A DNA stretch of 32,000 nt from Pseudoalteromonas translucida KMM 520 (GTDB taxonomy: Bacteria > Pseudomonadota > Gammaproteobacteria > Enterobacterales > Alteromonadaceae), in assembly GCF_001465295.1 (NCBI RefSeq), contig NZ_CP011034.1, positions 420,001 to 452,000 of the forward strand. The letters run 5' to 3'. The notes below the pieces were generated by a model. That model made no database searches, had not been told where the DNA came from, and saw only the letters and a list, made by a program, of their open reading frames with translations. Made by a program: the position numbers and the translations under genes. Numbering within the stretch: position 1 is the first letter of the stretch; the number at the start of each line of letters is the position of its first letter. Shown piece after piece: positions 1-32,000 of the stretch.

Positions 1-54
1 GTATACGCATTAATCGACAGCGCCTGTAGCGCTTGGCAAAAGTATTTATAAGGA

Positions 55-1168
55 ATGGCTAATTTAATGAATACTCAGCCTAACAACAGCTCAAACACTC
101 AAAAGCAAGTAAGTAATACAACACAGCAAGCGCAAGAAATTGACTTAATGGCATTACTTGGTGCACTGCTCGATCGTAAGTATTTTATAGTGGCAGTTAC
201 TGCATTATTTATGCTAGTAGGTGTGGTTTATGCGGTTTTAAGCACACCTGTATACCAAGCAAGCGCAATGATACAGGTTGAGAATAGTAGTAGCTCTGTA
301 CCTGGTTTTGACGACATGGCCGGTATGTTCGAAAGTACCTCTGCTGCCGTTACAGAAATAGAACTATTAAAGTCGCGTAGTATCATAGGCGAAGCGGTAG
401 ATACGTTAAAACTAGATATAACTGCAGAGCCAAAGTTATTTCCATTAGTTGGTAGCCGTGCCTATCGTAAGTTTACGCCAATGGAGCAAGGCGATTTAGC
501 CGAGCCAAGCTTTGGTGCAGATAGCTATGCCTGGGGCGGCGAAAGCATTAGCGTATTTAGATTTGACGTACCTAGCCGAGCTATTAATCAAACATACACA
601 CTAGTAGCACAAGCCAATAACAGCGTTGCTTTATTAGATGGTGAAGGTGAGCAAATACTTAGTGGCAAAGTGGGAGATGAGCTAAGCAATGGTAAATTTA
701 ATTTAACCATACGTAGCTTAATTGCTCGCCCAGGTACTGAGTTTTTATTAAGCCGAAAAGATCGCCTAAATACTATTTTAGATTTACAAGCTGCTATCGG
801 CGCAAGCGAAAAAGGCAAAGACTCTGGCATAATTAATTTAAGCCTACAAAGTACTAAACCAAGCTACGCCGAAAAGGTACTAGATAAAGTCGCTGCTATT
901 TATGTACGCCGTAACGTAGAGCGAAATAGTGCTGAAGCTCAAAAGTCGCTAGAGTTCTTAGAAGTGCAACTGCCTGAAATTAAAAAACAACTTGAATTTG
1001 CAGAGCAGCGCTTTAACGACTACCAAATTAAACGCCAATCAATAAACATAACACTCGAAACCCAAGGCGTGCTTGAACAAGTAGTCGTGCTTGAAACTAA
1101 ATTACAAGAGCTAGAACTAAAGCGCCTAGAGATCAGTCGTAAATTTAAAAAAGACCACCCAACCTACC
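55..1168 (+). pseudogene. wzc: Wzc-type polysaccharide co-polymerase / tyrosine autokinase, N-terminal fragment (TM1 plus Wzz-like periplasmic domain). Interrupted by an IS at 1169; the open frame runs into the IS to 1185.
   Basis: TM helix KYFIVAVTALFMLVGVVYAVL is followed by a chain-length-determinant-like domain and a coiled coil (LEFLEVQLPEIKKQLEFAEQRFNDYQ). Removing 1169-2566 plus one TSD copy joins ..KKDHPTY to QGLVEQIAAV.. in frame, giving 2256 nt = 751 aa. Confidence 0.85.
1158..1168. repeat. Left copy of the 11-bp target-site duplication CCCAACCTACC flanking the IS4-family element
   Basis: An identical 11-mer sits at 2567-2577, immediately outside both terminal inverted repeats. Confidence 0.9.
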
Positions 1169-1185
1169 TAATGCCGATCAGTTAA
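1169..1185. repeat. IS4-family left terminal inverted repeat
   Basis: TAATGCCGATCAGTTAA compared with the reverse complement of 2550-2566, TAATGCCAGTCAGTTAA. Confidence 0.85.
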
Positions 1186-1224
1186 GGTTAATTGATCGGT
1201 TGACCGATCTAAATGATCGTGAAT

Positions 1225-1259
1225 AATCCGTAATTAGTTTCGCTAATTACGGATTTTTT
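1225..1259 (+). terminator. Strong hairpin plus T-run inside the IS left end, ending directly at the transposase ATG. Acts as an intrinsic terminator and/or translational occluder.
   Basis: AATCCGTAATTAG (1225-1237), loop TTTCG, CTAATTACGGATT (1243-1255): a perfect 13-bp stem. The T6 run at 1254-1259 is followed by ATG at 1260. Confidence 0.7.
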
Positions 1260-1961
1260 ATGGATATTCAAACAGCTCTTTCGACCACTTTCTCATCTGC
1301 CGAGGAATTTACAGCGCTTGATAACTTATCTGGCATATTAGATCCCGAATTACTTAACCAAGCTTTTGAAAAATCGGGGGTCGCCACCGTTCGTAAACGT
1401 CGTTTACCACTCGACGCTGTCGTTTGGTCTGTGATTGGTATGAGTTTATTTCGTCATGAATCTGTTTGGGATATAGCCTCTAAAATGGACATCGCCTTAC
1501 CAGGTAAAGGGAAACTAGTTGCCCCTAGTGCCATGGTTCAAGCGAGACAACGCTTAGGTGAAGGTGCTGTCGAGCAGGTCTTCAAGATGATGGCGTCACG
1601 GCATTATAATCATGCCCACTTTGATACATTTTGTGGCTTAAATCTATTAGCTGTTGATGGGGTTGTCTTTCGTACACATGATACGCCAGAGAATAAAGAC
1701 GTATTTGGATGTGGCTCAACCCAGTATGGTGAAAATACCTATCCGCAAATTCGGATGGTATGCCACATGGAGCTAACGAGTCATCAACTCATTAATTGTG
1801 CTTTTAACGGGCAGCATCAAGGGGAGATGACACTCGCTGAAGAACTCATTGAAGGCACACCGGATAACTCATTAACCTTATTTGATCGCGGTTATTATTC
1901 ATTAGGGCTTTTGCATCGTTGGCATCAAGCAGGGACTGAAAGACACTGGATGATACCATAA
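1260..1961 (+). pseudogene. IS4-family transposase, N-terminal part (frameshifted gene)
   Basis: IS4 N-terminal domain pattern ([38 protein letters not shown]). DDE residues lie in LLAVDGVVF and TLFDRGYYS. The frame ends at TAA 1959-1961 and the protein continues in another frame. Confidence 0.85.
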
Positions 1962-1966
1962 AGAAA

Positions 1967-2557
1967 ATGAGTAAAAATGACCAGTTAGTGCGTCTTAAAA
2001 CATCGCCACAAGCGCGAAAAAAGTTTACTGACTTGCCAGAGTTTATAGAAGCTCGGCTGCTTACCTACACGCATAATAATAAGCAGTATCAGATTCTTAC
2101 ATCAATGCTTGATGTAATGCGTTACCCATCAAAAGAAATAGCTGATTTGTACATGCATCGCTGGGAAATAGAAATAGGATATCGAGAAATAAAACAAACG
2201 ATGCTGCACTCAAACTATATCCTACGCTCAAAAAGGCCGGATATGATAAGGCAAGAATTGTGGGGGTTACTAATTGCCTACAATATTATAAGAATAGCCA
2301 TGCGTGAGGCGGCAGAGTTACTGGAAGTATGGCCAAATCAACTGAGTTTTTCTCATTGTTCAAGGCATATCAACGTATTTCTGTTAACTATCCCACTGAC
2401 AAGTCCGGGAAATTTACCAAAACACTATGAGCATTTATTAGAAACGCTGACGCTATTTCAGTTACCGACAAGGCGTCATGAGCGCAGCTTTCCACGATGT
2501 GTGAAAAAGAAACCATCTAAATATCCGTATAAAAAAAAGCCAGTCAGTGTTAACTGA
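1967..2557 (+). pseudogene. IS4-family transposase, C-terminal part (frameshifted gene)
   Basis: Carries the IS4 signature Y-x2-R-x3-E-x6-K region (HRWEIEIGYREIKQTM). This frame is open from 1940 and overlaps the end of the upstream frame. Confidence 0.85.
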
Positions 2558-2566
2558 CTGGCATTA
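2550..2566. repeat. IS4-family right terminal inverted repeat
   Basis: See the left IR. It is embedded in the palindrome GCCAGTCAG-TGTTAA-CTGACTGGC (2539-2562). Confidence 0.85.
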
Positions 2567-2577
2567 CCCAACCTACC
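2567..2577. repeat. Right copy of the 11-bp target-site duplication CCCAACCTACC
   Basis: Identical to 1158-1168. Confidence 0.9.
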
Positions 2578-3719
2578 AAGGTTTAGTTGAGCAAATAGCC
2601 GCAGTTAAAGAGCAGCGTAAAGCTTTAGTGGGCGAGGTAGGGAACCTACCTGAAACCCAACAAGAGTTGTTGCGTTTAAAGCGTGACGTAGAAGTAAGTA
2701 ATCAAATTTATACGCTACTACTAGGTAAAACCCAAGAGCTTGATATAGTCCGTGCGGGTACAGTCGGTAATGTACGTATTATTGACTACGCTGAGGTAAA
2801 TACCAGTAAACCAGTAAAACCTAAAAAAGCCTTGATAGTTGTAATGGCTACTATGCTAGGTGGTATGCTAGGTGTCGCTATTGTATTAGTACAAAAAGCT
2901 ATGCATAAAGGGGTGGAAGATCCAAGCGAAATTGAAGCACTAGGTATCCCTGTTTATGCCAGCGTACCGCACTCAGAGCATCAAGATAAACTTGCCGGCT
3001 TTAACAAAGGACGCAAGAGCAAGGCAGCGAAAGCTAAATCCATACTCGCAACAGACAATCCTGCAGATCTAGCGGTTGAGGCACTACGTAGCTTACGCAC
3101 AAGCTTGCACTTTGCGATGATGGAAGCTAAAAATAATGTTATTGCCATATCTGGGCCAAGTCCTGGTGTAGGTAAGTCGTTCATATCGGTTAACTTGGCA
3201 GTCGTATTAGCGCAAAGTGGTAAAAAAGTATTGATTGTAGATGCTGACATGCGTAAAGGTTACTTACAAACACAGTTCAATATAGAGGCAGCAGAAGGCT
3301 TAAGTGACTACCTATCGGGGCGTTTAAACCTAAGGCAAGTAACTAAAGCAACTAAAGTTGAAGGGTTAAGTGTAATTACTCGCGGGCAAATACCACCTAA
3401 CCCATCAGAATTATTAATGCACAGCAACTTTAGTAAGTTTATAGCAGAGCTAAGTACCGCTTACGATTTGGTCATTATAGATACACCGCCTATATTAGCG
3501 GTAACCGATCCCGCTATTGTAAGCGCCCATGCAGGTACTACGTTATTAGTAACCCGCTTTGGTCAAAACCATTTACGTGAAATAGAGCTAACCCGTAATC
3601 GCTTTGAGCAAAATGGCATAGATATAAAAGGCGTGGTATTTAACGGTGTACTTAAAAAAGCCAGCAACGCTTACGGATATTATGGTTACTATAATTATGA
3701 ATATAAAAGTGACGCATAA
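2567..3719 (+). pseudogene. wzc: Wzc tyrosine autokinase, C-terminal fragment (end of periplasmic coiled coil, TM2, BY-kinase domain, Tyr-rich tail). An in-frame GTG at 2547 inside the IS end could start an independent ORF 2547..3719.
   Basis: TM2 is ALIVVMATMLGGMLGVAIVLV. Walker A is GPSPGVGKS, Walker A' is VLIVDADMRKG and Walker B is DLVIIDTPP. The C-terminal tyrosine cluster is AYGYYGYYNYEY. Confidence 0.9.
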
Positions 3720-3785
3720 ATAGAGTGATTTTTTGAGGGCCTATTGGGCACTTTTTATAAAAAGCACAAAAACAAGCAATTACAA

Positions 3786-3855
3786 TGAGATAGTCTAAAT
3801 TGACTGTCTCAATTTAGAATGAAGTGTCTCAGTGGAGTGTAATATTACTGAGATA
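3786..3855. promoter_or_regulatory. Four copies of the heptamer TGAGA(T/C)A in alternating orientation (candidate operator array), in the 420-bp AT-rich spacer ahead of the low-GC gene block
   Basis: TGAGATA at 3786-3792, TGTCTCA at 3805-3811, TGTCTCA at 3825-3831 and TGAGATA at 3849-3855. They form two imperfect palindromes. The related 9-mer GTCTCAATT recurs at 13586-13594. Confidence 0.35.
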
Positions 3856-4140
3856 CTAAATTGCTAAAATACAATTTATCCTTAAAGTTATTGCTCACTT
3901 TTGTGATGTCCTTGCGTTGTCGTATCTCTTTTTCTTGCAAGAGAAAATGCTTTATAAATTGTCCCTATATGAAAATATATTCGTAAATTAAAATTAATTA
4001 CTATAGTTATATCATCCTTATAGTCTTTAATTTTAAAGTATGTGGTGAAAAGGCATATACTTATCTGAATATCATTTTAGGAGAAGTGTTACACCTGCGA
4101 CAATGATTGTATTTGTATTCGAAGATAAATAAAATGTTGA

Positions 4141-5112
4141 GTGATAATTGTGCTTAAATTAAGTGTTGTTGTACCTATTTATAATGTTGAGTTGTACTTA
4201 GAAGATTGTTTGAGATCATTGAGTAATCAACAAAGAGAAGATATTGAGTTCATTTTAATTAATGATGGCTCTACTGATAAATCAAAAGAAGTTGCGGAAG
4301 GATTTGTTAATATAGACTCTAGGTTTAAACTCTTTAATTATAAAAATGGGGGGTTGTCTTTTGCTAGAAATATGGGAGTTAAACATTCACAAGGGGAATA
4401 TATATCATTTTTAGATAGTGATGATATGTATGAAATTGGATGTGTTAATTTGATAATTAAAACTATGGATAGTGATAATTTAGATATGCTCTACTTTGAT
4501 CGCAAACTATTTCTAGACGGAGGTGACAGCTCTAATATAACCAGTACTTTTAAAAGAGACATTAGAGTAATAGATAAAGTAATGAGTGGACAAGAGTTCT
4601 TTTGTTTAATGTCAAAATATAGGAACTACTCCAGTTCAGCATGTTATTTTTCTTGTAAAAGATCTTTGTTGGAAGGTACTTTCTTTGAGGAAGGACTGCT
4701 ACATGAGGATGAACTTTTTACTCCTCAACTATTGTTGGATATAAAAGTTAAGCGAGTTCTTTGTTTAGGCTCTAAATTATACATAAGAAGAGTTCGAGAA
4801 AACTCAATTATGACTCAAAAAGTTAGTATGAGAAATGTAGAAAGTTACAAGTTCGTATGCGAAAAATTAGCAAAAATTAAAGTTGAGAATGACATTACAA
4901 AAAGCTATTTAGATACTCACTTAAAAAAGTTAGTGTTTTTATTTACGAAAAAAAAATTAGAATATGAACGCAATATATCTTTCAAAGATAAAAGAAATAT
5001 TATTAACTGGGTTTCAAGCTTAAGTTTAAAAAAGAACTTCTTATATTATATGCTCTTAGCATTTATTTGTTTTCCTTGGTTATTGCATATGAAAAATAGG
5101 ATTTTTAAGTGA
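4141..5112 (+). CDS. Glycosyltransferase family 2
   Basis: GT2 N-terminal signature LSVVVPIYNVELYLEDCLRSLSNQ..FILINDGSTDKS and the DxD region FLDSDD. GTG start; a 4-nt overlap (GTGA) with the next gene. Confidence 0.85.
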   Translation: MIIVLKLSVVVPIYNVELYLEDCLRSLSNQQREDIEFILINDGSTDKSKEVAEGFVNIDSRFKLFNYKNGGLSFARNMGVKHSQGEYISFLDSDDMYEIGCVNLIIKTMDSDNLDMLYFDRKLFLDGGDSSNITSTFKRDIRVIDKVMSGQEFFCLMSKYRNYSSSACYFSCKRSLLEGTFFEEGLLHEDELFTPQLLLDIKVKRVLCLGSKLYIRRVRENSIMTQKVSMRNVESYKFVCEKLAKIKVENDITKSYLDTHLKKLVFLFTKKKLEYERNISFKDKRNIINWVSSLSLKKNFLYYMLLAFICFPWLLHMKNRIFK

Positions 5113-5975
5113 TTAAAATTGCAAAAAAAGTTAAAGGTCATCTTACCCAAAAGTTTCCTAAGCTAATGACTAGAGTTGATATCTTCTATAGGCATGGTTA
5201 TTGGCCTAACTTTAAAACACCTCGCTCCTTTAATGAAAAGATTGCACTAAGAAAGTTAAATCCACTCCCTATTTATACAGAGTTATCTGATAAGTACCTT
5301 GTACGTAAATTTGTTGAAAAAACTATAGGTCCAGAGTACTTAATTCCTCTTTACAAAGTTGTTGATAGGCTTTGTCTTGAAGATTTAAGAGATTTACCTA
5401 GTAATTATGTAATTAAGTCAAATCATGCAAGTGGTTCAGAGCATATTACAATTGTAAATGAGGAAAGTAAGCTTAATAAGATTGATATAGTAAATAAATT
5501 TAAAAACTCCTTGTTGCAACCATATGGTTTGAACTCAGCCGAATTACATTATAAAGAAATTAAGAGAAAGGTAATTATAGAAAAATTTATTTCAGATAAT
5601 GGAAAGGTGCCAGTTGATTACAAGTTTCATGTATTTAATAAAAAAGGTAAGACGAAGTGGTTTTTACAAATAGATATAGATAGGCAGATTAATCATAAAC
5701 GAGTCTTATTGGATGATGAATTAAAACAAGTTGAATTTGATATTCAGCATAAGAGTTTTGCTTGGGAGCCTATTTATAATAAAGAAATATTTCAGATGGC
5801 AGAGTTAGCAAAAAAGTTAAGTTCTAACTTTAATTATTGTCGTGTTGATTTCTACTTAGTTAATGGGGATATATTTTTTGGTGAAATGACATTTACCCAT
5901 GGTGGGGGGTGTGAAGTTTTTTATCCAAAAGCCGCTGATTTTATTTTTGGTGATCATTGGGATTATAACGGTTAA
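5109..5975 (+). CDS. TupA-like ATP-grasp protein (polysaccharide-decorating ligase family)
   Basis: Matches the pattern I recall for ATPgrasp_TupA: FNEKIALRKLN, DKYLVRKFVEK..GPEYLIPLY, VIKSNHASG, DYKFHVFN, CRVDFYLVNGDIFFGEMTFTHGGG. Confidence 0.7.
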   Translation: MIKIAKKVKGHLTQKFPKLMTRVDIFYRHGYWPNFKTPRSFNEKIALRKLNPLPIYTELSDKYLVRKFVEKTIGPEYLIPLYKVVDRLCLEDLRDLPSNYVIKSNHASGSEHITIVNEESKLNKIDIVNKFKNSLLQPYGLNSAELHYKEIKRKVIIEKFISDNGKVPVDYKFHVFNKKGKTKWFLQIDIDRQINHKRVLLDDELKQVEFDIQHKSFAWEPIYNKEIFQMAELAKKLSSNFNYCRVDFYLVNGDIFFGEMTFTHGGGCEVFYPKAADFIFGDHWDYNG

Positions 5976-5978
5976 TAA

Positions 5979-7331
5979 ATGCATACTATGAAGCTGACAA
6001 ACTTAGCTATATTATTTTTATTAATATGCCACTCTTTATACGCATACGCTACCATCACTCACGATGTATATTTTGATGTTAATACTCTATCATCAGGTAT
6101 GGTAGCTTTAATGCTGGTTACTTTTTTATTAGCCAAAGTTGACAGTAGCTATATAAATGTATTTAGCTTGTTTTTACTAAGCTTATCCCTATTTATTGGT
6201 GGACGATATATTTATAATTTCTTAGGAGGTGAAGAAAATATATTTAAAATCAGTTTTTTTACATTTTACACGCTTGAAACATCGGAATTTAATCGGCTTA
6301 CTGTTTATGTTAGCTCTATGTTTATATATTTACTAGTGGGTTGGAGTGTTCTCTCTAAATCAAAGAGTGATAATAAAAATAAAAGGGATGCTTTACTGCA
6401 AGGCAATAATGAGAGTCTTATTTTATTTGCTTCGATAATTATTAGTTTATTATATCTATATAGTGAGTTCTTGCTTTTCATTAATGTTATTTCGGGCGGA
6501 TATCTTGCCTTATACGCATCGCAAGGAGGTGAATTTAGTTTTAGTCTTAACCCAAAAACTCCTTTCTTTATACTTTTAGCTCTTTCGCTGGCTTTTAATG
6601 TAAAAAAATCTAGGAAGGTTTTACTCATTGCATTATCTATCTCTGGCTTGTTAGGAATACTAATGGGGCAGCGTGGTCAATTTTTTACAATGGTGTTCTT
6701 TTTTGTATGGTATTACTCAACCCTTACTAATTTCAACTTTACCTCGATCCTGAAGTCATTATTAATAGCAGTACCTGTTTCATTAGTTATGATGAGTTTA
6801 AGTTTCCGTTCATTTGAAAGTAGTGCATCTATATATGAGTCTATAATTCACTTTTTATATAGTAACGGAATAAGTTTAATGGTTTTCGATGCAAGTACAA
6901 AAATTGACGATTACCCACTTTTACCGGGAGTTCAAAGTTTTGTAATTGGAGCATCTAAAGTATTAAGTTTATTCCAAGATTTCCCTTCTTATACGACTAG
7001 TTATTCAGGCTATATATCTTGGTTTTATAATTCAAAAGCTTATTTCAGTGGCCAAGGATTAGGTTGGTCATTACCAAGTTCTTTCTATGTTTGGTCTTCT
7101 GGAAATATATATATATATAACATTTTCTTTATTTTGTTCGGTATGCAAATAAGGTTTATAAACAATGTCTATAATCGCTCTCCATTTTGGTTTGGGCTAA
7201 GTGTCTGCTTTATTTACAATCTGTTTTTTGTTGGGAGAAGCCAGCTTTCAGATATCTACCCAATATGTACTTACTATATCATAGCGTACTTCTTATACAC
7301 TAGGTTTTGTCAGGTGAAAAAAGTATGGTAG
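5979..7331 (+). CDS. wzy: O-antigen/capsule repeat-unit polymerase (Wzy-like polytopic membrane protein)
   Basis: 450 aa, at least 10 hydrophobic segments and no soluble domain. It lies between a transferase and Wzx in a Wzc-containing locus. Assigned by context and topology only. Confidence 0.6.
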   Translation: MHTMKLTNLAILFLLICHSLYAYATITHDVYFDVNTLSSGMVALMLVTFLLAKVDSSYINVFSLFLLSLSLFIGGRYIYNFLGGEENIFKISFFTFYTLETSEFNRLTVYVSSMFIYLLVGWSVLSKSKSDNKNKRDALLQGNNESLILFASIIISLLYLYSEFLLFINVISGGYLALYASQGGEFSFSLNPKTPFFILLALSLAFNVKKSRKVLLIALSISGLLGILMGQRGQFFTMVFFFVWYYSTLTNFNFTSILKSLLIAVPVSLVMMSLSFRSFESSASIYESIIHFLYSNGISLMVFDASTKIDDYPLLPGVQSFVIGASKVLSLFQDFPSYTTSYSGYISWFYNSKAYFSGQGLGWSLPSSFYVWSSGNIYIYNIFFILFGMQIRFINNVYNRSPFWFGLSVCFIYNLFFVGRSQLSDIYPICTYYIIAYFLYTRFCQVKKVW

Positions 7332-8566
7332 TAAATACAATATTTGCATTTTTTATCAAGGTGTTATCCGCAGCAATTAGTTTTCTTGGTAATATGCTAG
7401 TAACAAGGAGTTTGAGCCTTGAAAGTTCCGGGGGGTACTTTATAGCACTTTCGGTAGTTACTTTCTTGACCCCGTTTTGTGCGTTAGGAATGAATAATTA
7501 CATGTTAAGAGAAGTTGCCACTGGTAGTGCTAAGAGAACTGATACATTAATACTAAACTCTATATGTATTTCTTTTGCTTTAGGGGGACTAGGAGCTATA
7601 TTTATCTCTCTCTTTGCTAACCAGATAACAAGTACGCTGTTTAATGTTAGTTCATTAGGAAAAACTTTAAGCTTATTTGCATTTGCTTTACCTTTTTTTG
7701 TTACAAGTATATTAATTAGTCATATATTACAAGGGTTTGGTTATTTAAAAAAAGCACTATTCTTGTCAGGACCTTTATTGTACACCTTTCTTATCGTGTT
7801 AATTTTAACATTTAAGCCAGATAACAATATTGATATAGCATTTTTTTATTTATCGTCATGTATTTGCGTATTTTTAATATCAATTTATCAAATCAAAGGG
7901 AGTCTTAAAGGTACTAAGTTGTTGAGTAAAAGAATAACTAGAGTACTTATTAATAAATCTAAAAACTTAATGGTTGTAGAGGTTTTAGCCGTAATTACAC
8001 TCACTTTAACAACTTTTTATTTGGCGTTCTTTTCGAATAGTAAGGAGGTTGCGATATTTTCAGTAGCAGTAAAAATATCTACTCTAGTGGCTTTTGTTTT
8101 ATTTGCTCTTAATAGGGTTAGTGCACATTCTTTTTCAAAGCTTTACTATGAAAAAAATATAATAAAACTTAGAGAGAACTACTTTAAATTCTTGTTATTT
8201 TCAGTAGTTTTATGCCTGCCTTTTTTATTTTTTCTTTTATTGTACCCATCGTTTTTTCTCAATTTTTTCGGGGGTGAATTTAAACAAGGAAAAGTTGTTT
8301 TACAAATATTAGCTTTATCACAGCTTTTTGTTGTTTGTTCAGGGACATCAATTTATCTCCTGATAATGACAGGTTTGGATGCACATCATCGAAGGAATAT
8401 TCTAGTTAGCTTCATCATTAGTGCTGCTATAGGGGCACCTTTAGTAAATTACTTAGGAGGGACTGGGGCTGCAATAATGATATTGACAAATAACTGTATT
8501 TTATTCTTTTTGACAATATTTTCAGTTTTTAATTCAAAGGTATTAAGTTTTAATGGAAAAGCCTAA
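7307..8566 (+). CDS. wzx: Wzx flippase (MOP/polysaccharide-transporter family). The TTG at 7307 may be replaced by the in-frame ATG at 7325.
   Basis: 419 aa with about 12 TM segments. The N-terminal pattern NTIFAFFIKVLSAAISFLGNMLVTRSL is typical of PST-family flippases. Overlaps the wzy end and the next gene. Confidence 0.7.
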   Translation: MSGEKSMVVNTIFAFFIKVLSAAISFLGNMLVTRSLSLESSGGYFIALSVVTFLTPFCALGMNNYMLREVATGSAKRTDTLILNSICISFALGGLGAIFISLFANQITSTLFNVSSLGKTLSLFAFALPFFVTSILISHILQGFGYLKKALFLSGPLLYTFLIVLILTFKPDNNIDIAFFYLSSCICVFLISIYQIKGSLKGTKLLSKRITRVLINKSKNLMVVEVLAVITLTLTTFYLAFFSNSKEVAIFSVAVKISTLVAFVLFALNRVSAHSFSKLYYEKNIIKLRENYFKFLLFSVVLCLPFLFFLLLYPSFFLNFFGGEFKQGKVVLQILALSQLFVVCSGTSIYLLIMTGLDAHHRRNILVSFIISAAIGAPLVNYLGGTGAAIMILTNNCILFFLTIFSVFNSKVLSFNGKA

Positions 8567-9377
8567 AGTTTCAGTAGTAATTACTACATACAATAGAATT
8601 TTTTTTTTAGAAAGAGCATTAAGATCATTAGAAATTCAAACATTTAAGGATTTTGAAGTTGTCGTATCTGATGATTGCTCTGATGTAGATGTGTATAGTT
8701 ATTTAGAGAATTATAAAAGTAGCAGCAAGCTTACTATACGTTACCGACGAAACAGTGAAAATAAAGGTGCTTGCTACACTCGCAATGAAGGAATAAAAAT
8801 GGCAAAAGGGAAATATATCGCAGGCCTGGACGACGATGATGAGTTTATATCGGCAAGGTTAGAATTACTTTTAAAAGCGTATAATTCCAAGTTGTCTTTT
8901 GTCACGTCAAATACAATTGTAGTTAATAAATCAGGAAGTTCGAACTTATTTAAGTCAGAGAGGCTAATAGATCTAAATGATATGCTATGGGGGAACATAG
9001 CTGGTACGCAAATTTTAACAGAAAAAACAAAAATTTTAGAAATAGGTGGGTTTGATGAGGACCTAACATCAGCACAAGATGCAGATATGTGGTTAAGATT
9101 AATAGAGCGCTTTGGACCGGCATTAAGATTGAAAGACCCACTTTACGTTTTACATACCGAGCATGAACAGGGGCGAATTTCGACATCAAAACATAAAATA
9201 AAAGGGCTTTTACACGCTTATAATAAACATTCTAGTAAAATGAATAAAGGGCAAAAGTCACTACATAAATTTAAATTGGAGCTTTACAAAAAAAATAAAA
9301 AAATGAAACTAGAGGTTCTTAAGTTTTTTTCTTTCCGTTTTATTCCTTACTTGGTTTATCGAAAGCTATTTATTTAA
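8553..9377 (+). CDS. Glycosyltransferase family 2
   Basis: VSVVITTYNRIFFLERALRSLEIQT..VVVSDDCS, DxD region GLDDDDEF and QDADMWLRL. Contains a T10 tract at 8599-8608. Confidence 0.85.
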   Translation: MEKPKVSVVITTYNRIFFLERALRSLEIQTFKDFEVVVSDDCSDVDVYSYLENYKSSSKLTIRYRRNSENKGACYTRNEGIKMAKGKYIAGLDDDDEFISARLELLLKAYNSKLSFVTSNTIVVNKSGSSNLFKSERLIDLNDMLWGNIAGTQILTEKTKILEIGGFDEDLTSAQDADMWLRLIERFGPALRLKDPLYVLHTEHEQGRISTSKHKIKGLLHAYNKHSSKMNKGQKSLHKFKLELYKKNKKMKLEVLKFFSFRFIPYLVYRKLFI

Positions 9378-9394
9378 TTTTATAAGGTTATTTC

Positions 9395-10795
9395 ATGAAT
9401 TTTTGTGTTTTAAAAAATAAGAAAAAAACAACGTTTGAAAATTTTGATATTTTTAAAAACTGGGCTAAAGAACACTTAGGCTTAAAGTTTATTGGTAATG
9501 ACATTGTTTTTTACAGTGCTAGTTTAGCTACTAGACTTTTTATTTTTAAACTAGACGGTGTGCTTTATATTTCAGATTGTCTAGCTAATATGACTGAATA
9601 TTTAAATGGCGTTCAGGAGCTACAATCGAGTATCGACTTCTATAAAAAATTTGGTTTTATATTGCCGCCGTTCACTCAATATACGGGTGTGTATATGACT
9701 GCACCGTTTGTATGTTTTAACATAAGTGAAAAAGAGATAACGTTTAGCTCTAATTACCCTGAAAATAAAAATACTACAAGTTGTAATACGCCTGTTTTAG
9801 TTGATGAATTAGATAGTTTTTTTTCTAAATTAAAAAGTGATGATGAGCTTGAAATATTAGTAAGTGGTGGAATAGACTCTTCAGCTTTATTAGGCTTTGT
9901 TAATGATCGATTTTCTGTATCAAAGTCGATCATGTGTAAAATGTCGAGTCTTCCTAAAGAGGGAGTTATTGCAAATGAACTAAGTAACTCTATTAAAGTC
10001 CCTTTTGAATCTTATAATTTAGATGTGGACTTAAGTGATAGAGCATCTGAATTTATTGACGAAACTGGTGAATATATTTCTGATTCAATTTCTTTAGTTT
10101 TCCCTGAGTTATTTGAAAGAATCAATGACTTTAGTCAGGAAAAAAATATAATTGATGGTCAGGGAGCTGACTCTCTTTTAAACGGATTGCCCCTTGATAA
10201 AATTTATACTCTTTGGGCCAAGATATCTTGGGCAAGATATGTATTTTATCCATTATCTTTGCTTCCTATCTATAAAGATAAAAGCACCCCTATAAAACGA
10301 AAGTTTTATAGGTTCAGTAAAGCTTTAAAATGCCTAACTCAATTAGATTTTAGGCATTCAATTTTGTGCGCTATGACTGAAAATGAAAATATTGATACAG
10401 AATATGAAAAATATTTTTTATCTGAATTAAGTGTACTTTATAGCAAGTATAAAGACTGGCATTTAGTTTTAAGAATGGTTTATTTGTTTAGGGTATTACC
10501 AGCTCGAGAAATGCAAAAGTATTTACTTGCTAAAAAGTATAATATAAATATTGTAGCTCCTTTTTTAGATGATGATTTAATAAGTGCCTACCTTTTTACA
10601 CCTAACAGTGAAACGGTTAAAAGAGGAGTTTATAAATATCCGATTACAAAGCTAGCTCAGAATTATTGGCCTGGTTATTTTGAGACATCTAAGACTTCTC
10701 CATTTCAAATTAATTATCGGTTAGGTCTTAATGATATAAAGTCTTTTTCGATTGAAAGAATCAGAAAAACAATTAATGGAAGTAATATATTATGA
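9395..10795 (+). CDS. Asparagine-synthetase-like PP-loop adenylating enzyme lacking the N-terminal Cys nucleophile (putative uronic-acid amidotransferase/amide ligase)
   Basis: PP-loop motif ILVSGGIDSSALLGF lies about 160 aa from the start. The N-terminus is MNFCVLK, not MCG, and the pre-PP-loop domain is shorter than a class-II GATase domain. Confidence 0.65.
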   Translation: MNFCVLKNKKKTTFENFDIFKNWAKEHLGLKFIGNDIVFYSASLATRLFIFKLDGVLYISDCLANMTEYLNGVQELQSSIDFYKKFGFILPPFTQYTGVYMTAPFVCFNISEKEITFSSNYPENKNTTSCNTPVLVDELDSFFSKLKSDDELEILVSGGIDSSALLGFVNDRFSVSKSIMCKMSSLPKEGVIANELSNSIKVPFESYNLDVDLSDRASEFIDETGEYISDSISLVFPELFERINDFSQEKNIIDGQGADSLLNGLPLDKIYTLWAKISWARYVFYPLSLLPIYKDKSTPIKRKFYRFSKALKCLTQLDFRHSILCAMTENENIDTEYEKYFLSELSVLYSKYKDWHLVLRMVYLFRVLPAREMQKYLLAKKYNINIVAPFLDDDLISAYLFTPNSETVKRGVYKYPITKLAQNYWPGYFETSKTSPFQINYRLGLNDIKSFSIERIRKTINGSNIL

Positions 10796-11937
10796 AACCA
10801 TTGAGACTCTTATTTATAGTAAATGTTGATTGGTTTTTTATTTCTCACCGTTTATCTATAGCGAAAAAAGCTCTTGCAAGTGGTTATGAAGTTACTGTTG
10901 CTTGTAGATTTACTGAGCATAAAGATGAATTAGCATCGATGGGTTTCAATGTCGTGGATATTCCTTTTACTCGAAGCGGTGGTGGTATAGCTTCTGAAGT
11001 AAATACGATTAAAACTATTAAAGCTACGATTAAAGATTTACGGCCTTCATTGATTCATGCCATTACGATTAAGCCAGTTTTGTATTCTGGTATGGCACTT
11101 CATGTTATTAAGCAAGACATTCCATTCGTTGCAGCTATATCAGGGCTTGGCTATGTATTTGCAGCAAGTTCGATACGAGCAAAAGTAACAAGACTTATTG
11201 CATCTGCCTTTTATAAAGTAGCTTTGTCACAAAAATATAAAACAGTTATTTTTCAAAATACTTCTGATGAAAAGATTTTAACCGATGTTGCAAAATTAAA
11301 AGGATCTGACAAAGTCTTAATTAAAGGCTCTGGCGCTGATCTCTCTGTTTATAATTATTATCCTGAAAATATTTGTAACACCATAAAAATAGTTATGGCA
11401 TGCCGCTTACTTAAAGAGAAAGGTGTGTATCAATACATAGACGCTGCCAGAATTATTAAAGAACAGTACCCTAATACTGAGTTTTTACTCGTAGGTACCC
11501 CTGATTTAGAAAACCCAAATACAGTAAAGCAAATTGAGATTGACTCTTGGGTAAACCAAAATTTGATTACTTACCTAGGACACAGAAGTGATATACCAGC
11601 TATATTTGCTGATTCAAATATAGTTTGTTTACCATCGTTTTATGGTGAAGGTGTACCAAAAGTGCTTATTGAAGCTGCTGCCTGTGGAAGAGCTATTGTA
11701 ACAACCGATAATCCTGGTTGCAGGGACGCTATAATTGAAGGTGTGACTGGGTTCACAGTTCCTATTCGTGATTCTAAAGCGCTGGCAATCGCTCTCCAAA
11801 AACTTATAAGTGAACCAGAGTTGAGAGTGTCAATGGGCAATAAAGCAAGGGCTTTTGCTGAAGCTGAGTTTGATGTAGATAGCGTTGTAGCTAAGCACTT
11901 AGATATTTATACTAATTTAATTGGTAAAACTCAATGA
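10792..11937 (+). CDS. Glycosyltransferase family 4 (GT-B, group 1)
   Basis: C-terminal GT1 signature EGVPKVLIEAAACGRAIVTTDNPGCRDAIIEGVTGFTVP. ATGA overlaps at both ends. Confidence 0.85.
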   Translation: MKPLRLLFIVNVDWFFISHRLSIAKKALASGYEVTVACRFTEHKDELASMGFNVVDIPFTRSGGGIASEVNTIKTIKATIKDLRPSLIHAITIKPVLYSGMALHVIKQDIPFVAAISGLGYVFAASSIRAKVTRLIASAFYKVALSQKYKTVIFQNTSDEKILTDVAKLKGSDKVLIKGSGADLSVYNYYPENICNTIKIVMACRLLKEKGVYQYIDAARIIKEQYPNTEFLLVGTPDLENPNTVKQIEIDSWVNQNLITYLGHRSDIPAIFADSNIVCLPSFYGEGVPKVLIEAAACGRAIVTTDNPGCRDAIIEGVTGFTVPIRDSKALAIALQKLISEPELRVSMGNKARAFAEAEFDVDSVVAKHLDIYTNLIGKTQ

Positions 11938-12872
11938 TTGCTATTACCGGTTATAATGGTTTTGTTGGTAAACAATTATTGAAGCTGTTACCTGTTGAAA
12001 AGTGTTTATTAGTTGGAAGAGTGGAACCTCAAACTAATTATAGGTTTTGTCAGTTAGATTTATCTTCGAATAAGTATTTAGATTTAATTAGTTCACTTAA
12101 TGAAGTTGATACCATTGTGCATATAGCAGCGCGCGTTCATGTTATGAACGAAAAATCATCAGATCCTATTGCAGAGTTTAGAGCCGTTAATACACAAGGG
12201 ACTTTAAACTTGGCGCGACAAGCTGTAAAGTCAGGCGTTCGACGTTTTATATTTATTAGTTCTATAAAGGTTAATGGAGAAAGTACGACTAATAAATCTC
12301 CGTTTACCGAGAGTGATAATCCAGCCCCTGAAGATCCTTATGGGATTTCTAAAGCAGAGGCTGAGCAGCAGTTATTAGAGTTAGCAAAACAAACTGGCAT
12401 GGAAGTTGTTATTATTAGATCGCCACTAGTTTATGGTGAGGCTGTAAAGGCAAATTTTGCATCACTAATGAGGTTTGTTGGTAAAGGCTTACCACTTCCC
12501 TTTAGGCTAATTAAAAATAACAAACGTAGTTTAGTATCAGTTTATAACTTGGTTGACTTAATCAAGGTATGTATTAAGCACCCAAAAGCAGCTAACCAAG
12601 TGTTTTTAGCGAGTGATGATCATGACTTATCAACCGCTGAAATCGTGGCATTAATGGCGCAAGTGCAAAATAAAAAAAACTTCGCTTTACCTGTGCCAGT
12701 TTGGTGTTTTAAATTAGCAGGAAAAATGCTAAATAAAGCTGATGTAATTGATAGGCTTACGGGCTCCCTTCAGCTAGATATTACCCATACAAAAAATACG
12801 CTTAATTGGAAGCCTCCATACTCAGTGGGTCATGGTTTTAAACTTGCCGCTAAAAAACCTTCAACAAAATAA
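11934..12872 (+). CDS. NAD-dependent epimerase/dehydratase-family SDR (WbpK/WbpV-like UDP-4-keto-6-deoxy-HexNAc 4-reductase or UDP-sugar 4-epimerase)
   Basis: Rossmann motif ITGYNGFVGKQL and catalytic YGISKAEAE (YxxxK). It sits next to a small sugar transferase and a WbpM-like dehydratase. Confidence 0.75.
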   Translation: MIAITGYNGFVGKQLLKLLPVEKCLLVGRVEPQTNYRFCQLDLSSNKYLDLISSLNEVDTIVHIAARVHVMNEKSSDPIAEFRAVNTQGTLNLARQAVKSGVRRFIFISSIKVNGESTTNKSPFTESDNPAPEDPYGISKAEAEQQLLELAKQTGMEVVIIRSPLVYGEAVKANFASLMRFVGKGLPLPFRLIKNNKRSLVSVYNLVDLIKVCIKHPKAANQVFLASDDHDLSTAEIVALMAQVQNKKNFALPVPVWCFKLAGKMLNKADVIDRLTGSLQLDITHTKNTLNWKPPYSVGHGFKLAAKKPSTK

Positions 12873-12889
12873 TTATTGGATTTATAAAA

Positions 12890-13438
12890 ATGATACGTTT
12901 ACTTGATTTTTTGTTTTCACTTTTTGGATTATTGTTTGCAATGCCATTTTTAGTGCTTTTATACATTATTGGTTTGTTTGATACAGGTTCACCTATATTC
13001 TCACAGGTGCGAATTGGTCGAAATAAAAAACCATTCACATTAGTTAAGTTTAGAACTATGACTGTTGATACCGCATCGGTGGCTAGCCACTTAGCAAGCT
13101 CCGCGTCAATTACTCCATTTGGTGGCTTTTTACGTAAAACTAAGCTTGATGAGTTACCACAACTTTGGAATGTGCTAAAAGGTGAAATGAGTTTAGTTGG
13201 TCCTCGCCCTGGTTTATTCAACCAAGAAGAGCTAACTCACGCTCGGGAAGCTAAAAATGTATTTGCAGTGCGCCCTGGTATTACAGGTTTAGCCCAAGTT
13301 AGCGAAATTGATATGTCTACCCCTGAGCTGCTCGCTAAAACAGATAGTGAAATGATTGATACGCTAACAATTGGTAATTATTTTAAATATATATTAATGA
13401 CTGTTAGTGGCAGTGGTAGTGGTGACAGGATTAAGTAG
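12890..13438 (+). CDS. Small monotopic phosphoglycosyl transferase (PglC/WbfU/ItrA-like undecaprenyl-phosphate sugar-1-phosphate transferase); initiating enzyme
   Basis: Bacterial sugar transferase motifs: GSPIFSQVRIGRNKKPFTLVKFRTM and DELPQLWNVLKGEMSLVGPRP. 182 aa with a single N-terminal re-entrant helix. Confidence 0.85.
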   Translation: MIRLLDFLFSLFGLLFAMPFLVLLYIIGLFDTGSPIFSQVRIGRNKKPFTLVKFRTMTVDTASVASHLASSASITPFGGFLRKTKLDELPQLWNVLKGEMSLVGPRPGLFNQEELTHAREAKNVFAVRPGITGLAQVSEIDMSTPELLAKTDSEMIDTLTIGNYFKYILMTVSGSGSGDRIK

Positions 13439-13518
13439 AGTACGCTAAGTATTATCTATTGAGCCTAAATTTAGGTGCTTTTAAGGCATTAATATAAATA
13501 TATTATTTCTTGAAGAGT

Positions 13519-13540
13519 GCCTCACGTGAGGCCGTTTTTA
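13519..13540 (+). terminator. Candidate intrinsic terminator after the initiating transferase
   Basis: Palindrome GCCTCACGTGAGGC (13519-13532) followed by CGTTTTTA. Short stem with a 4-nt loop. Confidence 0.45.
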
Positions 13541-13739
13541 GGCATTGTTTACAGTGCCAATAGTTACGACTGACATGTTTTAACCGTCTCAATTAAGCGC
13601 TTAAGCTCTAATTGTGTAACTAATAAATCATCATTTAAGTCTAATTACATTAATGAGCTTTTTTTTATGGTTATAAAATTGTTCATTTTAAACATTATAT
13701 TGTGTTATTCCCTGTAATTGAACCGCAAAGGAACGTGTT

Positions 13740-15701
13740 ATGGATAGCTTTATCCGCTCAATTATTAATGCACCGCGTGCTAAAAAACGTGTTATTACTT
13801 TATGTATAGACTCAGTTTTTATAGCTACCGCTTTTTGGTTGGCGTTAATAGTGAGGCTTGATAGCTTAGAGCCATTAAGTGTTACTAGTAATTGGTTGTT
13901 ATTAATACTTTTAATTCCCATAAGTTTATATACATTTATTAGTTTGGGTTTGTATCGCGCTGTATTGCGATATATGAACTCACAAGCAGTATGGGCCATT
14001 ATACTCGGTACACTTGTAACTACCGTAGTTCTGGTTCTATTAGCATTTTTTGTTGGTATAGATATACCACGTACTATGCCATTTATTTTTGCTTGGTTAT
14101 GTTTATTAACTGTAGGTGGCTCACGCATTGTAGTGCGCGCACTGATAGGGAAAATGACCACCAGCAACAAAAATGCGGTTATTATTTATGGTGCAGGCTC
14201 GTCGGGGCGGCAATTAGCAACTGCATTGAATGCAGGGCCAGAGTACTTTGTTAGTGCGTTTATTGATGACGACGTGACAAAGCATGGCTCTATAATACAA
14301 GGTATACCGGTACGTGCGTTTAATGATATACATGAATTAATAAAAAAACGTAAAGCAACGAAAGTGCTGCTTGCTATGCCTAGTGAAACACGTGCAAGGC
14401 GTAAAGAAGTACTCGCACAACTTGAACCATTAACGATTAAAGTACTTTCTATCCCTGGTATGGCCGATATAGTCGAAGGTAAAGCAAAACTCTCAGAATT
14501 TAGAGACGTCGAAATTGAAGATTTACTTGGCCGTGACCCTGTAACCCCTAAAGATAATTTAATGACCGCCAATATAACCAATAAAGTAGTGATGGTTACT
14601 GGCGCGGGTGGATCAATAGGCTCTGAGCTGTGTAGACAAATCATTAAACTCAAACCGACTAAATTGGTGTTGTTTGAGCGCAGTGAAATTGCCCTTTATT
14701 CAATTGAAAAAGAATTGGGTGAATACATAACTAGCAACACGTTAAATATTGAACTCATCCCTATTATGGGCTCAGTACAGCGTGTAAATCGTCTTGAAAC
14801 GGTAATGAGAACCTTTGATGTGCAAACCATTTACCACGCCGCTGCTTATAAGCACGTACCATTGGTTGAGCACAATGTAGTAGAAGGTGTACGTAATAAT
14901 GTATTTGGTACCTATTACGCCGCAAAGGCTGCTGTTGAGGCTAACGTAGATACCTTTGTTCTCATTTCTACCGATAAAGCGGTACGCCCAACCAATGTTA
15001 TGGGGGCAACTAAACGCATGGCTGAGTTAGTCCTGCAAGGTTTGGCACAAGAGCAAGGCACTAACCATAAAACGCGTTTTAGTATGGTACGCTTTGGTAA
15101 TGTACTCGGCTCGTCAGGCTCGGTTGTACTACTATTTCGCCGCCAAATTAAAGAAGGTGGCCCAATAACCCTTACTCATCTAGATATAACCCGCTACTTT
15201 ATGACTATACCCGAAGCAGCACAGCTTGTTATACAAGCTGGCGCTATGGGTAGAGGCGGTGACGTATTTGTACTCGACATGGGTGACTCGGTAAAAATAA
15301 TTGATCTCGCTACTAAAATGGTTAGGCTATCTGGTCTTGAAATTAAAAACGATGATACGCCACATGGCGATATTGAAATAAAATGTACAGGCCTTCGCCC
15401 AGGTGAGAAGCTTTATGAAGAGCTATTAATAGGCGATAACGTGGAGCAAACACCGCATGAGCGTATAATGACCGCACATGAAGCAATGCTGCCGCTGAGT
15501 GAGCTTAATATATTTATTAATGCGCTTGATATTGCATGTCATAACTTTGAGCATGAAAAAATCCGGCAGCTATTACTCGATGCGCCAACTGGTTTTAACC
15601 CCACTGATGGTATCTGTGATTTAGTATGGAATGCCAGACTTGAAAATGAATCTAAAGATAATACTGAAAGTGCAAGCAATGTGGTTAATTTGAGTAAATA
15701 A
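13740..15701 (+). CDS. Membrane-anchored UDP-GlcNAc 4,6-dehydratase (CapD/WbpM/PglF family polysaccharide biosynthesis protein)
   Basis: 653 aa. Four N-terminal TM segments, two Rossmann motifs (IIYGAGSSG and VTGAGGSIGSEL), and STDKAVRPTNVMGATKR with its catalytic region. Confidence 0.9.
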   Translation: MDSFIRSIINAPRAKKRVITLCIDSVFIATAFWLALIVRLDSLEPLSVTSNWLLLILLIPISLYTFISLGLYRAVLRYMNSQAVWAIILGTLVTTVVLVLLAFFVGIDIPRTMPFIFAWLCLLTVGGSRIVVRALIGKMTTSNKNAVIIYGAGSSGRQLATALNAGPEYFVSAFIDDDVTKHGSIIQGIPVRAFNDIHELIKKRKATKVLLAMPSETRARRKEVLAQLEPLTIKVLSIPGMADIVEGKAKLSEFRDVEIEDLLGRDPVTPKDNLMTANITNKVVMVTGAGGSIGSELCRQIIKLKPTKLVLFERSEIALYSIEKELGEYITSNTLNIELIPIMGSVQRVNRLETVMRTFDVQTIYHAAAYKHVPLVEHNVVEGVRNNVFGTYYAAKAAVEANVDTFVLISTDKAVRPTNVMGATKRMAELVLQGLAQEQGTNHKTRFSMVRFGNVLGSSGSVVLLFRRQIKEGGPITLTHLDITRYFMTIPEAAQLVIQAGAMGRGGDVFVLDMGDSVKIIDLATKMVRLSGLEIKNDDTPHGDIEIKCTGLRPGEKLYEELLIGDNVEQTPHERIMTAHEAMLPLSELNIFINALDIACHNFEHEKIRQLLLDAPTGFNPTDGICDLVWNARLENESKDNTESASNVVNLSK

Positions 15702-15804
15702 TAAAGAAAAAGCGTCAGATGTCGGTTATCAAGTATAAATATAGTTCCGATAGTGAATAAAGTTAAAAATTTAATTTAAATAACCAGTGGTTTAGGAAAG
15801 TAGA

Positions 15805-16971
15805 ATGAAAATTACAGTAGTTGGCACAGGTTATGTAGGCCTCTCTAACGCGATGTTATTAGCACAACATAATGAAGTTGTTGCGCTCGATATTGATGAG
15901 CAAAAGATAGCCCTTTTAAATAATAAAAACTCACCAATAGTAGATACTGAAATCAGTGAGTTCTTAACGCGTAGAGATTTAAATTTTACAGCAACTACAG
16001 ATAAGGTTGCAGCGTATAAAAATGCAGAATTTGTTATTATTGCTACTCCGACTGATTATGATGTAGAAAATAACTACTTTAATACCAGCTCGGTAGAATC
16101 TGTTATTAAAGATGCTACAGCGCATAATTCTACTGCAGTTTTAGTCATTAAATCGACAGTACCCGTTGGCTTTACTCAAAATATTAAAACAGAATTAAAT
16201 GTAGATAATTTAATATTTTCACCAGAATTTTTACGTGAAGGTAAAGCTTTACACGATAATTTGCACCCATCACGTATTGTTGTTGGCGAGCAAAGTGAAC
16301 GTGCAGAAGTATTTGCTAACTTACTCAAGCAGGGCGCTATAAAAGAAGACATAGAAGTACTCTTTACTGACTCAACAGAAGCTGAAGCTATTAAGTTGTT
16401 TTCAAATACTTATTTGGCGATGCGTGTAGCTTATTTTAATGAGCTAGATAGCTATGCTGAAGCGCATTGCTTAAATAGTAAGCAAATAATACAAGGTGTT
16501 AGTTTAGACCCGCGTATCGGAAGCCACTATAACAACCCTTCGTTTGGCTATGGTGGTTATTGTTTACCGAAAGATACAAAACAACTTCGTGCCAATTATG
16601 CTGATGTACCAAATAATATTATTGGTGCCATTGTTGACGCTAATACTACACGGAAAGACTTTATTGCAGATTCAATTATTAAGCGTGAACCGAAAATAGT
16701 AGGCGTTTACCGTTTAGTAATGAAAACAGGCTCTGATAATTTTAGAGCATCTGCTATTCAAGGAATTATGAAACGAATTAAGGCTAAAGGTATTGAGGTT
16801 GTCGTTTATGAACCCGTACTTGAGGAAAATGAATTTTATCATTCACGAGTAATTAAAGATCTAAACGAATTTAAGCAAATATCGGATGTAGTGGTATCTA
16901 ACCGTATGGTTGAAGAGCTTAATGATATTGCAGATAAAGTGTATACGCGTGACTTATTTGGAAGTGATTAA
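15805..16971 (+). CDS. ugd: UDP-glucose 6-dehydrogenase
   Basis: [30 protein letters not shown] closely parallels the E. coli Ugd N-terminus. The catalytic Cys region is [10 protein letters not shown]. 388 aa. Confidence 0.92.
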
Positions 16972-17116
16972 TTGGTCATTTAGCTATATAAATTTGGATA
17001 TAGAGTTTTAGGTATCAGTCATAGTCTATTGCGTAATTAAACGTCTCTTTGCTAGTAACTAGTTTTTATTTTTGGCGTTGGATACCTTTTTACCCTTTTG
17101 CATATAAAGGAATATT

Positions 17117-18121
17117 ATGAAATATTTAGTAACAGGCGCAGCTGGCTTCATTGGTAGTGCGGTTGTAGAAAAACTAACAGCTACAGGACATCAAGTAGTT
17201 GGTATTGACAACTTAAATGATTACTATGACGTTAACCTTAAGCTCGCGCGTCTTGAACGTATTAAGCATGGGCAGTTCGAAATTAAAAAGGTTGATTTAG
17301 CAGACCGACCAGCAATGGCAAGTTTATTTGAGCAAGAGCAGTTTGACCGTGTAATTCATTTAGCGGCGCAAGCGGGTGTACGTTATTCAATTGAAAATCC
17401 ACATGCTTACGCTGATTCAAACCTAGTGGGTCATCTTAATGTTCTTGAAGGCTGTCGCCAAACAAAAGTGAAGCACTTGATTTATGCTTCATCTAGTTCA
17501 GTCTACGGCCTAAATGCTAAAGTACCATTTGAGACGTCTGACTCAGTTGACCACCCAGTTTCGTTGTACGCTGCTACTAAAAAAGCAAATGAGCTGATGT
17601 CGCACAGCTACTCGCATTTATACAATATTCCAACAACAGGTCTTCGTTTTTTCACTGTATATGGCTCGTGGGGCCGTCCAGACATGGCACCGTTTATCTT
17701 TACGAAGAAGATATTAGATGGCGACACTATTGATATTAACAACAATGGCGACATGTGGCGTGACTTTACCCACGTAGACGATATTGTTGAGGGAGTTGTT
17801 CGTATTGCTGATGTAGCACCTGGTCGTAATAAGCAATGGGCAGTAGAGCAAGGTACGCCTGCCTCAAGCTCAGCACCTTATGCTGTATATAATATTGGTC
17901 ATGGTTCACCCATTAGCTTAATGGATTTTGTTAAAGCTATTGAAGATGAGCTTGGTATAGAAGCGAAGAAAAACTTTCGCGAAATGCAGCCCGGCGATGT
18001 ATACCAAACCTACGCAGACACCCAAGACTTATTTTCCGCAACAGGTTACAAATCACGAGTAGGTATTAAAGAGGGGGTTGCTGAGTTTATTACTTGGTAT
18101 AAAGAGTTTTATAACAAGTAA
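17117..18121 (+). CDS. UDP-glucuronate 4-epimerase (NAD-dependent; produces UDP-GalA)
   Basis: MKYLVTGAAGFIGSAV.., the NDYYDVNLKLARL motif typical of the Cap1J/LpsL/WbnF group, YAATKKANE (YxxxK), and a position directly after ugd. Confidence 0.85.
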   Translation: MKYLVTGAAGFIGSAVVEKLTATGHQVVGIDNLNDYYDVNLKLARLERIKHGQFEIKKVDLADRPAMASLFEQEQFDRVIHLAAQAGVRYSIENPHAYADSNLVGHLNVLEGCRQTKVKHLIYASSSSVYGLNAKVPFETSDSVDHPVSLYAATKKANELMSHSYSHLYNIPTTGLRFFTVYGSWGRPDMAPFIFTKKILDGDTIDINNNGDMWRDFTHVDDIVEGVVRIADVAPGRNKQWAVEQGTPASSSAPYAVYNIGHGSPISLMDFVKAIEDELGIEAKKNFREMQPGDVYQTYADTQDLFSATGYKSRVGIKEGVAEFITWYKEFYNK

Positions 18122-18255
18122 AAGTTTTCTCATTAACTAATGCTATTGAGATGTGTTTACTCTTTAATATAAAATGGAAAATGAACAGTATTTATTAAAA
18201 ATTTAAATGTATTTTTAGACAGTGAAGATATATTTTACAGCTTATTTTATACTAA

Positions 18256-18641
18256 TTGTTATCGTTTACTAATAACTACCACTTAGTATCGCTTGATATC
18301 TGCTTTTTAGTGTTTCTAAATGAACTAAATGCCTGTTCTGAAATCACGAAAGTGACAACATGGAATGTACATGATATTCAACCTATGCGTGAGTTAGCGA
18401 ACTGCCCGATGGATATTATTGGTGACAAAGGGGGAAATCTCATTACGATGGCTCACAAAAATATGAAGGCAAAAGTGATGTCATTATGGGCTAGAGTTAT
18501 CCTTTCAAGCGCTTTATAATCTAAACAATAAATGACCAACTCAAGAACATATCCTTCATTGAACATTCGAGACATCGTAGCATGAATAGCTTTATGTTGA
18601 ATTTAGTGGTCGGATTTGTGGCTTATTGTTTGAAAAAATAA
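18256..18641 (+). pseudogene. Decayed IS982-family transposase remnant (C-terminal half only, with internal deletion, frameshift and in-frame stop)
   Basis: Three frames together read ..TTWNVHDIQPMRELANCPMDIIGDKG.., ..HKNMKAKVMSL.. and [43 protein letters not shown]. This matches my recollection of the IS982 pattern NVhD, gDKGY, KKNMK, R.aIETvNd.LKN..q[12 protein letters not shown]..gL.AY. Confidence 0.65.
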
Positions 18642-18788
18642 GCCACACCTTAATTTAATTAACGTAGAGCTTAACGTATTGGTTATCGTTTAAGCAGACA
18701 TCTGGTTAATTAGCTTGAGGATAGCCTTGATTGAGCTGTTCCGATACTAGCAAAACGGTATAAATCACATAATCTATAAGGATTTAAT

Positions 18789-19814
18789 TTGTTTATTTCT
18801 GTTCAATATTTACGTGCGATAGCAGCGTTTATGGTTCTATTAACTCATTCTGCATTTAAACTCAAATCAAACGGCTCAACTTTGTTAGATTGGTATAATA
18901 TAGGAGGCTATGGTGTAGATCTCTTCTTCATTATTTCAGGCTTTATCATGTGTCTTACTATAGAAAAGAAAAGGGATAGCTTTATTTCATTTATGAAGAA
19001 AAGAATTGTAAGAATTATTCCCTTATACTGGGTGTTGACGTCAGTTGCGTTTGTAGTATTTTTATTATCTCCTTCTAGTGTCAACTCTTCAGGAGGTGAA
19101 ACTTCTATAATAGCTTCTTACTTCTTAATTCCAACTACCAGTAAATATTTAATAAATAATGGTTGGACTTTGAGCTTTGAATTTTATTTTTACTTAATAT
19201 TTTCATTATGCTTTGTTTTAGGGAGTTTTCAAAAGCAAGCAACTTCTTTTACTCTTGTACTTCTGGTCTTAATTGGGTCGCTTTATAGCTTTCAGACTCC
19301 TCTGCTAATTTTTTTGACAAGCCCTCTATTATTAGAGTTCGTACTAGGTATTATAGCTTTTAAGCTAATCAGAAATTACAAGCCGAGTATTCCTACCTGT
19401 ACCTTTTTTATACTTCTAGGGGTTGCAGGGCTTATACAGGCTAATAGTCTTTGGAGGTGGGATACCGCATTAGGTAGTAGTTTAAATGGTGGTTTACCTA
19501 TGTTTTTTATATTTATAGGGCTAGTTTTCATGGAAAGAAAAATAAAAATGAATAAATATCTTTATGAACTAGGTATGTCGTCGTATTCGCTGTATTTACT
19601 TCACCCATTCACTCTTGCCTTTGTTACTATTATTTTTAAAAAGCTAGAGCTAATTCATTATAACCTCATCTACCTTGCAACTATGCTGATAAGTAGTTTA
19701 ATTATGGGGTGGCTTTGTTACTACTACCTAGAAATGAAGTTGGATAAGCTGATTCGTAACAGAACTCAAAAAATTAAGATTAAATTAAATACAAAATTAA
19801 AGGACTATCTGTGA
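18789..19814 (+). CDS. Acyltransferase family 3 (polysaccharide O-acetyltransferase), integral membrane
   Basis: [15 protein letters not shown] and [13 protein letters not shown] motifs, about 10 TM segments, TTG start, and a 4-nt overlap with galU. Confidence 0.8.
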
Positions 19815-20692
19815 AAGCTGTTATCCCTGTTGCCGGTTTAGGCACGCGTATGTTACCCATGACCAAAGCCATTCCTAAAGAAATGCTCCCGTTGGTTGAT
19901 AAGCCGCTTATTCAATACATAGTAAATGAGTGTGTTGCTGCTGGTATTAAAGAAATTGTATTAGTAACGCATAGCTCTAAAAATGCCATTGAAAACCATT
20001 TTGATACCAGCTTTGAACTAGAAGCTACATTAGAAAAACGCGTTAAGCGTGTTTTACTTGATGAAGTACGTTCTATTTGCCCACCCGATGTAACCATAAT
20101 GCATGTACGTCAAGGCGAAGCTAAAGGCTTAGGCCATGCTGTGCTGTGTGCAAAGCCTATTATTGGTGATGACGATTTTGTAGTGGTATTACCCGATGTA
20201 ATCCTCGATGCTTATACCGCAAATCAAAAAACTGAAAATTTAGCAGCAATGATTGCCCGCTTTGACCAAACGCAAGCCAGCCAAATTATGCTAGAGCCCG
20301 TAGCACTTGAAGACGTAAGTAAATACGGTATTGCCGACATTAGTGGTGTGCAGTTAAATCCGGGTGAAAGTGCTGCAATTAAAACCATGGTTGAAAAGCC
20401 TGCTGTGGACGTTGCACCATCAAACCTAGCAGTTGTTGGTCGTTATGTGTTAAGTAAAGATATTTGGCCGTTACTGGCTAAAACACCCGTTGGCGCGGGT
20501 GGCGAAATACAGCTAACTGATGCGATTGATGCGTTAATGGAAAGCGAAACGGTAGAAGCATTTCACATGAGCGGCCGTTCACATGACTGTGGCGATAAAC
20601 TCGGTTACTTAAAAGCCATTGTTGAATACAGCCTACGCCATGAAACGTTAGGTGAAGAATTTACAGAGCATTTAAAAGCGCTAGTAAATTAG
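19811..20692 (+). CDS. galU: UTP--glucose-1-phosphate uridylyltransferase
   Basis: [53 protein letters not shown] and VEKP signatures. 293 aa; GTG start. Confidence 0.92.
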
Positions 20693-20863
20693 TTTTTACA
20701 TAGCCCATATTATTTTATTTTTAAGTAAAATAATCAGCGTATTCAGTAAGCCGTTTTACTGTAAATATCATACCAGTTAGCTATACAGCCGACTGATATG
20801 ATATTTAATTTATTACCAAAACTTAACCTGCAAGGGTAAACACCCGTTTACCATCGGTAGTTG

Positions 20864-21734
20864 TTACTGCGTTGGAACAGCAAAAACCTCAGACTCATCG
20901 TTATCTAAATCAATAAACGCAATAGGCTGGTCACTCTGTATTGTGTTGGCGTAATTTTTAATAAACGGCACAACATATAACTGATTAAACCTATCGTCAC
21001 ACATAAACTCAGTAGGGTTTGTGCTTGTCAGCTTATACTCTTCTGTAATACTGTGCTGTAATAATAGCGGATTGTTTTCAGGCTTTTTAAGCCCACATTC
21101 TAATTGGCCTAATGCGCTATTCCCCCAGTTGCCGCTAAACGGTATAGGCGCTGAAACAAGCTCAATGTTCACATCGTTAGCAATAATGTTATGCTTGCGA
21201 CAATAATCGAGCTGACGGTTTATTACAGACTGCGTTAATTCATTTATCGTATACGTTTGTGTGTCGGCCCAATCAAAACGACTTATCCCAAACTTATAAA
21301 TAATCTCTCTCGTATTCGCAGTTGCAACAACGCCGCTCCATACATAAAAAATAATATGCGTGTGCGTAAACGGGCTATATGCATCCTCGCTTTTTCGCTG
21401 TTTTTCACATATCGGCAGTAACAGCGTAGGCTGCTCAACTCCCGGGTAATTTGAAAAATTCCTTACATAGTCAGTTTCCCCATTTGTGTATGTAATGCGA
21501 GTATGAATACGTTGCTTGCCTGTACTTTCTTTTTCACCACGTTCTACCTGTACTGACTTTATCGAGAGAGCTTTTAGCTTATTTGAAATTCGGTATAAAT
21601 CGTTAATAATTTTTATATCATTGCATACCATTTCACATACCCTGGCACCGTTTCGTCTTTGTCGTAATGCAGACAGCGTTGTGCGTGCTATGAAGTAATT
21701 GGCAATAACAATATCAATGATGTACTTATCTTTT
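20864..21734 (-). pseudogene. C-terminal fragment of a 551-aa protein of unknown function, split by IS66 (the six-frame ORF 20864..21763 borrows its start from inside the IS)
   Basis: Joins in frame to 24140..24932 once the IS and one TSD copy are removed (..NNFKQKD|KYIIDIVIANY..). 793 + 863 nt = 552 codons. Confidence 0.8.
21727..21734. repeat. Left copy of the 8-bp target-site duplication TATCTTTT of the IS66-family element
   Basis: An identical octamer lies at 24140-24147, directly outside the terminal repeats. Confidence 0.9.
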
Positions 21735-21814
21735 GTGAGCGTCCGGCAAATTGCGTCTGACAAATTAATCTCAACTTAAGTAAGTTACAACCAAACAATT
21801 ATTTGGAGTAACTT

Positions 21815-22114
21815 ATGAGAATTATGCGCAGCCCAGAGCAATGGCAAACCATCATCCATGAACAACAATCAAGTGGTTTAACCATCATTGATTATTGCCG
21901 GCAACATCAATTATCAATGACTAGCTTTTATGCGGTAAGAAAGAAACTCGGCCTATCATCGAATAATTTCGTTCGCGCCAAAATTACACAGCAAGTCGAA
22001 ATAGTTGATGAACAACCATCCATCACGTTAACTGTTGGCAAGGCAAACGTTAGTTTGCCAGCCACAACCTCTGCAACGTATTTAAGCCAGTTACTACGCG
22101 AGTTTGTTCAATGA
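21815..22114 (+). CDS. tnpA: IS66-family accessory protein TnpA (small HTH protein)
   Basis: 99 aa, the first ORF of the element. ATGA overlap with tnpB. Confidence 0.8.
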   Translation: MRIMRSPEQWQTIIHEQQSSGLTIIDYCRQHQLSMTSFYAVRKKLGLSSNNFVRAKITQQVEIVDEQPSITLTVGKANVSLPATTSATYLSQLLREFVQ

Positions 22115-22458
22115 AAATGTTTGTTGAGCCGTCAGAGGTTTTTCTGCATCGGGATTTTGTCGACTTTCGAAAAAGTATTAATGGCTTAGTGAGTATTGTT
22201 GAAGATGAGCTTGTTCGCGATGCCTATACCGGTACGTTGTTTGTATTTTGTAACAAGGCCAAAGATAAGCTGAAAATTCTATACTGGGATAAAACAGGGT
22301 TCGCGCTTTGGTATAAACGACTTGAAAAGCAAAAATTCAAATGGCCAAGTAAACTATCGAGCCAGGAATTTGAATTAACCTATCAACAACTGGATTGGTT
22401 GTTATCTGGATATGACGTGCTTGGCCATGAACCGCTGCACTATCAGTCACCGATCTAA
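22111..22458 (+). CDS. tnpB: IS66-family accessory protein TnpB (IS66 Orf2-like)
   Basis: 115 aa with the VDFRKSINGL..LFVFCNKAKDKLKILYWDKTGFALWYKRLEKQKF pattern typical of IS66 Orf2. Confidence 0.88.
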   Translation: MKMFVEPSEVFLHRDFVDFRKSINGLVSIVEDELVRDAYTGTLFVFCNKAKDKLKILYWDKTGFALWYKRLEKQKFKWPSKLSSQEFELTYQQLDWLLSGYDVLGHEPLHYQSPI

Positions 22459-22554
22459 CTAGATCTTTTATCAGTCAACGATCGTGTACGCAAGTCCTTA
22501 TTCTATTTGCGTTACAAAGCAGAATCATCTGTCTGTTCTTGCTAAACTCGATGG

Positions 22555-24117
22555 ATGAAAATTGATACTAACTCACTCCCTGACGACCCAGAACAACTCA
22601 AGCAAATGTTGCTTGAGTTGCAGGCTGAAACTACCCAAGAGTTAGCGAAAAAAGATAAAATCATCAGTGAACAAGCCATTCAAATTAATCAGTTTATTGA
22701 ACGCTATGAAATTGCCAAGCGTAAACAGTTTGGTAAAAGCTCCGAGCAACTCCCGGGGGCGGGGGAAACCTTCAATGAAGCGGAAGAAATCATTGATGAG
22801 GCCGATAAAACGTTATTAGCTGCGGCTGATAGTCACAGTAAGGTCACAATTAAAAACAAACCGACGCGCAAGCCACTGCCAAAAGAATTACCTCGAAAAG
22901 TGGTGACAATTGATTTGTCCATTGATGAAAAAGTGTGTGATTGTTGCCAAGGTAAGCTGCATAAAATTGGTGAAGCTCGTAGTGAAAAACTTGAGTTTGT
23001 TCCTGCGTACATCAAAGTGATAGAGACAGTTCGACCGAAATATGCCTGTAAAAGGTGTGAGCAAACTGGCACAGAAAATTCTATAAAAGTTGCACCTGTT
23101 CCAGCAACCCCCATTCCTAAAGGCATTGCCACCAGTAGTTTGCTGAGTCAAATCATCAGCGCCAAATATCAATATGGGTTGCCGCTATATAGGCAAGAAA
23201 AAATGTTCAATGAGTATGGTATTGAGCTGAGTCGTAAAACCATGTCAGATTGGATAATACGGTGTAGTGAATTACTGATGCCATTAGTTAACGAGCTAAA
23301 AGCAGCATTGCTTAGTCAAGCGGTGCTCCATGCCGACGAAACGCCCTTAAAGGTGATTAAGGCCGATAATAGCAGCAGTTACATGTGGGTGTATTGTTGT
23401 GGTAGCGATTCGGTGGCCGCCAATAGTTTGCCAAATATTATCCTCTATGATTATCACAACTCTCGTGCCGCAGCTTGTGTAGTTGATTACCTTGGTGACT
23501 ATGACGGTTACCTGCAAGTCGATGGTTATGCAGCGTACGGAAAAACAGATGCAATATTGGCAGGTTGTATGGCGCATGCACGTCGAAAATTCATTGATGC
23601 GAAAACGGTGCAAACGAAAAACAAAACCGGCAAAGCCGATGTTGCCTTAAGTCTTATTAGAAAACTCTACGGCATTGAGGCAAGCTTAAAAGACAAAACG
23701 GCCGCAGAAACGTATCAAGCACGGCAGGAAAGTTCAAAACCCATCATCGATAAACTTCACCATTGGATTATCGAAAATAAAGATAAAGTGCCACCGAAAA
23801 GTAAACTTGGTGAAGCGATTACGTATTGGTGTAACCAAGAACATAAGCTCATCACCTATTTAAAAGATGGTCGCATAAATATAGATAACAATCGCGCTGA
23901 GCGGGCTGTGAAACCGTTTGTGATTGGCAGAAAAAACTGGTTATTCTCCAATACCGCGCGGGGTGCAACGGCTAGCGCCGTGCTCTATAGTATTATTGAA
24001 ACCGCGAAAGCGAACGGACTGTTGGTCGACAACTATTTGCAAACCTGCCTAGATGAGCTTGCTAAAAAGCCTGAAAGTGTAGAGCACTTGCTACCTTGGA
24101 ATGTTAATCAAGGCTAG
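22555..24117 (+). CDS. tnpC: IS66-family DDE transposase TnpC
   Basis: 520 aa. N-terminal leucine-zipper region, zinc finger CDCCQGKLHKIG..YACKRCEQ, DDE core (HADETPLKV, LQVDGYAAY, NNRAERAVKPFVIGRKNWLF). Confidence 0.92.
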   Translation: MKIDTNSLPDDPEQLKQMLLELQAETTQELAKKDKIISEQAIQINQFIERYEIAKRKQFGKSSEQLPGAGETFNEAEEIIDEADKTLLAAADSHSKVTIKNKPTRKPLPKELPRKVVTIDLSIDEKVCDCCQGKLHKIGEARSEKLEFVPAYIKVIETVRPKYACKRCEQTGTENSIKVAPVPATPIPKGIATSSLLSQIISAKYQYGLPLYRQEKMFNEYGIELSRKTMSDWIIRCSELLMPLVNELKAALLSQAVLHADETPLKVIKADNSSSYMWVYCCGSDSVAANSLPNIILYDYHNSRAAACVVDYLGDYDGYLQVDGYAAYGKTDAILAGCMAHARRKFIDAKTVQTKNKTGKADVALSLIRKLYGIEASLKDKTAAETYQARQESSKPIIDKLHHWIIENKDKVPPKSKLGEAITYWCNQEHKLITYLKDGRINIDNNRAERAVKPFVIGRKNWLFSNTARGATASAVLYSIIETAKANGLLVDNYLQTCLDELAKKPESVEHLLPWNVNQG

Positions 24118-24139
24118 ACGCATTTGCTCAGACGCTTAC

Positions 24140-24147
24140 TATCTTTT
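24140..24147. repeat. Right copy of the 8-bp target-site duplication TATCTTTT
   Basis: Identical to 21727-21734. Confidence 0.9.
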
Positions 24148-24932
24148 TGTTTAAAGTTATTTTTTAAGTCGGGACGTTGATGCTCTGGAAAATAAGCTGA
24201 TGTGTATACTTTTATGTCGGTGACACTCGCTGCGTCACTAAATCGTTGAAGCTCTTGGTACACACTTGCTTTAAATGTCTCTACTTTTTCTGGTGTGTTC
24301 ATGTCTTCAAGGTCATAAGACACCGCCTGTATACTTTTAGCATAATAGAGTAATTTACTGCGCGTCTCGGTTATACGCTTTTCAACTTTATTTCTTGCCT
24401 CTAAAAATTCAGCGCTCAGGGTATAGCGATAGTCGCGCTTTGAGTAAATGTAATTAACCTCAACATTTAACGATAATAAGTTTTTGTCAGTGGCTCTTCT
24501 ATCGGTGAGTATGTTATCCAACTCGCGTTGTAACTCTGTTTTAATTTGTTTTGCACCGAGTGTTTTTTGCTTTTTAAAGGCACACGCGCATAAAGTGACC
24601 TTGCATTCTTTAGAAATATACTGAGATAAATAGCTCAACATGCGCCGACGCGGCTTTGATGGCTTTGTGGTATACCCTAAAAATTGTGTAATGTGTTTTT
24701 GACACGCCCGCTTATGGCTAGAGGCAGAGTAAGGAATGGTGCTTTCGTACTGTTTAAACAAACCAATAATAGGTTGAAATATCATTTTGTTAGTAAATTC
24801 ATCATACCATTGGCTTTTGTTGAGCTGCTTTAATGGCATACTCATGAGCTTATCGAACGCATCTTGAGCCACTTCTAGCTCTTCAGGTAATGGGTATGGC
24901 ATTGTATTGTTTGTGCATTGTTTGCAAATCAT
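24140..24932 (-). pseudogene. N-terminal fragment of the 551-aa unknown protein split by IS66 (the six-frame ORF 24114..24932 reads into the IS end)
   Basis: See 20864..21734. The Cys-rich N-terminus is MICKQCTNN. I recognise no family. Confidence 0.8.
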
Positions 24933-25063
24933 AAATAACCTCTTTTTAGGTTAGCATTAAATTAAATGCGCATAGGCGCGATATAAGTATTAAATGTTAT
25001 AGGTGTGGCATGCGCTTGTTTGGCGTTAACCAACTAAACGCATAGCCATTAAATGTGTGTGCT

Positions 25064-26230
25064 TTATGCAATCCCGCGTTCAATCATCATTTCATTAAAT
25101 GCAAAACCATCCTGCCGTGAGGCATTAGCAACATACGGCGCGTACACGTCAAATAATAAACGCGTGTCGCTGTGGCCTAACATGTGCGAAATGTACAGTG
25201 GGTTTTCATGCGCAGCGATATGCAGAACGGCTGCGGTGTGGCGTGTTTCGTAAGGGCGGCGGCGTGCAAGCCCCGCTTTTTGGAGTATGGGATACCAAAG
25301 CTGCTTACTTATAAAGTGGGTATCCAGCGGTTTATTTTTATGCGTAAATACAAATTCACTGTTTGCTTGTTCTTGTAAGCGCTTAAACAATGTAAATAAT
25401 GTATCGCACATTTTTAAGTCGCGGCGCGACTTAGGTGTTTTTACATCACCCAACTCACCATTAACCCAATTGTGTCGAATACGAATGAGCCGATGATTAA
25501 AGTCGATATCTTCCCAGCGAAGACCATGTATTTCACAGCTTCGCATACCAGTCCAAAAACGCACTGTAAAATAATCGCGCCACTCATCGGATGTGCATTC
25601 TAAAAAGCGTTGTACTTCATCGGCAATAAGTGGCAATGAGTTAGCGCGTTCTTCTTTTAGGGTTTTATAGCGGCGTAATGGGTAGGGAAAGCTGTGCTCT
25701 TCTGCGGCTAAACTTAGTATGGCAACAAACGGCCAAAGAATGCCATTAATACGCTTATTAGAAAGCTTACGGGCCCCTTTGGTATCGCAAACCATTAAGC
25801 TTTCTCGAAAATAATCCACATTAGCCAGCTTGATCTCGTTTACTAATATATTGCCAAATTCAGGGATGAGGTAACGGTCGAGCGTATTACGTACCACGCT
25901 TTGATAACTGCTTTTCCATTTTGCTTTTTGACGATCGAACCATTCATTCGCGTAATCGTTAAAGAATGGATAAAGACGATCGGGGTGTTTTTCGCGTTGT
26001 AGCGCCTCAAACTTAGCGACTTTTTTACTTTCAGGAAAATAATCACGATACTGAAACGTATCTAAGTCAATTTCAGCATTAATTTTTTTAAGTGTTGCGT
26101 TGGCTTTTTTAAGGTTTACAGGGGTCGCCATGAGCTTAGTGCCTTCACGAAAGCGCTGCCCATAAATGTGTAAGTCAAATTGGATACGCCCATTGGGGCG
26201 AATGCGAATGTGAGCCATAATGGCCTCCAT
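25064..26230 (-). CDS. int: Tyrosine-type site-specific integrase with N-terminal arm-binding (DUF3596-like) domain. The true start is probably the ATG at 26218.
   Basis: AHIRIRPNGRIQFDLHIYGQRFREGT arm-domain pattern. Catalytic residues: R in FWTGMRSCEI, K in KTPKSRRDL, R-H in YETRHTAA, and H plus Y in MLGHSDTRLLFDVYAPY. GGAGG lies 5 nt upstream of the ATG at 26218. Confidence 0.9.
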   Translation of the reverse strand: MEAIMAHIRIRPNGRIQFDLHIYGQRFREGTKLMATPVNLKKANATLKKINAEIDLDTFQYRDYFPESKKVAKFEALQREKHPDRLYPFFNDYANEWFDRQKAKWKSSYQSVVRNTLDRYLIPEFGNILVNEIKLANVDYFRESLMVCDTKGARKLSNKRINGILWPFVAILSLAAEEHSFPYPLRRYKTLKEERANSLPLIADEVQRFLECTSDEWRDYFTVRFWTGMRSCEIHGLRWEDIDFNHRLIRIRHNWVNGELGDVKTPKSRRDLKMCDTLFTLFKRLQEQANSEFVFTHKNKPLDTHFISKQLWYPILQKAGLARRRPYETRHTAAVLHIAAHENPLYISHMLGHSDTRLLFDVYAPYVANASRQDGFAFNEMMIERGIA

Positions 26231-26237
26231 CAGTTAA

Positions 26238-26358
26238 TGGATCTATAAATAGATCTATCCCTCACCGATGGAATTCGTTAGAATTGGATCATCGGCTGGG
26301 TCGCGTTTAAACATGGTGCAGCCGGTACGGGGTAGGGAGGTTGCCGCCTCTTTACCCC
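26238..26358. other. GC-rich, hairpin-dense non-coding segment immediately upstream of int (candidate att/regulatory site or structured RNA)
   Basis: Palindrome GATCTA-TAAA-TAGATC at 26240-26255. Hairpin CCGATG..CATCGG at 26265-26295, enclosing the direct repeat GAATT-N5-GAATT. A 30-nt hairpin GGGGTAGGGAGG-TTGCCG-CCTCTTTACCCC at 26329-26358. Confidence 0.4.
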
Positions 26359-26689
26359 AACTGCTTATAAGATACTAACTCGCAATAATACGTAATCAAT
26401 CTGAAGTATTAAACCTGACGCTAACAGCGTTAAAAATTTCTGATTTAGAACCACTAAATAACGAAATTTTTGCCTTGTTTTCGACCCGGTTTTCTTGCTT
26501 CAAAATAGCTTACTTAATTAAGCGACTTGGTATTATTCCCAATCGTGCTATGCCGTAATGCTTTTACGCTTTAGGCATTAAATTCACAATTGTTCAAAAT
26601 TTCACTATTTAATATAGCAAGTGCTGTCTATTTGTCCAGTGTTTTGTTGTTTTTAATATTCCTCCTTTTTACCCTCTACCCACTCGGGA

Positions 26690-27991
26690 TCAAACATCAA
26701 GCTCCCCTTGTGCTCCTTGAGGTTTGTGTTCATTTTTATCTGTATCGGATGGTTGTTCAAGTTGTGATGGCTTATAATCCTTGTGTAACGCTAAAACTTC
26801 TTTAAGCCGACTGTCATCCCTTTCAACAGAGAGTACACTGAGTGGCACAGTACTTTTTAAACATTTAAAAATCTCTAGAAGTAGTTGTCCAACCCGGTTT
26901 TCAGTGACCTGAAAGAACATTTCTTCTATTTCTTTTGCACTTTTAAGTTTTAGATCTTTAAAGTCTTTTACTGTAAAGCGAAATACGTACTCCTTTGCTT
27001 TTTCAATCTTATCAATACTAAAAATAGTTAAAGGTCGTGTGAAATTCTCTCCTTCGTTATTTAGGTCCCCATCGTCACCTATATTGTTGATAGATACTAG
27101 GCTTTCACTAATGTATAAGTGTCCAGAATTTATTGATTTATAGGATTTTTTACAATTTAGCACTTCCATATTCAATGCGAAAAAGTCTATTTTTCCTTTA
27201 ATAATGACATTTGCTAGCATTTTCTTTTTCTTTCTAAACTCCTCAATACCCGCTAACGGGCATGTGATAGATATATCAGAGCCTTGCAAAAGGAGATCAT
27301 TACCTCGCTGTAAAAAGTGAATGCATCGGTCTGTGTTTTGGTCGAGCATCTGTTTTATGTCCTCTACCGCTAATTCATTTAATATTAAAGGGACTGTTAA
27401 TTTAATGTTTTCATCTACTGTTACCTGTGACACATGACCGTTTATTTGAATAAAAATAGCTTTATTTACTGGGTCAAATTCAATAAAGTCAAAGCTGTCA
27501 TATTTACTTGCTAAAAAAACAACCATTTCAAAAGTAGCCTTTGATATTGGATCCCCTTCAATTTTTTGATGCTCATCTAGGTATTTTAAATGAGTTTTTT
27601 GGCCCTCAGTGCATTTATAGCTTTTAAAGCCCGGGAGCTGTGGATGGTTTTTACTCGTTCTAATAGTATGATCAGTAACACCTAATTTAATGAGCCCCTT
27701 TTCTTGCGTAATAGATAAAACTGGGCTTTTTAAGAGATATAAAGGCAGCTGAATCAAAAATTCGGCATTGACGGAAAAAGAACAATCTTTGTGCTGTCCT
27801 GAGATTTTGTTAAGGTTTAAGTTACATGTATACCAGTACGGTTCTTCCCCTGCTATAAGGGTTAGTTGTTTTGTCTTTTTATCAATGAAACCTGTCACAT
27901 TTTTACATTTGTTCTTATTTTTTGAACTAGATATGGATTTAGTGAATCCTTTTAACTTACGTATTTCTTTGTCTGTAAAGTAAGCGTCCAT
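26690..27991 (-). CDS. Unknown 433-aa protein with apparent three-domain DnaN (beta sliding clamp)-like pattern and an acidic/disordered C-terminal tail. Third gene of the recombinase operon.
   Basis: Strong SD (GGAGG at 28001-27997, 5-nt spacer) overlapping the upstream stop codon. By-eye alignment to E. coli DnaN in all three domains is given in the findings. No family assignment was possible without a search. Confidence 0.45.
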   Translation of the reverse strand: MDAYFTDKEIRKLKGFTKSISSSKNKNKCKNVTGFIDKKTKQLTLIAGEEPYWYTCNLNLNKISGQHKDCSFSVNAEFLIQLPLYLLKSPVLSITQEKGLIKLGVTDHTIRTSKNHPQLPGFKSYKCTEGQKTHLKYLDEHQKIEGDPISKATFEMVVFLASKYDSFDFIEFDPVNKAIFIQINGHVSQVTVDENIKLTVPLILNELAVEDIKQMLDQNTDRCIHFLQRGNDLLLQGSDISITCPLAGIEEFRKKKKMLANVIIKGKIDFFALNMEVLNCKKSYKSINSGHLYISESLVSINNIGDDGDLNNEGENFTRPLTIFSIDKIEKAKEYVFRFTVKDFKDLKLKSAKEIEEMFFQVTENRVGQLLLEIFKCLKSTVPLSVLSVERDDSRLKEVLALHKDYKPSQLEQPSDTDKNEHKPQGAQGELDV

Positions 27992-28001
27992 GACGACCTC
28001 C

Positions 28002-29798
28002 CTAATGTTTAATTAATTTAATAAACTGTTCTACATATTCAAGTGTATGGATAGATATTTTGCTCTTTGGCTTTAGGTAAATAGTCAATGAACTTGGCCC
28101 TTTTTGCTGACGTAAAACGTTGATATGTTTGTATTCACTTTTCTTTGCATAACGCTTTTTAACCATTTCTAACGGTCGCTTACTGTCTACTTTTCTATTT
28201 ATGTGAAGCTCAAATTCACATCGCACCCATGCCCACTCTGTATGTCTAAATACAGTATTAAACGCAGACGCACCTTTGGTGGTACAGGCAATATTTAAAC
28301 GTAATGCGTGTTTGTGTTTACACACTGTTATGTTGGGGAATGATTTATATGCTGTTAGATATTTATTATTGATAGGCTGAGAGCGGTGACGACACCCACA
28401 TTCCCAAATAGCACTGATAGACTCAAAGTTAATTATTGCTTCTTCACCATTAGGAACAGGGTTTATTAGCTTATCAAAAAGAAAGTTAGTCAGTGTTAAC
28501 TGGCTCTTTTCAAGCGTACTCAACCACTTTTCTTCCAAGTATGTATTGCTTAGTGTGTCAGTTATATGCTCCTTTTGTGCGGCTTGGCTTAAATTATCTA
28601 TCTGTAACACATGTACCCTTAGTGCGTGTTCAGTTACTGTTATTGATTGACATCGTTTTTCAGCAAGTGTTTGCTGATCATAATCAGGAATAATATGGCT
28701 TAGTAGTCTAGATAAATCATTAGATGACGCACTTAGCCCCATCAGGTAGCGTAACGCAGAGTGTGAAAACTGCTTGTGAGTATGAGGATTATGATATTTA
28801 CTTATTATTGGTAAAAGCCAATCGATATCATGTAGGTAAGACCACCGTGTAGTTGCATAAAAAATATGGCCAATTTGTTTTCCCATATTATCTAAAAAAG
28901 CAGCACTATTAACCTCAATTGCCTCTCTGCCTTTGAACCAATAATCTAATCGAACGGCCACTGACTTTTCTGATAGCACTTCCTGCTCAAGAGGTGTTTC
29001 CCCGCGCAAATTGTCGGGCGTATAGCTAACGCAATGTAACATTTGCAGCATAAATATATGCACACCGCTGTGACGTAAATGGTGAAAGTTAAAGTGAATA
29101 CCAAATAATATTCGTAATGCCCTCGATACGGGTACTAAATAGGATATAGCGCGAGAGGATAGTGTCTCAAGATCATGACCTATAAGTGGTAAATCTTGAT
29201 TACTATGTTTTTTAATATCAAGCAGGGTATAAAAAAAATAGCGGTATCGTGTGGGTATCGTTGTATAAACCATACGGGAGGAGCCACTTTTTGTTTTACC
29301 TTCACGGGTGTTGGTAATATTGAGTGTTAAAAGCCCCGTCTCACTTTTAAATTGAATATCTTTAATGCGTAATCTAAGTACTTCACCACGGCGCAACATA
29401 GCGTAAAAACCGAGCAAAGCAGCAACAATACAAAATAAAATGTGTAATGTGGGTTTTGTTGCTCCATTATCGATAAGTGCATTTATAAGCGAGTCACATT
29501 TATCTACACATAAGCGGGCTGCGCTAACAGAAGGGGGAATTATTGGTGTGCTAAAATTAGATAAATCCAGAGCTTCGGTTTTCTCTTGCCAGCTTAAAAA
29601 CGCTAAAAATTTATAAAAGGCTTTTTTTACTGCATCAGACTTAATTGAAACAAAAATAACCTGTGCCCACTCATTAATCGACTCCTCAATGAGTGCATCA
29701 GTTAAAGTCAGAGGAAAGGGAGTTAGTATCTTTGTGAGTGACGTATATGTTCTAATAGTTCCCTTCTTAAGGGCTGCTTTTTTAGGGCCGTATATGTT
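28002..29798 (-). pseudogene. C-terminal two-thirds of a ~950-aa giant tyrosine recombinase (core-binding region, catalytic domain, ~250-aa C-terminal extension). It is separated from its N-terminal part by a frameshifting 47-bp duplication.
   Basis: I translated this frame codon by codon and it is open from 29798 to 28002, with no start codon before the TTG at 29417. Catalytic set: R in MLRRGEVLRL, K in EGKTKSGSS, HHLRHSG, and GH..TTRWSYLH. Confidence 0.8.
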
Positions 29799-30901
29799 CT
29801 AATAGTTCCCTTCTTAAGGGCTGCTTTTTTAGGGCCGCCATTAATTATCCAATCTTTTGCGAAGTCAAACATCAAGCGTGGCAAAATATTATCAGTATCC
29901 CAGGGAGGGGGTTCTATTTCATTTACCTCATTTATGTCGACAGCTCTAAGTAACTTTCCATGTTGCCATGGGTTCTTAGGCCTATGTGTTGATAATGGCG
30001 TAAACAACGTCGTATCCTGATTATTCTTGTAAATATCAGCTAATTTTTGTTTGCAGACATCATCGTCAGTTATTAGCCCCACATGACGTTCAGGTTGAGC
30101 TAAATCTTTAATAAAAACAGGATTTATTTCATACTGGTTATACCAATGAATTTGAAATAGTCTCGACCATTGTGTTTTTGCTATGTGTTGAATGCCATTT
30201 GTATCCAGCCAGTCCTTAAGCTCTTTTACTAAAGACGCTGTTGTGGTTAACTTAGCGCGTTGTGCATAGTAATCACGCAGTAAGTTTTGATTTAAGAGTG
30301 ATAAAGAGTAATGAGTAGGAAAATGGGGGATATCTGTATTTTTATACTGGTGTTTAACGCGCAGTCTAGGATAAGGGCATTCATTAGTTATCGATTGGGA
30401 GTCATTTAAAATAGTTGATATATCGCCAAGCGATAAAGGCGCTATCTCAAAGCCAATCATAATCACCATAAAAGCAGTGCCGAGCTCACGCTGCTCATAA
30501 AAATTTTCGAGGTCTATTTGGTAGCATGAGAACACACGATGTGATAGCCCAGCTTCGTTTGCTATACTTTCAAACCACTCATGATCTGCGTCAGTAAGTA
30601 AGGATTTAACAAGTTCAGAGCCATCCTGAGACTCAGGCAACTGCCACTGGCATGCATAACGTAAATAATAAAGAATGTTTTGCAAAGCTTTAGTGTAGTG
30701 TACTCGCTTACCTGTTGGCACAGTTGCTATTATTCTTTGTGCTTTCTTTATTTCTTTTTCTTTTAATGAACGTGTTTGCTGCTGCATTACCGGCCATTTA
30801 GTTAAAAGTTCAGCAATAACTTGTGTATCAGCACACGGCTGTGCCGTTTTACTTAGGTAGTCTTGAATATCTGTTGCATGTATCAATGCGGGGTTAGACA
30901 T
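29723..30901 (-). pseudogene. N-terminal third of the giant tyrosine recombinase (unknown N-terminal domain), terminated prematurely after the 47-bp duplication
   Basis: The peptide GPKKAALKKGTIRTYT is encoded twice, at the end of this ORF and at the head of the downstream open frame. Deleting one 47-bp copy fuses both into 2853 nt = 950 aa. The ATG at 30901 overlaps the upstream gene by 8 nt. Confidence 0.8.
29743..29836. repeat. Perfect 2 x 47-bp tandem duplication (GTATATGTTCTAATAGTTCCCTTCTTAAGGGCTGCTTTTTTAGGGCC)
   Basis: Copy 1 is 29743-29789 and copy 2 is 29790-29836, with no mismatches. 47 is not a multiple of 3. Confidence 0.95.
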
Positions 30902-32000
30902 AATGTAACTCCTTAACGCCGATATGTTGGTCTAGCCCGTTTAAGTAAGCTTTTAGAACGCCAATATTTTTTGGGAACATAATGTCGCTACCTAAATGTT
31001 CTCCTGTATTTTCATGGCCCATTAGGCGATCAATATCTTGAGCCGTAAGTGGGGTAAGACTAATAATTGTATGAGCACATTGAGCAAAATAGTGCCTGAG
31101 CTGATAAGGAACAACACCAGCCCAGTGTTTGTTCATAAATACACGTAATGCACGAGCACTTAATGGTGTTGGAGTTTCTGACTTATCATAAATGTACCAA
31201 AGCTCAGGTAAATCATCATGTAAGCTTAGTTGGGAATGAAGTGATGCTTTTAGCTCAGTGTAATGCGTAATTTCTCTAAGCAGGTAATCACTTAAAATAA
31301 CTTGCCTTAAGTGGCCTTTATCTTTGACAAACGTAACGTGAGTGAATGAAAAATAATGAGAGAGCAAACTAATACTGTGAGTTGGCCTTACTCCTGTTAA
31401 TACAATAAACAGCAATGCTATGCGAAAGCTGACAGCATTAAAGTAGGCTAACCACTGCGCACGTGAAGCTCTACTGGTTGGTTTTAGTTGTTTAACATAA
31501 CTATCAATACGATTAAAAAAGTCAGTGACGTCTTTATCTTTAGGAACACGGCGACTACCGAGCATAATTGCAGGCGCTGCAACATGATCACTCTTTCCTT
31601 TTGTTTTAATGATTTTATATTGACCCATACTCCCTTTATGTTTCAGATCTGGATCAATATTTTCGTAAGGCGTATCTCTTAGGCGCTCAGTAATAAGGTT
31701 AACCGTTTTACTTTCGAGATGAACTTTGAAATACGAATGCAAATTCTCTTTTCGTATGAATTCAAATAAAAAGCCGATATATCTGTGATGGGCATCAAAA
31801 ATTTTAAATCTCAGACGGTCGCTGCTGAGCCGTTGATAGCATATAGCGCTAGTATGGTGTGCTTTAACTGATTTTACTAAATGCTTTCTTGGGATAGGGG
31901 TCAAGGTTTCGTCTGCGCGAGCACATAACGATATATAACGATAAAAGGTATTTTTTCTCGCCGGTTTAAAAGTTTTGAGTACTAGTGGCCTCGTCCAGTG
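30894..32000 (-). CDS. Tyrosine-recombinase-like protein, first visible gene of the operon. Partial: the frame stays open to the window edge, so the TTG at 31904 is probably not the real start.
   Basis: R in LTGVRPTHSISL, K-hairpin in VKDKGHLRQVIL, LRHYFAQ and LMGHENTGEH. I translated upstream of 31904 and found no stop through position 32000 (..HWTRPLVLKTFKPARKNTFYRYISLCARADET-LTPIPRK..). Confidence 0.7.
   Translation of the reverse strand, partial: HWTRPLVLKTFKPARKNTFYRYISLCARADETLTPIPRKHLVKSVKAHHTSAICYQRLSSDRLRFKIFDAHHRYIGFLFEFIRKENLHSYFKVHLESKTVNLITERLRDTPYENIDPDLKHKGSMGQYKIIKTKGKSDHVAAPAIMLGSRRVPKDKDVTDFFNRIDSYVKQLKPTSRASRAQWLAYFNAVSFRIALLFIVLTGVRPTHSISLLSHYFSFTHVTFVKDKGHLRQVILSDYLLREITHYTELKASLHSQLSLHDDLPELWYIYDKSETPTPLSARALRVFMNKHWAGVVPYQLRHYFAQCAHTIISLTPLTAQDIDRLMGHENTGEHLGSDIMFPKNIGVLKAYLNGLDQHIGVKELHYV

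What the first reader, a model, noticed from the sequence alone, without database searches (positions are those of the whole stretch)
26690..32000. Translationally coupled operon: tyrosine-recombinase-like protein, giant ~950-aa tyrosine recombinase and clamp-like protein; a candidate undescribed mobility module
Three minus-strand genes are tightly coupled. A and B overlap by 8 nt. The B stop codon is embedded in the SD of C, with a 10-nt gap.
- A (over 368 aa, partial) has a recombinase fold signature.
- B, once the 47-bp duplication is removed, is about 950 aa. It has an unknown ~400-aa N-terminal domain, a full R-K-H-R-H-Y catalytic set with a long insertion, and a ~250-aa Cys/His-containing C-terminal extension.
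- C (433 aa) looks like a beta sliding clamp.

The two-recombinase-plus-third-gene layout recalls Tn554 tnpA/tnpB/tnpC. It also loosely recalls GInt ginABCD and RIT trios. However, B is much larger than Tn554 TnpB (630 aa). C is nothing like the small TnpC or GinD proteins. I know of no described recombinase module with a clamp homologue.

A dedicated clamp-like ring could act as a processivity or topology factor, a synapsis factor, or a replication-fork targeting factor for a site-specific transposon.
Basis: partly seen in the sequence, partly recalled or inferred. Interest (0 to 1): 0.85.

Follow-up and report, generated by a model that had tools for sequence, protein, structure and literature searches.

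The report
Recombinase module with its own clamp
The three genes belong to a conserved, undescribed five-gene unit of marine bacteria, made of three integrase-type proteins, a small protein and a copy-like relative of the DNA sliding clamp; it is probably the engine of a mobile genomic island, and this copy is broken.

Summary
A (30894..>32000), B (28002..30901) and C (26690..27991) lie on the minus strand. A and B overlap by 8 nt. The B stop lies in the Shine-Dalgarno (SD) sequence of C. B is split by an exact 47-nt tandem duplication, and repair gives 950 aa.

B keeps an invariant R-K-H-R-H-Y catalytic set. A has a tyrosine-recombinase (YR) catalytic fold but no conserved nucleophile tyrosine. 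A confident model of C matches only bacterial and phage DnaN beta clamps. Most C relatives end in a QxDLF beta-clamp-binding-like motif.

The unit is larger than described. About 25 loci from Pseudoalteromonas, Vibrio, Shewanella, Psychromonas and relatives share a fixed order:
- a ~157-aa protein, then A, B and C;
- a LexA-box-like promoter;
- a 120-nt conserved, hairpin-forming leader;
- a canonical arm-binding integrase, INT (window 25064..26230).

The unit usually lies in capsule or O-antigen regions. It has no Pfam, NCBIfam, PADLOC or Rfam family and no literature match. It is absent from the viral collection, and its only plasmid match is one ambiguous record.

Its composition parallels SE and GInt elements: an ordinary recombinase, a large one, a non-catalytic fold protein and a small accessory. 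The clamp is the addition. Element ends and mobility were not demonstrated.

Verdict: a new variant of multi-recombinase integrative elements. Interest about 0.7.

The parts
30894..32000 (-). Gene A, cut by the window end. It is a tyrosine-recombinase-fold protein, 515-546 aa when full length. It keeps R, K, YxxR-H and GH but has no conserved nucleophile Tyr.
28002..30901 (-). Gene B, a large tyrosine recombinase of 950 aa once repaired. It is a pseudogene here. It has an unknown N-terminal region of ~350 aa, a catalytic domain with an invariant RKHRHY set and a ~65-aa insertion, and a conserved C-terminal extension of ~260 aa.
29744..29837 (-). Exact 47-nt tandem duplication (2 x 47 nt) that shifts the frame of B.
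   Evidence: orthologues are intact
26690..27991 (-). Gene C, a three-domain protein with the DnaN (beta sliding clamp) fold and a disordered C-terminal tail. Most relatives end in QxDLF(G)F; this subfamily ends in QGELDV.
26611..26639 (-). Promoter-like site TGGACA-16 nt-TATATT. It overlaps a LexA-box-like CTG-N10-CAG (26624..26639) that is conserved in 23 of 23 loci.
26368..26587 (-). A ~220-bp insert between the promoter and the leader. It is absent from the closest relatives (L008, L001, L003) and shared with L009. This position varies in length in all lineages.
26247..26366 (-). A 120-nt conserved non-coding block that ends just before the SD of INT. Its hairpin (12-13 bp arms, loop CGGCAA) shows compensatory changes. 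It could be a structured 5' leader or a recombination site.
   Evidence: no Rfam family
25064..26230 (-). INT, a canonical integrase with an arm-binding domain (Arm-DNA-bind_2, Phage_int_SAM_3, Phage_integrase). Its likely start is 26218 (384 aa). It is the fifth conserved gene of the module.
20864..24932 (-). Probable cargo next to INT: a 272-aa ORF (24114..24932) and a 299-aa ORF (20864..21763). The same pair sits intact right after INT in three Shewanella loci. Here an IS66 element (22111..24117, + strand) splits it.

Best explanation
The three genes are the middle of a conserved five-gene recombination module that most likely drives an integrative, transposon-like genomic island of marine Gammaproteobacteria.

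**Shown**
- The order is fixed: small protein S157, then A, B and C as one tightly coupled operon.
- After C come a separate promoter with a LexA-box-like operator, a 120-nt conserved hairpin-forming leader, and a canonical arm-binding integrase, INT.
- B is a large tyrosine recombinase (YR) with a complete catalytic set.
- A has the recombinase catalytic fold without the nucleophile tyrosine.
- C has the DnaN clamp fold. In most relatives its flexible tail ends in a beta-clamp-binding-like motif.

**Inferred**
- INT and B perform strand exchange at the island ends.
- A and S157 are DNA-binding or regulatory subunits, like Tfp/GinC and Srap/GinD of SE and GInt elements.
- C forms a ring on DNA, or docks on the host beta clamp. 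Either would tie recombination to replicating DNA, as a copy-out type movement would need.
- INT expression responds to DNA damage.
- Cargo lies downstream of INT. It includes toxin-antitoxin (TA) genes, Fic genes, small gene pairs and possibly polysaccharide genes.

In this window the module is inactive, because a 47-nt duplication breaks B.
For: **Synteny and distribution**
- The order S157-A-B-C-INT holds in every locus long enough, across six genera.
- Only 20 loci were found among 185,579 species genomes.

**Protein identities**
- B catalytic residues are invariant, and B hits integrase models.
- A has a recombinase fold.
- C has the clamp fold.
- 16 of 33 C tails carry Q-x-[DEGS]-[LM]-[FWYLV], against 0.19 expected by shuffling. 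The known beta-binding consensus is QLxLF, also found at the C-termini of transposases (PMC4549789).

**Parallel with known elements**
- The composition matches SE and GInt cores: an ordinary YR, a large YR with a long N-terminus, a non-catalytic YR-fold protein and a small accessory. The host range matches too (PMC10214605, PMC9345347).

**Signs of horizontal movement**
- The module is 94-96% identical between different species or genera while the flanks are unrelated.
- Its position relative to ugd or rmlB differs between congeners.
- Psychromonas marina carries an INT 3' remnant that is 100% identical in protein to the INT of another species. About 0.2 kb of downstream DNA and, after an IS insertion in the other genome, a further 0.86 kb are 98-99% identical.
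- The same 272-aa and 299-aa gene pair follows INT in the window and in Shewanella.

**Regulation**
- The LexA-like box is present in 23 of 23 loci.
Against: - No element ends were found. Neither terminal inverted repeats nor direct repeats are shared between loci. No tRNA target is present. No empty site could be examined.
- The two circular-looking records are ambiguous. L026 could be an assembly cycle through a repeated ugd. pSA70-4 carries nrfA and nnrS and matches chromosomal loci.
- The module is essentially absent from plasmids and from viral contigs.
- INT is far more conserved (67-95% between genera) than A and B (30-49%) or C (16-26%). In Pseudoalteromonas, INT plus its downstream DNA is 87% identical while S157 to C is 67%. 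INT and the operon may therefore have separate histories.
- There is no sequence-level link to SE, GInt or Tn554 proteins.
Confidence: 0.5

Rival explanations
1. There are two units, not one. INT with its leader is an ordinary integrase gene of an island. S157-A-B-C is a separate operon with a non-mobility role, such as anti-phage or anti-plasmid defence or DNA-damage processing. In that role recombinase-like proteins would cut or trap DNA and the clamp would scan it.
For: - Evolutionary rates differ sharply: INT is at least 67% identical between genera, C at most 26%.
- The Pseudoalteromonas loci are mosaic, with different identities on either side of the C-INT junction.
- INT has its own promoter.
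- The neighbourhood is rich in TA, Fic, SNF2 and IS genes.
- Fast-evolving proteins are typical of conflict systems (established knowledge).
Against: - No PADLOC model hits any of the proteins.
- INT was never seen without the operon, nor the operon without INT, in any locus long enough.
- B keeps a full recombinase catalytic set.
- The composition matches SE and GInt cores.
Confidence: 0.2
2. The module is a host-retained recombination system that acts on capsule or O-antigen loci. It would capture, exchange or rearrange polysaccharide gene blocks (serotype switching) rather than move itself.
For: - 11 of 12 annotated neighbourhoods contain polysaccharide genes, usually convergent with INT.
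- The position of the module relative to ugd or rmlB differs between related species.
- INT and the adjacent polysaccharide genes share the same identity level in Pseudoalteromonas.
Against: - One locus, Shewanella aestuarii, shows no polysaccharide genes within 10 kb.
- No repeated recombination sites flank polysaccharide blocks, and the conserved block occurs once per locus.
- The distribution is patchy, 20 loci in 185,579 species genomes. That fits an accessory element better than a host function.
Confidence: 0.15
3. The module is a remnant of a prophage or phage satellite. C would be its replication clamp and the recombinases its integration functions.
For: - Phage DnaN clamps are among the best structural matches.
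- INT resembles phage integrases at 28-29% identity.
Against: - No relative of B is present in IMG/VR, and the conserved block is absent from viral contigs.
- No polymerase, helicase, capsid or terminase genes lie nearby.
- C always sits inside the recombinase operon.
Confidence: 0.05

Closest known systems
[quoted passage not shown]
   Same: - The cast is the same: an ordinary catalytic tyrosine recombinase, a large one with an unusually long N-terminus, a recombinase-fold protein lacking catalytic residues, and a small accessory protein.
- The core genes are clustered.
- The host range is the same: Vibrionales, Alteromonadales and Aeromonadales.
- Both are chromosomal and lack transfer genes (PMC10214605, PMC9345347).
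   Different: - The gene order differs: small protein, fold protein, large YR, clamp, then ordinary YR under its own promoter.
- SEs have no clamp.
- A keeps R, K, R and H residues, whereas Tfp lacks the RHRY set.
- No 13-19-bp terminal inverted repeats were found.
- There is no BLAST-level similarity: A, B and C have no real matches in 72,556 plasmids, which by the literature include SE carriers.
GInt genomic islands (ginABCD)
   Same: The core has four genes: two catalytic tyrosine recombinases, one non-catalytic recombinase-fold protein (GinC) and a small protein (GinD). It sits at one end of a cargo-bearing island in Gammaproteobacteria.
   Different: GInts have no clamp. Their order and host preference differ (Pseudomonas, Pectobacterium, Enterobacterales). 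Sequence relatedness was not tested here.
Tn554 (tnpA, tnpB, tnpC)
   Same: It combines an ordinary and a large tyrosine recombinase with a small third protein, and it is a site-specific transposon.
   Different: It belongs to Firmicutes. TnpB is 630 aa, against 950 aa for B. It has neither a recombinase-fold pseudo-enzyme nor a clamp. Homology was not tested.
Bacterial and phage DnaN beta sliding clamps
   Same: C shares the three-domain fold over its full length. The best match has E 1.4e-12, probability 1.0 and TM 0.45-0.58.
   Different: - Identity is only 10-14%, and no Pfam or NCBIfam DnaN model hits C.
- C is not in a dnaA-dnaN-recF or replisome context.
- C carries a disordered tail of ~25 aa (residues 410-433, pLDDT below 50) that ends in a clamp-binding-like motif, which DnaN lacks.
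- The family has only 33 representatives among 1.84 billion.
Transposition proteins that use the host clamp (Tn7 TnsE, IS transposases with C-terminal QLxLF)
   Same: [quoted passage not shown]
   Different: Here the motif sits on a protein that is itself a clamp homologue, not on the recombinase. Binding was not tested.

Membership tests
Tyrosine recombinase superfamily (B) | Catalytic R-K-H-R-H/W-Y set in a Phage_integrase-type domain | tested here: met
   R487/R488, K521, H590-x-x-R593, H662 and Y672 are invariant in 17 sequences. Model hits: Pfam PF00589 E 3.7e-4, below the gathering score; PHROG_1 integrase 2.2e-9; XerA model 4.6e-4.
Tyrosine recombinase superfamily (A) | Catalytic-domain fold | tested here: met
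   The profile of 42 members hits XerA 4a8e at E 1.3e-3 over the K-R hairpin, xxRH and GH boxes. Six of 42 members hit PF00589, best 2.2e-7.
Tyrosine recombinase superfamily (A) | Nucleophile tyrosine about 9-10 residues after the last His | tested here: not met
   No Tyr is conserved after H482 in 42 sequences. Y505 and Y520 are confined to the close subfamily.
DnaN beta sliding clamp | Three tandem clamp domains | tested here: met
   The model has pLDDT 83.9 and pTM 0.74. Foldseek gives 478 PDB hits at E<=1e-3; the 50 best listed are all DnaN. Phage DnaN proteins top the viral library.
DnaN beta sliding clamp | Sequence membership (Pfam DNA_pol3_beta models, NCBIfam DnaN) | tested here: not met
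   No hit at E<=1. No PDB sequence hit with profiles. No DnaN among the representative hits.
DnaN beta sliding clamp | Head-to-tail dimer ring that encircles DNA and is loaded by a clamp loader | not testable with these tools
   Only a monomer model was available.
SE (strand-biased circularizing integrative element) | An intA-tfp-intB operon plus srap at one end, with proteins in the Tfp and Srap similarity clusters | tested here: not met
   The order is S157-A-B-C-INT. tblastn of A, B and C against 72,556 plasmids found nothing, apart from a B match to the module's own copy in pSA70-4. No SE protein sequence could be fetched for a direct profile comparison.
SE (strand-biased circularizing integrative element) | 13-19-bp imperfect terminal inverted repeats (C and C') with a 6-bp footprint | tested here: inconclusive
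   No shared terminal repeats were found within 600 bp upstream of S157 and 300 bp downstream of INT, nor in 2.5-kb scans. The true ends are unknown.
SE (strand-biased circularizing integrative element) | attL x attR recombination that leaves no empty site, from one strand | not testable with these tools
   This needs PCR or sequencing of a live strain.
RIT (recombinase in trio) | Three adjacent catalytic tyrosine recombinases flanked by long inverted repeats | tested here: not met
   Only B and INT have full catalytic sets. No long flanking inverted repeats were found.
tRNA-targeting integrase island (P4-like) | An arm-binding integrase next to a tRNA or tmRNA gene that serves as att site | tested here: not met
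   INT has Arm-DNA-bind_2 plus Phage_integrase. No tRNA or tmRNA is present in the window or in five 17-23-kb loci.
Known anti-phage defence systems (PADLOC) | A match to a defence-system protein model | tested here: not met
   No hits for S157, A, B, C or the neighbouring cargo proteins.

The most novel reading that the evidence does not exclude
This would be a distinct class of integrative element in which tyrosine recombinases work with a dedicated DnaN-like ring. The ring's tail would plug into the host beta clamp, so that excision or insertion is coupled to passing replication forks and switched on by the SOS response. Such elements would carry capsule or O-antigen gene blocks and small defence-like cargo between marine bacteria. 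The conserved 120-nt hairpin block next to INT would be either a new regulatory RNA or a folded recombination site.
Probability: 0.3. Interest if true: 0.9.

Novelty: new variant of a known kind. Interest (0 to 1): 0.72.

Why it matters
How multi-recombinase elements (Tn554, SE, GInt) move is still unresolved. In particular, it is unclear how a tyrosine recombinase could give copy-out-like products without leaving an empty site.

A relative that encodes its own clamp homologue, carrying a clamp-binding-like tail, points directly at a replication-coupled step and offers a handle for testing it.

The module also marks capsule and O-antigen regions, which decide phage and grazer susceptibility in marine Vibrio, Shewanella and Pseudoalteromonas. 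If it moves those regions it would be a driver of serotype turnover.

Finally, C is a rare case of the beta-clamp fold recruited outside replication. The SOS-box promoter and conserved leader add an unreported regulatory element.

Tried and rejected
- **PDB sequence searches.** Profiles of C, B and S157 found nothing useful.
- **First C model.** With 5 sequences it was too poor to use (pLDDT 40).
- **hhalign.** Comparisons of A or B against the INT alignment were uninformative because the alignments were shallow.
- **Terminal repeats.** Searches for inverted or direct repeats at the block ends gave only chance-level matches and terminator hairpins.
- **L001 palindrome.** A perfect 20-bp palindrome with a 6-nt spacer lies 0.8 kb upstream of S157 in L001, where L001/L003 homology breaks. 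It is not shared by other loci, so it was not adopted as an att site.
- **Conserved leader as a stand-alone gene.** There was no hit in viral contigs, and the six metagenome hits were all spurious GC-rich coding DNA. Each locus has one copy.
- **L026 as a circular element.** Rejected as proof, because 700 nt of the contig are not held and a repeated ugd could create an assembly cycle.
- **pSA70-4 as an excised circle.** Rejected as proof, because it carries nrfA and nnrS and is collinear with chromosomal loci.
- **Fetching SE-bearing records.** LC081338, AP024167 and MK347425 are not in the collections.
- **The gene-free 1.9 kb after INT in L006.** It holds an uncalled 396-aa ORF, not an RNA.


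Full report
**Observation**

The minus strand of 26690..32000 carries the genes as described.
- A is open to the window end.
- A and B overlap by the 8 nt ATGTCTAA. The B stop TAG is followed by GGAGGTCGTC and then the ATG of C.
- B is split into 392-aa and 471-aa ORFs by an exact tandem duplication of 47 nt at 29744-29790 and 29791-29837. Removing one copy gives 950 aa.
- Orthologues at 83-95% identity are intact at 949-950 aa. This copy of B is therefore a pseudogene, or carries an assembly error.

**What the proteins are**

Curated libraries say little.
- A has no Pfam or NCBIfam hit.
- B hits Phage_integrase only weakly (E 3.7e-4, below the gathering score) and an XerA model (4.6e-4). It hits PHROG_1 integrase at 2.2e-9.
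- C hits nothing, and PADLOC hits none of them.

The families are small.
- C has 5 clusters by word search and 33 representatives among 1.84 billion by full HMMER. None of them is a DnaN.
- B has 48 clusters.
- A has 83 clusters.

In 17 B sequences the following are invariant: R487/R488, E490, K521, H590/H591, R593, H662 and Y672. They sit in the standard order and spacing, except for a ~65-aa insertion between HxxR and GH...Y. This is a complete catalytic set.

The catalytic part of B spans roughly residues 350-680. It is preceded by ~350 residues and followed by ~260 residues with no detectable relatives. The Cys and His residues noted in the C-terminal part are not conserved.

A profile of 42 A sequences matches archaeal XerA (4a8e, E 1.3e-3). 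The match covers the beta-hairpin K-R, the box VVPYQLRH (His replaced by Tyr) and LMGH. Six of 42 members reach Pfam Phage_integrase. R358, K381, R385, R455, H456 and H482 are invariant, but no tyrosine is conserved downstream of H482. A is best read as a recombinase-fold subunit without its own nucleophile.

**The clamp**

A first model of C from 5 sequences was poor. A second model from 33 family members reached pLDDT 83.9 and pTM 0.74, and shows three beta-alpha-beta-beta-beta double repeats.
- Foldseek against the PDB gave 478 hits at E<=1e-3. The best are bacterial DnaN clamps: 1vpk at 1.4e-12, probability 1.0, ~415 aligned columns, TM 0.45-0.58 and 10-14% identity.
- The viral library returned phage DnaN proteins.
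- The last ~25 residues are disordered.
- In 16 of 33 family members they end in Q-x-[DEGS]-[LM]-[FWYLV], for example QQDLFGY, QPDLFNF and QLGLF. Shuffling gives 0.19 expected, and the motif occurs in 2 of 969 internal windows.
- This fits the beta-clamp-binding consensus QLxLF, which typically sits at C-termini, including those of transposases (PMC4549789).
- The subfamily in this window has a degenerate version, QGELDV.
- Binding to the host clamp, or to C itself, is an inference.

**The real unit**

Loci came from three sources: metagenome and genome contigs holding C and B relatives, 20 loci from one genome per species, and contexts of distant A relatives.

Every locus long enough has the same order: a ~157-aa protein (S157; ~125 aa and too diverged for phmmer in one Shewanella group, and not detected in two further loci), A (515-546 aa), B (925-982 aa), C (415-524 aa), then a 384-396-aa integrase with Arm-DNA-bind_2, SAM-like and Phage_integrase domains. 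In the window that integrase is 25064..26230. S157 lies beyond the window end.

The hosts are Pseudoalteromonas, Cognaticolwellia, Vibrio (including one V. cholerae), Photobacterium, Shewanella, Psychromonas, Tolumonas and Thaumasiovibrio. The closest DNA is a Cognaticolwellia MAG (96%) and a Pseudoalteromonas nigrifaciens MAG (88%).

S157, A, B and C are translationally coupled throughout.

**The C-INT spacer**

Aligning the C-INT intergenic regions of 19 loci showed two features conserved across genera.

The first is the sequence ACTGGACAAATAAACAG, followed by TATA(T/G)T.
- It reads as a -35/-10 promoter: TGGACA, 16 nt, TATATT at 26638..26611, scoring 10 of 12 with a TG extension.
- It overlaps a CTG-N10-CAG motif with an A/T-rich centre. 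This is the pattern of gammaproteobacterial LexA boxes (established knowledge), and it is present in 23 of 23 loci.

The second is a 120-nt block (window 26247..26366) that ends just before the SD of INT.
- RNAalifold predicts a hairpin with 12-13-bp arms and the loop CGGCAA, nested in an outer stem, plus a second stem-loop.
- The hairpin has 6 pairs changed on both sides. The covariation score is 0.144, against 0.069 in shuffles (0 of 500) and 0.02-0.07 in slid controls.
- It also has G.U pairs that only work on the INT-sense strand.
- No Rfam family matches. The block occurs once per locus.
- A pattern scan found it in neither IMG/VR nor JGI metagenomes.
- It may be a structured 5' leader. 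The arms-plus-6-nt-spacer layout also resembles a recombinase core site. I cannot decide between these.

Between the promoter and the block the length varies from 47 to about 270 bp. The window and L009 share a ~220-bp insert there.

**Surroundings and signs of movement**

The window upstream of the module is a Wzx/Wzy-type polysaccharide cluster: Wzz/Wzc, Wzy, glycosyl and sugar transferases, Polysacc_synt_2, ugd and an epimerase. Eleven of twelve annotated neighbourhoods contain such genes, usually convergent with INT. The rest of the flanks are IS elements, toxin-antitoxin pairs and Fic genes.

No tRNA is nearby.

Between species the shared block runs from about 0-360 bp upstream of S157 to within 0-75 bp of the INT stop, and the flanks are unrelated.

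Several observations speak for horizontal movement.
- Blocks are 94-96% identical in different species.
- The module sits on either side of ugd or rmlB in congeners.
- In Psychromonas marina the last 119 codons of an INT are 100% identical in protein to the INT of Psychromonas sp. RZ22. About 0.2 kb of following DNA and a further 0.86 kb, separated in RZ22 by an IS insertion, are 98-99% identical. This remnant lies 5.5 kb upstream of a second, different, complete module.
- The window's 272-aa and 299-aa ORFs are split here by IS66. The same pair sits intact immediately after INT in three Shewanella species, at 46% and 61% identity.

The last two points suggest that DNA downstream of INT travels with the module.

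Several observations weigh against a simple picture.
- No shared terminal repeats were found.
- Both circular-looking records are ambiguous.
- The proteins have essentially no matches on 72,556 plasmids or in IMG/VR.
- INT is much more conserved than its partners. In Pseudoalteromonas it shares the 87% identity of the adjacent chromosome, while S157 to C is 67%.

**Comparison with known systems**

The closest described systems are the SEs of Vibrio and relatives, and the GInts.
- Both have a clustered core of an ordinary tyrosine recombinase, a large one with a long N-terminus, a recombinase-fold protein without catalytic residues, and a small accessory protein.
- SEs share the host range seen here (PMC10214605, PMC9345347).
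- The present module has the same cast (INT, B, A, S157) plus the clamp. It differs in gene order and puts the ordinary integrase under its own SOS-type promoter.
- Membership in SE, GInt, Tn554 or RIT is not supported. The order differs, no terminal repeats were found and there is no BLAST-level similarity.
- Remote homology could not be tested, because the reference proteins could not be fetched.
- Literature searches for a recombinase module with a clamp homologue returned nothing relevant.

**Mechanism proposed**

Shown: the composition, the catalytic residues, the clamp fold, the tail motif, the promoter and box, and the conserved synteny.

Inferred:
- B and INT exchange strands at the island ends.
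- A and S157 act as non-catalytic architectural or regulatory subunits.
- C forms a DnaN-like ring. Through the ring, or through its tail in the host clamp's cleft, it brings the complex to replicating DNA. This would fit the replication-dependent, copy-out-like behaviour reported for SEs.
- DNA damage induces INT.

I put this at about 0.5. The rivals are:
- two independent units, with the operon serving defence or repair (0.2);
- a host-retained system that rearranges polysaccharide loci (0.15);
- a phage or satellite remnant (0.05).

**Verdict**

The module is an undescribed variant of multi-recombinase integrative modules with a dedicated clamp homologue. The copy in this window is inactivated. 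Interest 0.72.

Noticed in passing
window 26611..26639 (minus strand): A promoter-like site, TGGACA-16-TATATT, overlaps a LexA-box-like CTG-N10-CAG upstream of the integrase. It is conserved in 23 of 23 related loci. A few loci (L012, L014, L025, L032) also have LexA-like boxes upstream of the S157 gene.
   Followed up: partly
window 26247..26366 (minus strand): A 120-nt non-coding block is conserved at 85% across six genera. Its hairpin (loop CGGCAA) shows compensatory changes. It matches no Rfam family and is absent from the viral contigs and metagenome contigs scanned. It could be an RNA leader or a recombination site.
   Followed up: yes
window 26368..26587: A ~220-bp insert lies between the promoter and the leader. 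It is shared almost identically with Pseudoalteromonas sp. APC 3691 (L009) but absent from the closest relatives of the module. Other lineages carry different inserts at the same spot. It may be a small mobile insert.
   Followed up: partly
window 20864..24932: An IS66 unit (TnpB-like ORF at 22111..22458, transposase at 22555..24117) splits a pair of unknown genes of 272 aa and 299 aa. The same pair sits intact right after the integrase in Shewanella basaltis, S. algicola and S. frigidimarina.
   Followed up: yes
window 55..3719: The capsule tyrosine-kinase gene wzc appears interrupted. A Wzz/Wzc N-terminal part (55..1185) and a GNVR/ATPase part (2547..3719) are separated by IS4-type transposase ORFs (1260..2557).
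   Followed up: partly
window 4000..11000: The central polysaccharide genes (Wzy polymerase, Asn-synthase-like and others) have 29-31% GC, against 38-43% for the flanks. This is typical of horizontally exchanged serotype-specific genes.
   Followed up: no
L018 1896..2453 (Psychromonas marina): The last 119 codons of an integrase are 100% identical in protein to the INT of Psychromonas sp. RZ22, and the downstream DNA is 98-99% identical. This remnant lies 5.5 kb upstream of a second, complete but different module. It looks like a trace of tandem or successive elements.
   Followed up: partly
L026 (Psychromonas MAG contig, 12,648 bp) and L039 (Shewanella putrefaciens pSA70-4, 19,445 bp, circular): Two records present the module in a circular or circularly permuted form. 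Both can be explained by assembly through repeats or by chromosomal fragments, so they are not proof of an excised circle.
   Followed up: partly
L001 308..353: A perfect 20-bp inverted repeat with a 6-nt spacer (TAGGGG) lies 0.8 kb upstream of S157. It sits exactly where 98% identity between L001 and L003 ends. All four closest contigs also break just beyond it. It was not found in other genera.
   Followed up: partly
INT (window 25064..26230) and A (window 30894..32000): Both proteins have Tyr in place of the first His of the HxxR box (PYETRH and PYQLRH). The A profile also weakly matched a protelomerase that has PYGLRH.
   Followed up: no
L007 15529..16140, L031 17368..17952, L011, L010: In Vibrio loci a 194-203-aa gene of unknown function follows INT; in L007 and L031 it overlaps the integrase stop by 4 nt. 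It could be a sixth, lineage-specific member of the module.
   Followed up: partly

Follow-up and report, generated by a model that had tools for sequence, protein, structure and literature searches.

The question raised by this locus is what a protein resembling the bacterial sliding clamp is doing in the recombinase operon of a mobile element. Sliding clamps are hubs of replication and repair, and mobile elements exploit them externally, via short binding peptides. In the present case the mobile element itself seems to code for a protein with the clamp fold, and this protein is fused to a peptide of that kind and encoded within a tyrosine-recombinase operon. The protein, which we call protein C, is the 433-residue product of gene C in a 32,000-nucleotide stretch of DNA from Pseudoalteromonas translucida KMM 520 (the window). 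A sequence-only reading of the window had noted a DnaN-like three-domain pattern in this protein. We have followed up that observation by structure prediction, family analysis, and comparison of related loci.

Gene C Lies in a Recombinase Operon

Gene C is a real gene. Its dN/dS ratio relative to two orthologues is 0.46-0.48, as expected of a real, fast-evolving gene. The TAG stop codon of gene B is separated from the start of gene C by 10 nt. This gap holds a GGAGG ribosome-binding site, and the ATG of gene C follows 5 nt further on. A promoter and terminator scan around gene C yielded nothing informative. The coordinates of the features discussed here are shown in Table 1.

The sequence-only reading had described gene C as AT-rich, as part of a mobile-element operon, and as distinct from the housekeeping dnaN. 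The GC content is 0.337 at positions 27001-28000 as against 0.438 at 25001-26000. The assigned context was also correct, gene C being third in a conserved recombinase operon that lies on a genomic island, and this position sets it apart from the housekeeping gene. Gene C lies between the genes for a tyrosine recombinase and an integrase, not in a replication context of the dnaA-dnaN-recF type or adjoining a polymerase or clamp-loader gene. No replication gene, whether for a polymerase or for a clamp loader, was recognized among the module genes scanned, and the vicinity of the module has no clamp-loader gene.

Gene B codes for a tyrosine recombinase with the core-binding and catalytic fold, as judged from its modeled structure and its active site residues. 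The AlphaFold2 model of the C-terminal part has a pLDDT of 85, and Foldseek matches it to IntI, XerH, Cre, Tn1549 Int, and lambda Int. The catalytic set R-K-H-R-H-Y (R136/R137, K170, H240, R242, H311, and Y321) is invariant in 49 sequences. In the window, gene B is a pseudogene, and because of its frameshift this copy of the module is decaying. Intact copies occur, for example, in Pseudoalteromonas nigrifaciens GCA_052109775.1 and Shewanella frigidimarina KCTC 23109. The stop codon of gene A overlaps the start of gene B by 8 nt. The gene A product retains the R, K, LRH, and GH elements of a recombinase, and the canonical nucleophile Tyr is absent. One gene A orthologue gives a weak Phage_integrase match. 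Profiles of A and B found no match among PDB sequences.

Gene F, which follows Int in some relatives, encodes ~560 amino acids when intact, and the copy in the window is split by an IS66 element. At the host-side flank, the orthologous flank in L003 contains Pfam NTP_transferase, and a DNA match connects it to the window.

Table 1. Features of the window discussed in the text, in order of position
Feature	Position	Strand	Basis
galU-type nucleotidyltransferase, last polysaccharide-cluster gene, host-side island flank	19811..20692	(+)	ORF; orthologous flank in L003
Gene F, C-terminal half	20864..21763	(-)	61% identity to L015 residues 289-579
IS66-family element in gene F, three ORFs of 99, 115, and 520 aa	21815..24117	(+)	Assignment by reading translations
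Gene F, N-terminal half	24114..24932	(-)	47% identity to L015 residues 21-295
P4-type tyrosine integrase (Int), 388 aa, last gene of conserved block	25064..26230	(-)	Pfam Arm-DNA-bind_2, Phage_int_M, Phage_integrase
Gene C, 433-aa protein with predicted clamp fold	26690..27991	(-)	ORF; stop codon 26690-26692
Terminal peptide QGELDV, at the place of the family Q-x-D-L-F-x-F clamp-binding-type motif	26693..26710	(-)	Family comparison
Protein C, extra C-terminal helix (aa 393-405) and disordered tail (aa 406-433)	26693..26815	(-)	pLDDT, family variability
Protein C, predicted domain III (aa 256-392)	26816..27226	(-)	Model
Protein C, predicted domain II and II-III linker (aa 131-255)	27227..27601	(-)	Model, conservation, in-register hhalign alignment
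Protein C, predicted domain I (aa 1-130), two beta-alpha-beta-beta-beta units	27602..27991	(-)	DSSP of model
Gene B, C-terminal part, 598-aa open frame: tyrosine-recombinase core and extra C-terminal alpha/beta domain	28002..29798	(-)	AF2, Foldseek
Gene B, N-terminal part, 392 aa, split off by frameshift	29723..30901	(-)	ORF; intact orthologues of 925-1047 aa
Perfect 47-bp tandem duplication frameshifting gene B	29742..29837		TRF period 47, 2.0 copies, 100% match; all-frame translation
Gene A, recombinase-like, truncated by window end	30894..32000	(-)	Orthologues of 515-567 aa

Protein C Is Predicted to Have a Sliding-clamp Fold

The structure of protein C was modeled with AlphaFold2 without templates, using an alignment of 28 family members. 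The model has a pLDDT of 84.3 and a pTM of 0.69, and all five models agree (pLDDT 82-84). It is composed of exactly six beta-alpha-beta-beta-beta units in order, equivalent to the three domains of a clamp. In domain I, DSSP assigns extended structure to residues 2-4, helix to 7-20, and extended structure to 31-59, followed by the second unit with extended structure at 70-75, helix at 76-86, and extended structure at 91-129.

A search of the PDB with Foldseek revealed bacterial DnaN structures at all of the top 50 positions, with E-values of 8e-13 to 4e-11 over ~415 aligned columns. The corresponding search of BFVD returned phage beta clamps at an E-value of 1e-11. TM-scores of the model against DnaN chains are 0.44-0.56, with root mean square deviations of 7-9 Å, and so the relative placement of the domains in protein C either differs from that in DnaN chains or is uncertain. 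Structure prediction followed by a Foldseek search had been set beforehand as a test that could refute the DnaN-like three-domain fold. Three clamp domains were found, and only bacterial and phage beta clamps head the search results. On the strength of these models, we consider it very probable that protein C has the three-domain fold of the bacterial sliding clamps.

The best-conserved part of protein C is the segment comprising domain II and the II-III linker, with a mean identity of 0.45 versus 0.36 for domains I and III. Within this segment is an S-L-A-G-x-x-x-F motif containing the invariant residue F252. The strongest conservation across the family falls in domain II, the II-III linker, and the last strand. 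In E. coli beta, the peptide cleft of the clamp is formed by these elements.

Sequence Comparison of Protein C with DnaN

Protein C falls outside the DnaN families when these are defined by sequence. It has no match in Pfam, NCBIfam, PHROG, or PADLOC, and the DnaN families of Pfam match neither protein C nor any of the 28 family members. Searches of PDB sequences found no match with the single sequence or with the family profile. BLASTP of protein C against E. coli DnaN aligned only fragments at E ≥ 3. The family compared with a single DnaN using hhalign was sub-threshold, and against an 11-sequence DnaN alignment it gave an E-value of 0.0067 and a probability of 5.7%. The likeness to E. coli DnaN originally seen by eye is, as a sequence match, not above chance. 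Nevertheless, none of the profile searches places protein C in another family.

The best local alignment from hhalign pairs residues 200-317 of protein C with residues 191-301 of DnaN and is in structural register. The sequence blocks that had been proposed for domains 2 and 3 have this same register. More generally, the proposed order and spacing of blocks agree with the secondary structure of the model, except that the end of the domain 1 block was misplaced, the last strand of the model being at residues 121-129 and not 109-114. Two further features described by the sequence-only reading need to be recast. The "Lys-rich insert" (residues 19-31) corresponds to the alpha1-beta2 loop and is only ~3 residues longer than in relatives. 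The "~45-aa acidic tail" is one extra helix (residues 393-405) followed by a disordered, mildly acidic tail of 28 residues.

Protein C Belongs to a Conserved Module, U-A-B-C-Int

The family of protein C was assembled by exhaustive HMMER searching, to which a word-indexed search with the family alignment added one protein. It is a small orphan family with members in Pseudoalteromonas, Cognaticolwellia, Shewanella, Psychromonas, Vibrio, and Photobacterium. Related loci were gathered with a gene B alignment, as no stretch of protein C is sufficiently conserved for such a search. The gene order U-A-B-C-Int is kept in all six genera even though protein C identity falls to 17-29%, and a P4-type Int follows gene C in 13 loci. 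The products have sizes of 160 (U), 520 (A), ~950 (B), 430 (C), and 388 (Int) amino acids. Proteins A, B, and C diverge rapidly together (17-40% identity) as compared with Int (68-71%). Protein U is small, with a helix-turn-helix-like C terminus.

Cargo genes begin directly after the Int stop codon. The island cargo includes toxin-antitoxin and abortive-infection genes (Zeta toxin, RelBE, CcdAB, AbiE, HipA, and ParE). The module adjoins surface-polysaccharide gene clusters and lies at the edge of capsule/O-antigen loci in at least five of the six genera. Under the bolder interpretation given below, this location means that the islands may also drive exchange of those loci. No tRNA gene was found near any locus, and a tRNA attachment site was rejected on these grounds. 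In the minimal 8.1-kb copy of the module, in locus L021, a search for terminal direct or inverted repeats returned only AT-rich chance matches. A tblastn search with protein C of plasmids and phages found no match, and one with protein B of a plasmid collection found a single weak, unannotated match in a Shewanella putrefaciens plasmid.

The C Terminus of Protein C Resembles a Clamp-binding Peptide

The C-terminal tail of protein C is disordered in the AlphaFold2 model (pLDDT <50 at residues 410-433) and varies in length and sequence across the family. We scored the last 16 residues of 27 cluster representatives for the patterns Q..[LM][FYWIV] or Q..L.[LVFIM]. A clamp-binding-type motif of this kind is present in 17 of the 27 representatives, versus 2.8% in shuffles. 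The residues equivalent to Q428, D/E430, and L431 are 71-78% conserved. Examples of family tails are QLGLF, QQDMF, QLDLY, and QPDLF. These resemble the QLGLF motif of E. coli Pol II and the QADMF motif of Pol III alpha. A conserved Gly-Phe follows the tail motif and lies outside the classical clamp-binding motif.

The remaining 10 representatives are without the Q-type motif and have only an acidic-aromatic end, for example DEYGF or LDLxxMF. The QGELDV peptide in the window matches only the looser hexapeptide pattern (QxxLxL type). For these reasons, the partner of the tail could be a protein of the element and not the host clamp. We regard binding of the tail to the host beta clamp, which the motif suggests, as possible but somewhat doubtful.

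A Tentative Model for the Function of Protein C

Protein C is the third gene product of a recombinase operon and has a clamp-binding-type end, and it may therefore link DNA rearrangement to the replication machinery. Our best explanation, to which as a whole we assign a probability of about 0.45, is that protein C is a clamp-fold accessory subunit through which the recombinases are coupled to the clamp or replisome of the host. Under this explanation, protein C would be homologous to the bacterial beta sliding clamp but strongly diverged from it, with two beta-alpha-beta-beta-beta units per domain. Rather than a replication clamp, it would be an accessory subunit dedicated to a multi-recombinase module consisting of U, A, B, C, and Int, in which A would be a recombinase-fold protein without nucleophile. 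The module would form the conserved end of a family of genomic islands found in marine Gammaproteobacteria beside surface-polysaccharide clusters. The catalysts are probably B, with its full catalytic set, and the P4-type Int. Taken by itself, an accessory role for protein C in the recombinase operon is rather likely.

Mechanistically, the clamp-fold body of protein C would dock to the A/B recombination complex, and the C-terminal Q-x-D-L-F-type peptide (QGELDV in the window) would enter the hydrophobic cleft on the beta clamp of the host. The recombinases would thereby be placed or activated at clamp-loaded DNA, at replication forks or primer ends. This arrangement could be used for target choice, as with Tn7 TnsE, or for priming replication of the copy-out kind that has been proposed for strand-biased circularizing elements. 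A bolder and, in our judgment, unlikely interpretation is that U-A-B-C-Int is an undescribed class of multi-recombinase integrative islands in marine Gammaproteobacteria whose own clamp-fold subunit captures the host clamp or replisome. Strand exchange by the tyrosine recombinases would in this way be coupled to replication, by copy-out or by fork-targeted insertion.

The tail might instead bind in the cleft of a second C protomer, or to A or B, with protein C acting purely within the element as a scaffold for assembly of the synaptic complex. In favor of internal docking, the conservation hot spot of the protein coincides with the clamp-cleft equivalent, and A, B, and C evolve fast together relative to Int. 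Variation of the tail motif by lineage (QxDLFxF, QGELDV, LDLxxMF, and DEYGF) would also fit. However, known clamp-binding motifs are diverse too, and so tail variation does not distinguish an internal partner from the host clamp. We judge an internal scaffold unlikely, given that AlphaFold2 leaves the tail undocked at low pLDDT and that the commonest tail variants match the bacterial clamp-binding consensus literally.

It is less likely still that protein C is a working sliding clamp in its own right, forming a head-to-tail dimeric ring around DNA that tethers B (or A), with the tail being regulatory. The full-length three-domain architecture is the same as in DnaN, and coupling to gene B in the operon is tight. 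Nevertheless, the six would-be channel-lining helices have a net charge of -2 in the protein from the window and a mean of 0.0 (sd 3.5) in the family, compared with +4 for E. coli DnaN, in a crude, sequence-based count that used approximate limits for the DnaN helices. Nor does the module have a clamp-loader gene in it or near it.

The presence of a clamp fold and a clamp-binding-type peptide in one protein could also indicate a clamp mimic or decoy that sequesters clamp-binding host or phage proteins or poisons the host clamp, with A, B, and C having an anti-phage or addiction function. The toxin-antitoxin and abortive-infection cargo of the islands and the rapid evolution of gene C (dN/dS ~0.47) would suit such a role. 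We consider it improbable in view of the lack of a PADLOC match, the strict operon tie to a recombinase whose catalytic residues are intact, and the fixed place beside the integrase at the island end, with cargo following the Int stop codon as in GInt elements (PMC5385486).

That the clamp fold is a modeling artifact or a convergent beta-alpha-beta repeat in a protein of unrelated function is very improbable, since the non-significant sequence comparisons (hhalign probability 5.7%) and moderate TM-scores are outweighed by five concordant template-free models, six repeated units that match clamp topology exactly, full-length matches only to clamps at the top of two independent structure libraries, and a best sub-threshold sequence alignment that is in structural register.

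If the accessory subunit does link the recombinases to the host clamp, it provides a concrete, testable handle on the way in which GInt, SE, and other multi-recombinase elements engage replication. With these elements no empty donor site remains, and the involvement of host factors is suspected. In addition, the clamp superfold gains an orphan family invisible to Pfam, and the island family marks capsule/O-antigen borders in Vibrio, Photobacterium, Shewanella, Psychromonas, and Pseudoalteromonas.

Comparison with Known Systems

Protein C resembles DnaN (E. coli beta, PDB 1jql and 3q4k) and the phage clamps in its three predicted domains, with full-length Foldseek E-values of ~1e-12, and shares with DnaN a conserved G-x-x-x-F-type motif at the domain II-III junction. 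In contrast, sequence identity is only 10-14%, with no Pfam DnaN match. Protein C is 67 residues longer than DnaN and has an additional helix where domains I and II join (residues 132-141) as well as the extra C-terminal helix and disordered tail. It also differs from DnaN in that the channel-lining helices are not basic by a crude charge count, in being encoded in a recombinase operon and not in dnaA-dnaN-recF, and in itself carrying a clamp-binding-type peptide.

Transposases of several IS families and Tn7 TnsE bind the beta clamp (PMC4549789, PMC5371812). Like these proteins, protein C is a mobile-element protein with a short Q-x-x-L-F-type peptide that is a putative ligand of the clamp cleft (PMC4549789, PMC5371812). 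However, TnsE and the transposases belong to DDE elements as target selectors or transposases and lack a clamp fold, whereas the motif of protein C, for which binding is putative, is on a clamp-fold protein beside tyrosine recombinases. We found no precedent in the literature for clamp-fold proteins in integrative elements. The directionality factors of serine integrases were considered as a precedent and rejected, their folds being SSB-like and nuclease-like.

The closest counterparts of the module as a whole group several tyrosine-recombinase genes together, namely GInt (ginABCD), SE (intA-tfp-intB-srap), and Tn554 (tnpABC) (PMC5385486, PMC10214605). None of the three is reported to encode a clamp-fold protein, and GinD, Srap, and TnpC appear there, explicitly or by implication, as small auxiliary proteins with no reported clamp-like fold (PMC5385486, PMC10214605). 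Assignment of the module to Tn554 was rejected because A is without the nucleophile Tyr and C does not resemble TnpC. Identity with SE or GInt elements was rejected on the basis of gene order and sizes, which differ from the published descriptions. Mobility of the module is putative. These elements combine an ordinary and a large catalytic recombinase with a non-catalytic recombinase-fold protein and a small auxiliary protein (PMC5385486, PMC10214605), to which the module offers matches in B and Int as catalytic recombinases, A without the Tyr, and the small protein U. Their hosts are Gammaproteobacteria, including Vibrionales and Alteromonadales, and their core operon is likewise at the island end with cargo right after the last core stop codon (PMC5385486, PMC10214605). 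Copy-out models for SE elements require host replication (PMC10214605).

Structure and Sequence of Protein C

An exhaustive HMMER search yielded 31 cluster representatives of the protein C family (280-500 aa, 18-29% identity). An alignment of 28 of these was used for template-free AlphaFold2 prediction, which gave a model with a mean pLDDT of 84.3 and a pTM of 0.69, all five models falling at 82-84. The model contains six consecutive β-α-β-β-β units, predicted to be the three domains of a clamp, with additional helices at the domain I-II junction (132-141) and at 393-405. The tail (410-433) is predicted to be disordered (pLDDT <50).

Bacterial β clamps took 50 of the top 50 places in a Foldseek search of the PDB (E 8e-13 to 4e-11; about 415 aligned columns, 10-14% identity, TM 0.44-0.56, rmsd 7-9 Å), and phage β clamps ranked top in BFVD (E 1e-11). 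The predicted clamp fold of C is, therefore, well supported, and the check proposed in the sequence-only reading bears out the DnaN-like three-domain fold claimed there. The moderate TM scores and the rmsd of 7-9 Å indicate a domain arrangement that is unlike DnaN chains or is uncertain, and so the model does not fix a ring geometry. By a crude charge count, the six would-be channel helices have a net charge of +4 in E. coli β, −2 in the window protein, and a family mean of 0.0 (sd 3.5), with no consistent basic character across the family. Less probably, C is an autonomous ring, a reading to be weighed with the clamp fold on one side and with this geometry and charge on the other.

No sequence method recognized a clamp in C. 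A Pfam search gave a single match at chance level; NCBIfam, PADLOC, and PHROGs gave none; PDB sequence searches with C alone or with the family profile returned only noise; the DnaN Pfam families matched none of 28 family members; and BLASTP against E. coli DnaN (DnaN sequence 100% identical over 366 residues to a database record) found only fragments with E of at least 3. For profile-profile comparison, DnaN was represented by 11 sequences (E. coli plus ten phage clamps). The top local alignment paired query residues 200-317 with DnaN 191-301 (E 0.0067, probability 5.7%), below any threshold. Its register is exactly that of the domain 2 and domain 3 blocks previously aligned to E. coli DnaN by eye. 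Lower-ranked alignments were shifted by one repeat unit, as expected because the fold is internally repeated. The by-eye sequence evidence alone is not significant. A modeling artifact is an unlikely explanation of the clamp fold, with these searches in its favor and the Foldseek rankings against it. C adds to the clamp superfold a new and highly divergent member whose functional setting is also new.

Some phage records also carry DnaN-like sequence. In MG065686.1, named Campylobacter phage A18a, a stretch matches all 366 codons of E. coli dnaN with 100% identity and is probably host or contaminant DNA. Partial matches to roughly residues 121-283 of E. coli DnaN, about 120-160 residues long, in NC_005342.2 and NC_047804.1 (Burkholderia and Ralstonia phages) underlie genes annotated as RusA-like Holliday junction resolvases.

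Features of the window, the protein C model, and the conserved block
Feature	Position or size	Strand	Description
Gene C	26690..27991	-	ORF of 433 residues
Tandem duplication	29742-29837		47 bp, perfect; splits B into ORFs 29723-30901 and 28002-29798 by frameshift
IS66-family element	ORFs 21815-24117, within 20864-24932		Splits gene F, roughly 560 aa
C unit 1	E2-4 H7-20 E31-59		AlphaFold2 model
C unit 2	E70-75 H76-86 E91-129		AlphaFold2 model
C unit 3	E147-150 H151-162 E169-191		AlphaFold2 model
C unit 4	E202-204 H206-218 E223-245		AlphaFold2 model
C unit 5	E261-268 H270-282 E289-327		AlphaFold2 model
C unit 6	E335-340 H352-357 E359-391		AlphaFold2 model
U	about 160 aa		Helix-turn-helix-like C terminus
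A	515-567 aa		Orthologue range
B	925-1047 aa		Orthologue range, intact
C	415-524 aa		Orthologue range
Int	386-393 aa		P4-type integrase with Arm-DNA-bind_2, usually 0.2-0.4 kb past C

Conservation and C-terminal Tail of C

Between the stop codon of gene B and the ATG of C stands GGAGG, 5 nt ahead of the ATG, giving gene C a canonical ribosome-binding site. The gap from B to C is 10 nt, and genes A and B overlap by 8 nt. With a dN/dS of 0.46-0.48 against two orthologues, C reads as a genuine protein-coding gene on which purifying selection is relaxed. Close relatives (77-93% identity) are found in Pseudoalteromonas-type assemblies.

Domain II is the best conserved across the family (mean identity 0.45; domains I and III, 0.36). 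Hot spots are P-F-x-x-I-E (166-171), Q182, S-L-A-G-x-x-x-F (245-252, with Phe-252 invariant), and L-P-x-x-S-I-x-x-E (383-390). Their putative counterparts in E. coli β form the peptide-binding cleft.

Past residue 405 the linker is variable and the extreme C terminus conserved. Q-x-x-[LM]-[FYWIV] occurs within the last 16 residues in 15 of 27 full-length representatives (e.g. QLGLF, QQDMF, QLDLY, and QPDLF). A QGELDV end is seen in two further representatives, the window's lineage and P0010, a distant relative (29% identical), bringing the total to 17/27, compared with 2.8% for composition-matched shuffles and 4.2% for other windows of the same proteins. The Vibrio and Photobacterium tails are QGDLFTFDDDD and QQDMIGFDDI; other members have only an acidic-aromatic end. 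The bacterial clamp-binding motif is QL[SD]LF or QxxLxL. Judged by its pattern, the tail matches this motif, and C ends in a conserved peptide of clamp-binding type; a conserved Gly-Phe in the tail lies outside the classical motif. A clamp decoy, combining the clamp fold with such a tail, is an improbable reading of C.

The U-A-B-C-Int Block

Loci were gathered via protein C, via the B alignment, and via B homologues. The order U, A, B, C, Int is common to all of them, in Pseudoalteromonas, Cognaticolwellia, seven Shewanella species, three Psychromonas, Vibrio, and Photobacterium. The window fragment of B is modeled as a tyrosine recombinase fold (pLDDT 85) with Foldseek matches to IntI, XerH, Cre, Tn1549 Int, and lambda Int, and its catalytic set R, K, H-x-x-R, H, Y is invariant in 49 sequences. 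A retains the tyrosine recombinase motifs Arg, Lys, LRH, and GH (T-G-x-R-P, D-K-G-R, Y-x-L-R-H, M-G-H) and has an invariant Asp at the nucleophile position followed by an invariant Phe (14/14 sequences; window copy 30894-32000); one orthologue gave a weak Phage_integrase match. U had no family match. Outside the window, U of a homologous locus (L003 1067-1603) and its orthologues share a C-terminal K-K-Q-L-A...S-P-S-A-I-R and an internal Q-x-L-L-D-L peptide.

Among the module genes scanned, no polymerase, primase, or clamp-loader gene was recognized. C sits in a recombinase operon and, as previously proposed, is not the housekeeping dnaN. Identity between genera is 68-71% for Int, 31-40% for A and B, 27-33% for U, and 17-29% for C. 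Int also differs from C in dN/dS (0.04 versus 0.47), in dS between the window and L003 (0.72 versus 0.25), and in window GC (0.44 versus 0.34). These differences make the block a mosaic, be it of tempo or of history (Int 25064-26230 versus 26690-31904; L003-L017).

In the window, A is truncated by the window end and B is split, and C and Int are intact; the element is probably immobile. Gene F, whose product starts MIC..C, follows Int here and also in Shewanella basaltis, S. algicola, and S. frigidimarina. "KD" codons are duplicated at both break points of F, which suggests a target-site duplication.

The high-identity unit between related genomes spans about 8 kb, starting shortly before U or A and ending at the Int stop codon. 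Identity ends 3-75 nt past that stop (L013, L014, and L016), where variable cargo begins (Zeta toxin, RelBE, AbiE, and, in several loci, the 560-aa protein F). The five genes stand alone in Photobacterium leiognathi, between an epimerase gene and galU; a search there for terminal repeats found none that was convincing. Nearly every locus has a surface-polysaccharide cluster ending only a few kb away (pgm/pmm, galU, ugd, a wecA-type GT4 transferase, O-antigen ligase); its genes are usually downstream of Int and on the other strand. This position at the cluster edge, seen in at least five of six genera (window 1-20692; L003, L008, L012, L013, L015, L016, L020, L021, and L022), suggests that the module attaches at a conserved site there or that it takes part in exchanging these loci. 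No attachment site was found at the edge, and no tRNA gene lies near the loci. The central part of the window's polysaccharide cluster (4001-11000) has a GC of 0.29-0.31 versus about 0.40 in its flanks; O-antigen or capsule genes that are exchanged horizontally usually have such low GC.

Discussion

C belongs to an orphan family and is obligately paired, within its operon, with a catalytic tyrosine recombinase. We consider it probable (roughly 60%) that C serves the recombination machine as an accessory subunit. More tentatively, its tail could reach the host β clamp, a contact that would tie recombination to clamp-loaded DNA. Less probably, C is an element-internal scaffold. New here are the putative clamp-binding tail, which the sequence-only reading had missed, and an island module that had not been described before.

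Transposases and TnsE are known to bind the clamp (PMC4549789, PMC5371812). For SE elements (intA-tfp-intB-srap), replication-dependent copy-out has been proposed, with host factors unidentified (PMC10214605). We found no description in the literature of a clamp-fold protein in an integrative element. The block differs from GInt (ginABCD) and SE in gene order and sizes, and no clamp-fold protein has been reported for either. Like both, it combines one ordinary and one large catalytic recombinase with a recombinase-fold protein lacking the nucleophile and with auxiliary proteins, and it stands at an island end with cargo from the last stop codon (PMC5385486, PMC10214605). In GInt islands cargo is reported to follow ginD in the way that it follows the Int stop here, and A, with its recombinase motifs and Asp at the nucleophile position, resembles the SE protein Tfp or the GInt protein GinC.

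Follow-up and report, generated by a model that had tools for sequence, protein, structure and literature searches.

A perfect 47-bp tandem duplication frameshifts the large tyrosine recombinase gene of a conserved five-gene module

In the window, the 32,000-nucleotide stretch of a marine Pseudoalteromonas-type chromosome analysed here, the gene for a 950-aa tyrosine recombinase is interrupted by a perfect tandem duplication of 47 bp. This is likely to be an ordinary inactivating mutation of recent origin, one among several that have independently struck the region and this gene, and not an evolved switch. The duplication is known from one deposited assembly. The interrupted gene occupies the centre of a five-gene recombinase module that is little studied.

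Results

The duplication splits the gene into two frames

Tandem Repeats Finder reported an array at 29742..29837 with a period of 47, 2.0 copies, 100% matches, no indels and a score of 192, which was the sole array with a period above 14 in the 32-kb window. The array lies on the minus strand within the recombinase gene, at codons 356-371 (GPKKAALKKGTIRTYT), and exact string testing and codon layout resolve it into two copies of the 47-bp unit with a microhomology of 2 bp (CG in coding orientation) at their borders. A microhomology of this kind at the bounds of a duplication is typical of replication slippage or template switching. Direct comparison of positions s to s+46 with positions s+47 to s+93 gave identity only for s = 29742, 29743 and 29744, so the phasing in the preliminary description, which had placed identical, adjacent copies at 29743-29789 and 29790-29836, is a valid one. 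By chance, a perfect tandem match of 47 bp would be expected in 32 kb only about 32000 x 4^-47 times, and the match is therefore not due to chance. A recombination breakpoint between diverged alleles was ruled out as an explanation of the duplication; the density of mismatches relative to related sequences shifts at about 29300-29400, ~400 bp away.

As 47 is not divisible by 3, the frame leaves its native register after residue 371, and a stop follows 21 codons on. The 5' part of the gene, identified from the ORF list and codons (29723..30901, minus strand), translates the copy that comes first in coding orientation as GPKKAALKKGTIRTYT and the second copy out of frame as ALKKQPLRRELLEHIRHSQRY followed by the stop. 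Its 392-aa product, which is deposited in NCBI/UniRef and originates from a contig of 3,390,388 bp, comprises native residues 1-371 and a 21-aa out-of-frame tail. The 3' part (28002..29798, minus strand), delineated from the ORF list, codons, alignment, Pfam and AlphaFold/Foldseek, is an open frame of 598 codons that covers residues 356-950; it runs from 29798 to 28002 and begins ...GPKKAALKKGTIRTYTSLTK. This codon layout agrees with two earlier statements, namely that the duplicated peptide is read both in the upstream ORF and in the downstream open frame, and that 29418-29722 is open in the recombinase frame. The latter stretch contains no ATG, GTG or TTG, which explains why the ORF list starts at 29417, the earliest possible start codon of the 3' part. 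In-silico deletion of either copy gave one ORF of 950 aa, as had been anticipated, and the restored protein matches its homologues in length and aligns with them in full.

The NCBI annotation of the source genome lists two proteins of 392 aa and 465 aa, as would be expected if two separate genes naturally abutted at this point. Unsplit homologues, continuous alignment and codon layout refute that reading, and we give it practically no credence. The 47 homologue clusters, from Pseudoalteromonas, Vibrio, Shewanella and Psychromonas, are either unbroken at about 900-980 aa or contig-truncated fragments, and none is split at the duplication site; the aligned homologues run uninterrupted across it, with G355 and Y370 invariant. 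Homologues consisting of two genes that meet at this point, which the preliminary description had named as grounds for refutation, were thus not found among these clusters. The 21-aa tail of the 392-aa product has no counterpart in any homologue, the downstream frame runs for 127 codons without a start codon, and the junction itself is a perfect 47-bp duplicate.

Comparison of orthologous loci, which the preliminary description had proposed as a check, revealed only the single-copy state in eleven related assemblies with 95-98% DNA identity (among them the loci L001, L002, L023-L026 and L029-L032). Two of these loci are metagenome contigs (L031 and L032) that carry the exact unit sequence of the window, once each, and the duplication junction had 0 matches in metagenome contigs. 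The identity of the two copies, the single-copy relatives and the absence of the junction from the metagenome collection all fit the earlier view that the duplication is recent. In the sister strain Pseudoalteromonas sp. APM04 the same recombinase gene is disrupted by an IS3-family element.

The restored 950-aa protein carries the conserved recombinase catalytic residues

The 950-aa protein has the tyrosine recombinase catalytic set R...K...HxxR...H/W...Y: R488 (RxxE), K522, H591-x-x-R594, H663 and Y673 (also Y666) are invariant in an alignment of 18 sequences with 30-95% identity. A core-binding and catalytic fold is predicted by its AlphaFold model (mean pLDDT 73.6), for which the best Foldseek matches in the PDB were XerH, XerA, Cre/Tre and IntI (probability 1.00, E 8e-5 to 1e-3, about 350 aligned columns). 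Pfam Phage_integrase was matched at residues 479-596, weakly and below the cutoff (20.7 bits, E 3.7e-4). The active-site residues are all located downstream of residue 371 and hence of the frameshift. Whereas the 3' part contains the core-binding, catalytic and C-terminal domains, the 392-aa product has neither a core-binding nor a catalytic domain. Since the core-binding domain, the catalytic domain with every active-site residue and the C-terminal domain are missing from the product, the duplicated allele is null or a very strong hypomorph.

Some ribosomes might bypass the lesion, which would make the gene leaky rather than OFF; such leakiness is compatible with an inactivating mutation and would alter only the degree of loss. 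The codon table and phase calculation place an A_AAA_AAG heptamer, of the X_XXY_YYZ type, in the second copy in coding orientation (29777..29783, minus strand). It is in phase (CTA AAA AAG) with the shifted upstream frame, and its -1 frame is open to 28002. A -1 slip at this site would enter the frame open from 29798 and give a predicted recombinase of 966 aa, longer by an insertion of 16 aa. In E. coli, A_AA.A_AA.G ranks with the heptamers most prone to shifting; its efficiency there is about 0.3% in the absence of stimulators and reaches tens of percent in their presence (PMC4066793), although these values come from another organism. The site shares its heptamer, correct phase and productive -1 frame with the dnaX-type site, but dnaX and IS sites possess an upstream SD-like element and a strong downstream stem-loop as stimulators, whereas the heptamer in the window, created accidentally by the duplication, has neither. 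No SD-like element was found in the 25 nt upstream of it, and the sole structure on its 3' side is a 5-bp hairpin (-5.0 kcal/mol) at a distance of 3 nt, compared with the 5-9 nt of a stimulator. This hairpin was rejected as a frameshift stimulator, being too weak and too close, and only basal slippage is therefore expected. The 16-aa insertion would also fall at the start of the core-binding domain and repeat its first helix (residues 364-371 of the AlphaFold model). We regard leakiness as possible but doubtful.

The gene belongs to a conserved multi-recombinase module

The recombinase gene lies in the middle of a colinear, conserved module with the gene order of about 160, 521, 950, 433 and 388 aa. 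Synteny detected by tblastn is kept in 20 loci from six genera; the hosts are marine Alteromonadales, Vibrionales and Aeromonadales, and the module is widespread in marine Pseudoalteromonas, Vibrio (a V. cholerae isolate included), Shewanella and Psychromonas. In pairwise comparison, the blocks that related loci have in common begin about 200 bp upstream of the 160-aa gene and end 5-75 bp, or one gene, beyond the integrase stop. This comparison revealed no terminal repeats that were conserved; one end of the element falls outside the window. Searching 72,556 plasmids by tblastn with the 950-aa and 521-aa proteins retrieved only one degraded copy, on Shewanella putrefaciens pSA70-4, and plasmid megablast of 24000-32000 gave nothing beyond a 140-bp IS66 match. 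A second intact copy of the module, if present elsewhere in the genome, could complement in trans.

The upstream neighbour (30894..32000, minus strand) encodes a protein of 521 aa in relatives, of which the C-terminal ~367 codons fall in the window, and its stop overlaps the start of the recombinase gene by 8 bp. Alignments reveal conserved R, K, (Y)xxR and H residues and no conserved nucleophile tyrosine. AlphaFold predicts a tyrosine-recombinase/topoisomerase-IB fold (pLDDT 85.5, pTM 0.81), matched by Foldseek to XerA, XerH, Topo IB and lambda Int. The downstream neighbour of 433 aa (26690..27991, minus strand), defined by tblastn synteny, always follows the recombinase gene in relatives, with 21-27% identity across genera; its protein had 0 matches in Pfam, NCBIfam, PADLOC and the PDB (in PADLOC, at most fragments with E > 0.003). 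None of the Pfam and NCBIfam models matched the about-160-aa, 521-aa or 433-aa proteins, and PDB sequence searches with family profiles found nothing. The last gene, assigned by Pfam and synteny (25064..26230, minus strand), encodes a classical 388-aa tyrosine integrase with an arm-DNA-binding domain (Arm-DNA-bind_2, Phage_int_M and Phage_integrase) that is far more conserved (68-85% aa) than its module neighbours. A function of the module in anti-phage defence was rejected; PADLOC had no match for the 950-, 521-, 157- and 388-aa proteins, and fragments with E > 0.003 were all that was found for the others.

In relatives, the integrase gene is followed by a gene of 554-558 aa. Its homologue in the window (20864..24932, minus strand) has been divided by an IS66-family element at 21735-24139, leaving ORFs of 272 aa and 299 aa. 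The inserted element is bounded by an 8-bp target duplication, TATCTTTT (21727-21734 and 24140-24147). This homologue is one of two IS-disrupted genes in the window, and the other is broken by IS4.

The module resembles GInt, SE and Tn554 in logic and matches neither the gene order nor the sequences of SE. SE, the strand-biased circularizing integrative element (2023, PMC10214605), has the same host orders, Vibrionales, Alteromonadales and Aeromonadales. It also shares with the module an operon made up of an ordinary tyrosine recombinase, a large one whose catalytic residues are all present, a protein of the recombinase fold that lacks the catalytic tyrosine, and a small accessory protein (about 160 aa). 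In both, the genes overlap or lie close together, which suggests that they are translationally coupled. SE is further characterised by imperfect terminal inverted repeats of 13-19 bp with a 6-bp spacer and by attL x attR recombination without an empty site. However, the SE core operon, at the left end, consists of four genes (intA-tfp-intB-srap), whereas the module has five (160-521-950-433-388 aa), of which the ordinary integrase comes last both in the window and in 20 related loci. IntB of SE-Pda04Ya311 is 671 aa long, compared with 925-980 aa for the large recombinase of the module, and the ordinary integrase of the module, unlike that of SE, has an arm-binding domain. Comparison of IntA, Tfp, IntB and Srap of SE-Pda04Ya311 (pAQU1) with the module gave E > 0.5 in BLASTP and probability < 6% in hhalign, with values < 3% when family profiles were aligned to these proteins. 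Membership in the SE family was rejected on gene order and sequence, as the homology to Tfp and Srap that marks the family was not found.

GInt (2017, PMC5385486), compared by description only, likewise has three recombinase-fold proteins, one of them with an incomplete catalytic set, and accessory protein(s) in one operon. It differs from the five module genes in gene number and order, having ginABCD (three integrase-like genes and one small gene of the HLH type) at the 5' end, followed by cargo and an AT-rich 3' end (PMC5385486). Tn554 (tnpA, tnpB, tnpC) likewise carries two tyrosine recombinases, one ordinary and one large, together with an accessory protein of small size (summarized in PMC10214605), but it occurs in Staphylococcus/Enterococcus (Firmicutes), has three genes and lacks a recombinase-fold protein without nucleophile; no sequence similarity to Tn554 was seen in the plasmid tblastn search. 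Recombination between attL and attR needs every gin gene, as does GInt integration (PMC5385486), and in SE it needs each deletable core gene (PMC10214605).

Discussion

The findings are best explained by a spontaneous, lineage-specific 47-bp duplication that arose inside the recombinase gene, presumably by slippage or template switching at the 2-bp microhomology. The resulting frameshift leaves a product without core-binding, catalytic and C-terminal domains, and the mutation would immobilise the putative element, by analogy with the gene requirements of GInt and SE. Immobilisation is probable because knockouts of recombinase-operon genes in GInt and SE abolish attL x attR recombination. Since exact removal of a single copy would repair the gene, the lesion should be reversible in principle.

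The duplication might instead have been introduced during assembly or finishing, when contigs overlapping by 47 bases were joined untrimmed or through a polishing error, in which case the real gene is intact and encodes 950 aa. We consider this unlikely. It is true that the duplication is perfect and exactly adjacent, that it is seen in one assembly only, with both half-proteins from a single 3.39-Mb contig, and that its junction is found nowhere else; 47 is also odd, as de Bruijn k values would be. However, contigs usually end at repeats, whereas the duplication site is unique sequence located 5.6 kb from the nearest IS, and a single 3.39-Mb contig is typical of long-read assembly, in which k-mer overlaps would not be expected to arise. 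The 2-bp microhomology fits real slippage, although it is expected by chance in 1/16 of cases, and three other, clearly real disruptions with target-site duplications in the window indicate that breakage is common in this genome.

With the duplication taken as a genuine mutation, the question is whether it serves as a switch. The preliminary description had called it a potentially reversible OFF switch. Reversal stands as a possibility, since loss of copies from such repeats is known: deletion between close direct repeats of under 200 bp is RecA-independent, and short adjacent repeats collapse by slippage or template switching (PMC7145654). In the tetA assay of Lovett and colleagues (as used in PMC7145654), an internal tandem duplication is likewise null and copy loss restores the gene, although that repeat is engineered and 101 bp long, whereas the one in the window is natural, chromosomal and 47 bp long. 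Restoration would be exact and scar-free, and the window-specific variant of the unit includes a small hairpin (CCCTT-AAG-AAGGG, -5.0 kcal/mol), which might promote slippage. A selected switch, in which gain and loss of a copy toggle the element between locked and mobile states in a population, is by contrast highly improbable. Phase variation entails both states in populations or isolates and their interconversion at high frequency, but the duplicated state was found only in the window, and the eleven related assemblies and two metagenome collection scans revealed the single-copy state only. The duplication does not recur at the site, and the ancestral sequence offers just the 2-bp microhomology, with no repeat from which the forward step would often arise. 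APM04 lost the same gene to an IS, with no toggle; given that irreversible break and the two more IS-disrupted genes in the window, plain loss of function is the parsimonious reading.

A more elaborate proposal is that the module represents an undescribed multi-recombinase integrative family, akin to SEs, GInts and Tn554 in logic and without detectable sequence relation to them, and that the duplication acts as a revertible lock, with copy loss and about 0.3% -1 frameshifting sustaining a trickle of active recombinase and allowing re-arming of the element. This we hold to be improbable.

As a plain loss-of-function allele, the duplication is by itself an ordinary mutation. In the annotation, the two ORFs designated 'hypothetical' or 'integrase' should be joined and marked as one frameshifted pseudogene. 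The value of the finding is that it provides a null allele that is natural, clean and free of scars, in one gene of an uncharacterised recombinase module, which joins three proteins of the tyrosine-recombinase fold, one of them without the nucleophile, with two of unknown function. That the same gene was broken independently in the sister strain is a hint of recurrent immobilisation of the element by its hosts. If the module is mobile, the broken and repaired alleles would constitute a ready pair for probing the function of the 950-aa recombinase.

A tandem duplication splits a large tyrosine recombinase gene

A 47-bp unit occurs twice in perfect tandem at 29742-29837 (TRF, 100% matches, score 192), and this array is the sole one of period >14 in the window. 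By direct string comparison, two 47-mers match exactly at starts 29742-29744 only, so 2 bp of microhomology (CG in the coding orientation) flank the unit and the placement at 29743-29836 in the preliminary description is one valid phasing. The upstream ORF of the broken gene (29723..30901, minus strand, 392 aa) reads copy 1 (coding orientation) as GPKKAALKKGTIRTYT (residues 356-371) and copy 2 out of frame as ALKKQPLRRELLEHIRHSQRY, followed by a stop. The downstream frame is open on the minus strand from 29798 to 28002 (598 codons, beginning ...GPKKAALKKGTIRTYTSLTK), and its first ATG, GTG or TTG does not come before 29417, which explains why 29418-29722 seems to be non-coding; as had been pointed out, that stretch is open in the recombinase frame. 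In silico removal of one copy produced a single 950-aa ORF, in agreement with the claim that loss of a copy would restore the gene. The initial observation and the structural part of its interpretation were correct.

Pfam returned only a sub-threshold Phage_integrase match for the 950-aa protein (residues 479-596), and the family alignment contains an invariant tyrosine-recombinase set consisting of R488 (RxxE), K522, H591-x-x-R594, H663 and Y673. The best PDB matches of its AlphaFold model (mean pLDDT 73.6) were XerH, XerA, Cre and IntI over ~350 central residues, flanked by family-specific parts of ~355 N-terminal and ~250 C-terminal residues. The duplication falls in the linker and first helix of the core-binding domain, and all parts required to bind DNA and catalyse recombination lie downstream of the frameshift; the deposited 465-aa ORF begins within the catalytic domain, with the core-binding domain missing. 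The allele is therefore null, subject to one caveat. The shifted frame reads copy 2 as GCC CTA AAA AAG, which brings an A_AAA_AAG heptamer of the dnaX type into phase, and a −1 slip at this heptamer would enter the open downstream frame, with a computed product of 966 aa carrying a 16-aa insertion. In E. coli, heptamers of this type give ~0.3% frameshifting without stimulators (PMC4066793), and here a weak hairpin at a distance of 3 nt is the sole nearby structure. The duplicated allele may thus be very slightly leaky via the heptamer.

Relatives carry the 47-bp unit once

The repaired 950-aa sequence was used to query a collection of 5.8 billion proteins, and 47 homologue clusters (48 hits) were recovered, all from Pseudoalteromonas, Vibrio, Shewanella and Psychromonas; the window's own product belongs to the top cluster. 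These were unbroken proteins of ~900-980 aa or fragments cut by contig ends, and none of the 47 was split at the duplication site. The closest homologues were 95% (950 aa) and 83% (949 aa) identical, and an 18-sequence alignment was continuous across the site with G355 and Y370 invariant. The unit is single copy in related loci with DNA 95-98% identical to the window (L001, L002, L023-L026, L029, L030), and searching with a pattern for one copy of the exact unit sequence added two metagenome contigs (L031, L032). A search of metagenome contigs for the duplication junction found none. The two halves have been deposited as separate proteins of 392 and 465 aa from one 3,390,388-bp contig; apart from them, their 68-member 90% cluster comprises mainly proteins of 950 aa, listed under Pseudoalteromonas nigrifaciens and relatives. 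Homologues unsplit at the site, single-copy relatives and the lack of the junction elsewhere show that the duplication is derived and specific to the window's lineage, and the identity of the copies shows that it is recent; these same observations fit the preliminary description, which had called it recent.

Divergence from the closest relatives is 4-5 mismatches per 100 bp over 31900-29400 and then 0-1 per 100 bp below ~29300. This step at ~29300-29400 indicates a mosaic (recombined) allele. An origin of the duplication at the mosaic breakpoint was ruled out, as the breakpoint is ~400 bp away.

Artefact, switch or knock-out

Two contigs joined with a 47-base overlap left untrimmed would give an identical array. 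The sequence at the site is unique, however, with the nearest repeat far off, and one 3.39-Mb contig makes up the whole record, so an assembly artefact is unlikely. The duplication had also been proposed to be a potentially reversible OFF switch. Adjacent short direct repeats are lost via RecA-independent slippage or template switching (PMC7145654), which makes exact reversal by copy loss plausible; the OFF switch is no more than a possibility. However, nothing points to toggling being under selection, the forward step could draw on no more than 2 bp of microhomology, the duplicated state was seen once only, and the orthologous gene of Pseudoalteromonas sp. APM04 (L029, CP094441.1, 6392-10885; C-terminal part of the recombinase 98.6% identical) has a single copy of the unit and was independently cut by an IS3-family element (515-aa transposase) into ORFs of 645 and 294 aa.

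Two further genes in the window are split. An IS66-family insertion (21735-24139; tnpB-like protein of 115 aa, transposase of 520 aa) with the 8-bp target duplication TATCTTTT (whole site 21727-24147) lies in the gene after the integrase, a homologue of the 554-558-aa gene of relatives whose uninterrupted site is present in L023. The wzc gene (Wzc-type tyrosine kinase/chain-length, 55-3719) is divided into Wzz and WZC_N (55-1185) and GNVR and P-loop (2547-3719) parts by an IS4-family element with the 11-bp direct repeat (target duplication) CCCAACCTACC at 1158-1168 and 2567-2577, and the transposase of this element is itself in two ORFs in different frames (1260-1961, 1967-2557). With an IS3 insertion in APM04 as well, gene breakage is common here and the duplication fits the pattern; we take it to be an ordinary, recent knock-out that would be reversible in principle. 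The stretch 4000-11000 has a very low G+C content of 29-31% vs ~37-43% elsewhere, encodes a glycosyltransferase, a TupA-like ATP-grasp protein, a Wzy polymerase, a Wzx-type flippase and an asparagine-synthase-like protein, and looks like the horizontally exchanged serotype-specific core of a polysaccharide cluster.

The recombinase belongs to an uncharacterised five-gene module

Besides the window, 20 loci have the same colinear block, encoding proteins of ~160, 521, 950, 433 and 388 aa; they come from Pseudoalteromonas, a Cognaticolwellia-labelled MAG, Vibrio (including V. cholerae BI-5D), Shewanella, Psychromonas and Tolumonas. The window's edge falls inside the 521-aa gene. The 521-aa protein had no Pfam, NCBIfam or PDB sequence match; its alignment shows TGxRPTH, DKGxxR, PYxLRH and IDRLMGH motifs and no conserved tyrosine after GH, and its AlphaFold model (pLDDT 85.5, pTM 0.81) resembles XerA, XerH, bacterial topoisomerase IB and lambda integrase, which together make it a recombinase-fold protein that lacks the nucleophile. 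The 388-aa protein (25064-26230) is a classical arm-type integrase (Pfam Arm-DNA-bind_2, Phage_int_M, Phage_integrase). Across genera (loci L003-L020) it is 68-85% identical vs 21-60% for the other four proteins, an asymmetry for which a conserved target site and a separate evolutionary history are possible causes.

Blocks common to related loci start ~200 bp before the 160-aa gene and end shortly after the integrase stop or one gene beyond it, their flanks differ, and comparing these loci revealed no conserved termini. A 12.6-kb Psychromonas MAG contig (L020) starts partway through the large recombinase gene and, ~5 kb of other genes later, closes with a second pair of 160-aa and 521-aa genes; it is therefore circularly permuted or has tandem modules. 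Locus L014 carries at 1896-3300, ~6 kb upstream of its own module, an integrase 3' fragment plus flank 99% identical to L019. Both layouts hint at tandem or circular forms. The Cognaticolwellia-labelled MAG locus (L002) matches the Pseudoalteromonas module at 96-97% identity, reflecting either recent intergenus transfer or a mis-binned contig. The small, non-mobilisable Shewanella putrefaciens plasmid pSA70-4 (L022, CP078041.1) has the 521-aa and 950-aa genes in decayed form, at 24-33% identity and with no annotation beyond short hypothetical ORFs, so the module has reached plasmids; a plasmid-wide tblastn found only this copy.

In composition (an ordinary recombinase, a large catalytic one, a recombinase-fold protein without a catalytic residue and small accessory proteins) the module recalls SEs, GInts and Tn554 (PMC10214605, PMC5385486), the latter two compared by description only. 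However, its proteins have no similarity by BLASTP (E > 0.5) or hhalign (probability < 6%) to those of SE-Pda04Ya311 extracted from pAQU1 (IntA 545 aa, Tfp 614 aa, IntB 671 aa, Srap 161 aa), and the SE gene order differs; by that family's own criteria of sequence and gene order the module is not an SE. PADLOC returned nothing for the module proteins and a full-text search found no description of it in the literature; the module, with its three recombinase-fold proteins, is uncharacterised. All four GInt genes are required for excision and integration (PMC5385486), and knock-outs of the SE genes intA, intB and srap abolished attL x attR recombination, tfp not being deletable (PMC10214605). By analogy, the frameshift would immobilise the element, and the five-gene module that the duplication disables is of more interest than the duplication.
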